Translations under genes and position numbers: made by a program
Shown: positions 1 through 57,057 of the stretch, one piece after another
Numbering within the stretch: position 1 is the first letter of the stretch
How the letters are laid out: each line of letters starts with the position of its first letter
DNA from: Candidatus Nomurabacteria bacterium
Lineage (GTDB): Bacteria; Patescibacteriota; Minisyncoccia; Phycocordibacterales; UBA9973
Direction of reading: 5' to 3'
Assembly (NCBI GenBank): GCA_026396065.1
Contig: JAPLXO010000010.1
Span: forward strand, 1-57,057
Length of the DNA: 57,057 nucleotides
Notes under the pieces: generated by a model
The model's input: only the letters and a program-made list of their open reading frames with translations
Database searches by the model: none
Told to the model about the DNA's origin: nothing

Positions 1-1
1 G

Positions 2-343
2 GTCTATGATTTAAAATTAACTCTTGATGATGTCACTCTTCAAAATTGGAAAGAATTAGAAAAGCTCGCGCCTTTTGGTTTGGACAATCCGAAGCCAATG
101 TTTTTATTTGAAAATATTCCCGTCACTGCTATGAAAAAATTCGGCAAAGCTGAAGAACATTTAGAATTTATGTTTACTAATTCCCGCGGACAAAAAATAA
201 AAGCCATTTCTTTTTTCTCTACTCCTGAATCTTTTAGAAAAACTCCTGCTGTCGGTGAAAATATATCACTCCTTGCGACTTTCGACCTTTCTCGTTTCGC
301 CGGCCGTGTCGAACTTCGTCTTAGAGTAGAAGATATTATATAA
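2..343 (+). CDS. recJ: RecJ-like ssDNA exonuclease, C-terminal end (5' part off-window)
   Basis: Frame is open from the window edge to TAA 341-343. LEKLAPFGLDNPKPMF resembles the conserved RecJ C-terminal FG-x-GNP-x-P segment. Confidence 0.6.
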   Translation, partial: VYDLKLTLDDVTLQNWKELEKLAPFGLDNPKPMFLFENIPVTAMKKFGKAEEHLEFMFTNSRGQKIKAISFFSTPESFRKTPAVGENISLLATFDLSRFAGRVELRLRVEDII

Positions 344-366
344 AATAAAAGTTTGTTATAAAAATA

Positions 367-406
367 AATGTTAAATACTTCTGCTATTGCAGAGTTATTT
401 AACATT
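367..406. repeat. palindromic element X, copy 1
   Basis: Arms AATGTTAAATA (367-377) and TATTTAACATT (396-406) form a perfect 11-bp pair. The loop is homologous to that of copy 2 at 849-896. Confidence 0.7.
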
Positions 407-540
407 GTATGCCTTAGCGAGTTTGAAAGTTTTGACGGCATCTTTTAAATGTATCTTTTTTAGATATTCCATAAATTCTTTTGGGAGCGGGGATGGGCCG
501 ACCCAGACACTTCGCTGGATCATAGTGTAATTAAACTTTT

Positions 541-825
541 TTAAATGCCAGCGGAACCATTCACGTTCCGCTTTTTGTGTTTCAGTTCAAATTGTTTGAG
601 CGACTCTGCTTTCTTTTTCATATAATTTTTCCCAGCAGCAGTTAAGTGCCAACCTTTATCACTATTTTCAATTAACCCATTTTTATTCAAACGAGAAAGT
701 GTAGACCTTATTGTTCCATTTGAATATGATTTAAATTTTGGAAGACCAAATAAATTAAAATTACCACCGCTATATGATATAGAAGTATTTGAAAGTTTTT
801 GTAACAATTTCTCTACTAGATTCAT
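541..825 (-). CDS. small basic protein, possible winged-helix DNA binder (hypothetical)
   Basis: 94-aa ORF. GTIRSTLSRLNKNGLIENSDKGWHLTAAGKNY looks like a recognition helix plus wing. The gene is flanked by the two X palindromes. Confidence 0.45.
   Translation of the reverse strand: MNLVEKLLQKLSNTSISYSGGNFNLFGLPKFKSYSNGTIRSTLSRLNKNGLIENSDKGWHLTAAGKNYMKKKAESLKQFELKHKKRNVNGSAGI
550..576 (+). terminator. plus-strand hairpin plus T-run inside the 3' end of ORF 541-825
   Basis: AGCGGAAC (550-557) pairs with GTTCCGCT (565-572), followed by TTTTT. It could terminate recJ read-through. Confidence 0.4.
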
Positions 826-848
826 ATATAAATAATATCATGTTATTT

Positions 849-896
849 ACCAAATGTTAACAAACTCAGCTATCGCAGAAAGTGTTAACATTTGGT
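849..896. repeat. palindromic element X, copy 2
   Basis: Arms ACCAAATGTTAACA (849-862) and TGTTAACATTTGGT (883-896) form a perfect 14-bp pair. It lies in the divergent promoter region between ORF 541-825 and rnhA. Confidence 0.7.
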
Positions 897-927
897 TTAG
901 GGTATTTTGTTTAGTATAATTACTATA

Positions 928-1431
928 ATGAAAAATGAAAAAGTAATTATCTATACAGATGGAGCTGCGAGGGGGAATCCGGGTCCTGCGGGGTGGGGGG
1001 CTATCGTAATTCACCCCCTCCCAACCTCCCCCTTAGCGAAGGGGGAGGAGAAATTCAAAATTCATGAGCTTGGTGGAAGGTCAGATAATGCGACCAATAA
1101 TCAAATGGAGCTTTCTGCGCCGATTGGAGGGTTGAAGTATTTAAAGAAAATAAAATACGATGGACATGTGGAGATTTTTTCCGATTCTAAATATGTGATT
1201 CTAGGAATCACTGAGTGGATTTTCAATTGGCAGAAGAATAATTGGCGAAATGCTGCAAAGAAGCCAGTGGCGAATCAAGAACTTTGGGAAGAACTTTTTG
1301 AACTTACAAAACTTTTTAAAATCAAATGGACGTATGTGAAAGGTCATGCAGGTATCGAATACAACGAGCGTGCAGACGTGATAGCTACGAGTTTTGCTGA
1401 CGACGAACCTATTAAATTAATACAGCACTAA
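928..1431 (+). CDS. rnhA: ribonuclease HI
   Basis: IYTDGAARGNPGPAGWGAIV, TNNQMEL and NERADVIA motifs. The ATG at 928 is preferred over the TTG at 907 because TATAAT 915-920 lies 7 nt upstream. Confidence 0.85.
   Translation: MKNEKVIIYTDGAARGNPGPAGWGAIVIHPLPTSPLAKGEEKFKIHELGGRSDNATNNQMELSAPIGGLKYLKKIKYDGHVEIFSDSKYVILGITEWIFNWQKNNWRNAAKKPVANQELWEELFELTKLFKIKWTYVKGHAGIEYNERADVIATSFADDEPIKLIQH
1012..1050 (+). repeat. C-rich hairpin element, copy A (in frame inside rnhA)
   Basis: CACCCCCTCCCAACCTCCCCCTTAGCGAAGGGGGAGGAG. Arms 1025-1034 and 1039-1048 form a perfect 10-bp pair. It encodes HPLPTSPLAKGEE and matches the copy at 51790-51828 at 35 of 39 nt. Confidence 0.8.
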
Positions 1432-1432
1432 A

Positions 1433-1591
1433 ATGCGAAACAAATTTACTTCATATTTATTAATTATATTAGTAATTGTGACAGTAATAAGATTTTATAT
1501 TGTTTTTACTAAAAAAGATCCTGACATAAAGTTGGGATTTTTTTCTGGCACGAGTGTGATACATTTTAATCACGACGGATTTATTTACTGA
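1433..1591 (+). CDS. 52-aa ORF with one TM helix, probably a detached or frameshifted ComEC N-terminus
   Basis: MRNKFTSYLLIILVIVTVIRFYIVF... ends at TGA 1589-1591. The comEC frame is already open from 1560, so the two frames overlap by 32 nt. Confidence 0.35.
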   Translation: MRNKFTSYLLIILVIVTVIRFYIVFTKKDPDIKLGFFSGTSVIHFNHDGFIY

Positions 1592-1625
1592 CTATAAATA
1601 TGGATATGAAATTAAATTTTCTGGA

Positions 1626-2675
1626 ATGCTAGAAAAACCAGATAATTTTGAGACAGATCAAGGGAAAATTTTTGATTATATAAATTATTTAAAAAAAGAC
1701 GGGATTTATTTTTTAATGAAAAATCCAAAAATAGAAATACTTTCTCATGGTAATGGAAACTTTTTGAAAAGTATTTTATTTTCTGCTAAAGAAAAATTTT
1801 TAGAAAAAATGAATAGGGCGATACCACAGCCCGAGTCGCTGCTCATAGGCGGGCTAATACTCGGCGAGAAGTCTTCTTTTTCTCAAGCACTTCGTCAGAG
1901 CTTCGTGAATACGGGTACGATACATATCGTTGCGCTTTCTGGATACAACGTCACCATCGTCGCCGAATGGATTATGAAAATATTTGGAGCAATTTCTTTT
2001 ATGCCGAAAAATTTCGGTATTGGTATGGGAATATTTTCTATTATTCTTTTTGTGTTGATGACGGGTGGAAGTAGCACTGCTATTCGAGCGGGGATTATGG
2101 CTGTACTTGCACTATATGCTCGCGCGACCGGCAGAAATTATGATGCCGGTCGCGCACTTGTCTTTGCTGGAGTAATTATGATTTTAATAAATCCGCTACT
2201 TCTAGTGTACGACGTTTCGTTTCAGCTTTCATTCCTCGCTACTATTGCTGTGATCTTTTTATCTCCGAAACTCGAGCAATATTTTTACTTTATTAAATGG
2301 CCATGGTTTCGCGATATTGTGTGTGTTACTTTTTCTGCTTATGTTTTTGTCACACCGTTTATCCTTTATCAAATGGGGAATCTTTCAGTCGTCGCACTTC
2401 CTGCAAATATTTTAATCTTGCCTTTTATTCCACTGACGATGATCCTCGGCTTCATCACTGGTTTTCTTGGTCTAATTTTCTTCCCGTTTGCAATTCCTTT
2501 CGGCTACCTATCATATTTCTTTCTTCACTACGAACTCGCCACCATCAGCTTCTTCTCGCGTCTACCTTTTGCTTCTTTTGTAATACCAAATTTCCCACTG
2601 ATTTTAGTAATTTTAATTTATCTATTTTTCTTTTATAAGCTCTTTTGGAAAAGTATTAAGCGAGCGCTTTTTTAA
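1626..2675 (+). CDS. comEC: ComEC/Rec2 competence channel domain
   Basis: GGLILGEKSSF...FVNTGTIHIVALSGYNVTIV followed by multiple TM helices. It lacks the usual C-terminal MBL domain. Confidence 0.8.
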   Translation: MLEKPDNFETDQGKIFDYINYLKKDGIYFLMKNPKIEILSHGNGNFLKSILFSAKEKFLEKMNRAIPQPESLLIGGLILGEKSSFSQALRQSFVNTGTIHIVALSGYNVTIVAEWIMKIFGAISFMPKNFGIGMGIFSIILFVLMTGGSSTAIRAGIMAVLALYARATGRNYDAGRALVFAGVIMILINPLLLVYDVSFQLSFLATIAVIFLSPKLEQYFYFIKWPWFRDIVCVTFSAYVFVTPFILYQMGNLSVVALPANILILPFIPLTMILGFITGFLGLIFFPFAIPFGYLSYFFLHYELATISFFSRLPFASFVIPNFPLILVILIYLFFFYKLFWKSIKRALF

Positions 2676-3252
2676 AATTATTTTCAATGACTTCCCAGTT
2701 TAGGTTTTCAAAAAAAGCATTTACATAATCTTTCTTTTGGCTTGTAGGATAATCATAAACAAAAGCATGTTCCCACATATCGATAGCGAGGATCATATCG
2801 CAACCATTGAGCTGACCGAGGTGTTGCTCGTCTACCGATGAAGAGAGAAGGTGATTATTCTTTTTATCATACCAAAGTACTGCCCAGCCGATACCACGAG
2901 TGAGAGCTAGAGTTTTTAAATTTGTTAAAAAACTTTCAAGTGTTCCAAAATTTTCTGTTAATGATTTTGCCAAGTCGCTACCTTCATTTAAATTTTTTGC
3001 TCCACCTGAAAGAGAATTGAAATACACTTCGTGATTTCTCATACCATTGTATTCGAAAGAAAAACGGCGAGACATTTCACCCAAAACATACATATTTTTT
3101 TCTGTATCAAGACTTAATTCAGCAATTTTTTCTATTACACCATTCACATTTTTTACATACCCTGCATAAAGCTTCAAATGCTCTTCAATATTTTTTGCAG
3201 AGATTCCTTTTAATTCTCCAATGTTAAATTTTTGTTCTTCAAATTTTGTCAT
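2656..3252 (-). CDS. Fe/Mn-family superoxide dismutase
   Basis: The NHEVYF and DMWEHAFVYDY ligand motifs are present, as is the N-terminal EEH. Its 3' end overlaps comEC by 20 nt. Confidence 0.8.
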   Translation of the reverse strand: MTKFEEQKFNIGELKGISAKNIEEHLKLYAGYVKNVNGVIEKIAELSLDTEKNMYVLGEMSRRFSFEYNGMRNHEVYFNSLSGGAKNLNEGSDLAKSLTENFGTLESFLTNLKTLALTRGIGWAVLWYDKKNNHLLSSSVDEQHLGQLNGCDMILAIDMWEHAFVYDYPTSQKKDYVNAFFENLNWEVIENNFKKALA

Positions 3253-3298
3253 ATATTTTAAATTCTTTTTCTCATTACTATTATGGTAAAATTATAGC

Positions 3299-4162
3299 AT
3301 GTTTCGGAAGTATTTTTTAATTATTTTCGTTGCCTTTCTACTGGTATTTAATATTTTTCTCTTTTATACGGACTATCAAAATAGCCATAGAATGCTGACT
3401 TTTGCGGCCTTGGATATAGGCCAAGGGGACGGGCTATTTATCGAGTCGCCCTCTGGTGTGCAAATGCTCGTGGACGGTGGGCCGATACATTCGATACTCG
3501 CTCCACTTTCAAAAGTGATGCCACTCTATGACAAACACATTGATGCAATTATGATTACCAATCCCGATGCGGATCATATCGGTGGTTTTATCGATATTTT
3601 GAAAAATTATGATGTGGATTATATTATCGAGCCGGGGACTTTTAACCCTTCGAAAACTTATGCGACAGTGGAGCAGTTAGTATTAGAAAAACATGTGAAG
3701 AAAATAATCGCTCGAAGAGGAATGAAATTAAATCTCGGCGCTGGTGCATATATAAATATTTTATTTCCTGATCGTGATGTGTCGACTTGGTCACCGAATG
3801 ATGGCTCTATCGTGGCGCGACTTTCATATGGAAATAATTCTGTGATGCTGACAGGGGATGCGACGCAGAAAACGGAAGGAATTATTTTAGGGGAAAATCA
3901 TGGGGAAAGTGCCCGACTTTTAAAATCTACAATTTTAAAAGTCGGGCATCACGGCTCGCGCACTTCTAGTTCTTCTGCATTCGTCCAAGCCGTCGCTCCC
4001 ACCTACGCAGTCATCTCCGACGGTCGCGACAACAAATACGGCCACCCACATCAGGAAACTTTGAACACTTTAAACTCTTTCAATATTAAAATCCTCCGCA
4101 CTGATTTACTTGGAACCATAATTTTTAAAGGGGATGGGAAGCTATTCACGCAAAGTAAATAA
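3299..4162 (+). CDS. membrane-anchored MBL-fold hydrolase, equivalent to the ComEC C-terminal domain as a separate gene
   Basis: N-terminal TM helix, LDIGQGDG, NPDADHIGG and KVGHHGS motifs as in the ComEC Lactamase_B domain. Confidence 0.7.
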   Translation: MFRKYFLIIFVAFLLVFNIFLFYTDYQNSHRMLTFAALDIGQGDGLFIESPSGVQMLVDGGPIHSILAPLSKVMPLYDKHIDAIMITNPDADHIGGFIDILKNYDVDYIIEPGTFNPSKTYATVEQLVLEKHVKKIIARRGMKLNLGAGAYINILFPDRDVSTWSPNDGSIVARLSYGNNSVMLTGDATQKTEGIILGENHGESARLLKSTILKVGHHGSRTSSSSAFVQAVAPTYAVISDGRDNKYGHPHQETLNTLNSFNIKILRTDLLGTIIFKGDGKLFTQSK

Positions 4163-4192
4163 AAAATCCTTAACATTTCTGCTAAGGATTTT

Positions 4193-4438
4193 TTATTTAA
4201 AGACTCCGGCTTTTTTGAGTGTAGCGTAAGCTCCGTTTTTGGCGAGAGTACGCATGCCTTGAGTTGAGATTTCTAGATTGAATGTTTTTCCGAGTTCAGG
4301 AACAAAAACCTTCTTCTTTTGAAGATTTGGGTATTTTCGCTTCTTGCCTGTAGGATTGAACTTTGTCGCACGAGTGCGGTTACTGTAGCCCCCAGCCATT
4401 AGTGATCCTTTTTTAGTTATTGGACAGATTTTTGCCAT
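4193..4438 (-). CDS. rpmB: 50S ribosomal protein L28
   Basis: MAKICPITKK...SNRTRATKFNPTGKKRKYPNLQKK resembles L28. Confidence 0.85.
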   Translation of the reverse strand: MAKICPITKKGSLMAGGYSNRTRATKFNPTGKKRKYPNLQKKKVFVPELGKTFNLEISTQGMRTLAKNGAYATLKKAGVFK

Positions 4439-4498
4439 ATATTTGTATCAGTTATATTTCTATAAAAGTATTTTTATGTTATCATAACAATGTATTAA

Positions 4499-5140
4499 AT
4501 GCAACTTATGGACACAACAAATACAATTTTTTATATAGTAGTTTTGATTTTCTCTGTGATTATTCACGAAATCTCGCACGGCTTTATGGCAGAGAAATTC
4601 GGGGATCATACAGCTCGTTTTGCAGGAAGGTTGACTCTCAACCCACTCGTGCACCTCGATTTATTCGGCTCCATTATTTTGCCAGTTCTTTTGGTAATCT
4701 CACATGCCGGTTTTCTTTTTGGCTGGGCGAAACCAGTTCCTTACAATCCAAACAATTTAACAAATCGAAAATGGGGGACTATCGCAGTAGCTTCTGCAGG
4801 AATCTTGGCGAATTTGGGTGTAGCAATTATTTTTTCAATTTTTATTCGTCTTGGTGTGTTTTTTAATTATTCTAATCCATCCTTCTATTTTATTTGTGGA
4901 CTGATTGCTTTTCTGAATTTACTTTTAGCTTTTTTCAATCTTATGCCATTTCCACCTCTAGATGGTTCAAAAATACTTTTTGCTTTTTTACCAGCTCGTT
5001 TTGCTCATCTAGAAGCTACACTTGAACGATATTCAATAATAATTTTTCTGCTATTTATCTTTTTTATTTGGGAGCATATTTTTCCAGCGATCTTTTATCT
5101 CTATCATTTTCTTGTTGGTATGAATCCTTTGTTTTTCTAA
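4499..5140 (+). CDS. M50 (site-2 protease) family membrane metalloprotease
   Basis: HEISHG (HExxH) and NLMPFPPLDGSK motifs, with multiple TM helices. Confidence 0.8.
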   Translation: MQLMDTTNTIFYIVVLIFSVIIHEISHGFMAEKFGDHTARFAGRLTLNPLVHLDLFGSIILPVLLVISHAGFLFGWAKPVPYNPNNLTNRKWGTIAVASAGILANLGVAIIFSIFIRLGVFFNYSNPSFYFICGLIAFLNLLLAFFNLMPFPPLDGSKILFAFLPARFAHLEATLERYSIIIFLLFIFFIWEHIFPAIFYLYHFLVGMNPLFF

Positions 5141-5224
5141 TATTCACTTAGTATTTTGTTAATCTCTTGCATTTTATATTTAAATATAGTATCTTACATC
5201 TAGTAGCCGATGTGGCTATTTTTT

Positions 5225-5650
5225 ATGCCAACAGTAAATCAATTAATTAAAAAGAGCCGAAAAACAACCCGCAAGAAATCAAAGGCGGTTGCTTTAGCAC
5301 GTGGATTCAATATATTAAAGAATCGTCCTGTTTTCTACCCAGCTCCTTTCAAAAGAGGTGTTTGTACAAAAGTTTCCACAACTACTCCAAAGAAACCAAA
5401 CTCAGCTCTTCGTAAGATTGCTCGTGTTCGTCTTACAAACGGAATGGAGGTAACAGCTTATATCCCAGGAGAAGGACATAACTTACAAGAGCACTCAGTC
5501 GTCATGCTTCGTGGAGGCCGTGTGAAAGACTTGATCGGAGTTCGTTACCATATCGTTCGCGGTGTACTCGATACTCAAGGAGTAGAAAAGAGAAGACAAA
5601 GTCGTTCATTATATGGAAACAAGAAACCTAAAAAAGAAGTAAAGAAATAA
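5225..5650 (+). CDS. rpsL: 30S ribosomal protein S12
   Basis: [10 protein letters not shown]...[10 protein letters not shown]. The true ATG is at 5225, within track ORF 5210. Confidence 0.97.
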
Positions 5651-5661
5651 TTTAAATATAT

Positions 5662-6132
5662 ATGCGAAGAAAAGTAACAAATAGAAATATAGTAGAACCA
5701 GATTTTGTATACAACTCTACAAAGCTTGAGAAATTCATCAACTACATAATGTGGGATGGAAAGAAAGAGACAGCACGTAAGGTGATGTATGCAGCTTTAG
5801 ATATTGTGAAAGAAAAAAGTGGTAACCCAAATCCATTAGAAGTTTTTGATCTTGCTATGAAAAATGCTGGACCTCTTACAGAAGTTCGCTCAAAGCGTAT
5901 CGGAGGTGCAAACTACCAAGTTCCTCGTGAAGTAGCTCCTGCTCGTCGCCTAGCTCTAGCTATGAGATGGATTCGTGATGCTGCTCGTAATAAGAAAGGT
6001 CAACCAATGGCTACAAAACTCGCTGATGAAATAATGGCAGCTTCAAAAAATGAAGGTTCAGCTATCAAGAAAAGAGAAGATACACATAAGATGGCAGAAT
6101 CAAACAAAGCCTTTGCTCACTTTGCCTGGTAA
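5662..6132 (+). CDS. rpsG: 30S ribosomal protein S7
   Basis: GKKETARKVMY...RIGGANYQVP is the S7 signature. Confidence 0.97.
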   Translation: MRRKVTNRNIVEPDFVYNSTKLEKFINYIMWDGKKETARKVMYAALDIVKEKSGNPNPLEVFDLAMKNAGPLTEVRSKRIGGANYQVPREVAPARRLALAMRWIRDAARNKKGQPMATKLADEIMAASKNEGSAIKKREDTHKMAESNKAFAHFAW

Positions 6133-6147
6133 TATTAAAGTTAAAAA

Positions 6148-6178
6148 GTGCCCCGCCTTCGGCGGGGCACTTTTGTTT
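6148..6178 (+). terminator. rho-independent terminator after rpsG
   Basis: GTGCCCCGC pairs with GCGGGGCAC around a TTCG-type loop, followed by TTTTGTTTT. Confidence 0.85.
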
Positions 6179-6320
6179 TATCTTGACAAAATCTTATTTA
6201 CTGGTAGCATCAATAGAAATAGTCTCTTTGAAAAATATTATATTATTTGGTTTAAATTACCTTGTGTATCAGCTTGGTATGTAAAGTAATTTAAATCTAG
6301 TAATAATTAAAAAAAAGAAC

Positions 6321-6929
6321 ATGACAACATTAGATCCAATTACAGGTCTGCAAGACAGTGCCATCTCAGAAATCTTAGATTTACTTGAGAAAAAAAACGA
6401 TGATAAAATCATTTCTTTAAGAGAAATAGAAATCTTAAGGAGTAAATGGTTGAAAAAACATTCAGAAGAACAAATAGGCAAACAATTTAATATTGGTAGT
6501 CCTATCAAACTCACTTCTGTGGTTGAAGTAGCGGAAGTAAGATTCTGGGATTTTATTTCTGAAATTCCTACTTTTCTAAAAAAAATATCTTCCTTGGAAA
6601 AAGAGATGAATTTTTTGACCGCAACTATTGAGGTTCAGGACTTTCAATTGGGAAAACGAGATCCTTCGTTTAAGTCAATTGAAGTTCCAACCACTGAGAC
6701 ATTTGCCTTACTTGATACACCTGTTGAAAAACTAGGTTTATCGGTTGGAGCAAAAAACCGGCTAAGAAGTGGTTTTATTTACACTCTTGGTGATCTTATT
6801 GAAAAGTCTGAAAAAGACTTACAAAAGATTCGACAACTCGGGCCTGAGTATTTGGCCCAAATAATAAAAGTGATAGAAGATTGTGGTATCCCTTGGGTAA
6901 AGAGATACTATAATCTGGAAAAAGAGTAA
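6321..6929 (+). CDS. stand-alone protein with an RpoA alpha-CTD-like helix-hairpin-helix C-terminus
   Basis: LLDTPVEKLGLSVGAKNRLRSGFIYTLGDLIEKSEKDLQKIRQLGPEYLAQI parallels the alpha-CTD pattern. The N-terminal ISLREIEILRSKWL..EEQIGKQFNI is HTH-like. Confidence 0.55.
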   Translation: MTTLDPITGLQDSAISEILDLLEKKNDDKIISLREIEILRSKWLKKHSEEQIGKQFNIGSPIKLTSVVEVAEVRFWDFISEIPTFLKKISSLEKEMNFLTATIEVQDFQLGKRDPSFKSIEVPTTETFALLDTPVEKLGLSVGAKNRLRSGFIYTLGDLIEKSEKDLQKIRQLGPEYLAQIIKVIEDCGIPWVKRYYNLEKE

Positions 6930-6981
6930 TTTCAAATTCCGTATATAAAAAAGTCCTGTACACAATATGGGGCTTTTTTAA

Positions 6982-7010
6982 TTGACTTTTTGGACTTTTT
7001 AGTTTAAAGT
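6982..7010 (+). promoter_or_regulatory. sigma70-type promoter
   Basis: TTGACT (6982-6987), 17 nt spacer, TAAAGT (7005-7010). It lies directly after a terminator T-run. Confidence 0.5.
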
Positions 7011-7077
7011 AGAAATCTTGTACATTTGTACATCGACAATAATAAATAAACAGTTAAACAAAAAAACAAATCAAGCA

Positions 7078-7749
7078 ATGACAGATCAAACGATTTCAGT
7101 AGCCGTAACCCTTTTAGGGTTAACGTTTATTTACCGCCAAGTGGTAATTAAACAAAGAAAACAACAAATTAAAGAAGCATTAAAACTTTTAGAAGTTGAA
7201 TTTGCTTTTCGCAAAAAAACACTTCTTGAATTTTTAAATCAAAACCAGCATTTATTGCCGGATGAGTTAAAAAAATTTCAAAAAAGAGTTAAAGAATTGA
7301 AGCTCAGCAACTTTTCTTTGGAAAAAGACAGTATTTTACGGTACTTAATTGAACCGCTAGGTATTTTTGATTCTCAAAGTAAAAATGCGAAGTTTGTGAA
7401 AAAAAACCTGAAGAATGTTTTTGCTGAGATGCAGGAAATTCAACAGGAAATGAAAAACACTGTGGAAAAAGCACAGGACGAAAATGAAAAGACAAAAAAA
7501 GTTTGGTTCCCCGAACTTGTTAGTTCTTTTGGTCATGCCGGAAAACAGGAAGTAGATTTTGAGAAAACCTTCTATGATTTATTTGATTCTTTGTTGAAAA
7601 CTTTAGTTTCTTTTTTGGAGACACGTAAAAAGTTGAAAAAATTTTCAGACGAAGAGTATGATTTACTTGATTACTACCGACCACTTGTAACAGAAGTAGA
7701 CGGTTCGGACTATTGGAATAGTCATTTATTAAAGTATGACTGCTTATAG
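7078..7749 (+). CDS. orphan protein with an N-terminal TM helix and a coiled-coil-like Lys/Glu-rich body
   Basis: The ATG at 7078 is in frame within track ORF 7018. I recognise no family. Confidence 0.55.
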   Translation: MTDQTISVAVTLLGLTFIYRQVVIKQRKQQIKEALKLLEVEFAFRKKTLLEFLNQNQHLLPDELKKFQKRVKELKLSNFSLEKDSILRYLIEPLGIFDSQSKNAKFVKKNLKNVFAEMQEIQQEMKNTVEKAQDENEKTKKVWFPELVSSFGHAGKQEVDFEKTFYDLFDSLLKTLVSFLETRKKLKKFSDEEYDLLDYYRPLVTEVDGSDYWNSHLLKYDCL

Positions 7750-7869
7750 AGAGTTTTTTTAATTGTTCATCATCGCATCGATTTGGTTTTTATCGGTTTT
7801 CAGTTCCATGGTACCGATTTAATTACAGATCATTAATCCTTCGTCAGAAATGGCGGGGGATTTTTTTAT

Positions 7870-7897
7870 TTGACAAAGATCTTACATATTGTAATCT
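7870..7897 (+). promoter_or_regulatory. sigma70-type promoter
   Basis: TTGACA (7870-7875), 16 nt spacer, TAATCT (7892-7897). Confidence 0.5.
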
Positions 7898-7927
7898 TAA
7901 AGCAAAAGGGCTTTTTGAAAATAGGTA

Positions 7928-7984
7928 TTGGTTAGTACTATTTTAGATGTCAGTTTTATTGATTTCTAGAATAGTATTAACCAA
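7928..7984 (+). promoter_or_regulatory. long 5'-UTR hairpin
   Basis: TTGGTTAGTACTATT (7928-7942) pairs with AATAGTATTAACCAA (7970-7984): 15 bp with one G-U. It ends 11 nt before the ATG at 7996. Confidence 0.65.
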
Positions 7985-7995
7985 AAACCAAAACA

Positions 7996-8343
7996 ATGAA
8001 AAAAATAAATATTCATAAATTATTTCAAATTTGGCTTTTGATGAATCAAGAAATTGAAGCCAAAAATACTTTACTGTTTAGAACAGTTAAAAGTAAAGTA
8101 TTAGAACCAGCACAAAGAAAGTTTACCTTTATTAAAATAGAAGGTATGCCACATTGGAACTTAATTGATTCAGAAGGTAATACTTGGTATTACCAATATG
8201 ACCCTAAAAACCCAGACATAAAGTTTGATTTAAACTACAAGGGTGAATTTGAAATACCCGAAGACTCTAATGAAAAAGAAGATTCCATTTCTAAAATGAA
8301 TCTTTTCTTTCAAAGTTGTCTAACAATTTTTCGTGTTATGTAA
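7996..8343 (+). CDS. orphan 115-aa protein
   Basis: ORF bracketed by its own promoter, leader hairpin and terminator. Confidence 0.5.
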   Translation: MKKINIHKLFQIWLLMNQEIEAKNTLLFRTVKSKVLEPAQRKFTFIKIEGMPHWNLIDSEGNTWYYQYDPKNPDIKFDLNYKGEFEIPEDSNEKEDSISKMNLFFQSCLTIFRVM

Positions 8344-8345
8344 AA

Positions 8346-8375
8346 AACTCCGCCTTTATTGTGCGGAGCTTTTTC
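8346..8375 (+). terminator. rho-independent terminator
   Basis: CTCCGC (8348-8353) pairs with GCGGAG (8363-8368), followed by CTTTTT. Confidence 0.7.
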
Positions 8376-8476
8376 ATTTGCAAAATTGAGGGAAATGTTT
8401 TATATTATAGCTATTAGGGCTTTATTCTTTTAGGGCCTTTTATTTTATAAATTTATACTAAAAAGAAAAATTAATT

Positions 8477-10624
8477 ATGGAAAGAGATTATCCACTAGAG
8501 AAGGTTAGAAATATCGGAATTATCGCGCACATCGATGCGGGTAAGACTACGACTACAGAACGTGTGCTTTTTTATACTGGCGTATCACACAAAATCGGTG
8601 AAGTGCACGAAGGTGAGACTACTACAGACTGGATGGAACAAGAGCGTGAGAGAGGCATCACTATCACTTCTGCGGCTGTCACTTGTTTCTGGACACCGAC
8701 ATATGCAGGTACAGACAAATCAAAGAAACATCGTTTCAATATTATCGACACACCTGGGCACATCGACTTCACAGTGGAAGTGAAAAGATCTCTTCGCGTA
8801 TTAGACGGTGCTGTCGTAGTGTTCGACGGCGTGGCTGGAGTGGAACCTCAATCAGAAACAAACTGGCGTTATGCTGACGAAGCAAATGTCCCTCGTATTT
8901 GTTTTGTGAACAAGCTCGACAGAACAGGTGCATCATTTGAACATTCATATGCAACTATTTTAGACCGTCTTACAAAAAAGGCTGTTCGTATGCAAATACC
9001 TATTGGCCTTGAAGAAAAACATGAAGGTGTTGTCGATCTTTTAAAAATGAAAGCATATTACTTTGAAGGTGATATGGGTAATAAGGTTATTGAAAAAGAT
9101 ATTCCAGAAGACATGAAAGCTGATGCTGAAAAATATCACGGTGAACTTATCGAAAAAATAGTTGAACAAGATGATGCTCTAATGACAGAATATTTGGAAG
9201 GGAAAATCCCAACTATGGAAGTTTTAAAAAAGACTCTTCGTAAAGCTGTTATTGATAATGCGATTTTCCCAGTATACGCTGGATCAGCACTCAAGAACAA
9301 AGGAGTTCAGCTCGTACTCGACGGCGTCGTAGATTATCTTCCATCACCACTCGATATTCCACCTATACCTGGAATCAATGTTGATACTGAAGAACCAATG
9401 GTCAGAGAGGCTTCTGATAGTCAACCTTTCGCAGCTCTTGCTTTCAAAGTGGCTACAGATCCATTCGTAGGACAAATTATTTTCTTCCGTGTTTATTCCG
9501 GAACATTGACTGCTGGAAGTTATGTTTACAACCCTCGTACAAGAAACAAAGAAAGAATCGGACGTATTTTGCGTATGCATGCGAACGATCGTGAAGAAGT
9601 TAAGCAAGTTTTTGCTGGAGAAATCGCAGCTGCTGTTGGCTTGAAAGATACTATTACTTCCGATACTCTTTGTGATGAAAACAATCCTATTATTTTGGAC
9701 CGTATCGTTTTCCCTGAACCAGTTATCTCTCTACGTATTGAACCAAAGACAAAAGCTGACCAAGAAAAAATGGGTATGGCACTCAACCGTCTTGCTCAAG
9801 AAGATCCTACTTTTAAAGTTTCAACTGATCAAGAAACAGGAGAGACAATTATAGCCGGAATGGGAGAACTTCATCTTGAAATTATTGTCGATCGTATGAA
9901 ACGTGAATTTACTGTCGAAGCAAATGTCGGTAAACCTCAAGTAGCTTATCGTGAGACTATTACTGGTTCTGCAGAAGTTGAAGGTAAATATATTAAGCAA
10001 TCTGGTGGTCGTGGAAACTATGGTCACGTGAAGATCAAAGTAAAACCAATGGTACCGATGACGAAAGAAGAAGTTGCTGATTTACCAAAAAATACAAAAC
10101 GTGTAGATGGTTTTGAATTTATTAATACAATCAAAGGAGGTGCTATTCCACAAGAATACATCGCTCCTTGTGAAAAAGGATTTAAAGAAGGTCTCGATCG
10201 TGGTATTCTCGCTGGTTTCAAACTAGTGAATGTATCTGTAGATCTTTGGGATGGATCTTTCCACGAAGTGGACTCAAACGAAATGGCTTTCAAAATCGCA
10301 GCTAGTATGGCTGTGCAAGACGCTTGTCGTCAAGCTCGCCCAGTGATTTTAGAACCTATGATGAAAGTAGAAGTAGTGACTCCAGATAAATTCATGGGAG
10401 ACGTCACAGGAAATCTTTCTTCAAAACGTGGACTTATCGAAGGTATGGAAGACCGTGGTATGAACAAAGTCGTGAAAGCAATCGTTCCGCTTTCTGAAAT
10501 GTTCGGATACATGACTGGTCTACGCTCAATGACAGAAGGACGTGCTTCATTCACTATGGAATTCTTGAGATACGATATAGTACCTCAGAATGTTGCGGAT
10601 ACTATTATTGCAGCTAGAAAGTAA
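8477..10624 (+). CDS. fusA: elongation factor G
   Basis: [18 protein letters not shown] and NKLD G-motifs. 715 aa, full length. Confidence 0.97.
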
Positions 10625-10633
10625 TACAAAGAA

Positions 10634-10676
10634 CCTCACCCCTGACCCCTCTCCTTATAAAGGAGAGGGGTTTTGG
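10634..10676 (+). repeat. C-rich hairpin element, copy D, acting as the fusA terminator
   Basis: CCTCACCCCTGA then CCCCTCTCCTT (10646-10656) paired with AAGGAGAGGGG (10660-10670), a perfect 11-bp stem, followed by TTTT. Confidence 0.8.
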
Positions 10677-10681
10677 TTTGT

Positions 10682-10710
10682 TTGACTTTTAGTTTTATTT
10701 ATGCTAAACT
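10682..10710 (+). promoter_or_regulatory. sigma70-type promoter
   Basis: TTGACT (10682-10687), 17 nt spacer, TAAACT (10705-10710). Confidence 0.55.
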
Positions 10711-10952
10711 CTACATAGAGCCTAGTACACTATATAAAGGTTATAAAGAGTTGGTTTTAATTATTTTGTTTTTCTTTTTAAGGAAATTGGGATAATTAGA
10801 ATCAGCTTTGCGGGATTCTAAACAATATCACCCTCGGGTTTTACTCGGGTTTGATCTAGGAATCACGCCATGGTTTTTAGTAAAACCTTTCTGGATTCGT
10901 TCAGGAAGGTTTTCTTTTTAAATTAGTGCTAACCTTTATTGAAAATTTCAAA

Positions 10953-11258
10953 ATGAAAATTGTAAGTAAAAAAATGCTGACGACTACAGCAGTAGTTAGT
11001 CTAATCGCCTACGCTTTCTATAGCTCTTTTAATGTTAAGGTTTCTGTACCAAAGATTTCGAAACCTGAAATAAAAAAGACTATTGTAAAATATATAGAAA
11101 GTCCAGAAGAAATTAAACTAAAAAAGGAATTACTTTGGGAAGATGCAATACCTAAATTGTATCCAACATCAGTACTTTCGTTTTCTGTTGATTCTACTGG
11201 AAAGAGGACAATTGTAATTACTCCTGTTCATTGCTATGGAAATTATTGTTGGGATTAA
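10953..11258 (+). CDS. orphan small protein with an N-terminal signal or TM segment
   Basis: MKIVSKKMLTTTAVVSLIAYAFYSS. The ATG at 10953 lies within track ORF 10926. Confidence 0.5.
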   Translation: MKIVSKKMLTTTAVVSLIAYAFYSSFNVKVSVPKISKPEIKKTIVKYIESPEEIKLKKELLWEDAIPKLYPTSVLSFSVDSTGKRTIVITPVHCYGNYCWD

Positions 11259-11280
11259 TTACAAATTAGGTTATTTTATA

Positions 11281-11319
11281 AAGCCACTTTTTGATTGAAT
11301 AAGTCAAAAAGTGGCTTTT
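11281..11319 (+). terminator. rho-independent terminator
   Basis: GCCACTTTTTGA (11283-11294) pairs with TCAAAAAGTGGC (11304-11315), a perfect 12-bp stem, followed by TTTT. Confidence 0.85.
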
Positions 11320-11346
11320 GACTTTTTAACCTAGGCACGTTATTAT
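11318..11346 (+). promoter_or_regulatory. sigma70-type promoter
   Basis: TTGACT (11318-11323), 17 nt spacer, TATTAT (11341-11346). It overlaps the preceding terminator T-run. Confidence 0.55.
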
Positions 11347-11404
11347 GTAGAGATATATAGATCTTAGTAATTTTTATAGTAATAACAATCTAAATTTCAG
11401 TACC

Positions 11405-11743
11405 ATGGCAAGTTTTTATAGATTAAAAAAGGAAAAAGGTGGACACATCTTGTTTACTTTATCTCCAAATGACATCCGACATGATCATATCGTAGCGCAC
11501 AATCTTGGCTCCCCAAGCTTAGAGATTAAACACTACCCAAAGGAACATCTCGATGAAGAGTGGAATAAAAAAGACATTGATGCTAAGCACGAAGACGCAC
11601 GGACAGCACTCGAAACAAATCATTATCATACTGACTTAGACACTAGTCTAAAACACAGCGTGATAATTAATGCCACAACTGTGAAGCCCGAAGGCTACAG
11701 TGAGTTTTATCCAAACAATATAACCAAAAAAAATAAAGGTTAA
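11405..11743 (+). CDS. orphan His-rich 112-aa protein
   Basis: ORF with its own promoter and terminator and many His residues. I recognise no family. Confidence 0.5.
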   Translation: MASFYRLKKEKGGHILFTLSPNDIRHDHIVAHNLGSPSLEIKHYPKEHLDEEWNKKDIDAKHEDARTALETNHYHTDLDTSLKHSVIINATTVKPEGYSEFYPNNITKKNKG

Positions 11744-11764
11744 ATTATTTGGAAACAACATCCA

Positions 11765-11803
11765 AAGCCATTTCTTACTTAACAATGTAGGGAATGGCTT
11801 TTG
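11765..11803 (+). terminator. rho-independent terminator
   Basis: AGCCATT pairs with AATGGCT, followed by TTTT. Confidence 0.65.
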
Positions 11804-11829
11804 ACTTTTTGGGTAGTTATTGTTACTCT
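11801..11829 (+). promoter_or_regulatory. sigma70-type promoter
   Basis: TTGACT (11801-11806), 17 nt spacer, TACTCT (11824-11829). An alternative TAGTAT lies at 11864-11869. Confidence 0.45.
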
Positions 11830-11892
11830 GAAAATATAAACGAAAGGCTCGTTGAAATAAAAATAGTATAAATCAAAAATAAAAAAAGAAGA

Positions 11893-12822
11893 ATGTTTGT
11901 AAAAAAAGTAAGAAAATTCGGCGGACACATCGTAGATGGTGCCGAACCAGTAAAAAGAGTATCTGAAGTCTTGATAGAAGGTTCAGACGAAATTACCATT
12001 AATGTATTTTCTGCAATGGGTAAAACAACCAATGCATTGATACTATTAACTACTGCATCACAATCAGATGATACTACCTTAGTAGAAAAGATTAAAAATG
12101 AATTAAAATCTTTTCACTTAGGAGTCGCAGCTGAATTGTTCGAAGAGGGTCATCAGATTTTTTTCGATATTGAAAATATTTTTAAGGATATTGATAGAAC
12201 ACTAAAACGTTTTCACTTTGATTCTTTTAAAATAGCAAAAGATCAGGTGTTACCGTATGGTGAAAGTTTAACTACATTAATTGTGAGTGAATACTTAAAT
12301 TCTATTCAAGTTTCTAACAGATTAGTGCATGCCACAAATTTCCTTATGACTGATGCTAGTTACGGTAATGCAAATATTGATCGTGGTATGAGCGCAAAGC
12401 TTTTAGAGAGTCGGTTAAAAGCACTTCCAAAAGATGTAACTATTGTAATTACAGAAGGTTTTGTGGGTTTAAATTATGAATCAGCTGGCCTTTCGCATCA
12501 TTGGAATGAAACACATACTACTACTTTTGATAGGGATGGAAGCGATCGCACTGCTTTTGAAATTGCTATACAAACGAAAGCAGAAAATGTGAGTATCTAC
12601 AAAGATGTACCAGGAGTAATGGATTCTGATCCAAAAAAGAATCCAAATGCAAAATTGCTACCAGAACTTTCTGTTTCTGAATTTGAACAATTACAGAAGA
12701 CAGGAGCAACTGGGCAGTTTTTGCAAAAGAGGTGTATTGACGTTATCAAGGAAGGGACATTCACTGTCGCATTCTATGATTTTTCAAATCTCAGTGTGCC
12801 TGGGACTATCTTAACAAGATAG
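11893..12822 (+). CDS. aspartokinase-like amino-acid-kinase-family protein lacking ACT domains
   Basis: KFGG, VFSAMGKTTNAL and DRDGSDRTAFEIA...IYKDVPGVMDSDPKKNPNAKLL parallel aspartokinase catalytic motifs. Only 309 aa. Confidence 0.6.
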   Translation: MFVKKVRKFGGHIVDGAEPVKRVSEVLIEGSDEITINVFSAMGKTTNALILLTTASQSDDTTLVEKIKNELKSFHLGVAAELFEEGHQIFFDIENIFKDIDRTLKRFHFDSFKIAKDQVLPYGESLTTLIVSEYLNSIQVSNRLVHATNFLMTDASYGNANIDRGMSAKLLESRLKALPKDVTIVITEGFVGLNYESAGLSHHWNETHTTTFDRDGSDRTAFEIAIQTKAENVSIYKDVPGVMDSDPKKNPNAKLLPELSVSEFEQLQKTGATGQFLQKRCIDVIKEGTFTVAFYDFSNLSVPGTILTR

Positions 12823-12840
12823 AAAAATTATTTATTGGCT

Positions 12841-12876
12841 AGCCCGGAATCTGTATAGATTTCGGGCTTTAGTTTT
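12841..12876 (+). terminator. rho-independent terminator
   Basis: AGCCCGGAAT pairs with ATTTCGGGCT (10 bp with one G-U), followed by a T-rich run. Confidence 0.7.
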
Positions 12877-12890
12877 CCTATTTTTATAAT

Positions 12891-12918
12891 TTGACTTTAT
12901 TTTTCTTTCTGATAGTAT
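12891..12918 (+). promoter_or_regulatory. tuf promoter
   Basis: TTGACT (12891-12896), 16 nt spacer, TAGTAT (12913-12918). It is followed by the hairpin AACTGC/GCAGTT (12925-12943) plus Ts. Confidence 0.55.
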
Positions 12919-13072
12919 GGAAGCAACTGCACTTTTGGCAGTTTTTATATTGCTCATTGTGCAAAATATAATTGTTTATAAAAAATTTATTATTAGTTTA
13001 ATTAAGGTTAGTAGTCTAAATTTAGCGACTGGCTCTCGTACGTTAAGTTTTAATTATTAGCAAAATAAGTAT

Positions 13073-14266
13073 ATGGCAGAAGAATTTAAAAGAGACAAAC
13101 CACACGTAAACGTTGGTACTATCGGTCACGTTGACCATGGAAAGACAACATTAACAGCAGCTATTTTGAACGTTCTTAACCTAGCAGGTAAGACTGTTCG
13201 TCTTCGAGATGTTAGTCAAATCGACAACGCTCCAGAAGAAAAAGCTCGTGGAATCACCATTAACATTTCTCACAATGAATATGCTACTGACGCTCGTCAC
13301 TATGCTCACATTGATGCCCCAGGACACGCTGACTACATCAAAAACATGATCACAGGTGCCGCTCAAATGGACGGTGCTATCCTTGTAGTTGCTGCTACTG
13401 ACGGTGCTATGCCACAAACACGCGAACACGTTTTGCTTGCAAAACAAGTTGGTGTACCTCGAATTATCGTTTTCTTGAACAAGTGCGATATGGTTGAGGA
13501 TAAAGATATGATCGACATGGTTGAAGAAGAAATCCGTGAATTACTTACAAAACAAGGATTTGATGGTGCAAACGCTCCAGTTATCCGTGGATCAGCTCTT
13601 AAGGGTCTTGAAGCTACAGATGTAAATGATGAATGGGCAAAGAAAATTCTTGAACTTACAAATGCTCTTGATACATACATCCCAGTTCCAGAACGTGATA
13701 CCGCAAAGCCATTCCTTATGCCTGTAGAAGATATTTTCTCTATTGAAGGCCGTGGAACAGTTGTCACAGGTAAGATTGAAAGAGGAGTTGTAAAAGTTGG
13801 TGAAGACGTTGAAATTGTTGGTATTAAAGCTACACAAAAATCAACAGTCACAGGTATCGAAATGTTCAACAAAAACCTACAAGAAGGTATGGCTGGCGAC
13901 AATGCTGGTATCCTTCTACGTGGACTTAAGAAAGAAGATATCACTCGTGGACAAGTTCTATGTAAACCAGGAACAACTACTCCACATGACAACTTTACTT
14001 GTGAAGTTTACATTTTAAAGAAAGAAGAAGGTGGACGTCACACTCCTTTCTTCAAGGGTTACAAGCCACAATTCTATATCCGTACTACAGACGTAACTGG
14101 TGAAGTTACTCTTGCAGAAGGAAAGGAAATGGTTATGCCAGGAGACACAGTTACATTTACAGTTAAATTAGTTACTCCAGTTGCTCTTGAAGAGTCACAG
14201 CGTTTTGCTATCCGTGAAGGAGGTAAGACTGTCGGCGCAGGAGTTGTTACAAAAATTATTGCTTAA
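13073..14266 (+). CDS. tuf: elongation factor Tu
   Basis: [18 protein letters not shown] and NKCD motifs. 397 aa. Confidence 0.98.
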
Positions 14267-14277
14267 TCTTTAAATTT

Positions 14278-14676
14278 ATGGCTGAAGAAGAAACAACAAC
14301 TAAAAAAGTTAAAAAAGTTACTACTCCAAAAGCTAGTAAAGCTTCTTCTAAAGCTAAAGAAGAAGGAAAAGAGGTTGTCCTTCGCATACGAGTTCGTGCT
14401 TACGAGAGCAAGATTTTGGATGCTTCGGTCAAACAAATTATTGACACAGCTATGCGTTATGACGCAAAGATTGTCGGTCCAGTTCCTCTTCCAACAGAAA
14501 TTAAGAAATACACAGTCAACCGTGCATCTTTCGTTTACAAAAATACACGAGAACAATTTGAAATGAGAGTACACAAAAGAGTTATTGATATTTTAAATCC
14601 GTCTGCGAAGACAATCGAAGCATTAACAAACCTTTCTCTTCCTTCCGGAGTAGAAATTGACGTTAAGATGCTATAA
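14278..14676 (+). CDS. rpsJ: 30S ribosomal protein S10 with a Lys-rich N-terminal extension
   Basis: RIRVRAYESKILD...PLPTE core preceded by an extension of about 30 aa. Confidence 0.93.
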   Translation: MAEEETTTKKVKKVTTPKASKASSKAKEEGKEVVLRIRVRAYESKILDASVKQIIDTAMRYDAKIVGPVPLPTEIKKYTVNRASFVYKNTREQFEMRVHKRVIDILNPSAKTIEALTNLSLPSGVEIDVKML

Positions 14677-14701
14677 AAATCAAATTAATTAATTATATTG
14701 T

Positions 14702-15322
14702 ATGAAATTCATTCTTGGAACAAAACAGAATATGACAGAATATTTCACCGAAGAAGGTGTAGTTGTTCCTGTAACAATAATTACCGCTGGACCTGTGAAA
14801 GTCACTTCTGTAAAAGGAAGCGAGAAAGATGGATACAGTGCTGTGCAAGTTGGCTTTGGTGAACAAAAAGAACACAGAATTAACAAGCCAGTAAAAGGGC
14901 AAATGAAAGGAGACCTTTTCCGTGTTTTGAAAGAATTTCGTTTGAAAACTGGAGACAAATTTGAAGGGGCAGTAGGAGATATGATTGATGTCGGTGCTTT
15001 TAGTGCTGGCGACAAACTTCAAGTCTCTGCAATTTCAAAAGGTAAAGGTTTTCAAGGTGTTGTGAAGAGACATGGTTTCCATGGAGGTCCAAGATCACAC
15101 GGACAAAAACACTCAGAACGTGAACCTGGAAGTATTAGTGGAGGACTTCGTACACATGTGCCAAAAGGTATGAGAATGGCTGGACGTATGGGTTCCGATA
15201 GAATAACTTACAAGAATTTGAAAGTTGTTTATGTCGACAAAGAAAATAATACAATGCTTATTAAAGGAGCAGTACCAGGAAAGAGAGGAACATTGGTAGA
15301 AATAATCAGTAGATCAAATTAA
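14702..15322 (+). CDS. rplC: 50S ribosomal protein L3
   Basis: GTKQNMT..., KGKGFQGVVKRHGF. Confidence 0.95.
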   Translation: MKFILGTKQNMTEYFTEEGVVVPVTIITAGPVKVTSVKGSEKDGYSAVQVGFGEQKEHRINKPVKGQMKGDLFRVLKEFRLKTGDKFEGAVGDMIDVGAFSAGDKLQVSAISKGKGFQGVVKRHGFHGGPRSHGQKHSEREPGSISGGLRTHVPKGMRMAGRMGSDRITYKNLKVVYVDKENNTMLIKGAVPGKRGTLVEIISRSN

Positions 15323-15333
15323 TAAATACAGAT

Positions 15334-16002
15334 ATGTTAAAAGCAAAAATTTACAATCAAAAAGGAACAGATGCGGGTAGTATTGATCTACCAGAAAAAG
15401 TTTTTGGTGTGAAATGGAAGTCAGACTTGGTCCATCAAGTTGTCCATGGTATTTTAGGCAACAAGCGAGCTGGCACAGCTGATTCAAAAGGCCGTGGTGA
15501 GGTTCGTGGAGGAGGTAAGAAGCCTTGGAAACAAAAAGGAACAGGACAAGCTCGTCATGGATCTACACGTTCACCTATTTGGGTTGGTGGAGGAGTAACA
15601 CATGGACCTCTTGCAGAAAAGAATTATAAGAGAAAAATCAGTAAGAAAATGCGTGCAGGAGCTCTCTTTTCAGTACTTTCAAAGAAATTCAAAGATGGAG
15701 AAATTATTTTTGTTGATTCACTTGAAATGAAAGATATAAAGACAAAGTCCGCTGTTGAAGTGATGAAGAATCTTACAAAAGCTACAGGTATTAAAGATTT
15801 ATCAGCTTCAAAGAAGCCTAGAGTTTTGGTAGCTATTTCTGGAAAGAATGAAAAAATGCAAAAGAGTTTCCGAAATTTGCCTTCACTAGAATTAGCTTTG
15901 GTAAATAATATAAACCCAATGCTCGTGTTAAATTACAAATACCTTTTGATAGAAAATCCAGAAGCTGCAGTAAAGTTTTTAGCCACAAGAGCTGATAAAT
16001 AA
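15334..16002 (+). CDS. rplD: 50S ribosomal protein L4
   Basis: GGGKKPWKQKGTGQARHGS. Confidence 0.95.
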   Translation: MLKAKIYNQKGTDAGSIDLPEKVFGVKWKSDLVHQVVHGILGNKRAGTADSKGRGEVRGGGKKPWKQKGTGQARHGSTRSPIWVGGGVTHGPLAEKNYKRKISKKMRAGALFSVLSKKFKDGEIIFVDSLEMKDIKTKSAVEVMKNLTKATGIKDLSASKKPRVLVAISGKNEKMQKSFRNLPSLELALVNNINPMLVLNYKYLLIENPEAAVKFLATRADK

Positions 16003-16026
16003 GATAGTAAATAATTTAAAAAATAT

Positions 16027-16299
16027 ATGGCAAAAACAACAACAATCAAAAAACCAAGAATCACAGAAAAAGTAGCTATTCTAGCTGAAAAGAATATGTA
16101 CACTTTTGAAGTGTCAGCTGGTGCTACAAAGAATGAAATCAAGAAAGATATTTTTGCTTTATATAAAGTGAAGCCAACAAAAGTAAACATTTTAAATATT
16201 CCAAAAAAGAAAGTCATCGTTCGTGGAAAAATGGGTGTGAAAAATGGTGGTAAGAAAGCAGTCGTTTATTTAAAAAAGGGAGATAAGATAGAATTTTAA
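16027..16299 (+). CDS. rplW: 50S ribosomal protein L23
   Basis: Position and TEK...Y.F.V...A.K.EIK pattern. Confidence 0.9.
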   Translation: MAKTTTIKKPRITEKVAILAEKNMYTFEVSAGATKNEIKKDIFALYKVKPTKVNILNIPKKKVIVRGKMGVKNGGKKAVVYLKKGDKIEF

Positions 16300-16319
16300 T
16301 ATACAAAGTAAAAAAGATT

Positions 16320-17168
16320 ATGAAGACATACAAACCTACATCTAAATCAAGAAGACAAATGACGAACGTCACTTACCGTGGCGTATTGACTGAATCTTCA
16401 CCTCTAAAAGCTCTAACTCATGGTTTCAAGAGAAGCGTAGGTAGAAATAATCTAGGACGTATTACTACTCGTCACAAAGGTGCAGGGCACAAGAGACTTT
16501 ATCGTGAAGTTGATTTTGTTTATGATAAGAAAGATATTCCAGCAAAAATAACAAGTGTTGAATATGATCCAAACCGTTCAGCCTTTATCGGTATCGCAGT
16601 ATATAAAGATGGTGAAAAACGCTATGTAGTTTTACCTCAAACAGTAAAAGTAGGTGATACATTTATAGTTTCAGAAAATGCTGAGTTAAAAGTAGGTAAC
16701 CGTTTACAACTTAGAAATATTCCAGTTGGAACATTTGTTTACAATATAGAAATGAAAGCTGGTTCTGGTGCAAAGATAGGAAGAAGTGCAGGAATTTTTG
16801 CTCAAGTTGTAGCTAATGCTGATGGTTATACAAATATCAAAATGCCAAGTACAGAAGTTCGTAAAGTTTCTGAACTAGCATGGGCATCTGTAGGATCTGT
16901 ATCAAACGAAGAACATCATTTAGAAAATTACGGAAAAGCAGGACGTTCACGATGGAAAGGTATTCGCCCAACAGTTCGCGGAACAGCCATGAACCCTGTC
17001 GACCACCCATACGGAGGAGGAGAAGGACGCCAAGGACGCGGAACACGAAGACCAAAGACTCTATGGGGTAAGGTTACAGGAGGAAGAAAGTCTCGAACTC
17101 CAAAGAAATACTCAAATGTATTCATCGTTTCTCGACGAAAGACAGGAAAGAATAGAAAATCTTCTTAA
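16320..17168 (+). CDS. rplB: 50S ribosomal protein L2
   Basis: RGTAMNPVDHPYGGGEGR. Confidence 0.97.
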   Translation: MKTYKPTSKSRRQMTNVTYRGVLTESSPLKALTHGFKRSVGRNNLGRITTRHKGAGHKRLYREVDFVYDKKDIPAKITSVEYDPNRSAFIGIAVYKDGEKRYVVLPQTVKVGDTFIVSENAELKVGNRLQLRNIPVGTFVYNIEMKAGSGAKIGRSAGIFAQVVANADGYTNIKMPSTEVRKVSELAWASVGSVSNEEHHLENYGKAGRSRWKGIRPTVRGTAMNPVDHPYGGGEGRQGRGTRRPKTLWGKVTGGRKSRTPKKYSNVFIVSRRKTGKNRKSS

Positions 17169-17183
17169 TACTAAAAACAAAAA

Positions 17184-17206
17184 GCACCCGAGGGGGTGTT
17201 TTTTGT
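17184..17206 (+). terminator. short terminator after rplB
   Basis: CACCC pairs with GGGTG, followed by TTTTTT. Confidence 0.55.
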
Positions 17207-17208
17207 TA

Positions 17209-17244
17209 CCTCATCCCTCGCTTCTCCTTATAAAGTAGAAGGAG
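17209..17244 (+). repeat. C-rich hairpin element, copy E1 (degenerate)
   Basis: CCTCATCCCTCGCTTCTCCTTATAAAGTAGAAGGAG aligns with copy D. Confidence 0.6.
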
Positions 17245-17250
17245 CTAAAA

Positions 17251-17283
17251 CCATCTCCCTGATAAGGAGAGGGTGGTGTGAGG
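17251..17283 (-). repeat. C-rich hairpin element, copy E2 (inverted orientation)
   Basis: The reverse complement CCTCACACCACCCTCTCCTTATCAGGGAGATGG aligns with copy D. Confidence 0.65.
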
Positions 17284-17287
17284 TTCT

Positions 17288-17311
17288 TAGCCTTATAACA
17301 CAAGGCTTTTT
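17288..17311 (+). terminator. rho-independent terminator
   Basis: AGCCTT pairs with AAGGCT, followed by TTTTT. Confidence 0.6.
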
Positions 17312-17314
17312 AGC

Positions 17315-17343
17315 TTGACTTTTAGCTTATAATATGCTATACT
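17315..17343 (+). promoter_or_regulatory. sigma70-type promoter
   Basis: TTGACT (17315-17320), 17 nt spacer, TATACT (17338-17343). Confidence 0.6.
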
Positions 17344-17381
17344 TATATTAGTAAAGGTTCGTTGAAAAAAGTTAGATATTC

Positions 17382-17438
17382 TTATGAATTATTAGTTTTG
17401 AGCGCTATTCATTAGCTTTTAAAACTGATAATTCATAA
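17382..17438 (+). promoter_or_regulatory. long 5'-UTR hairpin
   Basis: TTATGAATTATTAGTTTT (17382-17399) pairs with AAAACTGATAATTCATAA (17421-17438): 18 bp with one G-U and a 21-nt loop. Confidence 0.7.
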
Positions 17439-17465
17439 ATAAAATAACTTTAATAATAAACGAAA

Positions 17466-17771
17466 ATGGCAAAAAAGCACAGTAGCGGAAACGCAATAGG
17501 AAATGCAATTACAATTGCACATAGAATAATAAGTTTTTTAATAATCTACACTGAAAGAAGTTTTAGGAACCTCTGGAACAATGGTAGATGGGTTATAAGG
17601 ACCGCACCTCTAGCACACACAAATCTGACTACCTTGTACACTAGTACAACCGGTGGAACGGTAAATGGCAGAGTAATAGCAATTAACTTGGTAGTAGTAA
17701 TAATACTGTATCTTGTTGTTTCTATAGCACTTATAATTTGGTCGTTCATCAGAGCGATTGCACCGCATTAA
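17466..17771 (+). CDS. orphan small membrane protein
   Basis: 101 aa with the C-terminal TM helix LVVVIILYLVVSIALIIWSF. It has its own promoter, leader and terminator. Confidence 0.5.
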   Translation: MAKKHSSGNAIGNAITIAHRIISFLIIYTERSFRNLWNNGRWVIRTAPLAHTNLTTLYTSTTGGTVNGRVIAINLVVVIILYLVVSIALIIWSFIRAIAPH

Positions 17772-17847
17772 TATCTATCTTCAATCCCCGCCTTCATTAA
17801 TTTGAAGCAGGGATTTGTTGTTTTTATTTGCTATAATGTCTGTCTAT

Positions 17848-18258
17848 ATGAGACAGGTAGTAAATTATATTCCAGTTCAAATTAATCCTGAAATAAAGGT
17901 ATTTATTCAAAGGCGTACTATTGAAGCACCGACACGACCGGGACTGTTTGGTCTTTTCGGTGGAGGGATTGAGGAGGGTGAAGACAAAATCACTGCGTTA
18001 CTTCGCGAGACGTATGAAGAACTTATTTATATTCCAAACCAAGAAAAATTGCAGTATCTTGGTAATTATTTTGATGAAGAAAATACACAGAAAGATATTT
18101 ATTATGAAATAGTGGATACATCTTTTGAAAGTAAGATAGAAGTTTTTGAAGGGGAATATGGTGCATTTTTAAATAAAGAAGAAGTCACAAATTCTCCAGA
18201 TATTTCACCTTCAGAAAAAAAAGCCCTTTTGGATCTATTTGATAAAGTAAAAGAATAA
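17848..18258 (+). CDS. NUDIX hydrolase
   Basis: NUDIX box GGGIEEGEDKITALLRETYEEL. TATAAT 17832-17837 favours the ATG at 17848 over 17836 or the TTG at 17815. Confidence 0.75.
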   Translation: MRQVVNYIPVQINPEIKVFIQRRTIEAPTRPGLFGLFGGGIEEGEDKITALLRETYEELIYIPNQEKLQYLGNYFDEENTQKDIYYEIVDTSFESKIEVFEGEYGAFLNKEEVTNSPDISPSEKKALLDLFDKVKE

Positions 18259-18319
18259 TATATCTTAATTTTTGCTATAATTAACTAAAGGTCGAAAATT
18301 AAGTAAAACTATTAAATAT

Positions 18320-18625
18320 ATGCTTTTTGTTTACACAACGTGTTCAACTTCAGATGAAGCAGAATCATTAAGTAAACTTATTTTAGAAAATAAAATGGCT
18401 GCTTGCGTAGATTATTGGCCAATAAAGTCTATCTATCATTGGGAAGGAAAATTGAAAGAAGAAAGTGAAATTATGATGATAATTACCACTTTTGAATCAA
18501 AACTTGAAGCAATGAATGATTTGATTTCTAAAAACCACAGCTACTCTGTTCCACTTATTGCTGGTATAGACGTTAGAAGGATAAATCGTGCATATAGAGA
18601 GTGGATGATGCAGGAAGTTGCTTAG
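18320..18625 (+). CDS. cutA: CutA1 divalent-cation tolerance family protein
   Basis: AACVDYWPIKSIYHWEGK...ESEIMMIITT...HSYSVP pattern. 101 aa. Confidence 0.8.
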   Translation: MLFVYTTCSTSDEAESLSKLILENKMAACVDYWPIKSIYHWEGKLKEESEIMMIITTFESKLEAMNDLISKNHSYSVPLIAGIDVRRINRAYREWMMQEVA

Positions 18626-18692
18626 TAATTTTAATATAAAATATATCCCGCATTTATTACGGGAAGTGTTAATTTTTTTAAATATTCAACAA

Positions 18693-20393
18693 ATGGAAAC
18701 AAAAGCTTGCCAAAATTGTAAACGAGACTTCAATATAGAACAAGCAGATTTTAACTTTTATCAAATGATGAAAGTGCCGACGCCGACTTGGTGTCCTGAT
18801 TGCAGAATGGTCCGTCGGCTTTCTTTTAGAAATGAACGCAATTTATTTCGTAGAAAAGATGCGCTCACGAGTGATGATTTATTTTCTGGTTTTCCAGCTG
18901 AGGCTAATGTCAAAACTTATGAAAATAATTACTGGCATGGAGATAAATGGGATCCATTAGATTATGGAGTAGATTATGATTTTTCAAAACCATTTTTTCA
19001 GCAATTTTATGACTTATTGTCTGTTGTGCCTCTACCAGCAAAATCGTCTGCCGGTTTTATGATCAATTCAGACTATTGCAACGAAGCAGGAAGACTTCGC
19101 AATGCGTATTTGTGTTTCGATTCTGACTTTGTTGAAAATTCTGCTTATTTAGTTAAGGCGACAAATATAAAAGAATGTTTTGATTCTCACGAAATCTTAG
19201 AAGACGAATTGTGTTATGAGGATGTAATGGTATACAAATCTTATAAAACTTTCTACTCTTTAGATTGTGAAAGTTGCGTGGACGTTTGGTTTAGTAAAGG
19301 ACTTCGTGGATGCACGAATTGTTTTGGTTGTGTAAATTTGAGAGGGAAGTCTCATTATTTTTTCAACGAACCACTTTCCAAAGAAGAATATGAAAAAAGA
19401 ATTTCCGAATTAGATCTCAGTTCTTATGAATCAATTACAAAAATACGAAATGCAGTTTTAGAATTTTGGCAAAAATTTCCAGTAAAATATTATCACGGAA
19501 TACGAAATCACAATTGCACTGGTGAGAGAATAAGTGACTGTAAAAATGTCCTTGATTCTGTTTCAGTGCAAGATGCTGAAAATATGCGCTATATTCAGAT
19601 CAGTGTCCTAAAAGCAGCCAATTCATATGATTGCGTTCAGCTTTTTATGGGAGTTGAAAATGCTTATGAATGCGTTACTTGCGGAGAAGGCTCTTATAAT
19701 TTGAAATATTGTTTCAATTGTTGGGCAGAATCACGAGATTTAGAATATTGTGCCTACTGTATAGGCTCCTCCGATTGTTTTGGTTGTGTTGGTCTTTCAA
19801 AAAAACAATATTGTGTTTTAAATAAACAGTACACAAAAGAAGAATATTTTTCACTTGTAGAAAAAATAAAAAAACATATAGACGAAATGCTATACATTGA
19901 TTCATTGGGAAGGGAATATAAATATGGAGAATTTTTTCCATCTGAATTTTCTCCGCTTGCATACAATGAAAGTTTTGCTCAAGATTATATTCCTTTAAAT
20001 AAAGAACAGGCCAAAGAAAAAGGTTTTTTGTGGCGCGAACCAAATGCACGCGAATTTCAAACAACAATGCAACACACAGATTTACCAGATTCAATTCGTG
20101 ATGTTTCAGAAGATATTACAAAAGAAGTTATTGCTTGCGAGACATGCAAACGCGCATATAGAATAATATCTTCAGAATTACAATTTTATAAACGCATAGG
20201 TTTGCCGTTGCCACACAAATGTCATAACTGTAGATTTTTAGATCGTTTTAAATTTATAAATCCTCCAAAACTTTGGCACCGCAAGTGTATGAATACAAAA
20301 ATTTCTTGCCCAAACGAATTTGAAACATCATACGCGCCCGAAAGCACTGAGATTGTTTACTGTGAAAGTTGCTATCAAAAAGAAGTATATTAA
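18693..20393 (+). CDS. Cys-rich multi-zinc-ribbon protein, paralog 1 (566 aa)
   Basis: Starts METKACQNCKRDF..FY..KVPTPTWCPDCR. Contains CFGCVNL, CFGCVGL and YKYGEFFP, with a C-terminal CETCKRAYRI..ELQFYKRIGLPLPHKCHNCR and IVYCESCY. The ATG at 18693 lies inside track ORF 18618. Confidence 0.85.
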   Translation: METKACQNCKRDFNIEQADFNFYQMMKVPTPTWCPDCRMVRRLSFRNERNLFRRKDALTSDDLFSGFPAEANVKTYENNYWHGDKWDPLDYGVDYDFSKPFFQQFYDLLSVVPLPAKSSAGFMINSDYCNEAGRLRNAYLCFDSDFVENSAYLVKATNIKECFDSHEILEDELCYEDVMVYKSYKTFYSLDCESCVDVWFSKGLRGCTNCFGCVNLRGKSHYFFNEPLSKEEYEKRISELDLSSYESITKIRNAVLEFWQKFPVKYYHGIRNHNCTGERISDCKNVLDSVSVQDAENMRYIQISVLKAANSYDCVQLFMGVENAYECVTCGEGSYNLKYCFNCWAESRDLEYCAYCIGSSDCFGCVGLSKKQYCVLNKQYTKEEYFSLVEKIKKHIDEMLYIDSLGREYKYGEFFPSEFSPLAYNESFAQDYIPLNKEQAKEKGFLWREPNAREFQTTMQHTDLPDSIRDVSEDITKEVIACETCKRAYRIISSELQFYKRIGLPLPHKCHNCRFLDRFKFINPPKLWHRKCMNTKISCPNEFETSYAPESTEIVYCESCYQKEVY

Positions 20394-20397
20394 AATT

Positions 20398-20436
20398 ATG
20401 GAAACAAAAAACTGCCAAAATTGTCCCGATTTCTAA
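20398..20436 (+). pseudogene. decapitated 5' remnant of a further Cys-rich paralog
   Basis: ATGGAAACAAAAAACTGCCAAAATTGT CCC GAT TTC TAA encodes METKNCQNCPDF*. It has the same 4-nt spacing after the preceding stop as paralog 3. Confidence 0.7.
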
Positions 20437-20738
20437 AATTTAAAAATGTTTTATATTTACATATTAAACTCAATAAAAAATGGTAGATATTATGTAGGTA
20501 GTTGTGAAGATATTAATATTAGATTAACTAGACACAACAAAGGTTTAGTAAAATCTACTAAGTTTTATATACCATGGAAAATAGTATATACTGAAGAATA
20601 TAAAACATTATCAGAGGCACGTAAGAGAGAGTATCAAATCAAAAGTTGGAAGAAACGTTCAGAGATTGAAAAGTTAATAAAACATTTAAATTTTAAAGAA
20701 ATCGAGGATCCACGATTCTAATTTATTAGAATCGGGAC
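20423..20738 (+). mobile_element. putative GIY-YIG cassette with flanking repeats
   Basis: Inverted repeat GTCCCGATTTCTAA (20423-20436) and TTAGAATCGGGAC (20726-20738). Direct repeat TCCCGATTTCTAA (20424-20436) and CCACGATTCTAA (20710-20721). Confidence 0.5.
20446..20721 (+). CDS. stand-alone GIY-YIG nuclease domain protein (91 aa)
   Basis: FYIYIL...GRYYVGSCEDINIRLTRHN...EARKREYQIKSWKK matches GIY, YIG, Arg and Glu motif positions. Confidence 0.8.
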   Translation: MFYIYILNSIKNGRYYVGSCEDINIRLTRHNKGLVKSTKFYIPWKIVYTEEYKTLSEARKREYQIKSWKKRSEIEKLIKHLNFKEIEDPRF

Positions 20739-20747
20739 AAAAAAGAT

Positions 20748-22445
20748 ATGGAACATCAATCAGAAAGTAAAATATGTTTTAATTGTAAAGGTAGCTTTAC
20801 CATCGCACCAGAAGATTTTGGTTTTTATGAAAAGATTGGAGTGCCTACGCCGACTTTATGTTGGCAGTGTAGATATCAACGTAGAATTGCTGGAAGGAAT
20901 GAATGGGTTTTATATTTACGACATTGTTCAAAATGCGACAAAAAAGCAGTTTCAATTTATAATCCAGATTATTTAGGTAGTGTATTTTGCCTTGAATGTT
21001 TTTGGGGTGATGATTGGGATCGGACTGCTGCTGGTGTGGATTTTGATTTTTCTCGTCCATTTTTTGAGCAGTTTGCGGAATTACGAGAGCGGGCACCAAA
21101 ACCTGCAGTTGCGCAGTTTCGTTGCCTAAACAGTCCTTATACAAATCAATCTCAAGATCTAAAGAATTGCTATATGTGTTTTGCTTGCGATGCGAGCGAA
21201 GATTGTATGTATGGTAATTGGTATTTTAGCTGTAAGCAGTCTATTGATTGTAGTATTGTAAATAAGTCTGAATTGCTTTATGAATGCTTGGTCAGTTCTA
21301 CTTGTTTTAAATCTACATATTTAGTTGATTGCAAGAGTTGTATAGACAGTCATTTTTTAAAAAAGTGTCGTGATTGTCAAAATTGTTTTGGTTGTGTGAA
21401 TTTACGAAATAAAAGTTATTGTTGGGAAAATGTACAATTAACAAAAGAAGAATATTTTAAAAAGCTTAGTGAATTTGAGTGGTCAGTGGAAAATATTGAA
21501 AAGACAAGAAGACATCTTAATGAATTGTTTTTGAAATATCCAAACAAAAATTATGAAGGGCGAGACATTGTAAATGCGACAGGGGATTATATTTACCATT
21601 TAAAGAATTGCCAAGTTTGTTTTAGTACGCATAAATCCGAAGATGTCAGCTATTCTCAAGATGCATCTGATATGAAAGGTGGTCGTGACAATACCGAAGC
21701 TGCATACAATGAAATGGATTATGAATCAGAGGGTATAGGATATACCGCAAACAATATTTCAATTTCACGATGTTGGAATATGTATAATTCTATGTATTCT
21801 ATGAATTGTTTTAGTTGTGATAATTGCTTTGGTTGTGTAGGGCTTAATAAACAAAAATATTGCATTTTCAATAAACAATACACACCAGAAGAATATTTAG
21901 TTTTAAAAAATAAAATTATTGAGCATATGAAAAAGACTGGTGAATGGGGAAACTTTTTTCCTATTGAGATATCTTTATTTGCATACAATGAAACAGTTGC
22001 TCAAGAATATTTCCCAATGAATAAAGAAGAGATACTGGCGAAAAGGTGGAAATGGTATGACAGAGGTGACAGAGATTATAAGGTGACTGTGAAATCAAAT
22101 GAACTTCCTAAAACAATCATCGAAACACCAGATTCTATTTTGGAAGAAGTTATTAGCTGTAATTCCCATGAAACTGGAGCAGATAAAACTAGCTACTTTA
22201 ATTGCACTACTGCCTTTCGTGTATCTGCAGATGAATTGAGTTTTTATCGAAGAATGAATTTACCAATTCCACACAAGTGTTTCATGTGTCGTTTTCAAGA
22301 TAGATTACGTCTACGAAATCCTAGAAATCTCTGGCACAGAAAGTGTATGAAAGAGGGATGTGAGAACGAGTTCGAAACATCATATTCACCAGAGAATCCG
22401 GAAATTGTCTATTGTGAGAAATGTTATCAAAATGAGGTATACTAA
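20748..22445 (+). CDS. Cys-rich multi-zinc-ribbon protein, paralog 2 (565 aa)
   Basis: CFNCKGSFTI..EDFGFYEKIGVPTPTLCWQCR, HCSKCD..VFCLECFWGDDWD, CFGCVNL, CFGCVGL, and C-terminal ELSFYRRMNLPIPHKCFMCR with IVYCEKCY. Confidence 0.85.
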   Translation: MEHQSESKICFNCKGSFTIAPEDFGFYEKIGVPTPTLCWQCRYQRRIAGRNEWVLYLRHCSKCDKKAVSIYNPDYLGSVFCLECFWGDDWDRTAAGVDFDFSRPFFEQFAELRERAPKPAVAQFRCLNSPYTNQSQDLKNCYMCFACDASEDCMYGNWYFSCKQSIDCSIVNKSELLYECLVSSTCFKSTYLVDCKSCIDSHFLKKCRDCQNCFGCVNLRNKSYCWENVQLTKEEYFKKLSEFEWSVENIEKTRRHLNELFLKYPNKNYEGRDIVNATGDYIYHLKNCQVCFSTHKSEDVSYSQDASDMKGGRDNTEAAYNEMDYESEGIGYTANNISISRCWNMYNSMYSMNCFSCDNCFGCVGLNKQKYCIFNKQYTPEEYLVLKNKIIEHMKKTGEWGNFFPIEISLFAYNETVAQEYFPMNKEEILAKRWKWYDRGDRDYKVTVKSNELPKTIIETPDSILEEVISCNSHETGADKTSYFNCTTAFRVSADELSFYRRMNLPIPHKCFMCRFQDRLRLRNPRNLWHRKCMKEGCENEFETSYSPENPEIVYCEKCYQNEVY

Positions 22446-22449
22446 TAAT

Positions 22450-24228
22450 ATGGAAACAAAAACATGTCAAAATTGTAAAAGTGATTTCGTGATAGACCAA
22501 GAAGATTTTAATTTCTACGAAAAAATGCAGGTGCCAGCGCCGACTTTTTGTCCTATGTGTCGTGCACAAAGACGATTTGCTTTTAGAAATGAACGTGTTT
22601 TATTTAAAAGAAAATGCGATTTTTCCGGTAAAGAAATTTTTTCAATGTATGCTCCTGATGCGCCAGTAAAAGTATATGAAAAAAATATTTGGCTTTCAGA
22701 TGAATGGGACCCAATGACATATGGAGTCGATATTGATTTTTCAAAACCATTTCTTTCTCAAATTAAAGATTTGATGGGTGTAGTTCCTTTTAAAGATAGA
22801 AATGTCATAAACGGAGTGAATAGTGATTATTCTAATAATGCTACTGATCCAAAAAATTGTTATTTAGTTTTTAATGCTACAAATGCTGAAGATTGCATGT
22901 ATTCAAATGGAGTAAACCACTCTCGTGACTGTGTGGACGTTTCTCATGTTTCAAAAGTCGAATCTTGCTATGAAAGTTTTTGGTTGGCTGATTGCACTAA
23001 AACTTTTTTTTGTTCTCAATGTATTACTTCAAACGAATTGTGGTTTTCTAGAGATTGTCGCGGATGTCAAAATTGTTTCGGTTGTGTGAATTTGAGTAAT
23101 AAAAGTTATTATATTTTTAATCAGTCTTATACTCGTGAAGAATATTTTGCGAAATTAGCAGAGATGAAATTAGATACTCGAAGTGGAATTGAAGAAGCTA
23201 AAAAAGTAGCTTTTGATTTTTGGCAAAAATTTCCAAATAAAAATCACCAAGGAATAAAAAATTTAAATTGTACTGGGTCATATGTAGGGAATTGTAAAAA
23301 TGTAAAAGAATCATTCTTAATTCGCGAATCTGAAAATATAAAATATAGTCAATATTTACAGGAAATTCCAGGTTGCAAAGATTGCTATGATTTTACTGCT
23401 TGGGGCGATAACGCCCAAATGGTTTATGAATGTTCTTTGTGTGGTTCTGGTGTGGATAATCTTAAATTTGGCTTGTATTTACAGGAGCATACTAACGATG
23501 TCGAGTATTCTATTGCTTGCCAAGGGTCATCTAATCTTTTTGGTTGTGTCAGTCTTCGTAAAAAACAATATTGTATTTTAAATAAACAATATACAAAAGA
23601 GGAATACTTTGCTCTCGTCGAGAAAATAAAAAAACATATGATGGATATGCCTTTTATAGATTCAAAAGGTTTGGTTTATAAATATGGTGAATTTTTTCCA
23701 ATAGAATTTTCAAATTTTGCTTATAATGAAACAATTGCAAATGAGTATTTTCCTTTAACTAAAGAAGAAGCTGTTGCAAAGGGTTATACTTGGAGAGATC
23801 CAGAAGATAAAAATTATACTGTGACAATGCAACCAAACGATTTACCTGATTCGATTAATGATGCTACAGATGCTATTACAAAAGAAGTGATTGGTTGTAG
23901 TCACAATGGAGATTGTAATCATCGTTGCACCAAGGCATTTCGGATAACTCAGAATGAATTAAATTTTTATAAAAAAAATAAATTACCACTTCCACAGGTT
24001 TGTCCTTCCTGTAGAACTTTTGAAAGATTAAAATTCCGTCTTGGATTAAAACTTTACGAAAGAAAATGCCAATGCATAGGTACAGCCTTAGAAAATGGTG
24101 AATATATAAATGCAGTAAAACATTTCCATGGAGATGATCCTTGTATAAATGAATTTAAAACAGGTTTTGATCCTGTAAAGTCTGACATAATTTATTGCGA
24201 AAAATGCTACCAAGAAGAGGTTGATTAA
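22450..24228 (+). CDS. Cys-rich multi-zinc-ribbon protein, paralog 3 (592 aa)
   Basis: METKTCQNCKSDF..FYEKMQVPAPTFCPMCR with the same module order. It starts 4 nt after the paralog 2 stop. Confidence 0.85.
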   Translation: METKTCQNCKSDFVIDQEDFNFYEKMQVPAPTFCPMCRAQRRFAFRNERVLFKRKCDFSGKEIFSMYAPDAPVKVYEKNIWLSDEWDPMTYGVDIDFSKPFLSQIKDLMGVVPFKDRNVINGVNSDYSNNATDPKNCYLVFNATNAEDCMYSNGVNHSRDCVDVSHVSKVESCYESFWLADCTKTFFCSQCITSNELWFSRDCRGCQNCFGCVNLSNKSYYIFNQSYTREEYFAKLAEMKLDTRSGIEEAKKVAFDFWQKFPNKNHQGIKNLNCTGSYVGNCKNVKESFLIRESENIKYSQYLQEIPGCKDCYDFTAWGDNAQMVYECSLCGSGVDNLKFGLYLQEHTNDVEYSIACQGSSNLFGCVSLRKKQYCILNKQYTKEEYFALVEKIKKHMMDMPFIDSKGLVYKYGEFFPIEFSNFAYNETIANEYFPLTKEEAVAKGYTWRDPEDKNYTVTMQPNDLPDSINDATDAITKEVIGCSHNGDCNHRCTKAFRITQNELNFYKKNKLPLPQVCPSCRTFERLKFRLGLKLYERKCQCIGTALENGEYINAVKHFHGDDPCINEFKTGFDPVKSDIIYCEKCYQEEVD

Positions 24229-24245
24229 TAAGGTCTCATATAAAT

Positions 24246-24273
24246 TTGACATTATTCTCCAATTTGCTAGTAT
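24246..24273 (+). promoter_or_regulatory. rpsS operon promoter
   Basis: TTGACA (24246-24251), 16 nt spacer, TAGTAT (24268-24273). It is followed by the hairpin AAGCTC/GAGCTT (24280-24296) plus TTT. Confidence 0.6.
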
Positions 24274-24311
24274 GACAGGAAGCTCGTTAGGAGCTTTTTG
24301 TTTACTCATTT

Positions 24312-24656
24312 ATGACAAGATCACTCAAAAAACCAATAAATGTCGATGAAAGACTGCTAAAGAAAATAGCAGGCAAAAATCCTCTTCAAACACCAATGAT
24401 CAAGACTTGGAAACGAGCTTGTATGATCTCACCAGAAATGGTTGGTTTCACTTTTGGTGTATATAATGGCAAGGTTCATGTCGAAGTTTTGGTTTCTGAA
24501 GACATGGTTGGTCACAAATTAGGAGAATTCTCACCGACACGCAAATTCGTCAAACACGGAGGTAAGATGCAAAAAGAACTTGAACAAAAGAAAAAAGAAG
24601 CCGAAATAACACAAGCAAAATCCGCAACAGCAGCCGCTGACGCGAAGAAAAAATAA
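24312..24656 (+). CDS. rpsS: 30S ribosomal protein S19 with a Lys/Ala-rich tail
   Basis: [13 protein letters not shown]. Confidence 0.95.
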
Positions 24657-24658
24657 TT

Positions 24659-25129
24659 ATGAAAGCATTTCTTAAAAACTATAGACAATCCCCACGAAAG
24701 GTACGTTTAGTAGCAAACCTCATCAAGGGCAAGGATGCAATGCAAGCTGTCGCACAGCTTGATTTCTTGGCGAAAAGAGCCGGAGATCCTATAAAGAAGC
24801 TTTTGCTTTCTGCTATTGCTAATGCAAAAAATAATTCTAATCTAGAGGTTGAAAATTTGATGGTCAAAGAACTTTCTGTCGATAAGGGCATAGTAATGAA
24901 GAGAATGATGCCAGCTGCGATGGGAACAGGACACCGTATAAACAAGAGAACAAGTCATATTACATTGGTTTTGGCTGAAAAAGGAAGCGCAAAGACTATT
25001 GGAAGACACAGAATCAATACAAATGTAGTACGAAAGCCAAAAATAGAAACAGTAGAAAAGAAAGAAAAAGTGGTTAAAGAAGTAAAGAAAGTCGTTAAAA
25101 AAGCAGTAAAGAAAGTAGTTAAAAAATAA
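24659..25129 (+). CDS. rplV: 50S ribosomal protein L22 with a Lys-rich tail
   Basis: SPRKVRLVANLIKG. Confidence 0.93.
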   Translation: MKAFLKNYRQSPRKVRLVANLIKGKDAMQAVAQLDFLAKRAGDPIKKLLLSAIANAKNNSNLEVENLMVKELSVDKGIVMKRMMPAAMGTGHRINKRTSHITLVLAEKGSAKTIGRHRINTNVVRKPKIETVEKKEKVVKEVKKVVKKAVKKVVKK

Positions 25130-25135
25130 AATTAT

Positions 25136-25819
25136 ATGTCAAAAATAGTTCACCCATATGCACATAGACTAGTAATACTAAGAGATTGGAAATCTCGCTG
25201 GTTTGCTGATACTAAAAAATACGTTGAATTCCTTACAGGAGACGTGCTTATTCGTGAATTCTTAGAAAAGAAACTTCGTGGTATGTACATTTCAACTATT
25301 GAAATCGAAAGAAATCAAAAGTCTACACGTTTCATCATCAAAACTTCTCGCCCAGGTCTTATTATTGGACGCTCTGGTGAAGGAGCTGTAAAACTAAAAG
25401 AAGAAATCTTAAAGAAAATGGCAAAGTTAAAATTAACTGCTCCACAAGATTTCAAACTTGATATCGTAGAAGTCACAAATCCAGAAGCTGATGCAGCTAT
25501 CGTGGCATATATGGTGGCTGAAGGTTTGGAAAAGAGAATGCCATATCGTCGTGTTATAAAGCAAATCGTTGAAAAATCAATGACTGCTCGTGGGGTAGAA
25601 GGAATCAGAATCGTCCTTGGAGGACGTTTAGGAGGAGCTGAAATTGCTCGTACGGAAGAGCTTAAGAGAGGTAGTATACCACTTCAGACTTTCCGCGCGG
25701 ATATTGATTTCAAGCGTGAAAAGGCGCATTTGCCATATGGAGATGTCGGTATTAAGGTTTGGATTTATCGCGGAGAAATTTTCGCTGATAAAAAGAAAGA
25801 ATTACACCCTGCAAAATAA
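25136..25819 (+). CDS. rpsC: 30S ribosomal protein S3
   Basis: KH-domain GRSGEG..., LGGAEIAR. Confidence 0.96.
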   Translation: MSKIVHPYAHRLVILRDWKSRWFADTKKYVEFLTGDVLIREFLEKKLRGMYISTIEIERNQKSTRFIIKTSRPGLIIGRSGEGAVKLKEEILKKMAKLKLTAPQDFKLDIVEVTNPEADAAIVAYMVAEGLEKRMPYRRVIKQIVEKSMTARGVEGIRIVLGGRLGGAEIARTEELKRGSIPLQTFRADIDFKREKAHLPYGDVGIKVWIYRGEIFADKKKELHPAK

Positions 25820-25834
25820 ATTAATTAAAATATT

Positions 25835-26263
25835 ATGTTATTACCAAAGAAAGTAAAATTTAGAAAGTGGCATACAATGCGCTTAAACCCAAAAGCGATT
25901 ACGCCTGATACTCGTGGCACAAAAGTATGCTTCGGTTCTTTTGGTTTAAAATCTGAAACTCAAGCTCGTGTTAAATCAAATCAAATAGAATCTGCTCGTA
26001 AAGCAATGAGTCGTGAGCTAGGAAAAGCTGGAAAATATTGGATTCGTATTTTCCCAGATCAGCCTTTTACAGCAAAGCCAGCCGAAGTAGGTATGGGAAA
26101 GGGAAAAGGAGATCCACAAGGTTATTTCTTCGAAGTTTTCCCTGGACGTATAATTTTTGAAGTTGATGGAGTTGATGAAAAGGTAGCACGTGAAGCTTTG
26201 AGAAAGGCTGGCGCGAAACTTCCTTTAAAGACAAGAGTTATTTCACGCGTTAACAAACAATAA
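25835..26263 (+). CDS. rplP: 50S ribosomal protein L16
   Basis: MLLPKKVKFRK...GMGKGKG. Confidence 0.96.
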   Translation: MLLPKKVKFRKWHTMRLNPKAITPDTRGTKVCFGSFGLKSETQARVKSNQIESARKAMSRELGKAGKYWIRIFPDQPFTAKPAEVGMGKGKGDPQGYFFEVFPGRIIFEVDGVDEKVAREALRKAGAKLPLKTRVISRVNKQ

Positions 26264-26269
26264 TAATTT

Positions 26270-26467
26270 ATGGCAAAAAAAGAAAAAGAAAATTTAAAAG
26301 GAATGAAATTAGTAGACTTACAAAAGTCTCTTTCAGAATTGCGTGATACACTTCGCACTCTTCGCTTCAAGGCACAAGGTTCAAAATCAAAGAATGTAAA
26401 AGAAGAAGCAACAACAAAGAAACAAATTGCAAGAGTTATGACAGAGATAACAGCCAAGAGTAAATAA
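26270..26467 (+). CDS. rpmC: 50S ribosomal protein L29
   Basis: Position and L..L..ELR..RF pattern. Confidence 0.88.
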   Translation: MAKKEKENLKGMKLVDLQKSLSELRDTLRTLRFKAQGSKSKNVKEEATTKKQIARVMTEITAKSK

Positions 26468-26487
26468 TTTAGGATATTAATAAAGTT

Positions 26488-26748
26488 ATGAAAACAACAA
26501 AAACAAAAAAAGAAATAGTCGAAAAAGGAAAGATACTCAAAGGTGTCGTAGTTTCAGACAAGATGGATAAGACTATTGTCGTCGCTGTATCTCGCTTTAT
26601 CAAACATCCAAAATACGGAAAGTTTTATTCTGTTACAAAGAAATACAAAGCGCATGATGAAGAAAACAAATATAAGACAGGAGACAAGGTAGAAATAATG
26701 GAAACAAGACCAATTTCAAAAGACAAAAAGTTTAAAGTAGTTAAATAA
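26488..26748 (+). CDS. rpsQ: 30S ribosomal protein S17
   Basis: [14 protein letters not shown]...HPKYGK. Confidence 0.94.
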
Positions 26749-26757
26749 GAAAATTTT

Positions 26758-27129
26758 ATGATACAAAACGAAACATTAGTTAAAATAACAGACAATGGCG
26801 GAGGAACAGTTGGAAAAGTGTTCAAGGTTCTTGGCTCTGCGCACAAGCGTTATGCTGAACTCGGTGAACTAGTGATCATCTCTGTAAAAGTCGCTACTCC
26901 TAGAAAGGCTATCAAGAAGAAGGATGTACATCAAGCTGTGGTAGTTCGTACTAGAAATGCTTTTCGCCGAAAAGATGGTTCATATATTCGTTTTGATGAT
27001 AACGCTGTTGTTATTTTAGAAAAAGGTAAAAAGGATCCAAAAGCAGGACGTGTTTTCGGACCAATACCACGTGAGCTCGCAGAGAAAGGTTTCCAGAAAA
27101 TAATTTCTCTCGCTCAAGAAGTCATTTAA
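26758..27129 (+). CDS. rplN: 50S ribosomal protein L14
   Basis: MIQNETLVKITDNGG...RFDDNAVV. Confidence 0.96.
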   Translation: MIQNETLVKITDNGGGTVGKVFKVLGSAHKRYAELGELVIISVKVATPRKAIKKKDVHQAVVVRTRNAFRRKDGSYIRFDDNAVVILEKGKKDPKAGRVFGPIPRELAEKGFQKIISLAQEVI

Positions 27130-27140
27130 ATAAAAAATAT

Positions 27141-27446
27141 ATGAAATTAAAAAAAGGAGACAACGTAATAATAATCGCTGGAAAAGATAAAGGCAAAAAG
27201 GGTAAGATCGCTCTTGTTTTGAATGACAAAAACCGCGTAGTGGTGGAAGGTTTAAACATGATGAAAAAACACCAACGTCCTCGAAAATCCGGTGAAAAAG
27301 GCCAAGTAATTTCAATGGCGACACCGATCAATGCATCAAACGTGATGATCCTAGATCCAAAGACAGGCAAAGCATCAAGACTAGGTAAGAAATTAGTCGG
27401 AGACAAAATGGTTCGCATTGCACGAAAGAGCGGACAAGAAGTTTAA
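27141..27446 (+). CDS. rplX: 50S ribosomal protein L24
   Basis: KKGDNVIIIAGKDKGKKG (KOW motif). Confidence 0.94.
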   Translation: MKLKKGDNVIIIAGKDKGKKGKIALVLNDKNRVVVEGLNMMKKHQRPRKSGEKGQVISMATPINASNVMILDPKTGKASRLGKKLVGDKMVRIARKSGQEV

Positions 27447-27464
27447 GAAATTAATTAATCAATT

Positions 27465-28034
27465 ATGAAACATTTAACTGTAAAAGAAAAAAACGATAAA
27501 GCATATGAAATAATGAAAGGTGCTTTCGGCTACAAGAATACTATGGCTGCTCCACGTTTACAAAAAATCGTGGTCAACGTAGGTACTGGTACTGCTATCA
27601 AGAAAGATAAAAATAGAAATACTTTTATTGCTGAAAGACTTGGTAAAATAACTGGTCAAAAGGCTGCTCTTCGTGGTTCAAAGCAATCAATCGCTTCATT
27701 CAAAGTCCGACAAGGTGACCCTATCGGCGTCGTAGTCACAATGCGCGGAAAGAGAATGTTTGCTTTCATTGAAAAATTAATCAACGTTGCGCTTCCTCGT
27801 ACGAAAGACTTCCGTGGTATCACTCGTCGTGCAGTCGATGACATCGGTAACATGACTCTCGGTATCAAGGAGCACACTATTTTCCCTGAAACAGCTGACG
27901 AAGATATCAAAGATGTTTTCGGCCTCGCGATCACTCTCGTCTCATCTGCAAAAACAAAGAAAGAGGGAACAGCATTCTTCGAACTCCTAGGTATTCCATT
28001 CAAGACTGAAGCTGACAGTAATAAGAAGAAATAA
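27465..28034 (+). CDS. rplE: 50S ribosomal protein L5
   Basis: PRLQKIVVNVG...RGKRMFAF..KL..VALPR.RDFRG. Confidence 0.96.
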   Translation: MKHLTVKEKNDKAYEIMKGAFGYKNTMAAPRLQKIVVNVGTGTAIKKDKNRNTFIAERLGKITGQKAALRGSKQSIASFKVRQGDPIGVVVTMRGKRMFAFIEKLINVALPRTKDFRGITRRAVDDIGNMTLGIKEHTIFPETADEDIKDVFGLAITLVSSAKTKKEGTAFFELLGIPFKTEADSNKKK

Positions 28035-28051
28035 ATTTACTTTTAAACTTT

Positions 28052-28077
28052 AAAAACACCCTACTGGGGTGTTTTTT
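28052..28077 (+). terminator. rho-independent terminator after rplE
   Basis: ACACCC (28056-28061) pairs with GGGTGT (28067-28072), followed by TTTTT. Confidence 0.75.
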
Positions 28078-28095
28078 GTTTTGTCTTTTAGTGCA

Positions 28096-28123
28096 TTGAC
28101 AAAACTTGTCAGTAATGTAATGT
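28096..28123 (+). promoter_or_regulatory. promoter with an overlapping palindrome
   Basis: TTGACA (28096-28101), 16 nt spacer, TAATGT (28118-28123). The palindrome TGACAA-AAC-TTGTCA (28097-28111) covers the -35 box. Confidence 0.5.
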
Positions 28124-28168
28124 TTAGAAAAAAGCACCTCGACAGTTTTGTTTTTTATACTGTTTGCT

Positions 28169-28214
28169 CTAGATATTATCCCAGTTTCTACTGGGGGATT
28201 GAGATAATATCTAG
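28169..28214 (+). promoter_or_regulatory. long 5'-UTR hairpin
   Basis: CTAGATATTATC (28169-28180) pairs with GATAATATCTAG (28203-28214), a perfect 12-bp stem enclosing the inner hairpin CCCAGT/ACTGGG. Confidence 0.7.
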
Positions 28215-28256
28215 ATAAATAAACAAAATAATTAAACAATTAAATACTGATAAACA

Positions 28257-29918
28257 ATGACAAAAAAGACAGGCGCTGGCCTTACTACAGACAAAAAGTT
28301 TACTCTTGCTGATTTGCAAAAGCTTTCAGAAGAGACACAGATACCACTTACTGTTTTGCAAAAAGAATATGGAGTTTATGAATTTCATTTTTCTTCTTGC
28401 ACAGAAGCAGTAAAAGAGTATAAGTCAGGTTACAGAAGTTGCCCATTCCCCAGCATAGAGGATGGCATTTATGACAAACCTGAAGTAATAGCTTTTCACA
28501 AAGCGTGGAAAGAAATTTCACTTACAGAACAAACCAATGTAACTAAATTGAGTTTTGAAGAATCATTAATGTTTATTCAAGTATGTTATCCACACGGGGA
28601 ACAACTTGTTTCCTTGATAAAAAACTTGAGAAAACATATTGGTAAAGACATACCTAAAATTGTTCGATTTATTAAGGAAGGACAAACTTTTACTTTTTAC
28701 AAAAGTGATGAATGCCCTGTTAAAGCTCTTAAAGAGTACTTAATGAAAAAAGTTGAAGTTCACTACGACAAAAAGATTAGTAAAGCAAAAAGTTTAGAAC
28801 AACTGCTTTTCATTGAGCAGGAAATTTATGACTACAAGTTTACCGAGGTTAGACCATTTCCTATTTTTTTTGAGATTTTATGGCAAAGAAAAGCTAGAAC
28901 TGCAAAAAAGATAGATGACTTAAGCCTTGTTGGAAACTGTTGTGGGCACGAAGTGCTTAGATGGAGGGAACTTTATCCTAAAGCCACAATAGCCGAAGCC
29001 TTACCAACTTTGAGAGAATTTCTTTTGAAGATCTGGCAGGCACACAAACCCGATGATGTTTATTCAATAATCAGACACTTTTTTTCAAAGTGTGAAAACG
29101 ACCGTCAGGCGAGATCATTACTTGATATGGGAAGAGGTTTCTTTCCTCCACAAGAGAATTATGACCGCAGTTGTGAACTGTACGAAATGGCCAATGAAAG
29201 GATTTACCGGAAACAGTTTCCAAACCCAAGACTGAAAGATATGAGGATTATTTCCAATAGTATTTATTCTGACTCGTACAAAAAGGAAATTGAGAAGCTT
29301 TGGATTAAAAAAACAGAAAAAGCTTTAACACAGCCGATTCATAATTTCGGAGTGTTGTACGAGATGGCTCATAAATCTTTACAGGAGAAAGTATTACGTG
29401 TTTGGAATGAATGGGGATTGAAACAAATTGAAGGGATAGAAACTTGGGAAGAATTGTCACAATTCAACTATAGTCTACTTCCATCTCCACAAGTGAGACG
29501 TGGTAGAGGTTATTACATTTGGGCAGGGAATCGCGATTCATTTTCGGCCTTTATCGTATTTCTCAATAAGATTATACCCACAGTGGATATTCTTGGAAAT
29601 AAAACCAGGGTTTTAGATTCTATTCTTAAGTTCAATGATGTGCTCACCGAGTGCCATATGTGGGATTTGTTGCAAGATGAACTTCAACAGATTCTTTTGA
29701 GGATTTTTGAAGAAAATCAGTCAGTTGAAGAACTATGGGCTTTGCACGAGAAAGTTTCAATTAGTCCGGCATATTCGTGGAAAAAAAGTGATGAGATGAT
29801 TATAGATGAAATCCTTAAAAAAGACCCTTCAGCTATAAATAAAGTTTTCACTAAAGTAAAACAGGGTGACCCATTGTTTAGTAAGTATTTAAAAATTAAA
29901 GTTGCGCAGATTACTTAA
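28257..29918 (+). CDS. orphan 553-aa protein inserted between rplE and rpsN
   Basis: Long uninterrupted ORF with its own promoter, leader and terminator. No recognisable motif. Confidence 0.6.
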   Translation: MTKKTGAGLTTDKKFTLADLQKLSEETQIPLTVLQKEYGVYEFHFSSCTEAVKEYKSGYRSCPFPSIEDGIYDKPEVIAFHKAWKEISLTEQTNVTKLSFEESLMFIQVCYPHGEQLVSLIKNLRKHIGKDIPKIVRFIKEGQTFTFYKSDECPVKALKEYLMKKVEVHYDKKISKAKSLEQLLFIEQEIYDYKFTEVRPFPIFFEILWQRKARTAKKIDDLSLVGNCCGHEVLRWRELYPKATIAEALPTLREFLLKIWQAHKPDDVYSIIRHFFSKCENDRQARSLLDMGRGFFPPQENYDRSCELYEMANERIYRKQFPNPRLKDMRIISNSIYSDSYKKEIEKLWIKKTEKALTQPIHNFGVLYEMAHKSLQEKVLRVWNEWGLKQIEGIETWEELSQFNYSLLPSPQVRRGRGYYIWAGNRDSFSAFIVFLNKIIPTVDILGNKTRVLDSILKFNDVLTECHMWDLLQDELQQILLRIFEENQSVEELWALHEKVSISPAYSWKKSDEMIIDEILKKDPSAINKVFTKVKQGDPLFSKYLKIKVAQIT

Positions 29919-29948
29919 TTAAATTTGAAGCAACATTCGAAATCCGAG

Positions 29949-29978
29949 AAGCCGCCCATTTGTACGGGCGGCTTTTTT
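29949..29978 (+). terminator. rho-independent terminator
   Basis: GCCGCCC (29951-29957) pairs with GGGCGGC (29966-29972), followed by TTTTTT. Confidence 0.85.
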
Positions 29979-29980
29979 AT

Positions 29981-30009
29981 TTGACTATTCCAACTCATTC
30001 TGCTAGTAT
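29981..30009 (+). promoter_or_regulatory. rpsN operon promoter
   Basis: TTGACT (29981-29986), 17 nt spacer, TAGTAT (30004-30009). Confidence 0.6.
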
Positions 30010-30134
30010 AGGACACAAGGGAATAGGGCTTTGAGTAATCCATTTTTCTCCTTATATTTTCAACCAATATGACTATTGCTTGAAGAAATAAGAAAAGAAG
30101 TGTGATATTACCGAGGACTTCCCGAATATTAATT

Positions 30135-30320
30135 ATGGCAAAAACATCAGTAATAGCTCGATCTAAAAAGACTCCAAAATTTTCAACTCGACAGAAAAAT
30201 CGATGTTTTCGCTGTGGTCGCGGTAATGGCTTTATGAGAGATTTCGGCATTTGTCGTATCTGCTTCCGAGAGCTAGCAAACGAAGGTATGATGCCAGGAG
30301 TTCGCAAGTCATCTTGGTAA
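30135..30320 (+). CDS. rpsN: 30S ribosomal protein S14, short zinc-ribbon (type Z) form
   Basis: MAKTSVIARSKK...CFRCGRGNGFMRDFGICRICFRE. The ATG at 30135 lies inside track ORF 30102. Confidence 0.93.
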   Translation: MAKTSVIARSKKTPKFSTRQKNRCFRCGRGNGFMRDFGICRICFRELANEGMMPGVRKSSW

Positions 30321-30330
30321 GAATAAATAT

Positions 30331-30717
30331 ATGGATCAAATTTCAAACATGATAATAATGATGAAGAATGCTAGTTTGGCTAATCGCCCTACTATCACTT
30401 TGCCTTATTCAAAAATGAAAGACGCTATTGCAGCTTGTTTGAAAAAGGAAGGCTATATTTCTTCTTTCTCAAAAAAGACAAAGAAAGGTTTCCCTGTGCT
30501 CGAAGTAGAGCTTATGTATATCGATGAAGCACCAAGAATCAAAGATGTAGAACGTGTTTCAAAACAATCACGCCGTGTATATGTAGGAGTAAATGATATC
30601 AAGCCAGTCAAGAACGGTTTCGGTTTATTAGTGCTTTCAACACCAAAAGGAATCATCGGAGGCAAAGAAGCCAAGAAAGAGATGGTTGGTGGAGAAGCTT
30701 TGTTTAAAATTTGGTAA
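30331..30717 (+). CDS. rpsH: 30S ribosomal protein S8
   Basis: ISNMIIMMKNA...GGEALFKIW. Confidence 0.95.
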   Translation: MDQISNMIIMMKNASLANRPTITLPYSKMKDAIAACLKKEGYISSFSKKTKKGFPVLEVELMYIDEAPRIKDVERVSKQSRRVYVGVNDIKPVKNGFGLLVLSTPKGIIGGKEAKKEMVGGEALFKIW

Positions 30718-30737
30718 AAAAATAATAGAAAAATTAT

Positions 30738-31271
30738 ATGAGTAGAATTGGAAAACAAGAAATAACAATACCAGCGGGAGTAGAAGTCACAAGAAGTGGA
30801 GCTACTTTGTCTGTGAAAGGTCCAAAGGGAACAATTTCCAAGATCTTTCGCGATGACATTACTATTACACTCGGTGATAAAGTTATAAATCTTACTACAG
30901 TTCGCAACGACAAATTCTCAAAATCACTTTGGGGTACTTATGCATCACATATAAAGAACATGATTGCAGGAGTACAAAACCCTTATGTAAAGAAATTAAT
31001 CCTAGAAGGAGTTGGTTTTAAATCAGATGTAAAAGGCAAAGAACTTCATTTAGCTCTTGGTTTTTCTCACCCTGTAGTTGTAAAAATTCCTGAAGGCCTT
31101 ACTGTTACTGCTGAAAAAAACAATCTTACTTTTACAGGTATTGATAAGGAAATGGTCGGTGCTTTCACTGCCGAAGTTCGCGCAATGAAAAAGCCAGAAC
31201 CATACAAAGGTAAAGGTTTCAGATATGACACAGAAGTAATCCGAAGAAAACAAGGTAAGAAGACTGCATAA
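30738..31271 (+). CDS. rplF: 50S ribosomal protein L6
   Basis: [15 protein letters not shown]...[11 protein letters not shown]. Confidence 0.96.
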
Positions 31272-31291
31272 TAATATATATAAATAAATTT

Positions 31292-31633
31292 ATGATGAAA
31301 AAGACAGAAAAAAGAATAAGACTAAAGTCAAAAATCCGAGCGAAAGTAAACGGCACAAAAGAATGCCCACGTCTTTCTATTTTTCGTTCAAATAAATTCA
31401 TCTATGCTCAAATTATTGACGATACAACAGGTAAGACTTTAGTTTCAGCAAGTGATGCAAAGACTACAAAAGGCACAAAGACAGTACGCGCAGAACAAGT
31501 AGGAAAGGCTATTGCCGAAGTTGCACTTGCAGCAAAAATTTCAAAAGTAGTTTTCGACAGAAATGGTTTTAAATACACAGGTCGCATTAAGATAGTTGCC
31601 GATGCAGCACGTGCAGGCGGACTTAAATTCTAA
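31292..31633 (+). CDS. rplR: 50S ribosomal protein L18
   Basis: [19 protein letters not shown]...[24 protein letters not shown]. Confidence 0.95.
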
Positions 31634-31640
31634 TAATTTT

Positions 31641-32276
31641 ATGGATACTCCAACAACACCACAAAAAAATACTACAGCTCCTACTCCAGCTTTTTTTAAC
31701 ACTAGACCAAACTCTCGTGATTCACGTGGAGGTGGACGCCGACCAAGTTCTTTCGACAGACCAAAGCCAGAATTTGATCAAAAGATTATCAATATCCGCC
31801 GTGTCACTCGTGTTGTAGCTGGAGGACGTCGTTTCTCTTTCTCTGTTGCACTCGTTGCTGGAGATAAAAAGGGTAGAATTGGTTTGGGTCTTGGTAAAGC
31901 AGGAGACACATCTCTCGCTATCAACAAAGCTCTACGCTCTGCAAAGAAAAATATGATTCAGCTCAAGCTTACAAAGACTATGTCTATTCCTTACGACGTT
32001 GCTGCAAAATTCTCAAGTTCAAAAGTAGTCATCATGCCAAACCGTGGTCGTGGACTCGTCGCAGGATCAGTAATCCGTGATATATTGAATATAGGAGGAA
32101 TTAAAGACATTACTGCAAAAATACACGGAGGTACAAAAAATAAATTAAACAATGCAAAAGCAACTATGGACGCACTTTCTCAGATTGCTGTAAAAGTCCC
32201 AAAGTTTTCAATTGTTGAAGCAGAGGTTCTTTCTGAAATGTTAAAACCAGGAGAAAACACAGAAGAAGTAAATTAA
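31641..32276 (+). CDS. rpsE: 30S ribosomal protein S5 with an N-terminal extension
   Basis: INIRRVTRVVAGGRRFSF...GLGKA. The ATG at 31641 follows the rplR stop. Confidence 0.93.
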   Translation: MDTPTTPQKNTTAPTPAFFNTRPNSRDSRGGGRRPSSFDRPKPEFDQKIINIRRVTRVVAGGRRFSFSVALVAGDKKGRIGLGLGKAGDTSLAINKALRSAKKNMIQLKLTKTMSIPYDVAAKFSSSKVVIMPNRGRGLVAGSVIRDILNIGGIKDITAKIHGGTKNKLNNAKATMDALSQIAVKVPKFSIVEAEVLSEMLKPGENTEEVN

Positions 32277-32292
32277 TATAAATATATTTTTT

Positions 32293-32607
32293 ATGCAAAT
32301 ACATACTTTAAAAAGAATACATAAGAATAAAAAAGACCGTATGGTTGGCCGTGGTGGTAAACATGCAAAGACTTCTGGCCGTGGTACAAAAGGTCAAAGT
32401 GCTCGTGCTGGAAATAAAAAGCGCCCAGAACTTAGAGACATAATAAAGAAATTACCAAAACTTCGCGGATATCGTTTTAAGGCTTTTCGTGCACCAGCAC
32501 TTGTAACAGCAGAAAAAGCTAGTGCATCTATAAAAGATAAAAAAATTAGTTTCAAAGAAATTAGAAAGAATTTAGGGATCAAGGGTAAGAAAATTAAAAT
32601 AAAATAA
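32293..32607 (+). CDS. rplO: 50S ribosomal protein L15 (short, 104 aa)
   Basis: VGRGGKHAKTSGRGTKGQSARAG. It starts 16 nt after rpsE, so there is no room for rpmD. Confidence 0.85.
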   Translation: MQIHTLKRIHKNKKDRMVGRGGKHAKTSGRGTKGQSARAGNKKRPELRDIIKKLPKLRGYRFKAFRAPALVTAEKASASIKDKKISFKEIRKNLGIKGKKIKIK

Positions 32608-32613
32608 AATAAA

Positions 32614-33885
32614 ATGCAAAAATTTTTAGCAAAAGTGAAAATTGTATTCTCTGATAAAATTCTAAGAAAGAGAATATTTTTTGTTCTTTTAGCTTTAGTA
32701 ATTTTCAGATTATTGGCATCTATTCCAATACCAGGTATTGATACAGTTGAATTAAACCGTTTCCTTTCCAATAACCAATTTTTTGGTATTTTAAATATTT
32801 TTTCTGGAGGTGGACTTTCTAATCTTTCAATAATAATGTTAGGAGTTGGACCATATATTACTTCTTCTATTATAATGCAAGTATTGACTATAATGATTCC
32901 AAAGCTCAAGGCTTTGTATCAAGAAGAAGGAGAAGCTGGACGTAAAAAATTTACTCAATACTCTCGTGTTATTGCTGTACCATTAGCTGCTATTCAAGGT
33001 TTTGGACTTTTGACTTTACTTGCTCGTCAAAATATTTTAGGAACATTAACAGGCTTTAGTATGGCTTCAAATTTGATTTTGATTATCGCTGGATCAATGC
33101 TACTTATGTGGATTGGTGAATTAATGTCTGAATTTGGTATTGGAAATGGTGTATCACTTATTATCTTTGCTGGTATTATTGCAAATATTCCGAGTGAAGT
33201 TAGCCAATTAATTTTCTCTTTTGATGTTTCTCAAATTCCTTTATTTTTGATTTTCTTTGTAGCAGGTATTCTTATAATTGCTGGTGTTGTTGTTGTTACT
33301 GAAGCTGAACGTCCTATACCTGTCACTTATGCAAAACAAGTTCGTGGAAATAAAATGTTTGGTGGTGGTTCTACTTATTTACCACTTCGCGTAAACCAAG
33401 CTGGAGTTATTCCAATTATTTTTGCTCTTTCAATATTATTATTTCCTCAAATGATTGGAAACGTCTTGGCAAATTCTAGTCACGCTTGGGTATTAAGCAT
33501 TTCTCATGGTCTTCTAGCTTTTTCACAAGGTACTTGGCTTTACACCTTGCTTTACTTTATTTTTGTATTTCTTTTTACTTATTTCTATACAGCAATTACT
33601 TTCGATCCAGAATCTTTAGCAACAAATTTACAAAAGAATGGTGCATTTATTCCTGGTGTTCGCCCTGGAGCAAGTACATCTGCTTATATATCTAAGGTTT
33701 TAAACCGTATTACTTTGCTCGGTGCAGTATTCCTAGGTGTAATTGCTATTTTGCCACTTATAGCTCGTTCTATCACTGGTATCACTGCTATAGCTCTTGG
33801 AGGTACAGCACTCCTTATCGTAGTCTCTGTAGTCCTAGACCTCATAAAGAAAGTAGATGCTCAAATCTCAATGCGAGAGTATTAA
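32614..33885 (+). CDS. secY: preprotein translocase subunit SecY
   Basis: IPIPGID, GVGPYITSSIIMQ, and 10 TM-like segments. Confidence 0.96.
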   Translation: MQKFLAKVKIVFSDKILRKRIFFVLLALVIFRLLASIPIPGIDTVELNRFLSNNQFFGILNIFSGGGLSNLSIIMLGVGPYITSSIIMQVLTIMIPKLKALYQEEGEAGRKKFTQYSRVIAVPLAAIQGFGLLTLLARQNILGTLTGFSMASNLILIIAGSMLLMWIGELMSEFGIGNGVSLIIFAGIIANIPSEVSQLIFSFDVSQIPLFLIFFVAGILIIAGVVVVTEAERPIPVTYAKQVRGNKMFGGGSTYLPLRVNQAGVIPIIFALSILLFPQMIGNVLANSSHAWVLSISHGLLAFSQGTWLYTLLYFIFVFLFTYFYTAITFDPESLATNLQKNGAFIPGVRPGASTSAYISKVLNRITLLGAVFLGVIAILPLIARSITGITAIALGGTALLIVVSVVLDLIKKVDAQISMREY

Positions 33886-33903
33886 TCAAAATAAAATTTA
33901 TTC

Positions 33904-33929
33904 AAAAAACTCCGGGAACGGAGTTTTTT
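33904..33929 (+). terminator. rho-independent terminator after secY
   Basis: CTCCG-GGAA-CGGAG followed by TTTTTT. Confidence 0.75.
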
Positions 33930-33958
33930 GTTTATAGTCTTTATAGTATAATTAAAAT

Positions 33959-34702
33959 ATGAAAAATTTCTTAAAACTTATATTATCTTGTGCCTTGTTT
34001 ACGGTTGTGTTTTTTATATTTAGAAGTCCAATGTATTATAATCTTAATACACTTTTAGCTGATCTTGGTGGACTTGCATATCTCTATTCTACAGTCGTGT
34101 TTATATTTGCGATTTTTGCTGCTTTTGTAATTTTCTTTGAAGCAGAACGTTGGAATAGTCTAGTCGATGCGGTGAAGGGGGAAGTGGGTCAATTAAATGA
34201 ACTTTATTTATGGTCACGACATTTACCAGAAAATTTAAAAAGTAGATTTTCTACTGATATTAAAAAATATTTAGAAGTTCGTGTTAATAGTAGATTGCAT
34301 TATGGTAATAAAAAAAATTTAGAAACAGAAGAAACATTGAATTCTTTACATAATGATATTTATCAAATTTTAAAAGATGAACCTACAATGATGCCTACAG
34401 CCTTTTCAGCTTTTAGTGATTTGATGAAATTTCGTGAAAAGAGGATTCATTATTCTCATTTTCATTTACCAAAGATTTTAAAATATACGCTCTATTTTAA
34501 TTCAGTTTTATTAATACTATTTTCATTTTTAATAGCAGTTAAAAATGTTTGGTTGGCTTATATTTTTGTATTAGGTATTTTTGCTCTTGTAGAGAGTATG
34601 TTCTTATTAATAGATGATTTAGATCATCCAATGCGTCCTGGTAGCTTTCATATTACTACAGATTCATATCAAGAATTATTAGATAATATTAATAAAAATT
34701 AG
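33959..34702 (+). CDS. orphan membrane protein (247 aa)
   Basis: TM helices at both ends. TATAAT 33947-33952 lies 6 nt before the ATG. Confidence 0.55.
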   Translation: MKNFLKLILSCALFTVVFFIFRSPMYYNLNTLLADLGGLAYLYSTVVFIFAIFAAFVIFFEAERWNSLVDAVKGEVGQLNELYLWSRHLPENLKSRFSTDIKKYLEVRVNSRLHYGNKKNLETEETLNSLHNDIYQILKDEPTMMPTAFSAFSDLMKFREKRIHYSHFHLPKILKYTLYFNSVLLILFSFLIAVKNVWLAYIFVLGIFALVESMFLLIDDLDHPMRPGSFHITTDSYQELLDNINKN

Positions 34703-34743
34703 ACAGTAAAGCCCTTGCTTTTTGTGTAATTATATGTTAATAT

Positions 34744-34769
34744 AGAGCCTAATAAATTAGGCTCTTTTA
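34744..34769 (+). terminator. hairpin plus T-run
   Basis: AGAGCCTAA (34744-34752) pairs with TTAGGCTCT (34757-34765), a perfect 9-bp stem, followed by TTT. Confidence 0.6.
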
Positions 34770-34775
34770 CATATT

Positions 34776-34834
34776 GTTTTTATTGGTTTTCATAGGAGAT
34801 TCTGAATAGTCTTTTGTGAAAACCAAATAAAAAC
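34776..34834 (+). promoter_or_regulatory. long 5'-UTR hairpin
   Basis: GTTTTTATTGGTTTTCA (34776-34792) pairs with TGAAAACCAAATAAAAAC (34817-34834): 17 bp with a 1-nt bulge. It ends 6 nt before the ATG at 34841. Confidence 0.7.
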
Positions 34835-34840
34835 AAAAAA

Positions 34841-35710
34841 ATGAAAAAAATAATTTTTTTAATTACTACGTTCATGGCGTTTGTAGTAATACCTTTTACC
34901 GTGTTTTCACAGGATTCAATTAAAATTAATACAGAGAACAAAAACATAGAAAAAATTGATGGAGATTATGTTGTTAATAATTTTGTGCTTCCTTCAATTG
35001 CTGAAAATGTAGTTAATAGTTATTTTTTACGTAAAGCTCTATTTGTTTGGAAACAAAACAATGAACAAAAAGAGTGGCTAGATTATATTTTATCCGATAG
35101 TGCTTATTTTTATCGTCTTAATTTTGAAAATGACGATAATAAAGAAAACACAATAGATGAAATTTGGAGACGTAGGAATGAGTTAAGCTACAAGTATGTC
35201 GTTGAACCTATTGAAAAAATTAAGAATTACATTCCTGGTGCTACTGGATACTATGATACAGTAGTGCATTTACCAGATATAGATTATTTAGGTGAAACAG
35301 GAGCACTTCATGAATTTGTGCATCAAATTACAAATGGAGGTAAGTATATTACTCCATATGCAAAAAAACTTTACAAATTAGCCTTTGATTCTAGTAAAGT
35401 CGGTAATAATATTCTTTGCCAAGAAAAAATATTTAAAAATAGCAAAGGAGAATTTTTAAAGTATAGTGCTGTTACTGAAAGGGAATATTATGGTAATCCA
35501 ATAGAAATGGATGCTTTTAATAAACAATTTCGTTTCCTTTTTTGGACATTGACTGGTAAAAATTATAGTGAAGAATTTACAGAGTGTGACTATGAAAAAG
35601 CTATGGAGTTATTAAAAGAAGGATCTTTTAATCAAAGCAAAAATGTTGTAATGTTTTTAAAAAGTATTAAACATGAATATTTTTGTTTAATAATGAATAC
35701 TATCGCATAA
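34841..35710 (+). CDS. secreted putative zinc metallopeptidase (orphan)
   Basis: N-terminal signal-like helix and an HExxH motif (LHEFVHQI). Confidence 0.55.
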   Translation: MKKIIFLITTFMAFVVIPFTVFSQDSIKINTENKNIEKIDGDYVVNNFVLPSIAENVVNSYFLRKALFVWKQNNEQKEWLDYILSDSAYFYRLNFENDDNKENTIDEIWRRRNELSYKYVVEPIEKIKNYIPGATGYYDTVVHLPDIDYLGETGALHEFVHQITNGGKYITPYAKKLYKLAFDSSKVGNNILCQEKIFKNSKGEFLKYSAVTEREYYGNPIEMDAFNKQFRFLFWTLTGKNYSEEFTECDYEKAMELLKEGSFNQSKNVVMFLKSIKHEYFCLIMNTIA

Positions 35711-35711
35711 G

Positions 35712-35744
35712 AAAAGTCCCCGTGATCAAAAACGGGGATTTTTT
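35712..35744. terminator. bidirectional terminator
   Basis: TCCCCGT (35717-35723) pairs with ACGGGGA (35732-35738), with A-runs and T-runs on both sides. It sits between convergent genes. Confidence 0.8.
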
Positions 35745-36372
35745 AGTTTTCTATAATTTTCTTATATCCTTCTATAGCTTTTAAAATATCTTTTGTTACA
35801 TTAGGTACAGTTTGTTTGCCGTTTATTATTTTTAGTTTTTTTAGACTTTGAAAATATTTCACAGTTTTACCGACTTGGTTTGTGTGCCAAGCAATTCTTC
35901 GAGCTATAACGTCTTCTTTATCATCAAGGTTTCGTTTGTCTTTTGTTTGTTTAATTTTTAGACTTGTAGTTGCAATTGTTCTATTTAATGAACGTTTATA
36001 AACTTCTTTTTCAGGCAGTGTCACATAAAGAGCAAAAAAGTTTTGTTTTTTTTCTTCGAATAATTTCTTTAGAAGTTGGGCCTCTGGTTTAAGCCGTGGG
36101 TTACCAACAAAGAGCAAATCTTTATTTTTAGGTTTTTTGGCAATCTCTTGAACAAGAAATTTTTTCATTAATGCTACTGGGGCTGGGTGACCCTTGCCCA
36201 TTGTTCTACGAATCCAGTCTCCATCTGCACTTTTTTCTTTCATTATTTCTCTCCAATGTTTACCAGATTCTACTGGCTTGAGAGCATATTTTTTCATTAG
36301 AAATTTTGCTTGTGTATCTTTACCAGAAGCAATCATTCCTAATAGAACTATATTAAAATTCAATTTTTTCAT
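35743..36372 (-). CDS. adenylate-kinase-family nucleoside monophosphate kinase (divergent second copy)
   Basis: P-loop-like LLGMIASGKDTQAKFL with overall adk-like length and layout. Confidence 0.55.
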   Translation of the reverse strand: MKKLNFNIVLLGMIASGKDTQAKFLMKKYALKPVESGKHWREIMKEKSADGDWIRRTMGKGHPAPVALMKKFLVQEIAKKPKNKDLLFVGNPRLKPEAQLLKKLFEEKKQNFFALYVTLPEKEVYKRSLNRTIATTSLKIKQTKDKRNLDDKEDVIARRIAWHTNQVGKTVKYFQSLKKLKIINGKQTVPNVTKDILKAIEGYKKIIEN

Positions 36373-36435
36373 GTGCAGTCATTCTATTATAAAAATCTTG
36401 ATTATTCAAGTTTTTTCCTGTATTCTATAGTTATT

Positions 36436-37023
36436 ATGCAAACACAAACTTTCGTATTTTTTGGAATAGTAGGTTCTGGAAAGGGAACACAGGTTAAGCT
36501 ATTAATGGATGTTTTAAAAGCCAAAGACGGCAAAGATTGTGTTTATATTTCTCCTGGTAATGAATATAGAAAAATAATTACATCCGATACCCAAACTGCT
36601 AGCCTTGTAAAAGTTACACTAGATAAAGGTGGCCTTCTGCCAGATTTTTTGACTAATGCAGTTTTTTTAAATATTGTCATTCCATCAATTTCTATTGATA
36701 AGCATTTAATCGCTGATGGTTTTCCTCGTAGTTTAGACCAATCAAATTGTTTTGAAGAAACAATGAATTTTTATGACAGAAAAAATATTAAAGTTATTTA
36801 TATTGAACTTAGTAAAGAAGAAGCGATAAAAAGGATGAAAATTCGGGCAAGACATGATGATACAGATGAAGGGATTGCAAAAAGATTTGATGAATATGAA
36901 AAGAATGTTATTCCAGCTATGAATTATTTTAAAAACAAAGAAGGCTATACAATTTTTAATATAAACGGAGAACAAACTATTGAAAATGTACAAAAAGATA
37001 TTAATAAAGCTTTAGGATTATAA
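36436..37023 (+). CDS. adk: adenylate kinase
   Basis: FGIVGSGKGTQ, ADGFPRSLDQ and RARHDDTDEGIAKRFDEY. The ATG at 36436 lies inside track ORF 36373. Confidence 0.85.
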   Translation: MQTQTFVFFGIVGSGKGTQVKLLMDVLKAKDGKDCVYISPGNEYRKIITSDTQTASLVKVTLDKGGLLPDFLTNAVFLNIVIPSISIDKHLIADGFPRSLDQSNCFEETMNFYDRKNIKVIYIELSKEEAIKRMKIRARHDDTDEGIAKRFDEYEKNVIPAMNYFKNKEGYTIFNINGEQTIENVQKDINKALGL

Positions 37024-37024
37024 A

Positions 37025-37711
37025 ATGGAAACAGAAGAGAAAATAATTATTTCATTAGGTGGTTCACTCATAATTCCAGAGGAAATTGATGTAGATTTTT
37101 TGAAAGATTTTAAAAAATTAATTCTTTCTCAAGTAGAACAAGGTAAAAAATTTGTAATTATCACTGGTGGTGGAAAGATTTGTCGCAAATATCAAAATGT
37201 AGCAAAAGAACTTTCTACTCCTTCAAATGAAGATCTTGATTGGATAGGAATAGCCTCACTTAAGTTGAATGCTGAGCTTTTGCGTGTTGTTTTTGGTGAA
37301 TATGCCCACGAAAGGGTGATAGCAGATCTTTCAAAAGATGTACCAATGGATAAATCTATAATAATAGGTTCTGCTTGTGAACCAGGGCAAAGTACAGATT
37401 GGGATGCAGTGCTAGCGGCGAAATCTATAGGTGCTAAAAAAGTGATTAATCTTTCAAATACTGATTATGTTTACGACTGCGACCCACGTACAAATCCAAA
37501 TGCAAAAAAGTTTGAAAAAATTTCTTGGGCAGAATATAGAGAAATTATTCCAAAAGAGTGGAATCCAGGTCTTTCTTCTCCGTTTGACCCTATTGCTTCA
37601 AAAGAAGCACAGAAAGAGGGTATGCAAGTAATGATAATCAACGGTAAACCAATTGATAATTTTGCAAAATGTTTGAATGGTGAAAGTTTCGCAGGAACGG
37701 TCATTAGTTAA
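37025..37711 (+). CDS. amino-acid-kinase-family protein resembling short archaeal-type UMP kinase
   Basis: ISLGGSLI...KFVIITGGGKICRKY...; 228 aa. Confidence 0.65.
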   Translation: METEEKIIISLGGSLIIPEEIDVDFLKDFKKLILSQVEQGKKFVIITGGGKICRKYQNVAKELSTPSNEDLDWIGIASLKLNAELLRVVFGEYAHERVIADLSKDVPMDKSIIIGSACEPGQSTDWDAVLAAKSIGAKKVINLSNTDYVYDCDPRTNPNAKKFEKISWAEYREIIPKEWNPGLSSPFDPIASKEAQKEGMQVMIINGKPIDNFAKCLNGESFAGTVIS

Positions 37712-37715
37712 ATCT

Positions 37716-39416
37716 ATGGAAACAAAAAGTTGTCAAAACTGTAAAAAAGATTTTGTTATCGAACAAGATGATTTTTTATTTTACGAAAAAATAAAAGTTC
37801 CACCACCGACATTTTGTCCTGAGTGTAGATTACAGAGACGTCTTGTATGGATGAAAGGACTTGATTTATTTAAAAGGAAATGTGATTTATGTGGAGAAGT
37901 GAAAATTTCTATGTATCATCCAGATGCTCCGTATGTGGTTTATTGCACTAAATGTTGGTGGGGTGATGGTTGGGACCCCGCAGACTATTCTATGGAATAT
38001 GATTCAAACAGAACGTTCTTTGAACAATGGAACGAGCTTTATCATAAAACTCCTGTATTTGGTCTTTCAACTGACAAAATTACCACCGAACTATCTCCGT
38101 ACACTAATCATGTAGGTAATTCAAAACATTCTTATTTAATTTTTTATTCGTATCTTGTTGAAGATTCAGCTTATGGTTTTGAAATTACCAATTCAAAAAA
38201 TATATATAATTGTGGAACAATTTTAAATTCAGAGAACTGTTTTGATTCTTCTAATGTTTATAAATCCTATAATATAGTTAGCTCTAGTGGAAATACTCGC
38301 TCATGTTATGATTGTTTTTTTATTCGAGATTGCGAGGGATGTCACCACTGTTTTGGTTTATCAAATGGCAAAAATCAATCTTACGTATTTCTAGGAGAAC
38401 AACTAACAAAAGAAAAATATGAGGAGAGTGTCAATAATATTGATATGGGTTCCTATTCTCAATACTTACAATGGAAAGAAAAAGTAATAAATTATTTTAA
38501 AACTATCTCACCAAAACCAGTATGGGAAACGCTTTCACAAAATATAAGTGGCAGCTATATTTTTAATTCGAAGAACTGTCATAACTGTTTTGATGTTACT
38601 GACTGCGAAGATTCAAAGTTTCTTATGTTGATAAAAATAGGTAAAGTGAAAGATTCTTATGATTATACTGATTGGGGAGAAAATGTAGAGTTATTATATG
38701 AATGTATGACTGTTGGAGATCAAGCACAAAATGTTAAGTTTAGTCATGATTGTGGACATGGTATTTCAAATATTGAGTACTCAAAACTTTCCACTGGTAG
38801 TTCTTACAATTTTGGATGTATTTCAATTAAAAAGTCAGATTATTGTATTTTAAATAAAAAATATTCGAAAGAAGAATATTTTGAGTTACGTAAAAAAATT
38901 ATTAAAGATATGGATATTAATCCATATCGTAGTATAGAAGGACATACTTATAAATATGGAGAATTTTTACCACCAGAATTTTCACCACATTCATATAATG
39001 ATTCTTTTGCCTCAAGAGTTTTTCCTTTGACTATAGATACAGTTATTTCAAAGGGATTGAAATGGTATGGTGGCGAAAAAAAAGAATATAGAGTAACTAT
39101 CCAAACTGTTGATATTCCAGACAATACAGCTGAAGTAGATGAGACTATTTTAAATGAGGTATTACAATGTGGTACCTGTGTACGGGGTTTTAAGATTATT
39201 TCACAAGAATTACAATTTCTACAACAACACCATTTACCATTGCCACGGCAATGTCCGTTTTGTCGTGTGTGGGAGAAGGTTGATAAATGTGTAGATAATA
39301 TGAAGCAAGTTGAAAGAAATTGTGATAAATGCGGAATTAATTTCATCACTCATTATTCTAAAGAAGAAGCACTAAAAATATTTTGCAAAGAATGTTATAA
39401 AAAAGAATTTTTATAA
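37716..39416 (+). CDS. Cys-rich multi-zinc-ribbon protein, paralog 4 (566 aa)
   Basis: METKSCQNCKKDF..FYEKIKVPPPTFCPECR, KCDLCGE..VVYCTKCWWGDGWD, YKYGEFLPPEFSP, and C-terminal ELQFLQQHHLPLPRQCPFCR with IFCKECY. Confidence 0.85.
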   Translation: METKSCQNCKKDFVIEQDDFLFYEKIKVPPPTFCPECRLQRRLVWMKGLDLFKRKCDLCGEVKISMYHPDAPYVVYCTKCWWGDGWDPADYSMEYDSNRTFFEQWNELYHKTPVFGLSTDKITTELSPYTNHVGNSKHSYLIFYSYLVEDSAYGFEITNSKNIYNCGTILNSENCFDSSNVYKSYNIVSSSGNTRSCYDCFFIRDCEGCHHCFGLSNGKNQSYVFLGEQLTKEKYEESVNNIDMGSYSQYLQWKEKVINYFKTISPKPVWETLSQNISGSYIFNSKNCHNCFDVTDCEDSKFLMLIKIGKVKDSYDYTDWGENVELLYECMTVGDQAQNVKFSHDCGHGISNIEYSKLSTGSSYNFGCISIKKSDYCILNKKYSKEEYFELRKKIIKDMDINPYRSIEGHTYKYGEFLPPEFSPHSYNDSFASRVFPLTIDTVISKGLKWYGGEKKEYRVTIQTVDIPDNTAEVDETILNEVLQCGTCVRGFKIISQELQFLQQHHLPLPRQCPFCRVWEKVDKCVDNMKQVERNCDKCGINFITHYSKEEALKIFCKECYKKEFL

Positions 39417-39453
39417 TTTGCAAAAAGGTGGTGAAAATGTAGTATAGATTTAT

Positions 39454-40227
39454 ATGGCAATTATAATAAAAACAGATAAAGAAGTAGATATAATTCGTGA
39501 GGGAGGTAAACACCTTGCCACTGTGCTTTACAAGGTCAAAGACATGGTAAAACCGGGGATTTCAACAAAAGATCTAGACATTTATGCTGAGAAGCTTATT
39601 CGTGAATATGGAGACGAACCAGCTTTCTTAAATTATCGACCAGCTGGAGTACGAACCCCATATCCATCCTCTCTTTGTACTTCAGTAAATAATGAAGTTG
39701 TTCATGGTATTCCAAAGAAAACTCAAATTTTAAAAGAAGGAGATATTATTTCTATTGATCTTGGCATAAAACACAAAGGACTTTTTACTGATATGGCTCT
39801 TACTGTGGCTGTAGGAGAAATAAGTTCGGCATCAAAAAAACTTTTGAAAGACACAGAAGATGCAATGCATGTAGGTATAAATGCTGCCATCTGTGGTGCA
39901 CATGTGGGGGATATTGGTAATGCAATAGAAACTTTTGCTAAAGCTAGAGGAAATTATGGAATTGTAGAAATTTTGGCTGGGCATGGAGTAGGAAAAGAAA
40001 TTCACGAAGATCCTTTTATTCCAAACTTTGGTAAGAAGGGAACAGGGGCAATTTTGAAAAAGGGAATGGTAATCGCCATAGAACCTATGCTAAATATGGG
40101 AACAAAGAATGTAGTTTTACACGATGACGATTATACATATTCGACTGCTGATGGAAAAAGAAGTGCACATTTTGAATGTACTGTAGCCATTACAGATGGA
40201 GAACCAGAAATTTTAACTAAAATATAA
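39454..40227 (+). CDS. map: type I methionine aminopeptidase
   Basis: VHGIP, DLG, HGVG and EPM metal-site motifs. 257 aa. Confidence 0.93.
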   Translation: MAIIIKTDKEVDIIREGGKHLATVLYKVKDMVKPGISTKDLDIYAEKLIREYGDEPAFLNYRPAGVRTPYPSSLCTSVNNEVVHGIPKKTQILKEGDIISIDLGIKHKGLFTDMALTVAVGEISSASKKLLKDTEDAMHVGINAAICGAHVGDIGNAIETFAKARGNYGIVEILAGHGVGKEIHEDPFIPNFGKKGTGAILKKGMVIAIEPMLNMGTKNVVLHDDDYTYSTADGKRSAHFECTVAITDGEPEILTKI

Positions 40228-40230
40228 AAC

Positions 40231-40257
40231 AAAAAATCCCCGTAAGGGGATTTTTTG
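40231..40257. terminator. bidirectional terminator
   Basis: ATCCCC-GTAA-GGGGAT flanked by A6 and T6. Confidence 0.85.
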
Positions 40258-40258
40258 T

Positions 40259-40594
40259 TTAACTTGTAGAGACGATAGATCTTTTTACAACTTTTCCTGT
40301 TGCAGAAAATGTGTTTGTCTCTTCGTCATAAGATGCACTTGGCATTATATCTTTATAATTACTTGCAAATTTTTTAACGAAGTCTAAATTTTTTGGATTT
40401 GTTAGTAATTTAGAATAGTTTGGCAGACTCTTTAATAAAGAGAAAGCAGCTTTTTCTTTTGGTGTACATGTGTTTATGAACTCCTCTACTGTTTGAATTT
40501 CCTTAGCTTTTTCTGTTGTCATTCCACCAGCTACTTCAACTTCGTTTGGTTTTGCGACTGCACTTTTACCTATAAGTTTATCAAAAAATCCCAT
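40259..40594 (-). CDS. orphan 111-aa protein
   Basis: ORF with a terminator and an upstream TGTATAAT box. Confidence 0.5.
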   Translation of the reverse strand: MGFFDKLIGKSAVAKPNEVEVAGGMTTEKAKEIQTVEEFINTCTPKEKAAFSLLKSLPNYSKLLTNPKNLDFVKKFASNYKDIMPSASYDEETNTFSATGKVVKRSIVSTS

Positions 40595-40746
40595 ATATTT
40601 ATTTTAAATTAATTATTTATAAACGACTTTTATATTATACACCAATACATTATTTATTAAAACTATTACAATTATATCAAATGTAGATTACAAAGTCAAT
40701 ACATAGAAAACCTTGAAAATACAGACTTTGATGTATAATTAAAAGA

Positions 40747-43521
40747 ATGGTTGAAAATTTTTTCAAAGATATGCCAAAATTTAAATCTCCTACAGAGGAG
40801 CTTGATTTTTTGCGTGCCCATGTAGCAGAGCGTGAACAAGAGTTGATTAATAAGGGGCATTTTGAAAATGCTAGTGAAAATGCAAGTACGGAGGTAATTA
40901 CAGAATACATGAAAGTAGCTCCTGAAGAGGCTGTTCACAAAGATTTATTAATTCAAGAAAGAAAGTCTGATGAAATTATTTTAAAATTAAAACCAGAGAC
41001 ACACGACGTAGTGATGGAAGAAATTTTAGGAATTCTTCTTACTAAAGGAATTAAAAATGCAATGTCTGTAGTGGAAGGAATGAACAATCCACATATTGAT
41101 GATGATTTTCATCGTTTGCTAATTCAATATTTAAAAACAGGACAAATAATAGATGGCTTGAAAGATGGCACACCTTTATGGAAAGAATTGAATATGAGTT
41201 TGTTTGAAGTCACATTGCCACCTTCTCAAGCAGAGGATAAGGGTAAAGGAGATTTTAAGGCATTTATAAGTGCTATGGAGCAATTTTATGCTGGTATGCA
41301 TTCTATAGCTTCTTCACGTTCAAATGAAAGTGAAAATTATTTTGCTTTAGAAATAGCATTAGGAAACCAAAGCGATGAAGTAGTAATTTATTCTGCAGTA
41401 CCAAATACACACGTTTCTCTTTTTGAAAAACAAGTTTTAGCTTTTTATCACGATGCAAAAATCACAGAAGTAAGTGATGACTACAATATCTTTGCAGACA
41501 AAGGTGTATCTGTCGGTGCTTATGGATATTTTTCTGAACGTTCTGTTTTACCTATAAAGACTTATGACGAGATTGAGCATGATCCAATGAATACTATTTT
41601 GAATGTTTTTTCTAAATTAAAAAAACAAGGCGAAGGTGCAGCAATTCAAATATTGATCGCTCCTGCAGGAGAAAAATTTACAAAAGAATTTCAAATGATT
41701 TTGGATGATGTAAAAGATGGAAAATCTATAAAGCACGCATCAGACGATTTTTATAAATTTCATAAAGCTTTTTTGAGTGCAGGTAAAGAGCTTATTTTTG
41801 GAGTAAAGAAAAAAGAAGAGGGAAAAGAAAAATATATGGAAGGACGTCGTGCTGTGGATGAAGGTGCAGCTGAAAAAATAGGTAATAAATTGAAAAGCAC
41901 TATAATGAAGACAAATATTCGTGTTATTGCTTCTGCAGAAAATAAAGAACGTGCCGATGCTATTTTAAACGAAGTTGAATCTTCCTTTAATCAATTTACA
42001 GCTCCAGCTAGCAATTCTATTTATTTTGAAAAAGCATCTGGTTCTAGTTTGAAAGAACTTTTCCATGATTTTTCTTATCGAGCTTTTTCTCATGATAAAA
42101 TTCTGCCAATGAATTTAAAAGAGCTAGCTTCCGTATTTCATTATCCTATCGGTGTATCTTCAATGCCTCAACTTAAAGAAGCAAAATCAGGTATTGCTCC
42201 TGCTCCTGTGGAAATGGGAAATGAGGGTGTATTGCTTGGAATAAATAGTTATAGAGGACGCGATACAGAAATACGTATGTCTCGTGAAGATAGAATGCGC
42301 CACATGTATGTAATCGGACAGACAGGTACAGGTAAGACGACAATTTTGAAAAATATGATTGCGCAAGATATTAGAAATGGTGATGGTTGTTGTTTTATTG
42401 ATCCACACGGCACAGACATTCAAGAAATTCTTTCGTATGTTCCAAAGGAACGTATTGATGATGTTATTTACTTTGATCCTGCTTACACGGCACGCCCTAT
42501 GGGGCTAAATATGCTCGAATTTGATCCAAAATATCCAGAACAAAAGACTTTCGTTGTGAATGAATTGATGGGAATTTTCAATAAACTTTTTGACATGAAG
42601 AGTTCTGGGGGTCCGATGTTCGAACAGTATTTTAAAAATTCCGCTTTTCTAATAATGGAAGACCCAGAATCTGGATGTACACTTTTGGAAATTTCTCGCG
42701 TACTTTCTGATAAAGAATTTCGCGATATGAAATTGGCAAAATGTAAAAATCCAATTATTAAACAATTTTGGGTAAATGCTGAGCAGACGACAGGGGATCA
42801 AAGTCTTGCGAACTTCGTACCATACATCACTTCAAAATTCGATAACTTTATTTCAAACGACATTATGCGCCCAGTCGTCTTGCAAGAAAAATCTGTTTTC
42901 AATTTCCGTGAAATCATGGATAATAAAAAAATTCTTTTGGTAAATCTTTCTAAAGGACGCCTTGGCGATATCAATGCGAACTTAATTGGTCTTCTTCTTG
43001 TAGGTAAGATTCAGATGGCTGCTCTTTCTCGTGTAGATATGTTTGGCAAACAAATGAATGATTTTTATCTTTATATAGATGAGTTCCAAAATGTGACTAC
43101 AGATTCTATCGCTTCTATTCTTTCCGAAGCGCGTAAATATCGTCTATCACTCACCGTAGCACACCAATATATTTCTCAGCTTGAAGATAGCATTAAAAAT
43201 GCTGTTTTTGGAAACGTAGGTTCTATGGCTATTTACCGTATTTCTTCTGAAGATGCAAATTTTGTCGAACCAAAATTTAAACCCACATTTACTGCTACTG
43301 ATATTATGAAATTGGATAATTTTAATTCTTATGTAAACATGCTCGTGAAGGGTGTGCCGACAAAACCTTTTTCTATGACTTCTCATTGGAGCTTGTTGCC
43401 AGAGAAAGGTAATCCAGATATTGTGGAAGGATTGAAAGAACTTTCATATTTAAAATATGGTCGCGATAGAGAAGAAGTGGAAGCTGAGATTATGGCAAAA
43501 TACGAAAAGCAGAATGAATAA
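40747..43521 (+). CDS. 924-aa FtsK/HerA-superfamily P-loop ATPase of the VirD4/TraD coupling-protein type, with a roughly 500-aa unknown N-terminal region
   Basis: Walker A VIGQTGTGKTT, Walker B FYLYIDEFQN, and EARKYRLSLTVAHQYISQL. Confidence 0.7.
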   Translation: MVENFFKDMPKFKSPTEELDFLRAHVAEREQELINKGHFENASENASTEVITEYMKVAPEEAVHKDLLIQERKSDEIILKLKPETHDVVMEEILGILLTKGIKNAMSVVEGMNNPHIDDDFHRLLIQYLKTGQIIDGLKDGTPLWKELNMSLFEVTLPPSQAEDKGKGDFKAFISAMEQFYAGMHSIASSRSNESENYFALEIALGNQSDEVVIYSAVPNTHVSLFEKQVLAFYHDAKITEVSDDYNIFADKGVSVGAYGYFSERSVLPIKTYDEIEHDPMNTILNVFSKLKKQGEGAAIQILIAPAGEKFTKEFQMILDDVKDGKSIKHASDDFYKFHKAFLSAGKELIFGVKKKEEGKEKYMEGRRAVDEGAAEKIGNKLKSTIMKTNIRVIASAENKERADAILNEVESSFNQFTAPASNSIYFEKASGSSLKELFHDFSYRAFSHDKILPMNLKELASVFHYPIGVSSMPQLKEAKSGIAPAPVEMGNEGVLLGINSYRGRDTEIRMSREDRMRHMYVIGQTGTGKTTILKNMIAQDIRNGDGCCFIDPHGTDIQEILSYVPKERIDDVIYFDPAYTARPMGLNMLEFDPKYPEQKTFVVNELMGIFNKLFDMKSSGGPMFEQYFKNSAFLIMEDPESGCTLLEISRVLSDKEFRDMKLAKCKNPIIKQFWVNAEQTTGDQSLANFVPYITSKFDNFISNDIMRPVVLQEKSVFNFREIMDNKKILLVNLSKGRLGDINANLIGLLLVGKIQMAALSRVDMFGKQMNDFYLYIDEFQNVTTDSIASILSEARKYRLSLTVAHQYISQLEDSIKNAVFGNVGSMAIYRISSEDANFVEPKFKPTFTATDIMKLDNFNSYVNMLVKGVPTKPFSMTSHWSLLPEKGNPDIVEGLKELSYLKYGRDREEVEAEIMAKYEKQNE

Positions 43522-43526
43522 ATTTT

Positions 43527-44162
43527 ATGGATGAAATACCAAAAATATTAAACAAACAAGAATTACAAGAAAAGTTAACAGCGACACTTGAGAAGGCAAT
43601 AGAAATTACAAAATTACCAAATTTTCTTAAAGGAGATGCAGAGCTAATTTCTAATGCATTATCTGCTTCTAATTTTGATATTGAACAAATTTCTAATAAG
43701 TTTGATTCTCTTTTAAAGGAATCTGTTAAAAATAATCCTGAGAACGTTCGCTTGATGACAAGATTGCTTTTTGCTGGAATTAAAATTCCAGCCATGACTT
43801 ATTATTATTTAGAAGATAATAAAAAGGGTATTTTACAAAAAAATCAGCCTCATTCATATAAGGATTCATCTATAGATACACCAATAAATTTGCGTAATGG
43901 TTTAGAAAATAATTTACTCGTTACTCTTTTATATCTTATACAAGGACAAATTGCTCATAAATATGATTTAGTGGTTGATGACAAACTAAAGGCACGTCTT
44001 GAAGCTTATTTTAATAAGCAAACAGATCAGAGCACTAGGATTTTTAATGATGATGCAATTGAATTACAAACAGAGAATAAAATTCTCGAAGAAAAACTTT
44101 CCTTAGAAAGAGAATTTTTCAGGCTCTTAAAAGAAGGTAAAGTTAAATACGAAGTTTTATAA
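43527..44162 (+). CDS. orphan 211-aa protein, translationally close-coupled to the ATPase
   Basis: Starts 5 nt after the ATPase stop. Confidence 0.55.
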   Translation: MDEIPKILNKQELQEKLTATLEKAIEITKLPNFLKGDAELISNALSASNFDIEQISNKFDSLLKESVKNNPENVRLMTRLLFAGIKIPAMTYYYLEDNKKGILQKNQPHSYKDSSIDTPINLRNGLENNLLVTLLYLIQGQIAHKYDLVVDDKLKARLEAYFNKQTDQSTRIFNDDAIELQTENKILEEKLSLEREFFRLLKEGKVKYEVL

Positions 44163-44169
44163 TTTATTT

Positions 44170-44718
44170 ATGCGAGAAATTGAAATAAAGTTAAAAGTTA
44201 AAAATATGGGACTATTGGAAGATAAACTCCAAGAAAAAGGTTGTGTCTTGTCAGAATCAATTTATCAACACGATGTTGTTTATTCATTTAAAAATGCTAA
44301 TGAAGAATTTGAAAGTTCAAAAGAAGGGGATCTTATTTTTCGTATTAGATATTTAAAAGACAAAGCTGAACTTAATTTGAAAAAACAAAAGTCTAATGAA
44401 ATGGATAATTTGGAATATGAGACAGTAGTAGAAAATCCAGAAATGATGCATCAAATCCTTTCGACACTTGGATATAAGCCAATAATTGAAGTAAAAAAAA
44501 TGCGTCGCAAGGGGAAACTCGGTGAGTATGAAATTTGTTTAGATGAGGTTGAAAAGCTTGGCACATTTGTGGAATTGGAAAAATTGACTAATGACGATGA
44601 TAGTCCAGAAAAAGTAAGAGAAGAATTGTTTGGTATATTAAAATCTTTTGGTCTTTCTAGAGAAGATGAAGAAACAAAAGGATATGATACGCAAATATAT
44701 TTACTTGGAAAAAAATAA
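44170..44718 (+). CDS. CYTH-domain protein (class IV adenylyl cyclase / triphosphate tunnel metalloenzyme family)
   Basis: N-terminal EIEIKLKV (ExExK signature), FRIR and LNLKK strands. 182 aa. Confidence 0.75.
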   Translation: MREIEIKLKVKNMGLLEDKLQEKGCVLSESIYQHDVVYSFKNANEEFESSKEGDLIFRIRYLKDKAELNLKKQKSNEMDNLEYETVVENPEMMHQILSTLGYKPIIEVKKMRRKGKLGEYEICLDEVEKLGTFVELEKLTNDDDSPEKVREELFGILKSFGLSREDEETKGYDTQIYLLGKK

Positions 44719-44722
44719 ACAT

Positions 44723-45223
44723 ATGGAAGAAATTTTAGAATTTGGTATAAAGAGAGAAAATGAAGAAAGGCGCGATGGTGGATGCGCTATTGTTTTTTAT
44801 CCTAAAATACAAAAGTTCGCAGTTTATAGAAATTTAAAAAATGGAGTGATTGGTCTTTTTGGTGGTGGTTTTAACGAAGGTGAAGACGAGAGAGAAGGAG
44901 TGCTTCGTGAGTTAGTAGAAGAAAGTGGTCTTACTAATTTTCTATATATTGAAAAAATAGAAAAAGTTGCGACTCATTATTATAATAGTAATAAAGAAGT
45001 TAATCGTATTGCTTTCTGTTCTTGCTATTTAATTGTTTTAGAAAGTGATAAATTACAACAAACAAAACTCGAATCTCATGAGAATTTTGAATTTCATTGG
45101 ATGGATGCCCCGGAAATTTTGTCTGCATGGGAGTCTAGAAATAAAAATCATGATTATGATCATTGGGTTTACCTTTTTAATAAAGGTATAAAAATGTTAA
45201 AGGATTTAAAGTATCTTTCTTAA
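44723..45223 (+). CDS. NUDIX hydrolase
   Basis: GGGFNEGEDEREGVLRELVEESGL. The ATG at 44723 lies inside track ORF 44648. Confidence 0.8.
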   Translation: MEEILEFGIKRENEERRDGGCAIVFYPKIQKFAVYRNLKNGVIGLFGGGFNEGEDEREGVLRELVEESGLTNFLYIEKIEKVATHYYNSNKEVNRIAFCSCYLIVLESDKLQQTKLESHENFEFHWMDAPEILSAWESRNKNHDYDHWVYLFNKGIKMLKDLKYLS

Positions 45224-45287
45224 ATTTTGCAAAAAAGCTATTTTCTGATAGTATAATGCTATTAGTATTTTAATCGAATAAATAATT

Positions 45288-45872
45288 ATGAAGCATCCAA
45301 AAGAAGAAGTCACATACGTAATGTTGAAACCAGATGGAGTCCGTAAAGGTCTTATCGGTGAAGTTATCAAGCGTTTTGAGCAACGTGATCTAAAAATCGT
45401 TGCACTTGAAATGTTTAATCCAGATTTTGATAGAGTGAATGATCATTATCCAAAAAGTGAAGAATGGATAACACGTCTTGGAAACAAAACTCTTTCTACT
45501 TATGAGAAATATGGTTATGATGCAATGAAAGATTTTGGAACAGTCGAAGCAAAAGACATTGGTCCTGAAATCCGAAAATGGCTTATCGACTATATGACTT
45601 CAGCTCCACTCGTAAAAATGATAGTAAAGGGTGTTCACGCTGTAGATGTCGTCCGCAAGCTAGCAGGTGACACAATGCCATACAAAGCTGATGTCGGTAC
45701 TATCCGTGGAGATTTTTCTATCGATTCTCCAGCACTAGCAAATATGGAAAAGCGCGCAGTGATGAATATCGTACATTGTTCTGAAACTCCAGAAGAAGCA
45801 GAACACGAAATTAAACACTGGTTTGGAACTTCAACAATTTTAGATTATAAACGTTTTGGAGTAGACGAGTAG
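45288..45872 (+). CDS. ndk: nucleoside diphosphate kinase (long form with insertions)
   Basis: YVMLKPDGV..GLIGEVI.RFE, TIRGDF and NIVHCSE. 194 aa. Confidence 0.88.
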   Translation: MKHPKEEVTYVMLKPDGVRKGLIGEVIKRFEQRDLKIVALEMFNPDFDRVNDHYPKSEEWITRLGNKTLSTYEKYGYDAMKDFGTVEAKDIGPEIRKWLIDYMTSAPLVKMIVKGVHAVDVVRKLAGDTMPYKADVGTIRGDFSIDSPALANMEKRAVMNIVHCSETPEEAEHEIKHWFGTSTILDYKRFGVDE

Positions 45873-45880
45873 ACTTTAGA

Positions 45881-45913
45881 AAAATCCTCTCCGACTGGAG
45901 GGGATTTTTTTTG
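45881..45913 (+). terminator. rho-independent terminator after ndk
   Basis: ATCCTCTCC pairs with GGAGGGGAT, followed by T8. Confidence 0.8.
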
Positions 45914-45926
45914 TTATAATACAAAA

Positions 45927-46568
45927 ATGCGAAAAATTACAGAAATTTATAATGAATATAAAATTATGGACAATTTGCAATTGCACCAGTTGCGTGTGGC
46001 TGCTGTAGCAATGCAATTTTGTGATTCTCTGAAAATAGAAATAGATAAAAGAAGTGTTATTGCTGCATGTCTCATTCATGATATGGGGAATATTATTAAA
46101 TTTAAGCTTGGTTACTTTCCAGAATTTTTAGAACCAGAAGGTTTGGAATATTGGCAAAACGTGCAGAAAGAATATATTGAAAAATATGGTAAAGATGAAC
46201 ATCATGCTAATCTTGTAATTGCAAAAGAACTCGGAGTTAGTGATAAAATAATCAAATATATAAATGGTGTTGGTTTTCATTTTTGGTGTGACACAAAAGA
46301 TGGTAATAGTTTAGAAGAAAAAATATGCACCTATGCAGATACACGTATCTCTCCTCACTCTGTAGTTACTATAAAAGAACGCCTTGCTGATGGTTTGAAA
46401 CGATATAGTGATCTTGAAATAGATTTAGATCCAGAACGAGCAAAATTACGTAATTGTATTTTAGATATTGAAGATGAAATTTTTATTCATTCAAAAAACA
46501 AACCAGAAGATATTACTGAAGATTCTATTTCTGTTTATATTGAACAATTGAAAGAATTTTTGATATAG
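45927..46568 (+). CDS. HD-domain phosphohydrolase
   Basis: LIHDMGNI HD motif. TATAAT 45915-45920 lies 6 nt before the ATG. Confidence 0.7.
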   Translation: MRKITEIYNEYKIMDNLQLHQLRVAAVAMQFCDSLKIEIDKRSVIAACLIHDMGNIIKFKLGYFPEFLEPEGLEYWQNVQKEYIEKYGKDEHHANLVIAKELGVSDKIIKYINGVGFHFWCDTKDGNSLEEKICTYADTRISPHSVVTIKERLADGLKRYSDLEIDLDPERAKLRNCILDIEDEIFIHSKNKPEDITEDSISVYIEQLKEFLI

Positions 46569-46652
46569 TGCCATCCCTCTGAGGGTAGATAGTAGAGTTT
46601 AAGTAAGGTTAATTTAATTTGTCAAATTGTCTTTTATTTATTTTTGTGTTTT

Positions 46653-46683
46653 CTTGAAAAATTTCTTGCAGAAATTTTTCAAG
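46653..46683. promoter_or_regulatory. perfect 14-bp palindrome overlapping the -35 box of the sRNA promoter
   Basis: CTTGAAAAATTTCT (46653-46666), TGC, AGAAATTTTTCAAG (46670-46683). Confidence 0.6.
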
Positions 46684-46698
46684 GGAGTATACTTTAGG

Positions 46699-46866
46699 TA
46701 GGGTTATTTTCATTTATTACCTAGAACAATAATTTATGGGAGTTTCGATCGACTTGGACCTTGGTCCTTGAGCGTCTAACACCCACTTAGCTTAAGGCTA
46801 TGGTAATATATTGAGGATAGTCCTAAAAAGGATTCCGTCTCTTTGTTATAAGACGGATTTTTTTTT
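46699..46866 (+). ncRNA. candidate stand-alone small RNA (about 170 nt), class unknown
   Basis: Promoter is TTGCAG (46666-46671), 16 nt spacer, TATACT (46688-46693). Internal hairpins are TAGGTA/TACCTA and GGAC-CTTG-GTCC. The terminator TCCGTCT/AGACGGA is followed by T9 (46834-46866). No credible ORF. Confidence 0.5.
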
Positions 46867-46893
46867 ACAAACTAAATACTGTATACTTAGTCT

Positions 46894-47301
46894 ATGGTAG
46901 ATAGACAAAAACTTTCAAAAAACATGGCATACATGGTTTTTTTTATTTTAGCTATAAATTATATAGCTATTAAGCTGTATTTATATTGGTCTGTTTGGTA
47001 TTTTGATATGCCAATGCACTTTTTAGGAGGAGTTTTTGTGGGATTTTTAGCTATTTATTTATTTGATCCACTATCAAAAATTAAAATTTTTAAAATAAAT
47101 AATGGGTTTAGATTTTATATATTCTATATTTTTCTATTTACTTTTATTGTTGGTTTTGGTTGGGAAGTATTTGAAGTTATTTTTAAAAATATTCTTGCTG
47201 GAGAAAATTTCAACTTACTAGATACTATTTCAGATGTTTGTTTTGATATTTCCGGAGGATTCACCACTTTTATGTTTTTTATAAGGAAAAATCTGCTATA
47301 A
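46894..47301 (+). CDS. small integral membrane protein (possibly VanZ-like)
   Basis: 4 TM-like segments and LLDTISDVCFDISGG. TATACT 46882-46887 lies 6 nt before the ATG. Confidence 0.5.
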   Translation: MVDRQKLSKNMAYMVFFILAINYIAIKLYLYWSVWYFDMPMHFLGGVFVGFLAIYLFDPLSKIKIFKINNGFRFYIFYIFLFTFIVGFGWEVFEVIFKNILAGENFNLLDTISDVCFDISGGFTTFMFFIRKNLL

Positions 47302-47308
47302 TATATAT

Positions 47309-48694
47309 ATGTCTAAAAAATTAAAACTGACTTTTTGTACTGGCGTTGATACTGTTACTGGAGCTAATTTCTTATTAGAAGATGAAGAAAATAGTTTCAA
47401 GATTCTTGTTGACTGTGGTCTTGTACAAGGTGAAAGAACTGCAGATGAGCAAAATAATCAAAAATTTCTTTACGACCCATCTACTATTGATGCGCTTTTT
47501 ATAACTCATGCACATTTAGACCATATAGGTAGAATTCCTCGTCTTATTGATGCAGGGTTTAAAGGGAAAATTTATTCTACTCCGCCTACAAAAGATTTGG
47601 CAAAGTTTATGATAGAGGATGAAGCACATATACTTTCGCACAATAAACATACTGACCCAGCCATTACAAAAGAAATAATGAATATATACAGTGAGGAAAA
47701 TATTAATAAAATGATGGCAATGTGGGAGACTATTCCTTACCATCAAAATTTTAAATTTAAAGATTTAGATATTAATTTAAAAATTTCAGGACATGTACTC
47801 GGTTCTGCTTTGATTGAGATGATATATAACGGGAAGAAGATTGTGTTTACAGGGGATTTAGGTAATTCTCCTTCGCCAATATTGCCAGACTGTGAATTTA
47901 TTACAGATGCAGATTATTTAATAATGGAATCTGTATACGGAGATCGTAATCACGAAATGCGTGATCAAAGAAAAATATTACTCGAGCATACTATTCAAGA
48001 CAATATAAAAACACGAGGAACATTAATGATACCTACTTTTTCTTTAGAACGAACACAAGAATTACTTTATGAAATAAGTGATTTAATAGAAAAAGGACGT
48101 ATTCCTGTGGTTTCATTTTATCTAGATTCCCCATTAGGTATAAAATTAACAGAAGTTTTCAAAAAATATAGTGAATATTTTAATAAAGAAGCGTTAAATT
48201 TAGCAAAAACACATAAAGATATTTTTTCTTTTACTGGTTTGAAAGTGATTTCTGATGCAGAAGAATCAAAAAATATTTTACGTATGCCAAACCCAAAGAT
48301 AATTATTGCAGGTAGTGGAATGTCTTCTGGTGGACGTATTGTACACCATGAACACAATTATTTACCTGATCCAAATAATACTATCCTTCTTACTGGTTAC
48401 CAGTCTGTTGGCACTCTTGGTAGATATATTCAAGAAGGAGCAAACTCTGTACATATAAATGGTCAAGACGTTTTAGTGCGTGCTAAGATGGTTACGATTT
48501 CTGGATATTCAGGACATAAAGATTCAGATGCACTTTTAGAATTTGTAGAAAAAATGCAAGAAAATGTGAAAAAAATATTTGTTGTGATGGGCGAACCAAA
48601 ATCTAGTATGTTTTTAGTGCAAAAAATTAGAGATAATCTAGGACTAGATGCATACGCACCACAAAAAGATGAAGTTATATATTTAGAATGTTAA
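47309..48694 (+). CDS. beta-CASP family MBL-fold ribonuclease (CPSF/RNase J-like)
   Basis: VDCGL, HAHLDHIGRIP and later beta-CASP-style motifs. 461 aa. Confidence 0.8.
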   Translation: MSKKLKLTFCTGVDTVTGANFLLEDEENSFKILVDCGLVQGERTADEQNNQKFLYDPSTIDALFITHAHLDHIGRIPRLIDAGFKGKIYSTPPTKDLAKFMIEDEAHILSHNKHTDPAITKEIMNIYSEENINKMMAMWETIPYHQNFKFKDLDINLKISGHVLGSALIEMIYNGKKIVFTGDLGNSPSPILPDCEFITDADYLIMESVYGDRNHEMRDQRKILLEHTIQDNIKTRGTLMIPTFSLERTQELLYEISDLIEKGRIPVVSFYLDSPLGIKLTEVFKKYSEYFNKEALNLAKTHKDIFSFTGLKVISDAEESKNILRMPNPKIIIAGSGMSSGGRIVHHEHNYLPDPNNTILLTGYQSVGTLGRYIQEGANSVHINGQDVLVRAKMVTISGYSGHKDSDALLEFVEKMQENVKKIFVVMGEPKSSMFLVQKIRDNLGLDAYAPQKDEVIYLEC

Positions 48695-48718
48695 ATATAT
48701 TTGTGATATAATAAAATT

Positions 48719-49318
48719 ATGGATATAAACACAGTAAATGCTTACAATAAGCATGGACATCGTCAAATAAAAATTTGTGTTTCAGGTGCTGCAGAGACAG
48801 GACACTGTGGACCACATGCCCTTGATCAGGCTAAAATGCTAGGATCCGAAATAGTAAGGCAAGGAGGAATTTTAGTTACAGGTGCAACTACCGGTTTTCC
48901 TTTTTGGTCTGCAATGGGTGCAAAAGAAACTGGTGGAATTTCCATCGGTCTTTCACCAGCTTCTACAGAAAAAGAACATGAAGAAGTTTACAAGCTTCCT
49001 GTCGATTATATGGATTTGATTATTTATACAGGTTTTGGTTACCAAATGCGTGATATTTTACTTACTAGGTCTTCTGACGCTGTGATACTAGGTTGTGGAC
49101 GCATTGGTACTATTCATGAGTTCACCGTAGCTTTTGAAGACAATAAACCTATTGGAGTACTCGAAGGAGAATGGGAGACTAGTGCTGAAATTAAAGATAT
49201 TATTGAAAAGGGTCATAGGCCAAATCCAAAAATAGTCTTTGATAAAGACCCAAAAATTTTAGTTGAAAAAGTTATTGCTTTGGTTCAAAAAGACAAAGAA
49301 GCAGAATCTCAAATTTAA
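48719..49318 (+). CDS. LOG/TIGR00725-like Rossmann (SLOG) protein
   Basis: ICVSGAA...LGSEIVRQGGILVTGATTG...GAKETGGISIGLSP. Confidence 0.65.
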   Translation: MDINTVNAYNKHGHRQIKICVSGAAETGHCGPHALDQAKMLGSEIVRQGGILVTGATTGFPFWSAMGAKETGGISIGLSPASTEKEHEEVYKLPVDYMDLIIYTGFGYQMRDILLTRSSDAVILGCGRIGTIHEFTVAFEDNKPIGVLEGEWETSAEIKDIIEKGHRPNPKIVFDKDPKILVEKVIALVQKDKEAESQI

Positions 49319-49323
49319 ACAAA

Positions 49324-49356
49324 TCAAAAAATCCCTCAGATGAGGGATTTTTTGAT
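49324..49356. terminator. bidirectional terminator
   Basis: ATCCCTCA pairs with TGAGGGAT, flanked by A-runs and T-runs. Confidence 0.8.
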
Positions 49357-49359
49357 TTG

Positions 49360-49704
49360 TTATTTTACTGTTGCGAGGATTTTTGCGAAGATTTCTGGAT
49401 TGTTTTCTGCTAAGTCAGCTAGTATTTTACGATCAAGCATTATTTTCTTTTTAGCTAATGCACCAATCATTTTACTGTAAGACATTCCATTTACTCGGGA
49501 TTCCGCATTGATTTTAATATTCCAAAGCTTTCGGTTGTATGACTTCTTGTCTTTTCTGTGAGCGAAAGAATATGCTCCAGCGTGTAGAAGTGCGTCTTTT
49601 GCAGAACGCTCTTTTCTGTTACGCTCTTGGCGCATTCCTTTTGTTTGTTTCAAAACACTTCTTCTTCTTTTTAGAGCATGAACTCCTTTTTTAACTCTTG
49701 TCAT
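49360..49704 (-). CDS. rplT: 50S ribosomal protein L20
   Basis: MTRVKKGV.A.KRR...AY..R...KR..R.LWI.RINA. Confidence 0.94.
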   Translation of the reverse strand: MTRVKKGVHALKRRRSVLKQTKGMRQERNRKERSAKDALLHAGAYSFAHRKDKKSYNRKLWNIKINAESRVNGMSYSKMIGALAKKKIMLDRKILADLAENNPEIFAKILATVK

Positions 49705-49772
49705 TTTTGATTTTGCAAATCACGTAGCGTAAGTCCTTTCGGCGCGACGCAATTTAATTATTTTTATAATGT

Positions 49773-49958
49773 TTATGCATTTGGCATTAGGTGACTCATT
49801 GGTTTGTTTTTTATTGTAAAAGTTTGTCCTTTGCGTCCAGCGAGCTGGGAAGTTCGGGATTGTTTTGCATTAAAATGGTTGAAGCCTGGTTTACGTGAAA
49901 TGATTTTACCATTTTTTGTAACTTTTAATCTCTTTGAATATGATTTATTTGTTTTCAT
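49773..49958 (-). CDS. rpmI: 50S ribosomal protein L35
   Basis: MKTNKSYSKRLKVTKNGKI..RK.G..H. Confidence 0.9.
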   Translation of the reverse strand: MKTNKSYSKRLKVTKNGKIISRKPGFNHFNAKQSRTSQLAGRKGQTFTIKNKPMSHLMPNA

Positions 49959-49959
49959 T

Positions 49960-50499
49960 TTATTTATCTTTTTCTATTGTTATAGTTATTCCTTTTGGAC
50001 CTCTTTTGTATGAGTCGGACACTTTATAATTTTCAGTTATTAAATGTAAAACTCTATCTAATCTTTCTCTCAAGAACTTCTCATCCATGTATTTCGCTCT
50101 TCCTGAAAGGAAAAGTTCTACTTTGATGCGATGTCCTTCTTTAATCCATTTCGATGCAGTCTTGGCTTTGAGCTCTAAATCATGATCTCCTGTACCAATC
50201 TTTACCTGTATAGATTTCGTTTCACTTGGTTTTGCATTTGCTTTAGCTTTTTTAAGCTTTTTGCTTTGCTCGTATTGGTATTTACCGAAATCTGCAATTT
50301 TCGCGACCGGAGGATTGCCCTCTGGTGATATTTCAATCAAATCAAGGCCTTGATTTTGAGCAAGTTCCAGTGCGTCTTTAATACTTAAGACACCAATGTT
50401 CTTGTTTTCACTGTCTATAACCCTTAATTCTTTGGCTCGTATTTGATTGTTTATTCTTTCTCGCAATTTTGTTGGTAAAGCAATATCTGCTTTAGACAT
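49960..50499 (-). CDS. infC: translation initiation factor IF-3
   Basis: [15 protein letters not shown]...GV.S...AL..A...GLDL.EIS. Confidence 0.93.
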
Positions 50500-50511
50500 T
50501 AGAATATTAGC

Positions 50512-51933
50512 TTATTGTTGGTCCAAAGTCAACCGGACTTGCTCTAATAGAGATTGTATTCTTTTTTCGTCTTTTGCTTCTCCGATCATACGCACTATTG
50601 GCTCTGTATTTGAGGGTCTTAAATGTACCCAAGAGTTGTCGGCAAAGTCAAAGCGTATGCCATCTAATGTGTCTATTTTTCCATCAGGAAATTTTTGTTT
50701 TAGTTTTTCGTAAACAATAGGCAAGTCGTGCTTTAGTCCTATTTTGTCTTTTTGTGTAAAATATTTTGGTAGTTCATTTACAATTTCTGAAATTTTTTTA
50801 TTTTCTGTTGCCATCAGTTCGAGAGTGAGGGCCATACCTACCAAGCTGTCGCGAGCAGGATTTATTCTTGGATATATTATTCCTCCACTACCTTCACCAC
50901 CGACAAGGGCATTTACTTCGAGCATTTTGTTCACAACATTTGGCTCACCGACTTTTGTGCGATATAGTTTTGTTTTGTATTCTGTTGCCAAGTCTTCACA
51001 TATTTTTGTCGTCGACATATTTACGACGACGTCTTTTATTGGCACTGATAAACGACTTTCTTTCATGAGAGCGCTTTTCACTCCAACTACAACTGTATAT
51101 TCTTCAAAAATTATTTCTCCTTTTTCATTTACCATCACCAAGCGATCGGCATCAGGATCTTGAGCGAAACCAATGTCAGCATTATTATCTTTCACTGCTT
51201 GTGCAATTTGTTCTAGATTTTGCACTGTCGGTTCGGGCATATGTGTAAATTCACCAGTTTGTTCTTTATTAATTTGAAAAACTTCACATCCCAAGCTTTC
51301 TAATAATTCTAATGTAATAATACTACCAGCACTATTTATAGGATCATGGGCGACTTTAAATTTTTTACTTTTTATTTTTTCAACATCAATATTTTTTAAA
51401 ATTTCATCAATATGTATTTTACGAAACTTTTGGTTGTCTATTTCTGACCCCATAGGATTATCCTGTGTGGTAAACCTCACCCCAACCTTCTCCTCTGAGG
51501 AGAGGGAGTCCTTATTTTTTATTATTTCTTCAATTTGGCTAGGCGTTAAAAAAAGGCCTTTGTCATTCATGAATTTTATCCCATTGTATTCTGGGGGATT
51601 GTGTGAAGCTGTGATCATTATGCCACCACTAAAACCAAGTTTTCTGATCAACAAAAGCATTGAAGGCGTCGGTATTATGCCTGCATATTCAAATTGTACC
51701 CCTTCTTTTTCACAGGCTTGTTTGAAAGCTGAAAACATCAAAGGCCCTGTCTTTCTTGCATCCCGGCCTATTAAAATTTTATGTTTCTGCTCCTCCCCAT
51801 TTGCCAAGGGGGAGGCTGGGAGGGGGTGCTTTTTTATAAGTTTTGCAAAAGCCAAACCAAATTCGTAAGCAATTTGCTCATTTAAATCTTTACCCCATAT
51901 TCCTCTATACCCCGAGACATTTAATTTTGCCAT
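50512..51933 (-). CDS. phosphoglucomutase/phosphomannomutase-family mutase
   Basis: ITASHNPPEYNGIKF active-site loop and FAQDPDADR metal loop. 473 aa, carrying two repeat-derived inserts. Confidence 0.88.
   Translation of the reverse strand: MAKLNVSGYRGIWGKDLNEQIAYEFGLAFAKLIKKHPLPASPLANGEEQKHKILIGRDARKTGPLMFSAFKQACEKEGVQFEYAGIIPTPSMLLLIRKLGFSGGIMITASHNPPEYNGIKFMNDKGLFLTPSQIEEIIKNKDSLSSEEKVGVRFTTQDNPMGSEIDNQKFRKIHIDEILKNIDVEKIKSKKFKVAHDPINSAGSIITLELLESLGCEVFQINKEQTGEFTHMPEPTVQNLEQIAQAVKDNNADIGFAQDPDADRLVMVNEKGEIIFEEYTVVVGVKSALMKESRLSVPIKDVVVNMSTTKICEDLATEYKTKLYRTKVGEPNVVNKMLEVNALVGGEGSGGIIYPRINPARDSLVGMALTLELMATENKKISEIVNELPKYFTQKDKIGLKHDLPIVYEKLKQKFPDGKIDTLDGIRFDFADNSWVHLRPSNTEPIVRMIGEAKDEKRIQSLLEQVRLTLDQQ
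51475..51506 (+). repeat. C-rich hairpin element, copy C (inside the mutase CDS, antisense to the gene)
   Basis: CCTCACCCCAACCTTCTCCTCTGAGGAGAGGG aligns with copy D. It is read on the minus strand as SLSSEEKVGVR. Confidence 0.7.
51790..51828 (-). repeat. C-rich hairpin element, copy B (in frame inside the mutase CDS)
   Basis: The reverse complement CACCCCCTCCCAGCCTCCCCCTTGGCAAATGGGGAGGAG encodes HPLPASPLANGEE, in the same frame and orientation as copy A. Confidence 0.8.
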
Positions 51934-51949
51934 ATTTTTATTTTAGCAT

Positions 51950-51990
51950 AAAAAAATCCCTTCACACTACATGTCGTAGCGTGAAGGGAT
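51950..51990 (-). terminator. rho-independent terminator (minus strand)
   Basis: ATCCCTTCAC (51956-51965) pairs with GTGAAGGGAT (51981-51990), with an inner CTAC/GTAG stem. The A6 on the plus strand gives a U-run on the minus strand. Confidence 0.8.
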
Positions 51991-52006
51991 TTTACTCGCA
52001 TAAATT

Positions 52007-52513
52007 CTAATTTGGAATTTGCGCGAAGATGATAGTGTCCAGAGGTATATTTGTTTCCTCTTTGAATACCTGTCCAAGGACTTCGATTTTGCCGTTGATG
52101 TGTACGACAATGTTGGCAGGACCGAAGGTGGTTTTGGTTTTCCGGGTGTGAATGAAAAACTTTCCTTTCCTTTTTGTTGTTGGTAACTTCATTGCAATCT
52201 TGCCTGCTGACTCAATTGAACAATGAACAAAACCTGTTTTTCTTAGCTGTTTCTGCATTGCACTCCATTTGATAGACTCGCTATCTGGTAGCAAGTCAGA
52301 AGCTTTAAAGTAAACAACGTGGTTTTCGTCCGGTATTTCCTTTACTGGATATTTGCCAGTATCGAAAATTTGATTTGCCGGTCCCACGACATTGATTCGC
52401 GGGTGACTTTTTACTGTTTGTGGAAATGGAGTTTTACCTTTATGGTCTCCATTCTTAATGTGCATTTCTCCCAGAATTGCTACATTCTTGAAAAGGTTTA
52501 GTTTTAACTTCAT
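52007..52513 (-). CDS. orphan 168-aa protein
   Basis: MKLKLNLFKNV... The ATG at 52513 lies inside track ORF ending at 52567, downstream of the minus-strand promoter. Confidence 0.5.
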   Translation of the reverse strand: MKLKLNLFKNVAILGEMHIKNGDHKGKTPFPQTVKSHPRINVVGPANQIFDTGKYPVKEIPDENHVVYFKASDLLPDSESIKWSAMQKQLRKTGFVHCSIESAGKIAMKLPTTKRKGKFFIHTRKTKTTFGPANIVVHINGKIEVLGQVFKEETNIPLDTIIFAQIPN

Positions 52514-52563
52514 TGTCTTACTTGTTTTTTTGTTTATTTTTTTATTGTGAACTATATCTGAAC

Positions 52564-52592
52564 ACATTAAGATAAATAAGGTAAAAAGTCAA
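52564..52592 (-). promoter_or_regulatory. sigma70-type promoter (minus strand)
   Basis: Reverse complement reads TTGACT (52587-52592), 17 nt spacer, TAATGT (52564-52569). Confidence 0.55.
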
Positions 52593-52617
52593 ACAAAATT
52601 ATTTATTTTTATCTAAC

Positions 52618-52686
52618 CGTTTTGCCTGCCCGCCTTGGCTATCTAGCCGGCGGGATTCTTCAAGCGCGAGTTTGAAAACGTTTTTT
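52618..52686. repeat. GC-rich structured element G1
   Basis: Outer stem CGTTTT/AAAACG. Inner hairpin CCCGCC-TT-GGCTA..TAGCC-GGCGGG (52629-52654). It shares TGCCCGCC and GGCGGGATT strings with G2 and G3. Confidence 0.5.
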
Positions 52687-52713
52687 AGTAGATTAAAGGT
52701 ATACTGAAAGTTC

Positions 52714-52742
52714 TTGACTTTTTATGATAAAGGTGCTATACT
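52714..52742 (+). promoter_or_regulatory. sigma70-type promoter
   Basis: TTGACT (52714-52719), 17 nt spacer, TATACT (52737-52742). Confidence 0.6.
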
Positions 52743-52786
52743 TGCTACAGTAAAAGTTGTTTGAAAATAGGTTTTTGTTGAGGATT

Positions 52787-52830
52787 TTTGTGTTTTCTTT
52801 GCTTCTTTAAGGAGGTAGAGAAAACACAAA
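52787..52830 (+). promoter_or_regulatory. long 5'-UTR hairpin
   Basis: TTTGTGTTTTCT (52787-52798) pairs with AGAAAACACAAA (52819-52830), a perfect 12-bp stem. The loop contains AAGGAGG. Confidence 0.7.
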
Positions 52831-52863
52831 TAATACTTAATATAAACTAATAAATAATCGAAA

Positions 52864-53718
52864 ATGAAAAATCAAATTATTACAACAACAACGCCTCTAT
52901 TACCACTTGGTTTAATACCAAACCAGAGTAGTTTGAGTGAAATGGCAAAAAAACTTGGTATTCCAGATATTAAAAACGTTCAGAACAATGAGTACAAAAA
53001 TGTAATCCTCGCAGGAAGACCGATTCCTATCAATTTTAACCAGCAGGCAAAAAGTGAGAGGTCTCCGGAAGGTGTGCCATCTATTGAAAACCTAACTTCT
53101 ACCTTATGGCTTGAAGAAAATTACTATCACCTAATGTTCAAGAACATTTACTGTGATGATTTATTTAGGTCTTTAGGTAAAGATGTCATTGATGGGGTCT
53201 TAGTGAGTGATGTCTCATTGAAATCAGAAAATGGTAATGTCTTTCTTTTTGCGACAAAGTTTGTTGACTACACGCAGGTCCTACAGTTTGTCTCTACATC
53301 AAGTGGCAGTTTCAGTGTTGGTAGTAATAAAGTAGTTAGCTTCGACAATGGCACAGTTAATTTTGAAAAGTCAGTAAACATAAATGAATTGACCGGAATC
53401 GGAAAAATACTGACCATAATCAAAAAAATCAACTTTCAAAAACACTTCAGTAGCCCTGGTGAAATGTCTGCGGAAGAAGGAAGTGGTTTTGATATGCTGG
53501 AAGGAGGTAATTATTCCAAAGCAAGACGCCTTTTTGCAGAGTATCTGCAAAATGATCTTATTGCTGCTATTTTGAAATATTCTAGCGAGAGTTTGAATAT
53601 CGTCAAAGGTTTCACTTGTAGTTTCGTTAAAATGAATACCAAGATAAGTGATAGTGGTATTAGTATTGGTACGAGCTCTACAGGTACAATTCAAATGGCT
53701 TTCTCCTTGCTTATATAA
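52864..53718 (+). CDS. orphan 284-aa protein
   Basis: ORF with its own promoter, leader hairpin and terminator. Confidence 0.55.
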   Translation: MKNQIITTTTPLLPLGLIPNQSSLSEMAKKLGIPDIKNVQNNEYKNVILAGRPIPINFNQQAKSERSPEGVPSIENLTSTLWLEENYYHLMFKNIYCDDLFRSLGKDVIDGVLVSDVSLKSENGNVFLFATKFVDYTQVLQFVSTSSGSFSVGSNKVVSFDNGTVNFEKSVNINELTGIGKILTIIKKINFQKHFSSPGEMSAEEGSGFDMLEGGNYSKARRLFAEYLQNDLIAAILKYSSESLNIVKGFTCSFVKMNTKISDSGISIGTSSTGTIQMAFSLLI

Positions 53719-53741
53719 AAGTAAGGAATTAAATCATTAAA

Positions 53742-53777
53742 AAGCTTCTCTATATTATTTAGAGGAGCTTTTTATTT
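53742..53777 (+). terminator. rho-independent terminator
   Basis: AAGCTTCTCT pairs with AGAGGAGCTT (10 bp with one G-U), followed by TTTT. Confidence 0.75.
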
Positions 53778-53801
53778 TTGCCTTTGATACAATATGGATA
53801 C

Positions 53802-54395
53802 ATGAATTTTAAAATAATAATCAGTGTCATAGCTGTCATTCTTTCATTTGTCGGTTATGGTGTATATATTCGCGACATTATAAGAAGAAAAACTGTTCCG
53901 CATACATTTACTTTTCTTGTTTGGAGTATCGCGAGTTCAGTTACCTGGGCGCTCCAAGTACATGGGGGAGCGGGCGTCGGCTCCTGGGTCACTCTTTCAG
54001 TATCTTTGATATGTATTTTTATATTTCTTTTGTCTTTAAGGTATGGAGAAAAACAAATTACTTTTTTTGATGTATTATTCCTACTATTAGCATTGTTCGC
54101 ACTATTTCTTTGGCTTGTAATAAAACAGCCAGTTTGGTCAGTAATACTTTTAGTCTTGATTGATGTATTAGGCTTTGCTCCTACAGTAAGAAAGTCGTGG
54201 AACAAACCGTATGAAGAAGGTTTGTTTACTTGGGAAATAACTGCGTTTAGGCATGGCTTAAGCATTCTTGCATTAGAGAAATTTAATATTTTAACAATGC
54301 TTTATCCAGTAGTGTGGACGATTGCGAATGCTGCCTTTAGCCTCTTTTTAATTGTTAGAAGAAAAAAGATTCCACTTGAAAAAACTTCTGAATAA
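53802..54395 (+). CDS. polytopic membrane protein (unknown family)
   Basis: 6-7 TM-like segments. The ATG at 53802 lies inside track ORF 53778. Confidence 0.6.
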   Translation: MNFKIIISVIAVILSFVGYGVYIRDIIRRKTVPHTFTFLVWSIASSVTWALQVHGGAGVGSWVTLSVSLICIFIFLLSLRYGEKQITFFDVLFLLLALFALFLWLVIKQPVWSVILLVLIDVLGFAPTVRKSWNKPYEEGLFTWEITAFRHGLSILALEKFNILTMLYPVVWTIANAAFSLFLIVRRKKIPLEKTSE

Positions 54396-54400
54396 ATAAC

Positions 54401-54429
54401 TTGACAAATTGGCTTTAAAGGTATATAAT
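54401..54429 (+). promoter_or_regulatory. sigma70-type promoter
   Basis: TTGACA (54401-54406), 17 nt spacer, TATAAT (54424-54429). Confidence 0.65.
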
Positions 54430-54557
54430 TTAACTGTATCTAATTAAGGATTTTATCTTTAATTGTGAAAAGGGTATAATACAAATATAAGTAAATGTGG
54501 AAATTATATATAACTTAGTCCAATTTATATATTATTATTAATTTTAAAATAAATTTT

Positions 54558-54932
54558 ATGTCATTCATGGATATTTTTAAGAAAAAAGTTAACAAAGAAG
54601 TTGAAGAAAAGAAAAATACAAAAACTCCTGAATGGAAAGTGGAGGATGTTTCTTCAGAAGACACAAAACCTTCAACTGAAAATACAGAAGCTCCACAGTG
54701 GCAAGTGGTAGAAGGAGGGAATACAAAACCTTATGTAAAAGATAAGATTGAGGAGATGAAGGAAATGGCAAAAAAGACAGCAGACAGGATTGCTGCAAAG
54801 ACACAAGCTGTATTAAATAAATATGGTGAAACTCCTACAGATAGAGAAGCTCGTGAATTAGAAGCACAAGCTTTAAGAGTACAAGGAACTTCAAAAGATG
54901 ATATTATAAATAGAAATCAAAATTATAGATAA
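54558..54932 (+). CDS. orphan charged 124-aa protein
   Basis: Lys/Glu-rich ORF with its own promoter and terminator. Confidence 0.5.
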   Translation: MSFMDIFKKKVNKEVEEKKNTKTPEWKVEDVSSEDTKPSTENTEAPQWQVVEGGNTKPYVKDKIEEMKEMAKKTADRIAAKTQAVLNKYGETPTDREARELEAQALRVQGTSKDDIINRNQNYR

Positions 54933-54945
54933 ATAAACATATACA

Positions 54946-54985
54946 AAAAATCCCTCCTAATTTTAATTCGGGGGATTTTTTGTTT
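54946..54985 (+). terminator. rho-independent terminator
   Basis: ATCCCTC pairs with GGGGGAT, followed by T6. Confidence 0.65.
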
Positions 54986-55040
54986 TTACGGTGTCTCTAT
55001 TGTACCAAGCTCGAACGATTTTTCAAAACAAATAGCTCAT

Positions 55041-55112
55041 CGCACATCCGTGCGCTAAAGCGCCTCTGTGCGAAGCACAGAGCTTTTCCAAAGGAAAAGG
55101 ACGGAATGTGCG
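55041..55112. other. 72-nt linker-less four-way junction (cloverleaf-like) element
   Basis: P1 is 55041-55051 with 55101-55112 (11 bp, 1 bulge). P2 is GCGC-TAAA-GCGC. P3 is CTCTGTGC-GAA-GCACAGAG. P4 is CTTTTCC-AAA-GGAAAAG. Confidence 0.55.
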
Positions 55113-55131
55113 AATACAAATGCGGACTCGG

Positions 55132-55143
55132 GCGGGGCGGGCA
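55132..55143 (-). repeat. GC-rich motif G2
   Basis: GCGGGGCGGGCA is the reverse complement of TGCCCGCCCCGC at 56917-56928. Confidence 0.6.
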
Positions 55144-55149
55144 GAAGAT

Positions 55150-55181
55150 AAATAAAAAGCCATTTCGAGAGAAATGGCTTT
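55150..55181 (-). terminator. rho-independent terminator (minus strand)
   Basis: AGCCATTTC-GAGA-GAAATGGCT (9 bp) with a U-run on the minus strand. Confidence 0.8.
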
Positions 55182-55195
55182 AACAGATTATTCTG

Positions 55196-55561
55196 CTATT
55201 CGTAACTTAATGTATGTCCGTAATTTACTGCCCGTACTTTTGTTCCTGGCTTTAAATATTGTATCTCAAAATAAGATTTTTCATTCACAACATCTAAAAC
55301 AAAAACTGTTCTTTTCCTCTCTTTCTTTGTTAATGGCTTATTATCTTCTATGTGTTCTAGAAATATCACATGCACACAAGCAGAAATAATCGCAAGAACG
55401 ATAGAACATAAAAAGATTGCTGGGAATGTACACGAATGAATTACCAGAGCACCAACAAATCCGATAATGGCTAGGACACTGTATACCAAATAAGATTTTT
55501 TAAATAGACGTAGTATTTGAGCACGTCTTAATGTTTTTTGACGTAATTTTTTGTTTATCAT
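55196..55561 (-). CDS. orphan small membrane protein
   Basis: Two TM helices (AIIGFVGALVIHS, IFLCSIVLAIISACVHVIF), with its own promoter, leader hairpin and terminator. Confidence 0.55.
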   Translation of the reverse strand: MINKKLRQKTLRRAQILRLFKKSYLVYSVLAIIGFVGALVIHSCTFPAIFLCSIVLAIISACVHVIFLEHIEDNKPLTKKERKRTVFVLDVVNEKSYFEIQYLKPGTKVRAVNYGHTLSYE

Positions 55562-55565
55562 AATT

Positions 55566-55648
55566 ATTGATTTTAATTGTTAGAAATTTAGTTATTTCTC
55601 CAAAAGATTTTTCTCGCAGAGAAATAACTAAATTTCTATAAAATCAAT
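55566..55648 (-). promoter_or_regulatory. 83-nt near-perfect 5'-UTR hairpin
   Basis: A perfect 20-bp pair (55581-55600 with 55619-55638) plus an outer 10-bp pair (55566-55575 with 55639-55648). It ends 4 nt from the start codon at 55561. Confidence 0.75.
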
Positions 55649-55671
55649 ATGATTTATAAAGAACTATGAAC

Positions 55672-55700
55672 AATATAGCAGAAAACACCTATTCTGTCAA
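55672..55700 (-). promoter_or_regulatory. sigma70-type promoter (minus strand)
   Basis: Reverse complement reads TTGACA (55695-55700), 17 nt spacer, TATATT (55672-55677). Confidence 0.6.
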
Positions 55701-55728
55701 ATATTTTTACTACTTATTATGGAGACTA

Positions 55729-56259
55729 TTATGTTCTTATTAAATTTAAAAAAGTATCAAAATCACCCTCATTTTTGATAGTAAAAATATTTTCACCAAC
55801 AGGTATTTCAAATTCTGATTCAATTTCATTTATAATATCAGTAGAAATATTTGTCCGTCCAACATCTTCAACTACAGTTGCTTGTCTTTCGAGAATTATA
55901 TTTTTAGGCGTATCTAAATAAGCAACAAAAACTTTTTTGTGCATTTTTTCAGCAATTGAGCAGAAATTATTTCTCTGTTCATTTTTATGATTTAAAAAAT
56001 CAAATATAACATTATAATTTTTTGAAAGTAATTCCTCAATAATTTCTTTAGAGAGTTTCAAAAAAAATTCATCATCTAATTTATATTGCTTTTTTATTTT
56101 TGTTGCCCAAAAATGAACAAAATTATGTTTGGATAGTTTTTCTGCAAATGTTGATTTTCCACTATATGGTAAACCGACCAAAATCACTAAAATATTACTA
56201 TTGGTTTTTGTTTTACCAACAATTAAGCCTTCGAAAATTTCTTGGGAAATATTAGACAT
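55729..56259 (-). CDS. P-loop kinase/ATPase (AAA_33-like)
   Basis: Walker A LVGLPYSGKSTFAEKL. 176 aa. Confidence 0.6.
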   Translation of the reverse strand: MSNISQEIFEGLIVGKTKTNSNILVILVGLPYSGKSTFAEKLSKHNFVHFWATKIKKQYKLDDEFFLKLSKEIIEELLSKNYNVIFDFLNHKNEQRNNFCSIAEKMHKKVFVAYLDTPKNIILERQATVVEDVGRTNISTDIINEIESEFEIPVGENIFTIKNEGDFDTFLNLIRT

Positions 56260-56261
56260 GT

Positions 56262-56879
56262 TTATAAAATATTTTTTAGTTCTAACAAGTTTTTTATTTT
56301 TGGACTGAAATTAATAACATCATCTTTATCTAGCAAGATAGCATCTAGCCCAGCATTTTGAGCTCCTGAAACATCATTTTTCATAGAATCCCCAATCATA
56401 AGCGCTTCTGAAGCTGAAACATTAAATCTCTTTAAGAATAAATCATATATTTCTCTGCTCGGTTTTCTATAGCCACATTCAAAAGAAAAAACTGCCGAAT
56501 CAAAATAAGAACTTATTCCCAAATCTTCCAGTTGGTCTTGTGTGGTCGGCGGAGAGTTAGAGATTATACCCAGTAGGTAAGATTTTTCTTTTAAATATTT
56601 CAAAATCTCTATTGCCTCTGACAACAAAAAAGTACCGCTTGGTTCAATCCACGTCCTTATCATTTGTTCTTCTTCATTTGAAATATTTCTAAAATTTTTA
56701 ACTCGAGTGATAACATCATCAACAGTTTTTTCTGTATCAATTTTTCCTCCACCAATAATGAAGTCCACGATTTCAGTGCCAATTTCTTGCTCGAGTATTT
56801 TTGTTGATTCAGAGATACTTTCACTGTTAGCCAATGTATCAATGAGGTCAAAAATAATTAACTTGTATTTCTTGTCCAT
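56262..56879 (-). CDS. HAD-superfamily hydrolase
   Basis: Motif I IIFDLIDTL, ISNS, and motif IV GDSMKNDVSGA. Confidence 0.8.
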   Translation of the reverse strand: MDKKYKLIIFDLIDTLANSESISESTKILEQEIGTEIVDFIIGGGKIDTEKTVDDVITRVKNFRNISNEEEQMIRTWIEPSGTFLLSEAIEILKYLKEKSYLLGIISNSPPTTQDQLEDLGISSYFDSAVFSFECGYRKPSREIYDLFLKRFNVSASEALMIGDSMKNDVSGAQNAGLDAILLDKDDVINFSPKIKNLLELKNIL

Positions 56880-56916
56880 AAAATGATTTTATCATTTTAT
56901 GAGTATTTTTTCCAGT

Positions 56917-56987
56917 TGCCCGCCCCGCTAAAAAATCCAAAAGGAAGCCCGCGCGGATTCCTCCCCAGACCCCTCCTCCGCGCGGGC
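56917..56987. repeat. GC-rich structured element G3
   Basis: TGCCCGCCCCGC (56917-56928). A perfect 11-bp hairpin, GCCCGCGCGGA (56947-56957) with TCCGCGCGGGC (56977-56987). The loop CCTCCCCAGACCCCTCC resembles the 5' half of the C-rich element. Confidence 0.6.
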
Positions 56988-57052
56988 GAAATCCAAAATC
57001 CCCGCCGAATTTCAAAAATAGTAGTCTCGGTTTTGCGAAAATCCAAATCCCC
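56986..57052 (+). repeat. imperfect 18-nt direct repeat at the window edge
   Basis: GCGAAATCCAAAATCCCC (56986-57003) and GCGAAAATCCAAATCCCC (57035-57052). A third AAATCCAAAA lies at 56933-56942. Confidence 0.5.
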
Positions 57053-57057
57053 AGAAA

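Follow-up and report, generated by a model that had tools for sequence, protein, structure and literature searches.

A predicted intrastrand-triplex repeat inserted in frame in the RNase HI and GlmM-like genes of a Nomurabacteria genome

What is a short, C-rich, hairpin-forming sequence doing inside the gene for RNase HI, and how did it get there? The gene in question is rnhA (928..1431, plus strand, 167 aa; Pfam RNase_H, E 2e-37), in a stretch of 57,057 nt from a Candidatus Nomurabacteria genome, which we call the window. At 1012..1050 on the plus strand it carries the 39-nt CACCCCCTCCCAACCTCCCCCTTAGCGAAGGGGGAGGAG, with the C-rich strand as the sense strand, read within the rnhA frame as the peptide HPLPTSPLAKGEE. 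The initial annotation described an in-frame element with a perfect 10-bp stem. Folding bears this out: the arms are CCTCCCCCTT/AAGGGGGAGG around the loop AGCG, at -20 kcal/mol and a z of -2.7. Neither the 39-mer nor the hairpin core CCTCCCC..GGGGAGG turned up in any of 100 dinucleotide shuffles of the window, which has 34% GC. A second copy had been claimed in an unrelated gene, in the same frame and orientation, and it is indeed there, at 51790..51828 on the minus strand, 35/39 identical to the first. Its C-rich strand is again the sense strand, its peptide is HPLPASPLANGEE, and its host is a phosphoglucosamine mutase-like gene (GlmM-like, PGM/PMM, 473 aa; 50512..51933, minus strand; Pfam PGM_PMM_I-IV), referred to here as glmM.

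Whether the inserts are additions or old parts of these enzymes can be judged from relatives, which for both RNase HI and GlmM come from the Patescibacteria (Nomurabacteria, Paceibacterota, Minisyncoccia). E. coli-type RNase HI was said to be about 8-13 residues shorter in this segment, and alignment with solved RNase HI structures opens a gap of 9-12 residues exactly at the position of the insert. The nearest relatives, at 86, 81 and 77% identity, lack the insert and are 12 residues shorter there; on either side of the gap their rnhA DNA gives a clean alignment, and the RecJ-rnhA-ComEC-SOD synteny is kept in relatives. The insert makes up residues 29-41 at the tip of the beta2-beta3 hairpin, according to both PDB alignments and an AlphaFold2 model, in agreement with the surface loop that had been suspected. 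In the model the strands cover residues 19-30 and 43-55 and a coil covers 31-42, with pLDDT at ~63 in the coil against ~90 elsewhere. Copy 2 corresponds to residues 36-48 of the GlmM-like protein, the loop following helix 1, and is present in 0/119 GlmM homologues. Since neither the nearest RNase HI sequences nor any of the 119 GlmM homologues have them, we conclude that the inserts are derived additions; both lie in loops. Comparison with empty sites revealed no target-site duplication at either the rnhA or the glmM insertion, and no clean boundary between empty and filled site is visible against comparators that are only 73-86% identical and differ in the 3' flank. We rejected a MITE because there is no target-site duplication at these two insertions and no parent IS was found.

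The opposite view is that the insert is a native GC-rich loop, inherited vertically in the RNase HI of Paceibacteria and matched in glmM by coincidence, or else that it is an artefact of assembly. The initial annotation had held that the same peptide in orthologues of unrelated lineages would speak for a native loop, and related peptides, (Y)P(Y/H)P(T/A)SPLxRGRSKEGV, do stand at the same RNase HI site in ~30/121 homologues, about a quarter (Paceibacteria). However, in a neighbour-joining tree built with the insert masked, carriers and non-carriers are intermingled, even within sister pairs, with deep nodes that are weak for so short a protein, and the window RNase HI nests among insert-free sequences. 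The DNA contradicts a native loop as well. Between the window and a related rnhA (L001) the insert is 34/36 identical and the remainder of the gene 65%, while copies in unrelated genes and other genomes match at 35-36/39. One MAG has three copies, one as an rnhA insert (L002) and two intergenic (L042), and all three have a common genome-specific variant. The residue that varies in the insert peptide is the one that the hairpin loop encodes, the same repeat unit is intergenic elsewhere, and it recurs in many independent assemblies. In our judgement the interspersed carriers, the contrast of 34/36 with 65% and the genome-specific variants together exclude a native loop, and we regard this whole reading as extremely improbable.

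If the inserts were added, we have to ask what was added. The initial annotation called it a selfish hairpin repeat; a dispersed, in-frame hairpin it is, but it does not seem to be merely a hairpin, as the C-rich 5' tail would serve as a third strand. The copy 1 hairpin lies at 1025..1048 on the plus strand: CCTCCCCCT(T) is its 5' arm (1025-1034), AGCG its loop (1035-1038) and (A)AGGGGGAGG its 3' purine arm (1039-1048). Upstream of it are a second loop of 3 nt, CAA (1022-1024, plus strand), and the tail ACCCCCTCC (1013..1021, plus strand), whose complement GGAGGGGGT is the putative reverse-Hoogsteen strand. The tail mirrors the stem, so the G-rich strand can be read as a 9-nt C stem, a loop, a 9-nt G stem, a 3-nt loop and a 9-nt reverse-Hoogsteen strand. 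For copy 1 the G-rich strand is the minus strand and the motif proper, at 1013-1048, is CCTCCCCCT-TCGCTA-AGGGGGAGG-TTG-GGAGGGGGT. In the general form we propose for the G-rich strand, a pyrimidine stem of 9 nt would be followed by a loop of 4-6 nt, a purine stem of 9 nt, a loop of 3 nt (TTG or CTG) and a G-rich third strand of 9 nt. This third strand could bind the purine stem in antiparallel orientation, forming G.G-C, A.A-T and T.A-T triplets. The triplex would be a property of single-stranded DNA, exposed in replication, repair or transfer, and not of the protein.

Two further copies, missed by the initial annotation, came from a covariance model built from 18 equal-length copies and from a generic triplex finder that gave 0 matches in shuffled 10-kb controls. 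The model recovers both initial copies, copy 1 at 53.3 bits (E 1e-11) and copy 2 at 42 bits, plus a third at 28.7 bits (E 1.6e-5). Copy 1 has 9/9 Watson-Crick pairs; copy 2, whose G-rich triplex strand is the plus strand at 51792-51827, has 8/9, with one stem mismatch. Copy 3 (51471..51509, plus strand) is antisense in glmM and degenerate, of a subfamily resembling TMECO, the E. coli repeat discussed below. It consists of CCTTCTCCT / AGGAGAGGG / tail ACCTCACCC, has 8/9 pairs, and contributes ..SLSSEEKVGVRF.. to the GlmM protein at about residues 142-155 by homologue alignments. It is an older insertion, because a homologue of it is found at L132:3143-3181 (29.9 bits) in the closest GlmM homologue, P0122, where the protein alignment agrees. 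Copy 4 (10634..10670, minus strand) is intergenic, beginning 10 nt past the stop codon of a 715-aa EF-G-like ORF (8477-10624; ORF map); it is CCCCTCTCC-TTTATAA-GGAGAGGGG-TCA-GGGGTGAGG, with 9/9 pairs. The triplet scores of copies 1 to 4 are 9/9, 9/9, 8/9 and 9/9, and all four fit the layout 9 / 3-8 / 9 / 3 / 9 with at least 8/9 pairs and at least 8/9 triplets. The window total is therefore four motifs, three of them intragenic.

The argument for a triplex is comparative. Alignments of 215 covariance-model matches show compensatory changes between stem subfamilies: 99.3% of cells are paired, four pairs have changed on both sides, and 0/500 shuffles scored as high. The 9-nt tail varies with the stems, a purine-arm A going with a tail T or A and a purine-arm G with a tail C, in parallel register; on the G-rich strand these are the G.G-C, A.A-T and T.A-T triplets between third strand and purine stem. 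Among 116 unique elements the mean is 8.60/9 compatible positions in register, against at most 5.6 when shifted or antiparallel, and 79 of the 116 reach 9/9 in the predicted register while none does in shifted registers. At least seven stem classes have a matching tail, and when tails were swapped among nine stem classes the observed score was reached in 24 of 362,880 permutations. Lineage-specific stems that covary in all three strands are comparative evidence for selection on the triplex fold itself. A G-quadruplex or i-motif reading of the G and C runs was dropped because mirror covariation of tail and stem is expected of a triplex and not of a quadruplex; NMR excluded a quadruplex for TMECO (PMC4666352).

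Repeats of this kind have a literature (Bachellier in the 1990s; Hoyne & Maher 2000, 2002; Holder et al. NAR 2015, PMC4666352). The class II motif is defined as a 9-nt C stem, a 3-6 nt loop, a 9-nt G stem, a 3-nt loop and a 9-nt G stem, and BoxC, then PIT elements, are the earlier names of these class II purine-motif intrastrand triplex repeats, a family described in Proteobacteria and cyanobacteria under the names BoxC, PIT and TMECO (PMC4666352). TMECO oligos from E. coli form a triplex in vitro by CD and NMR; in E. coli K-12 TMECO is exclusively intergenic and associated with local genomic instability, and neither a function nor nearby mobility genes were found (PMC4666352). DMS footprinting detected no triplex in vivo, there were no mobility genes near the E. 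coli copies, and Salmonella is reported to be without TMECO (Holder et al., PMC4666352). Judged by its architecture and its three-strand covariation, the feature is a member of this class (BoxC / PIT / TM). The G-rich-strand architecture is identical and the triplet code the same, and the repeats are likewise multi-copy, highly conserved and often in inverted pairs, with loops more variable than stems. The multi-copy status and inverted pairs are seen in other genomes; in the window one copy of the four is intergenic.

There are differences as well. Window copies 1 and 2 have the stems CCTCCCCCT/AGGGGGAGG and the third strand GGAGGGGGT where TMECO has CCCTCNCCC, and they do not match the TMECO consensus, 5'-CCCTCNCCC N3-6 GGGNGAGGG N3 GGGNGAGGG. 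Copies 3 and 4 (CCCTCTCCT.. and CCCCTCTCC..) are close to it, but offset or degenerate. Unlike TMECO, three of the four window copies are intragenic and translated; we take intragenic residence as a behavioural, not a structural, difference from the BoxC/PIT/TM family. The Patescibacteria host lies outside the 2015 survey, and the association with DUF559 genes described below is unreported there (PMC4666352). The novelty claimed in the initial annotation has to be divided accordingly: the motif family itself is known (PMC4666352), but our literature searches found no paper on in-frame coding copies or on the motif in Patescibacteria. A search for CPR/Parcubacteria palindromes or in-frame repeats gave nothing relevant, and the element sequence strings met only unrelated matches in papers. 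Rfam had no family for it, either in a permissive search of the region or in a gathering-threshold search of the whole window.

It is important to compare the repeat with the other systems it calls to mind. The initial annotation likened it to the RPEs, which are palindromic and lie in frame in Rickettsia genes (Ogata et al. 2000, 2002; reviewed in PMC10969869). This likeness holds for behaviour: both are palindromic repeats that look selfish, occur in frame in housekeeping genes unrelated to one another, belong to reduced genomes and are translated as a surface segment that does not destroy the protein. It does not hold for sequence or size, as RPEs measure ~100-150 bp, occur in Rickettsia alone, and have neither a sequence relation to our repeat nor the mirror symmetry of a triplex. 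We rejected membership in RPE families 1-10 given a unit of 36-39 nt, a Patescibacteria host and no sequence relation.

REP and REPIN elements are dispersed GC-rich hairpins of 20-40 nt, often in inverted doublets and extragenic by definition. The RAYT gene is single-copy and flanked by REP repeats, whose sequence differs between lineages; RAYT transposases and their REP/REPIN elements were reportedly described by Nunvar in 2010 and by Bertels and Rainey in 2011. A dispersed GC-rich hairpin, inverted doublets, a repeat-flanked nuclease-type gene and a sequence that varies with lineage are all shared with our repeat. However, the window element has a third-strand segment, and the gene that its relatives flank is a PD-(D/E)XK DUF559 gene and not an HUH/Y1 transposase. 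REP/RAYT membership was rejected: there is no GTAG-type 5' tag, the conserved 5' segment being the C-rich tail, and no Y1 gene, the flanked gene being DUF559 (PF04480). The GC clusters of yeast and fungal mitochondria are short GC-rich palindromic mobile elements, some of them in frame in genes such as var1. They resemble our repeat in being short GC-rich palindromes inserted in frame in an AT-rich compact genome, but they are organellar and unrelated in sequence, and are not known as triplex motifs.

How far does the repeat extend? A scan of species-representative genomes with the pattern CCCARCCTCCCCCTT-N(2-8)-GGGGAGG gave at least 119 loci. Among the matches listed are Alpha-, Beta-, Gamma- and Deltaproteobacteria, Fibrobacterota, Chloroflexi, Sumerlaeota and several Patescibacteria; many of those listed are inverted doublets, and beyond the scan pattern they have in common a 5' ACCCCCT and a 3' AG, which are the boundaries of the window 39-mer. 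The family now extends to Patescibacteria and, among sampled loci, to many phyla. A lineage-specific pattern gave only 6 loci in metagenomes, and viral contigs gave 2, both high-GC. Elements are 36-39 nt, with long forms up to 57 nt, and an E. coli copy has the same layout and can be aligned to the model. In the Patescibacteria loci examined, open frames of 150 aa or more contain 19 of the 28 copies, in five frame/orientation combinations. Their in-frame hosts by Pfam are Tgt, LepA, a UvrD/PD-(D/E)XK helicase-nuclease, MnmA, RsmA, LigA, TsaD and YceG, and several host genes hold two or three copies. Copies are found in some proteobacterial genes too, among them PolA (between the exonuclease domains) and HsdM.

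So many copies in genes might suggest that they are kept there for a purpose, as a DNA pause or recombination signal, as an internal GGAGGAG of Shine-Dalgarno type at which ribosomes slow down between folding units, or as a useful flexible loop. This would explain why the insert nucleotides are far better conserved than the host gene and why many lineages carry an insert in this one RNase HI loop; the 3' arm does contain GGAGGAG, and intergenic copies often stand 7-10 nt ahead of a start codon. However, the copies use five frame/orientation combinations in unrelated enzymes, and the closest relatives fare well without inserts. PIT elements had no promoter, terminator or expression effect (earlier work cited in PMC4666352), and purine-motif triplexes cannot form in RNA (PMC4666352). 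We think retention for function is very doubtful. With the window about 88% coding (ORF map), genes make up most of the target that is there to be hit. Under the reading we prefer, copies would land at new sites, mostly genes in a compact Patescibacteria genome, and the survivors would be those whose length is divisible by three, that are read in one of the four frames without stops and that fall in a surface loop able to tolerate them. They would then be translated as a Pro/Gly-rich coil, as at the RNase HI beta2-beta3 tip and in the GlmM loop after helix 1. Random insertion and selection alone do not explain why exactly one RNase HI loop is occupied again and again, by this repeat and by two unrelated heptamer repeats.

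The remaining question is what copies the repeat. The window has no tRNA genes, no transposase was found among the 30 window ORFs scanned, and the only mobility-type gene among these encodes a VirD4/TraG-like ATPase. Elsewhere one gene family keeps recurring. The E. coli copy overlaps the 3' end of ycjD, a DUF559 gene, and a second copy lies 186 nt downstream. When YcjD and a Patescibacteria DUF559 protein were used as tblastn queries, 13 of our loci matched, the matches nearly always directly flanked by motifs. DUF559 genes are present in 11 of 127 element-selected loci, in 10 of these within ~170 nt of a motif. On a related contig (L127) a copy 36/39 identical to copy 1 is 9 nt upstream of an ATG that comes directly before a DUF559 gene.

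These loci had been chosen by their repeats, so we give beside them loci chosen by the DUF559 protein alone, from a plasmid database (n=12) and from Patescibacteria (n=4). The motif lies beside the DUF559 gene in 13/16. It is within 170 nt in 9 of the 12 diverse YcjD homologues of the plasmid collection; near the gene there are 16 motifs in 10.9 kb, against 18 in 112.8 kb further away, with stems specific to the lineage. For each of the four Patescibacteria homologues, perfect motifs overlap the gene or are no more than 22 nt from it. The adjacency spans Proteobacteria, Cyanobacteria, Deinococcus and Patescibacteria, each lineage with its own stem sequence. The sampled DUF559 proteins all belong to PF04480, the only relative with a solved structure is the structural-genomics entry 3HRL, and our literature search found no paper connecting DUF559 or ycjD with these repeats. 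The 57-kb window contains no DUF559 gene, so in this genome the gene, if present, is located elsewhere.

Such adjacency resembles that of RAYT genes and the REPs that flank them, a resemblance that gives no direction: the DUF559 gene could instead home into motifs, or use one as a ribosome-binding site or regulator. It has to be weighed against spread without any dedicated enzyme. The hairpin or triplex could stall replication or repair and be copied by template switching, microhomology-mediated repair or gene conversion, with DUF559 a bystander or a user of the motif in a 5' UTR or terminator. The absence of target-site duplications and the untidy insertion boundaries speak for it, and the genome-specific homogeneity of copies also fits gene conversion. 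Holder's study of 2015 connects the motifs with small deletions, polymerase stops and DNA that is locally unstable; it turned up no mobility genes (PMC4666352). A third-strand-like G-rich run, GGGGTGGGGGG, lies 11 nt upstream of the rnhA insertion point. However, the glmM site has no such G-rich microhomology, and adjacency in 13/16 protein-first loci, each lineage with its own stems, is hard to explain for a bystander. We consider enzyme-free spread unlikely.

We believe instead that the feature is probably a short, non-coding, dispersed intrastrand-triplex repeat that is copied to new sites and mobilised in trans by a DUF559 nuclease, the copying step being one that we infer. By analogy with RAYT and REP/REPIN, the candidate enzyme would be the YcjD-like protein of PD-(D/E)XK/Vsr fold whose gene the motifs flank. 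A wider claim may be entertained only tentatively, and we hold it with less confidence: that DUF559 proteins (YcjD family, Vsr-fold PD-(D/E)XK) might be the missing partner enzymes of the BoxC/PIT/TM repeats across Proteobacteria, Cyanobacteria, Deinococcus and Patescibacteria. Enzyme and repeat would make up a RAYT/REPIN-like system that recognises the folded triplex. Its non-autonomous copies would colonise protein loops in the gene-dense Patescibacteria, hitting one RNase HI hairpin time after time and so continually supplying new surface peptides.

To our knowledge, no function, spreading mechanism or partner protein has been assigned to the BoxC/PIT/TM repeats in the thirty years since they became known. 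The novelty here lies in the host phylum, in copies that routinely reside in frame in essential genes, in the repeated use of the RNase HI loop and in the DUF559 association. The adjacency across phyla offers a testable candidate for an enzyme that recognises or moves the repeats, with E. coli ycjD as a genetic handle. A repeat translated inside essential enzymes of compact genomes is also a second, independent case of the RPE phenomenon. For annotation it means that Pro/Gly-rich inserts of 12-19 residues in CPR proteins may be repeat DNA and not adaptation.

A single loop of RNase HI, at the tip of the beta2-beta3 hairpin, holds three unrelated repeat types in Paceibacteria. One is the triplex motif found in the rnhA gene of the window. 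The two further types occur in other Paceibacteria (homologues P0018, P0027, P0066 and others; loci L134 and L135), and their DNA lies at L134:8079-8126 and L135:8079-8120. The insert that encodes ..NDKLKVESKKLKV.. is derived from about five tandem AAGTTAA heptamers, and the one that encodes ..NYELRITNYKIT.. from AATTACG heptamers. No second copy of either heptamer insert was seen within 16 kb. The loop of GlmM that matches window 51790-51828 also has a different short insert, ..LPAQAG.., in the patescibacterial homologues P0128 and P0215; this may be another GC-rich repeat of the palindrome type.

The triplex motif can be present more than once in the same gene. Among loci L001, L076, L077, L092 and L116, which provided both the multi-copy genes and the long forms of the repeat, there are two or three copies in RNase HI of L001 (L001:10083-10124 and L001:10233-10272), in LepA of L076 and in a helicase of L077. 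In the long forms the C-rich 5' tail is base-paired to an additional 3' arm, GGAGGGGGT, and the unit reaches 51-57 nt. The neighbour of rnhA, recJ, also carries internal copies in three related loci (L001:9603-9643, L134:7539-7578 and L135:3835-3872).

The motifs that flank DUF559 nuclease genes can themselves be part of the coding sequence. We examined E. coli ycjD (L136:1158-1523) and the DUF559 genes of L032, L058, L126 and L150, and the C-terminal residues of several of these proteins are encoded by the flanking motif, as in ..LSPSPQPSP of E. coli YcjD. At L127, L152 and L149 the purine arm lies close 5' of the start codon, in a position like that of a ribosome-binding site. Motifs are packed into dense local arrays in some Proteobacteria (L018, L021, L096, L105, L107 (Rhodocyclaceae MAG) and L146 (Photobacterium)). 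The Photobacterium array, L146:5371-6954, has fourteen copies in 1.6 kb and adjoins the DUF559 gene of that locus.

At the extreme end of the window (56942-57007), beyond the HAD hydrolase gene, GCCCGCGCGGA..TCCGCGCGGGC form a GC-rich inverted repeat whose 20-nt loop is rich in C. The motif finder did not place it in the triplex family. A Pfam search gave no match for several large ORFs of the window (18618-20393, 22360-24228, 28257-29918 and 37677-39416). The only mobility-type gene seen in these 57 kb encodes a 924-aa protein (40747-43521) that weakly matches the coupling proteins of type IV secretion, ATPases of the TrwB/TraG/VirD4 type. Two adenylate-kinase-like genes stand divergent and back to back (35743-36372 on the minus strand, 36373-37023 on the plus strand).

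Follow-up and report, generated by a model that had tools for sequence, protein, structure and literature searches.

A large undescribed family of zinc-finger-capped solenoid proteins, possible adaptors or clients of T4CP-like ATPases in Paceibacteria

Closest described systems

The ~45-aa terminal modules of the family described here read CxxC...F.FY...P.P..CxxCR..RR and are in this respect like PF13451 (zf_Tbcl, 'probable treble clef domain'), for which some family members in databases already bear a precomputed match; NCBI names PF13451 matches 'zinc-ribbon domain containing protein'. The domain, itself without known function, makes up less than 10% of the family protein, and the copies in the window (the whole 57,057-nt stretch of DNA analysed) fall under its gathering cut-off (c3 16.2 against 24 bits). 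With TIGR04272/PF23477 (zf_Tbcl_2) the family shares the x17 spacing before the final CxxC, as in C539-x17-C557xxC560 of c1 and in the N-terminal ribbon C60xxC63-x17-C81xxC84 of c2; however, no window copy reaches the threshold (c2 15.1 against 27 bits), and the spacing of the first Cys pair in the family's C-terminal ribbon is at least Cx6C. The terminal modules also superpose on BFVD 'zinc-ribbon domain' proteins at an rmsd of 0.8-0.9 A. The CxxC-x17-CxxC domain of Methanosarcina mazei small proteins binds Zn, as determined by ICP-MS (PMC12704099).

For the central region, the 50 best Foldseek matches of the c2 model in the PDB all belong to the left-handed beta-helix (hexapeptide-repeat) class of GlmU, LpxA/LpxD and gamma-carbonic anhydrase, which shares with that model numerous very short strands in the solenoid. 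The matches are poor (E of at least 4e-3, TM-score of at most 0.21, rmsd 10-22 A), the repeat of the family is 3/12 residues whereas theirs is 6/18, and no Hexapep Pfam match was found in the family; the resemblance is one of fold class alone. The beta-helix of the Tenebrio molitor antifreeze protein consists of 12-residue TCTxSxxCxxAx rungs. The family resembles it in rung length and in the small inward-facing residue (Cys, Ser, Ala) at each third position, but is bacterial and cytoplasmic, has neither the TxT face nor disulfide-pair covariation among its cysteines, and shows no sequence similarity to it (profile searches of PDB sequences were empty).

Genomes of Patescibacteria encode some two VirD4-type homologues each, hardly ever close to virB4 and of open role (PMC12102498; 5,713 homologues). 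The ATPases flanking arrays of the present family resemble these orphans in matching TraD, VirD4, TrwB and HerA models and in lying away from any virB4; unlike them, they have no transmembrane segments, and one flanking type has a zinc ribbon while another is fused to or beside DUF8128. The likeness concerns these neighbours and not the family itself.

Four paralogues in the window

The window encodes four paralogues, c1 to c4 (Table 1), with pairwise identities of 32-46% (BLAST E of at most 1e-95), a similarity far above chance level. The initial annotation had described a paralogous family of three head-to-tail copies on the plus strand between rplB and rpsS; the ORFs and flanks agree with its coordinates, with the 4-nt spacing of c2 and c3 and with the 33 cysteines counted in the 566-aa first copy, but the fourth paralogue (37716-39416) had been overlooked. 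The insert is also larger than the three wedged genes then proposed, as it consists of seven: membrane protein, Nudix, CutA1, c1, GIY-YIG, c2 and c3. Motifs held to be common to the three copies are less uniform than was thought: c2 begins MEHQSESKICFNCKG and has EWGNFFP in place of YKYGEFFP, and the second of the CFGCV-x-L blocks ascribed to every copy reads LFGCVSL in c3. No transmembrane segment is present (maximum KD19 below 1.0), as had been noted before, and the four paralogues are soluble, cytoplasmic proteins of ~570 aa. Orthologues of c1 share 72-83% identity in other genomes and often lie 3' of cutA.

Table 1. Features of the window; residue ranges refer to c1.
Feature	Coordinates	Strand	Remarks
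rplB	16320..17168	+	left flank of insert
Terminator-like hairpin	17289..17307	+	3' of rplB; consensus match only
Promoter-like site	17315..17343	+	3' of rplB; consensus match only
101-aa membrane protein gene	17466..17771	+	no family match; opens insert
Nudix hydrolase gene	17815..18258	+	co-inserted cargo
CutA1 gene	18320..18625	+	immediately 5' of c1
c1	18693..20393	+	ORF, 566 aa, 33 Cys
c1 aa 1-81	18693..18935	+	basic treble-clef zinc finger C6, C9, C34, C37, then degenerate CxxC-x17-CxxC ribbon
c1 aa 123-230	19059..19382	+	beta-solenoid A: nine 12-residue rungs, consensus s-[KE]-[ND]-C-[YF]-x7
c1 aa 278-392	19524..19868	+	beta-solenoid B, homologous to A, then KEEY helix
c1 aa 477-566	20121..20390	+	second treble clef C482, C485, C510, C513 and C-terminal ribbon C532, C539, x17, C557-xx-C560
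Relic of family-gene 5' end (METKNCQNCPDF*)	20398..20436	+	between c1 stop codon and GIY-YIG gene
Small GIY-YIG nuclease gene	20446..20721	+	between c1 and c2
c2	20748..22445	+	ORF, 565 aa, 40 Cys
c3	22450..24228	+	ORF, 592 aa, 35 Cys
Promoter-like site	24246..24273	+	between c3 and rpsS; consensus match only
rpsS	24312..24656	+	right flank of insert
c4	37716..39416	+	566 aa; adk/amino-acid-kinase genes on one side, map on the other
map, M24 methionine aminopeptidase	39454..40227	+	3' of c4
924-aa DUF8128 domain fused to TraD/VirD4/HerA-like P-loop ATPase	40747..43521	+	two genes 3' of c4

Domain architecture

The layout of the protein is pseudo-symmetric, with a treble-clef finger and a ribbon at either end, two beta-solenoids in the middle and an acidic linker C-terminal to the second solenoid. 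By hhalign, the N-terminal pair is homologous to the C-terminal pair (probability 99.7%, E 2e-25) and solenoid A to solenoid B (probability 99.9%, E 1.5e-36). Both treble-clef modules are basic (net charges +2 and +5). The ligands of the N-terminal ribbon, kept in c2 and c4, are gone in 58% of members, c1 and c3 among these. The entropy profile indicates that paralogue solenoid surfaces are variable and the termini constant.

Solenoid A is almost free of indels over 224 sequences; its core-like residues show an autocorrelation of 0.6-0.7 at each multiple of 3, the inward-facing position at each third residue being Cys, Ser or a small hydrophobic residue, while its polar and aromatic residues show maxima at lags 12, 24 and 36, and in c1 it terminates in CxNCFGCvNLRN. 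Structure prediction followed by Foldseek, a course suggested in the initial annotation, gave a confident AF2 model of c2 (pLDDT 88, pTM 0.89), in which solenoid A forms 12-residue strand patterns at pLDDT 93-96, and only weak matches, to beta-helix proteins. The periodicity of solenoid B is weak and its prediction only moderately confident (pLDDT 61-70 in both models). The central domains are two homologous beta-solenoids, of which A is built of 12-residue rungs.

The ~400-aa core has no match in Pfam, NCBIfam or PADLOC and no significant match among PDB sequences, in agreement with the earlier statement that no named domain could be assigned; the Pfam search proposed at that time finds models for the termini in some members, with PF13451 matched by 12/74 and PF23477 by 17/74. 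The terminal ribbon modules align by hhalign to the bona fide CxxC-x17-CxxC domain of the neighbouring long ATPase (92-97% probability), and the assignment of the family termini as putative zinc-finger modules is supported.

Cysteines and zinc

Conservation of cysteine is at least 0.89 at positions 6/9/34/37, 482/485/510/513 and 532/539/557/560, and the optional ribbon cysteines 59/77/80 co-vary (phi ~1.0). The central Cys columns exchange with S/V/I/L/T/A, and covariation is absent. Ligand-like behaviour is limited to the terminal cysteines, and the central ones serve core packing rather than form zinc ribbons, because they are exchanged freely with Ser, Val and Ile. From sequence, the terminal positions match the pattern expected for structural Zn(Cys)4 sites. 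The earlier description as a multi-zinc-ribbon protein holds for the termini but not for the centre, where the CFGC blocks are beta-solenoid rungs. In P0245, representative of a GNAT-fused subfamily, other residues take the place of the Cys ligands of the treble clef, so not every member requires Zn.

Family size and distribution

A word-indexed search returned at least 7,981 matches, and clustering at 50% identity gave 4,848 clusters with E of at most 1e-3 (2,137 with E of at most 1e-30), so that the size of the family, at least 4,848 such clusters, is a lower bound. The family is real, large, highly diversified and undescribed until now. Most members are from Patescibacteria. One related protein is from Bdellovibrionales according to its source label.

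Clustering included 256 ORFs from 81 sources (80 loci and the window). Two or more copies occur in 59/80 loci, with all copies on one strand; the densest single locus has 11 ORFs in 22 kb (10 merged copies by tblastn), and a Staskawiczbacteria contig has 13 copies in ~25.6 kb, a figure reconciled from the overlapping loci L024 and L028. The usual arrangement is that of same-strand tandem arrays of ancient paralogues, whose orthogroups are stable at 70-83% identity across genomes. In a GC-rich subfamily (1.39-Mb contig; named relatives Peregrinibacteria/Gracilibacteria) the arrays are interspersed with divergent TrmB-type regulators. Elsewhere single copies, some of them fused to a GNAT domain, occur in unrelated contexts on contigs that also carry flagellar, sigma-54-activator or cytochrome bd genes. 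An N-terminal GNAT acetyltransferase is joined to the family protein in nine clusters at 90% identity, and a fusion with an inositol-monophosphatase-family domain was seen once.

Neighbouring ATPases and a proposed role

In Paceibacteria the recurrent neighbours of the family are two soluble VirD4/TraD-like ATPases and CutA1. An ATPase is present in 30/80 family loci against 1/80 rpsS-centred control loci and, where loci span at least 15 kb, in 24/46 against 0/20. All of the 47 ATPase genes share the strand of the array, and 29 directly adjoin a family copy. The long ATPase carries a TIGR04272 module (63.6 bits), the domain to which the family ribbons are homologous, and a canonical array/ATPase block is seen in locus L082. 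In the window and in GCA_031413715.1, copies lie just 5' of map and the DUF8128-ATPase; the 57-kb window itself lacks both the short and the long ATPase type. In the GC-rich subfamily no ATPase lies within 10 kb of the arrays on the 1.39-Mb contig, and many Paceibacteria copies sit apart from ATPases, for example 3' of scpAB or beside rplI/rpmA. The linkage is found in Paceibacteria and is missing in other lineages, and the function of the family is one that we infer.

The two rigid solenoids may expose one conserved stripe, a K/E-N/D-x-Tyr ladder, with the remaining surfaces specific to each paralogue, and the basic zinc fingers at both ends may anchor each paralogue to a shared partner, which would be a nucleic acid or an acidic protein. 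The most likely candidate for this partner in Paceibacteria is the pair of soluble, orphan T4CP-like (TraD/VirD4/HerA) ATPases flanking the arrays, one of which has the same zinc-ribbon module, and the array would represent a repertoire of adaptors or clients for them. That this large undescribed family of zinc-finger-capped solenoids, with no characterised homologue and with partners that we infer, comprises adaptors or clients of T4CP-like ATPases in Paceibacteria is the best explanation, held tentatively and at somewhat less than even probability.

Alternative explanations

The divergent paralogue arrays, in which solenoid surfaces vary and termini are constant, and their tight linkage to T4CP/HerA-like ATPases scoring against PADLOC mad8 and HerA models would also fit a repertoire used in conflict, either as cargo or effectors delivered to host cells via the VirD4-like ATPases or as intracellular anti-phage sensors around HerA/VirD4-like ATPases; in some loci toxin-antitoxin, GIY-YIG or restriction-modification genes are close by. 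This is unlikely, as the family itself has no PADLOC match, 0/200 pattern-matched stretches of IMG/VR viral contigs encode a relative, tblastn of phage records gave no match, and in the loci with annotated neighbours neither virB4 nor a channel gene was seen. The zinc ribbon closes the protein, leaving no C-terminal tail, the stability of the orthogroups is unlike an arms race, and housekeeping genes surround the arrays.

It is quite unlikely that the family acts independently of the ATPases, as an enzyme, or a scaffold presenting the substrate, in the modification of RNA or protein; solenoids and fingers would bind a macromolecule, to be modified by a fused or separate enzyme. The recurrent GNAT fusion, the single inositol-monophosphatase-family fusion and the basic treble-clef modules are in favour, as are the dedicated TrmB-type regulators of some arrays, which suggest conditional expression; however, the fusions are rare and limited to one subfamily, the fused genes have no conserved neighbourhood, and no catalytic motif was identified.

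A role in metal handling, as proposed in the initial annotation, would make the protein a Zn or iron-sulfur store, buffer or chaperone using its 33-40 cysteines, perhaps with CutA1, which lies one or two genes from arrays in 10-12/80 loci. An Nramp transporter is near the canonical block of L082, CxxCxxC is conserved at 207/210/213 along with Cys 365 and 374, and the ribbon type of the family is Zn-binding (PMC12704099). Ligand-like conserved sets nevertheless comprise 12-16 Cys only. Central Cys gives way to Ser, Val, Ile or Leu with no covariation, and its positions follow the strict x-x-core pattern usual inside a solenoid. A rigid two-domain fold with many conserved aromatic and polar residues does not resemble a metallothionein. 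What CutA1 itself does biochemically is unclear, which also counts against this reading. The evidence for the proposal is weak and consists of the structural Zn sites and the recurrence of CutA1, while the central cysteines do not look like ligands; we consider such a role very unlikely.

Placement among ribosomal genes

From the placement of the genes, the initial annotation had suggested a link to ribosome biology. On such a reading the family would be expressed together with ribosomal proteins and function in translation or in assembling the ribosome. All four copies lie within the S10 and spc clusters of the window, the close relative GCA_031413715.1 has orthologues of c3 and c2 at the adk-map site, L084 has a c1 orthologue between rplI and rpmA, an array is 3 kb away from rplI/rpmA in L033, and one GNAT-fused copy is immediately 3' of der, rnc, miaB and mnmA; other GNAT-fused copies have unrelated contexts. 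Of 80 family-centred loci from GTDB species genomes, only 3 have one or more of 34 translation probes (27 ribosomal proteins, EF-G, EF-Tu, IF3, SecY, Adk and Map), and a family copy is present in 0/80 rpsS-centred loci of relatives. By the synteny comparison proposed earlier, which named homologues away from translation loci as evidence against the idea, the link fails. More than 500 nt with unrelated cargo separate rplB from rpsS in 25 of 40 relatives having both genes, and the junction acts as a hot spot for insertions in general within the clade. A ribosome or translation factor is highly improbable because of these counts (3/80 and 0/80) and this hot spot. The placement in S10/spc is peculiar to the source genome or its close lineage, an accident and not a functional clue. 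The str-S10-spc superoperon of the window holds many further unrelated insertions, which break it at no fewer than five other places, and the terminator-like and promoter-like sites 3' of rplB, together with the promoter-like site 5' of rpsS, suggest separate transcription.

The cysteine-rich family and its copies in the window

The three cysteine-rich ORFs between rplB and rpsS, here called c1 to c3, belong to a large protein family that we rate as outside every described kind, since its ~400-aa core has no sequence model, no significant relative among solved or predicted viral structures, and no literature that we found. By "new" we mean that the family is uncharacterised and its solenoid likely of a new type; no new mechanism has been demonstrated. 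Searched by word index, c1 returns at least 7,981 significant matches from Nomurabacteria, Paceibacterota and other Parcubacteria-type groups, all annotated as hypothetical protein and none with a Pfam domain; an exhaustive profile search covering 1.84 billion 50%-identity representatives yields 4,848 clusters at E <= 1e-3, of which 2,137 reach E <= 1e-30. One divergent, GC-rich subfamily bears the label Peregrinibacteria or Gracilibacteria; single copies are found on contigs that also carry flagellar, sigma-54-activator or cytochrome bd genes, and one related protein is labelled Bdellovibrionales by its source. Scans of the window copies against Pfam, NCBIfam, PADLOC and PHROGs give no core match beyond a weak one of the solenoid region to phrog_15341, and otherwise only sub-threshold zinc-finger matches; the central 285 aa searched alone at E <= 10 match no established domain; the initial annotation, which could assign no named domain, was correct in this for the core, which no Pfam or NCBIfam model matches. 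Searching PDB sequences with one protein, with a profile of 147 sequences and with a profile of the first central domain returns noise only (LIM/MAT1 zinc fingers at E >= 0.05), no family member was found by scanning IMG/VR viral contigs or by tblastn against 50,697 phage records, and no description of the family was found in the literature searched on Patescibacteria, zinc-ribbon/CxxC proteins and gene-family expansion.

Within the window, the positions and 4-nt c2-c3 spacing first reported for these ORFs are exact, as are the 33 cysteines counted in c1, the placement between rplB and rpsS and the lack of a TM segment, no hydrophobic stretch of any copy coming near transmembrane strength. A fourth paralogue, c4, which lies before map and was absent from the initial annotation, is found by tblastn of the three proteins against the window, and the rplB|rpsS insert holds seven genes rather than three: a 101-aa membrane protein, a Nudix hydrolase, CutA1, c1, a 91-aa GIY-YIG nuclease, c2 and c3. 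Some of the motifs thought to be common to all copies are not: c2 differs at its N-terminus and lacks YKYGEFFP, and the second CFGC block reads LFGC in c3. tRNA and Rfam scans of the window found none. As the four copies are only 32–46% identical to one another (E-values from 1e-95 down to 0) and share nucleotide similarity in short patches only, they are old paralogues; recent tandem duplication is rejected on the same identities, set against the 62–83% of c1-c3 orthologues in other genomes. Each of the three has its own orthologues there (72–83% for c1, 69–79% for c2 and ~62–67% for c3), so the paralogues form stable lineages, each conserved on its own.

Features of the window and their positions
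Feature	Positions	Strand	Remark
Other interruptions of the ribosomal cluster	6321-8343; 10926-12822; 28257-29918; 33959-36372		
rplB	16320-17168		
Terminator-like hairpin	17289-17307		3' of rplB; consensus match only
Strong promoter-like site	17315-17343		follows the hairpin; consensus match only
Stem-loop TCCCGCATTTATTACGGGA, then T-rich run	18646-18664		in the 67-nt cutA-c1 gap
c1	18693-20393	+	566 aa, 33 Cys
phrog_15341-matching region of c1	19038-19892		E 4.4e-3
Relic of a family gene	20398-20436		directly 3' of the c1 stop
Inverted repeat, 25 nt, imperfect	20421-20445 / 20716-20740		76% complementary; brackets the GIY-YIG gene
c2	20748-22445	+	565 aa, 40 Cys
phrog_15341-matching region of c2	21093-21947		E 6.4e-5
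c3	22450-24228	+	592 aa, 35 Cys
phrog_15341-matching region of c3	22795-23649		E 1.9e-6
Promoter-like site	24246-24273		5' of rpsS; consensus match only
rpsS	24312-24656		
c4	37716-39416	+	before map
DUF8128-ATPase gene	40747-43521		

Terminal zinc-finger modules

The architecture was derived from an alignment of 224 full-length copies and from comparison of sub-profiles with hhalign (positions in c1 numbering). Residues 1-81 are homologous to 477-562 (probability 99.7%, E 2e-25) and residues 129-240 to 278-392 (99.9%, E 1.5e-36), and these two internal homologies give a layout of finger and ribbon, central domains A and B, a linker, and again finger and ribbon, where the finger is a treble-clef module and the ribbon a module of CxxC-x17-CxxC type. 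The finger follows the pattern CxxC..F.I...D..FY....P.P..C..CR..RR, with the pairs C6/C9 and C34/C37 at one end and C482/C485 and C510/C513 at the other, all at least 89% conserved. Two CxxC pairs ~25 residues apart and a helix starting at the second pair (residues 35-43 and 511-519 in the AF2 models) are features of PF13451 (zf_Tbcl); the best window score, that of c3, is 16.2 bits against a gathering cut-off of 24 bits, and 12 of 74 relatives match at E < 0.01, so the relationship is remote rather than one of curated membership. In the AF2 model, the finger superposes at 0.8–0.9 A on phage "zinc-ribbon domain" proteins.

The exact CxxC-x17-CxxC spacing is present in the N-terminal ribbon of c2 and c4, while its ligands have been lost in c1 and c3; the C-terminal ribbon retains the x17-CxxC half, with a first pair of Cx6C or longer. 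Scores lie below the cut-offs of both catalogued ribbon profiles (36 bits for TIGR04272 and 27 bits for PF23477): c2 reaches 15.1 bits against PF23477, a relative (L008:5985-7679) reaches 18.6 bits against TIGR04272, and the NCBIfam scan gives no match in any of the four window copies. PF23477 is matched by 17 of 74 members, the best relative at E = 1e-7. The family ribbon profiles also align, at hhalign probabilities of 92–97%, to the true CxxC-x17-CxxC domain of a neighbouring ATPase, which scores 63.6 bits against the TIGR04272 cut-off of 36. This domain type binds zinc in small proteins of Methanosarcina mazei, as measured by ICP-MS (PMC12704099). The terminal modules are distantly related to two zinc-finger domains that are catalogued but have no characterised function. 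The fingers are basic (median net charge +2 and +5) and the remainder of the protein is acidic, with an overall pI of 5.4–5.9.

Beta-solenoid core

The core-like residue fraction of domain A has an autocorrelation of 0.6–0.7 at every multiple of 3 over ~100 residues, polar and aromatic residues peak at lags of 12, 24 and 36, and the domain is nearly free of indels across the 224 sequences. Arranged twelve residues to a row, the domain shows nine successive rungs of consensus s-[KE]-[ND]-C-[YF]-x7, with C.NCFGCvNLRN at the end. Column entropy is 2.1–2.8 bits at residues 120-200 and 240-360, compared with 1.1–1.8 bits in the motif regions. A first AF2 model, built from 39 sequences (overall pLDDT 77), is vague in the central region (pLDDT 55–70); in a second, of c2 from 147 sequences (pLDDT 88, pTM 0.89), domain A reaches 93–96 and shows trains of 1–4-residue strands, among them a clear 12-residue "EE--EEEE----" pattern, with domain B at 61–70. 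The central domains are predicted to be beta-solenoids, likely of a new cytoplasmic type having 12-residue rungs and a Cys/Ser ladder.

Foldseek of the first model finds nothing in the PDB, and its BFVD match is limited to the 40-aa finger. The second model gives 260 PDB matches at E <= 10 and none at E <= 1e-3; the top 50 are all left-handed beta-helix proteins (GlmU, LpxA/D, gamma-carbonic anhydrases, eIF2B), with a best E of 4.3e-3, TM-scores of at most 0.21 and an rmsd above 10 A, a likeness that we read as one of fold class only. Membership of the left-handed beta-helix group is rejected, as neither the repeat period (3/12 rather than 6/18) nor the Foldseek scores fit; hexapeptide proteins repeat [LIV]-G-x2-[STAV]-x at 18 residues per turn, whereas the family has periodicities of 3 and 12, and the Hexapep profile does not match the family even at E <= 10. 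The antifreeze beta-helix of Tenebrio has 12-residue rungs with a small inward residue at every third position, and the family resembles this insect fold in both respects; it differs from it in having no disulfide-like covariation of the central cysteines and no TxT ladder in its consensus, and searches of PDB sequences show no similarity of the family to any entry.

Cysteine behaviour

Ligand-like behaviour is confined to a minority of the cysteines. Conservation of at least 0.89 is confined to positions 6/9/34/37, 482/485/510/513, 532/539/557/560, 207/210 and 365, with Cys 213 and 374 at ~0.85. Cys 59/77/80 of the N-terminal ribbon are present in 42% of members and co-vary (phi ~1.0), the pattern expected for a putative metal site that is gained or lost as a unit. 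Every other central cysteine column is 20–75% Cys, swaps with Ser, Val, Ile, Leu, Thr or Ala, and co-varies with no other column, unlike a metallothionein-like metal store, in which most cysteines are conserved as ligands. The family had been labelled "multi-zinc-ribbon", which suits the termini but not the centre, where the CFGCV-x-L blocks are solenoid rungs. Zinc ribbons or Fe-S sites at the central CFGC blocks are rejected on the free Cys/Ser/Val exchange and the lack of covariation.

Arrays and ATPase neighbours

Gene context was compared across 80 loci centred on the family, taken from GTDB contigs with one genome per species and all titled as Patescibacteria. Same-strand tandem arrays are the rule, with 256 family ORFs in 81 sources (the loci plus the window) and at least two copies in 59/80 loci. 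One 22-kb locus has up to 11 ORFs (10 copies when merged by tblastn), and a Staskawiczbacteria contig carries 13 copies in ~25.6 kb (overlapping loci L024 and L028, reconciled by coordinates).

Unbiased clustering of neighbouring ORFs yields one dominant neighbour, a P-loop ATPase present in 30/80 loci (31 sources with the window). It matches TrwB_AAD_bind, T4SS-DNA_transf, TraG-D_C and DUF87/HerA, and its matches to the TraD, VirD4 and CedD NCBIfam models all fall well below the equivalog cut-offs. Three forms occur, none with a transmembrane segment: a long form (583–1,011 aa) whose Walker A motif lies near residue 40 and whose CxxC-x17-CxxC ribbon lies near residues 455-480, a ribbonless short form of ~490 aa, and a third that is fused to, or preceded by, DUF8128, as in the window. 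In Paceibacteria the linkage is strong: the ATPase is found in 24 of the 46 family loci of at least 15 kb versus none of 20 rpsS-centred control loci from the same clade; all 47 ATPase genes lie on the array strand, and 29 of them directly adjoin a copy. No virB4 was noted among annotated neighbour genes. A 2025 survey counted 5,713 VirD4-type homologues in 2,918 Patescibacteria genomes, 148 of them near virB4, and left their role open (PMC12102498); the family-linked ATPases are consistent with its description. The canonical block, as it stands around a c1 orthologue with 82% identity, begins with the short ATPase, CutA1 and a cytidylyltransferase-like gene, continues with two copies and a 194-aa ORF, and ends with the ribbon-bearing long ATPase, an LTD/PKD surface protein and a methyltransferase. 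CutA1 lies one or two genes from a copy in 10–12 loci, and other recurrent neighbours are housekeeping genes (dnaK, dnaJ, cysS, secDF, ABC transporters).

The ATPase linkage is absent from the GC-rich Peregrinibacteria-type locus and from single-copy or GNAT-fused contexts. The former, on a 1.39-Mb, 56%-GC contig (L169) with named relatives in Peregrinibacteria/Gracilibacteria, carries seven copies in 22 kb, with three TrmB-type regulators, transcribed divergently, in between and no ATPase within 10 kb; a second GC-rich locus resembles it. An N-terminal GNAT acetyltransferase domain occurs in nine clusters of the single-copy branch, and these and other single copies lie in unrelated contexts: one follows der, rnc, miaB and mnmA, and others adjoin a PMT glycosyltransferase, cytochrome bd or a transposase. 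Some Paceibacteria copies follow scpA-scpB and others lie next to rplI/rpmA. Given these contexts, the family is a self-contained module, and the ATPase partnership, if real, an elaboration within Paceibacteria.

Several further observations concern these contexts. A TrmB gene also lies upstream of copies in GCA_031413715.1, a close relative of the window's source, and scpA-scpB followed by two copies forms a second semi-conserved home in two different lineages (L034 6862-11707; L088 6956-11719). The GNAT fusions (P0245 and P0396-P0403; loci L170-L172) are on contigs of non-CPR-like gene content; P0245, their representative, has the Cys ligands of both treble-clef modules replaced (CxxS, CPEE), and one further family member has an inositol-monophosphatase-family domain. 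Nearly the entire DUF8128-ATPase of the window is covered by a match to phrog_5156 (function unknown; E 6e-80), and relatives at ~21% identity are encoded by Bacillus phage G (gp156), SPO1-like phages, CP-51 and Geobacillus phage TP-84. In nine Paceibacteria loci the ATPases are preceded by DUF8128 as a separate membrane protein (28% identity over 257 aa).

Ribosomal-operon placement

The initial annotation drew a speculative link to ribosome biology from the operon position, which the wider synteny does not bear out. Using 34 translation probes (27 ribosomal proteins plus EF-G, EF-Tu, IF3, SecY, Adk and Map), matches are found in only 3/80 family loci, one being a 26%-identity GTPase and another an M24 peptidase; conversely, none of 80 metagenomic loci centred on rpsS genes 65–90% identical to the window's has a family copy. 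Recurrence of homologues beside rplB, rpsS or map, the check proposed with that link, is not seen as conserved synteny with translation genes, and the ribosomal context of the family is incidental. The rplB|rpsS junction is a general landing site in this clade: in the loci showing both genes the gap ranges from 31 to 4,615 nt, exceeding 500 nt in 25/40, and its cargo includes rplJ-rplL, HTH proteins, a membrane protein, toxin-antitoxin-like pairs and unknowns. Several lineages among the rpsS-centred loci (L089-L168) have rplJ-rplL, an HTH protein and a 231-aa membrane protein there. The window's str-S10-spc cluster is broken at five more places (rpsG|fusA, fusA|tuf, rplE|rpsN, secY|adk and kinase|map), and since the ribosomal superoperons of the clade are so riddled with unrelated inserts, operon position is weak evidence of function.

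The terminator- and promoter-like sites flanking the insert are consistent with its separate transcription. The window's cutA-c1 pair resembles a piece of the canonical block that was transferred to the rplB|rpsS gap. Placement is lineage-conserved at another site, where c3 and c2 orthologues lie between adk/kinase and map-DUF8128-ATPase in GCA_031413715.1, the same site that c4 has in the window.

Proposed mechanism, alternatives and significance

Starting from the domain map, the ligand-like terminal and core-like central cysteines, the array habit and the synteny statistics, each chain would carry three to four structural Zn(Cys)4 sites, and the solenoids would act as rigid rods with one conserved face, on which K/E, N/D and Tyr form a ladder (rung positions 2, 3 and 5); judged by column entropy, the rest of their surface is probably variable. 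The basic fingers at both ends may dock to a shared partner (a nucleic acid or an acidic protein), and in Paceibacteria the partner system could be the flanking TraD/VirD4/HerA-like ATPases that share the ribbon module. The combination of zinc sites, rigid solenoids, finger docking and ATPase partner is held tentatively, at somewhat under an even chance, with most of its uncertainty in the last two steps. A bolder extension, in which arrays, two soluble orphan VirD4/TraD-like ATPases and the DUF8128 membrane protein form an unrecognised Paceibacteria-specific machine with the paralogues as interchangeable cargo or specificity subunits, is speculative and on balance unlikely; such a machine might, for example, move proteins or nucleic acids to or from a host cell.

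Among other explanations, that the arrays are a conflict repertoire or a set of effectors is rather improbable, and that the proteins serve as a modification scaffold is quite improbable. Metal handling, which the initial annotation had also raised, is very improbable, the free exchange at the central cysteine columns standing against it. A ribosome factor is the least probable of all, given how rarely translation genes occur in family loci.

Patescibacteria (CPR) make up a large part of bacterial diversity, have tiny genomes and are known mostly from sequence. The family can occupy 2–3% of a genome, assuming a size of ~1 Mb or less, and with its thousands of clusters it amounts to a sizeable blind spot. 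The arrays are the most consistent neighbours of orphan VirD4-like ATPases in Paceibacteria. The role of these ATPases becomes testable, as do the likely new 12-residue solenoid type and the upkeep of arrays of ancient paralogues in streamlined genomes. If the machine exists, it would give a function to the approximately two "exapted" coupling proteins per Patescibacteria genome, and the solenoid with its 12-residue, Cys/Ser-lined rungs would count as a new fold family of the cytoplasm. The practical lesson is that position in a ribosomal superoperon of this clade says little about function.

Minor features of the window

The solenoid regions of c1-c3 weakly match phrog_15341, a phage family of unknown function. 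As for the other interruptions of the ribosomal cluster, one of the three ORFs at rpsG|fusA has an RNA polymerase alpha C-terminal-like domain, and one of the three at fusA|tuf is an amino-acid-kinase-family protein. The insert at rplE|rpsN contains a 553-aa ORF that matches neither Pfam nor PHROG. At secY|adk lie a gene for a bestrophin-like protein, an unknown ORF and, on the minus strand and back to back with adk, a second adenylate-kinase-like gene.

The relic after c1 comprises 12 codons, beginning ATGGAAACAAAAAACTGCCAAAATTGT and encoding METKNCQNCPDF before a stop, and is a typical 5' end of a family gene; the GIY-YIG gene lies 3' of it. Together with the inverted repeat, it suggests a lost or disrupted copy and possibly a mobile GIY-YIG cassette. 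Insertion of the GIY-YIG gene in frame into c2 is rejected, as removing the cassette does not restore the c2 frame. The stem-loop between cutA and c1 may be an attenuator or terminator.

Follow-up and report, generated by a model that had tools for sequence, protein, structure and literature searches.

Two triplex-motif-type repeats in opposite orientations within a phosphohexomutase gene of a Nomurabacteria genome

How does one housekeeping gene come to carry two members of a dispersed repeat family, facing in opposite directions, and still look able to encode a working enzyme? The question is raised by a mutase gene in a 57-kb stretch of DNA from Candidatus Nomurabacteria (57,057 nucleotides, hereafter the window). 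The GC content of the window is 34%, and the names on homologues of its genes are Patescibacteria, Nomurabacteria or Minisyncoccia. An initial annotation, made from the letters of the DNA, had placed two repeat copies inside the mutase gene and had argued for repeated insertion rather than ordinary divergence. We propose that the two copies, B and C, are very probably separate insertions of a dispersed G/C-rich repeat of about 36-40 nt, of the BoxC/PIT/triplex type, which would be translated as floppy loops of an enzyme that stays functional.

The hairpins of copies A and D1 are better than those of shuffles (z = -3.6 and -4.6, respectively), and a T-rich tail after the D1 hairpin makes this unit look like an intrinsic terminator. 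For copies B and C, folding energy does not set the hairpins apart from C/G-rich shuffles of the same composition (z about 0). It was therefore dropped as evidence for these two and a three-block detector was used instead. The detector takes an 8-nt pyrimidine block for which a mirror image lies upstream at a distance of 1-5 nt and a reverse complement lies downstream at 3-10 nt. With at most one mismatch it finds A, B and D1, and 100 shuffles give 0 units. With at most two mismatches C, E and F are added, which brings the window to exactly six units, whereas shuffles contain 0.017 on average (Table 1). Both copies in the mutase gene are recovered in this way, at 51792-51826 and 51475-51506, just where the initial annotation had seen them. 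Three of the six units (A, B and C) are read in frame within housekeeping genes; the other three (D1, E and F) are intergenic. E and F are inverted relative to each other. Loop 2, as scored by the detector, is 2-5 nt long, and is 3 nt in A, B and C, in agreement with the published length of about 3 nt. A search of Rfam found no family at the gathering score anywhere in the window.

Table 1. Positions in the window of the host gene and of the six repeat units, with the detector match, the mismatches allowed, the paired hairpin positions, the mirror positions and the length of loop 1.
Feature	Position	Strand	Detector match	Mismatches	Hairpin	Mirror	Loop 1 (nt)	Remarks
Alpha-D-phosphohexomutase gene (PGM/PMM/GlmM family)	50512..51933	-						473-aa ORF; all four PGM_PMM Pfam domains found
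Copy A, A/B-type	1012..1050	+	1014-1048	at most 1	8/8	8/8	8	In frame in the RNase HI gene, read as HPLPTSPLAKGEE; reference for copy B
Copy B, A/B-type triplex-motif unit	51790..51828	-	51792-51826	at most 1	7/8	8/8	8	Residues 36-48 of the mutase, HPLPASPLANGEE
Copy C, C/D-type triplex-motif unit	51475..51509	+	51475-51506	at most 2	7/8	6/8	5	Antisense to the mutase, partly decayed; residues 143-153, SLSSEEKVGVR
D1, C/D-type	10634..10671	+	10634-10669	at most 1	8/8	7/8	7	Intergenic, 10 nt past the stop of ORF 8477-10624
E, decayed C/D-type	17208-17241	+	17208-17241	at most 2				Spacer after ORF 16320-17168
F, decayed C/D-type	17251-17283	-	17251-17283	at most 2				Spacer after ORF 16320-17168

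BoxC/PIT/triplex-motif (TM) repeats have been known since the 1990s, and we know of no transposase for them. Holder et al. 2015 (PMC4666352), who cite Hoyne et al. 2000 for these repeats, define the motif by three blocks: a loop joins the C-rich stem to its G-rich complement, and after a 3-nt loop comes another G-rich block. In E. coli they report it exclusively between genes. The window units have the same three-block layout. Their C-rich stem is 8-9 nt long, a loop leads to the complementary G-rich stem, and beyond a linker of about 3 nt lies another G-rich block, the mirror of the first. Like the published repeats, they are multi-copy, dispersed, present in many phyla and found as inverted pairs (here E and F). 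The differences are in the blocks, CCCTCNCCC in TMECO as against CCTCCCCC and CCCTCTCC in the window units; in loop 1, which is 3-6 nt in the published TM but 5-8 nt here, above the published range in A and B; and in location, TMECO being intergenic in E. coli whereas half of the window units are in genes. The strict TMECO pattern, CCCTCNCCC N3-6 GGGNGAGGG N3 GGGNGAGGG, gives no regex match on either strand of the window, and because of this absence the units are not TMECO itself. They would rather be members of the wider G/C-rich triplex-motif class, an assignment that rests on block geometry, the folding computed being of the duplex type only. In the literature searched, BoxC/PIT/triplex-motif repeats are described only between genes, and copies inside genes were not found. 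Copies B and C consist of a hairpin plus a mirror third arm and are not plain palindromes.

Copy B had been reported in the sense orientation at 51790-51828, between FAKLIKK and KILIGR, with one mismatch in its stem; coordinates, peptide and mismatch are all correct. Its sense strand, from 51828 to 51790, is CACCCCCTCCCAGCCTCCCCCTTGGCAAATGGGGAGGAG, in which the third arm CCCCCTCC, the linker CAG, the C-stem CCTCCCCC, the 8-nt loop and the G-stem (T)GGGGAGG follow one another. The codons CAC CCC CTC CCA GCC TCC CCC TTG GCA AAT GGG GAG GAG are read as HPLPASPLANGEE, flanked by ..FAKLIKK (helix 19-35) and KILIGR (strand 52-57). All six frames of the unit are open. Over 39 nt copy B shares 90% identity with copy A (1012-1050), and the two are read in the same frame. 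The insert is absent from 119 of 119 aligned homologues; that is, in the alignment of 120 sequences the PASPLAN columns are filled by the window protein, P0001, only. The site is also empty in the DNA of the two nearest relatives, the loci L001 (protein P0002) and L003 (protein P0003), which have AAAAAT AAT AAT TTA CCA AAA AAG ATT there. Here 54 nt in the window replace 21 nt of the relatives, which leaves the gene 33 nt (11 codons) longer. Some of the codons flanking the unit are altered too, and comparison of the filled site with the empty sites of L001 and L003 gives no target-site duplication. The event was either not a clean paste, or the flanks drifted afterwards. Judged from these alignments, copy B is a recent, lineage-specific insertion.

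Copy C has its pyrimidine-first strand on the window's plus strand, where positions 51475-51506 read CCTCACCCCAACCTTCTCCTCTGAGGAGAGGG; the mutase reads the complement. The blocks are CCTCACCCC-AA(C)-CTTCTCCT-loop-AGGAGAGGG, with a linker of 3 nt and a shifted hairpin register. The head and hairpin are laid out as in the intergenic unit at 10634-10671, and the initial description of copy C as an antisense unit of that layout, read as SLSSEEKVGVR, stands. An orthologous copy is found in L001 at 3146-3177, CTCCCTCTCCTCTCAGGAGAGGGCTGGGGTGAGG, and is better preserved, with a perfect 8-bp stem (hairpin 8/8) and a mirror of 7/8. The left junction is identical in the window and L001, AAAAATAA(A/G)GA followed directly by CTCCCTCTCC. 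Copy C is absent from L003 and from every more distant homologue aligned. At this site L003 is AT-rich and encodes ENLNKENHFSPV, similar to more distant homologues such as P0007 (ENLQNETYSPV). Neither target-site duplications nor terminal inverted repeats are found at copy C when the junctions of L001 and L003 are compared.

The inserts stand apart from the gene in composition. The GC content is 69% in copy B and 61% in copy C, compared with 35% for the rest of the mutase gene, and the GC3 values are 77% and 82%, compared with 27%. Of the codons in the inserts, TCC (three in B and C together) and AGG (one, in copy C) are found nowhere else in the gene. Copy C uses GAG and AAG where the gene usually has GAA and AAA. 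These codons bear on a concern raised at the outset, that both peptides might prove to be conserved parts of the mutase family. For copy B the 119 homologues without it answer the concern. For copy C the peptide SLSSEEK is superficially like the family consensus NLTEEEK (L..EEK), so that it looks conserved as protein but not as DNA. The likeness is misleading because the codons are foreign to the gene and the site in L003 is AT-rich. Such a fit to the consensus is not required of a pure passenger. Copy C is foreign DNA and older than copy B, as judged from its shifted hairpin register, its two mirror mismatches and its presence in a relative. It is not private to the window lineage, since the relative P0002 carries the better-preserved copy.

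The distribution of copy C among the relatives conflicts locally with the tree. Identity is 86% between P0002 and P0003, but only 74% (P0002) and 72% (P0003) in comparison with P0001. A tree computed without the insert regions makes P0002 and P0003 sisters, with support of 100/98. Since P0002 carries copy C and its sister P0003 does not, the history of the unit needs at least two events: on the tree without the insert columns its presence takes two changes, and one change is allowed by 0% of the bootstrap trees. The identity of P0001 to P0002 exceeds that of P0002 to P0003 at residues 121-180 only. In an AU test the P0001+P0002 clade has p = 0.063, by which this grouping is still marginally possible.

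Quite possibly, copy C was gained once, in the ancestor of P0001, P0002 and P0003, and was lost in P0003, e.g., when a short patch recombined with an element-free allele. The window and L001 share the left junction, the orientation, the frame and the loop type of the unit; the other C/D copies in the window have TTATAAA loops instead. Common to both are, in addition, a D preceding the unit, a downstream linker shortened by about 8 aa and the residues D.N..G.EI.DN. Because the shortened linker is found in both, a single origin is slightly favoured. The P0001+P0002 tree is, moreover, not quite rejected. What a single gain explains less well is P0003, whose segment at this site resembles the ancestral state seen in P0007; a simple deletion cannot restore that state, and outside residues 121-180 P0002 and P0003 are firmly sisters. 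It may instead be, and we hold this as a real though lesser possibility, that copy C entered at one and the same nucleotide on two occasions, or that a short patch moved between lineages, through site preference or homologous recombination. The two changes on the insert-free tree and the confinement of the P0001-P0002 closeness to one short segment would then be expected. Units of the same sub-type with 3-4 differences from C occur in the same metagenomes and in viral contigs, e.g., L167, and the helix1-strand2 loop that received copy B has also taken up unrelated GC-rich inserts in P0008 and P0037. However, about 6 of 36 nt are different between the C copies of the window and L001, a divergence no lower than that of the gene around them. 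Any transfer would therefore be old, and the shared downstream shortening would have to be parallel as well.

The GC-rich insert of P0008 in the helix1-strand2 loop is a perfect palindrome, GGCCTGCCTGCGCAGGCAGGCC. A private 6-aa insert of the mutase, SRLSVP, was considered as a third copy and rejected; its DNA is AT-rich and without the blocks.

The mutase itself looks functional, since all four catalytic motifs are present. Its database homologues are named phosphoglucosamine mutase or phosphomannomutase. The closest solved relatives by sequence are 9du5, 2f7l and 1wqa, archaeal-type PMM/PGM enzymes, and the best fold matches of the predicted structure are 1wqa and 9du5, with TM scores of 0.85-0.91. 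TASHNP, DPDADR, GEG and RPSNTEP, which we take to be the phosphoserine, metal, sugar and phosphate loops, respectively, are invariant columns in the alignment of 120 sequences. The AF2 model, made with the same 120 sequences, has a mean pLDDT of 92.9 and is weak within the chain only at residues 31-50 and 151-170. The first segment (block means of 80 and 58, the latter for residues 41-50) holds the copy B coil, between model helix 19-35 and strand 52-57; the second (block means of 60 and 79) holds the tail of copy C, in the linker of domains I and II. Aligned solved homologues have gaps at both sites. The model thus predicts both inserts to be low-confidence surface loops of an otherwise confident phosphohexomutase. 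From the usual alpha/beta topology we infer that the helix-to-strand loop of copy B and the active site are on opposite sides of the sheet.

Contigs from other samples bear on whether the inserts truly belong to the gene and where their limits are. Logan contigs of four freshwater metagenomes (X1-X4, from two studies) were compared with positions 51300-52000. One X1 contig spans both inserts and their flanks, and in X3 and X4, which belong to the second study, short contigs connect each insert with the mutase gene with 0 differences. No RNA run was found to contain the stretch. The summed word depth in X1 is about 200 over copy B, compared with 19 for the flanking gene, and in X3 and X4 it is 30-40 over copy C. 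The depth rises over B and C because other contigs carry copies with unrelated flanks. These are near-identical, 36-41 nt long and with 2-4 differences in the four metagenomes, and the boundaries of their matches, 51790-51828/30 for B and 51473-51508/9 for C, give the limits of the units.

We propose the following course of events. The unit would be a hairpin with a C-rich arm, a loop and a G-rich arm, and in front of it a pyrimidine arm, the mirror of the C-rich one. Some copies would have landed inside genes of this gene-dense, 34% GC Patescibacteria genome and would survive there when the net change in length is a multiple of three, when the C/G-rich sequence is without stop codons and when the site is a permissive surface loop, the helix1-to-strand2 loop of domain I for copy B and the domain I-II linker for copy C. 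The inserts would then be translated as Pro/Ser/Gly/Glu-rich floppy loops, and are presumably neutral. Movement is most readily pictured as copying, in which a trans-acting function, or else repair or replication, would duplicate the unit in a structured, single-stranded form.

It is very hard to credit that the inserts come from ordinary divergence in variable loops or from faulty assembly at the repeats. Both sites are indeed length-variable in the family, and an X2 contig breaks beside copy C. But copy B is matched over its 39 nt by a copy 50 kb away, the codon usage of the inserts is foreign to the gene, the sites are empty in relatives, and the contigs of other samples and of a second study join the inserts to the gene without a difference. 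The initial argument for repeated insertion is borne out by the empty sites and the foreign codons, and also by the opposite orientations, different sub-types and different ages of the two units. An improbable, if less remote, alternative is that the inserts have acquired a function, either as a protein docking loop or as a nucleic-acid structure within the gene, such as a pause, RNase or recombination site. Of six possible readings A and B share one, and with six open frames in B this choice is not forced by stops; the translation of copy C retains the family's L..EEK, and D1 resembles a terminator. Such a role fits poorly with a copy B that is private to one lineage, with the low predicted confidence at both loops and with hairpins in B and C that are decaying rather than maintained. 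As to known relatives, Holder et al. 2015 (PMC4666352) give no hint of a regulatory role, and earlier work that they summarise (refs 22 and 41 of that paper) found PIT elements to be without promoter or terminator activity. Two tolerated insertions are the preferred reading.

The mobility of the BoxC/PIT/triplex-motif class had never been shown previously. Two units that differ in sub-type, orientation and age in one gene, with empty sites in relatives, amount to dated before-and-after insertion events, and this dated pair, together with the local tree conflict, is the main addition of the mutase case. The finding bears on how the proteins of ultra-small bacteria gain extra loops. For annotators and phylogeneticists it means that such loops can be repeat-derived and can cause local conflicts between trees.

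Other short repeats resemble the window units in part. REP/BIME sequences are short, structured, multi-copy and non-autonomous, and are believed to move as single-stranded hairpins with the help of a function supplied in trans. The window units share the first four of these properties, but REPs are extragenic, with a conserved GTAG-type head and a paired RAYT gene, and the window units are without such a head: GTAG is next to none of the six. A closer parallel in behaviour is provided by the Rickettsia palindromic elements (RPEs), reportedly described by Ogata et al. in 2000. RPEs are summarised in a review of MITEs (PMC10969869). Like the window units, they are palindromic and have entered unrelated housekeeping genes in frame, in a genome that is small, AT-rich and gene-dense; on translation they give additional surface segments that the fold can accommodate, and they can occur more than once per gene. 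RPEs, however, are about 100-150 bp long, Rickettsia-specific and conserved in peptide, whereas the window units are 36-40 nt long and lie in a Patescibacteria genome; the units, unlike RPEs, have the mirror third arm and cores across phyla, and the two have no sequence similarity. The triplex-motif repeats described here are a clear example of repeats that behave like RPEs in a CPR genome. MITEs of the Correia, ERIC and Nezha types are also known in genes (PMC10969869), and, like the window units, are small non-autonomous repeats able to form in-frame fusions. They differ in exceeding 100 bp and in having terminal inverted repeats and target-site duplications, neither of which is seen at the filled and empty sites of B and C.

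The units are dispersed well beyond the window. The exact 19-nt A/B core, made of third arm, linker and C-stem, is found at at least 119 genome loci, with hosts in Bacteroidota, Chloroflexota, Deinococcota, many Proteobacteria, Firmicutes and Patescibacteria, and an exact complementary arm follows the core by 2-12 nt in 75 of 123 matches. Viral contigs of IMG/VR carry cores of both sub-types, at at least 41 and at least 118 loci; the full motif is present in 55-67% of the viral matches (27 of 49 of the A/B type and 113 of 168 of the C/D type). It is tempting to propose, though we consider it rather unlikely as a whole, that triplex-motif units are active mobile DNA defined by structure, carried across phyla by phages, re-entering or being exchanged at the same housekeeping codon in separate lineages (as with copy C in the non-sisters P0001 and P0002) and tolerated as stop-free loops of 3n nucleotides. 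Within 1.2 kb of the A/B core, an ORF with a DUF559 domain (Pfam E about 1e-33) lies at 3 of the 119 genome loci, taken as an unbiased sample, against about 0.2 expected by a rough reckoning, and 97% of the copies are solo; no other neighbour family recurs more often within that distance at these loci. Three loci are too few for DUF559 to be adopted as the established mobilising enzyme, and the nuclease is a weak candidate for mobilisation. Its neighbourhood may be enriched, in a way compatible with a non-autonomous element that has rare master copies.

The loop between helix 1 and strand 2 of the phosphohexomutase, in which copy B of the triplex-motif repeat is located, is a recurrent landing site for inserts. 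The same loop of the homologue P0008 holds a peptide coded by a perfect GC-rich palindrome unlike copy B, and a private insert, PRQDGAS, is also found there in the homologue P0037. A third homologue, P0015, carries a private 11-aa insert, PARHPEEGAGG, and its coding DNA has the arms GCCTGCCCGCC...GGCGGG in common with an intergenic GC-rich motif of the window. These two elements seem to belong to a second family of repeats, which likewise enters the mutase gene.

The window mutase has a third private insert, six residues long (SRLSVP, residues 293–298), which sits in a domain III loop whose length varies. This insert was ruled out as a repeat copy because its DNA is AT-rich and without block structure.

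Coordinates of inserts, repeat units and neighboring genes
Feature	Sequence	Position	Details
P0008 insert	L124	about 330-355	GGCCTGCCTGCGCAGGCAGGCC; GGLPAQAG
P0015 insert	L123	about 4066-4098	CCTGCCCGCCATCCCGAGGAGGGAGCAGGCGGG
GC-rich motif	window	52622-52658	
SRLSVP insert	window	51040-51057	
Unannotated ORF	window	52007-52567	186 aa
GIY-YIG minigene	L001	1350-1616	88 aa
D1 hairpin and tail	window	10644-10682	13-pair hairpin, then TTGGTTTGTT
DUF559 gene	L095	411-929	
DUF559 gene	L084	817-1422	
DUF559 gene	L036	4079-4414	
IMG/VR contig	L178		7.3 kb; 5 C/D-type copies
IMG/VR contig	L184		3.3 kb; 5 C/D-type copies

The smpB gene precedes the mutase gene in L001, the locus of a relative with copy C, and in L123, the locus of P0015, whereas in the window an unannotated ORF is the upstream neighbor in place of smpB, so the 5′ flank of the mutase gene has been rearranged. 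L001 also has a GIY-YIG minigene on the upstream side of its mutase gene, past smpB.

The hairpin of the intergenic C/D-type unit D1 lies 20 nt past the stop codon of a 715-aa ORF, and the unit may double as the intrinsic terminator of that ORF. Elsewhere, C/D-type units crowd some IMG/VR viral contigs, at one per 0.7–1.5 kb. DUF559 genes adjoin A/B-type units in unrelated genomes, and the N-terminal extension of the L095 DUF559 ORF runs through two repeat units (..PALPLSGEGV.. and ..PPPEKGEVGRG..).
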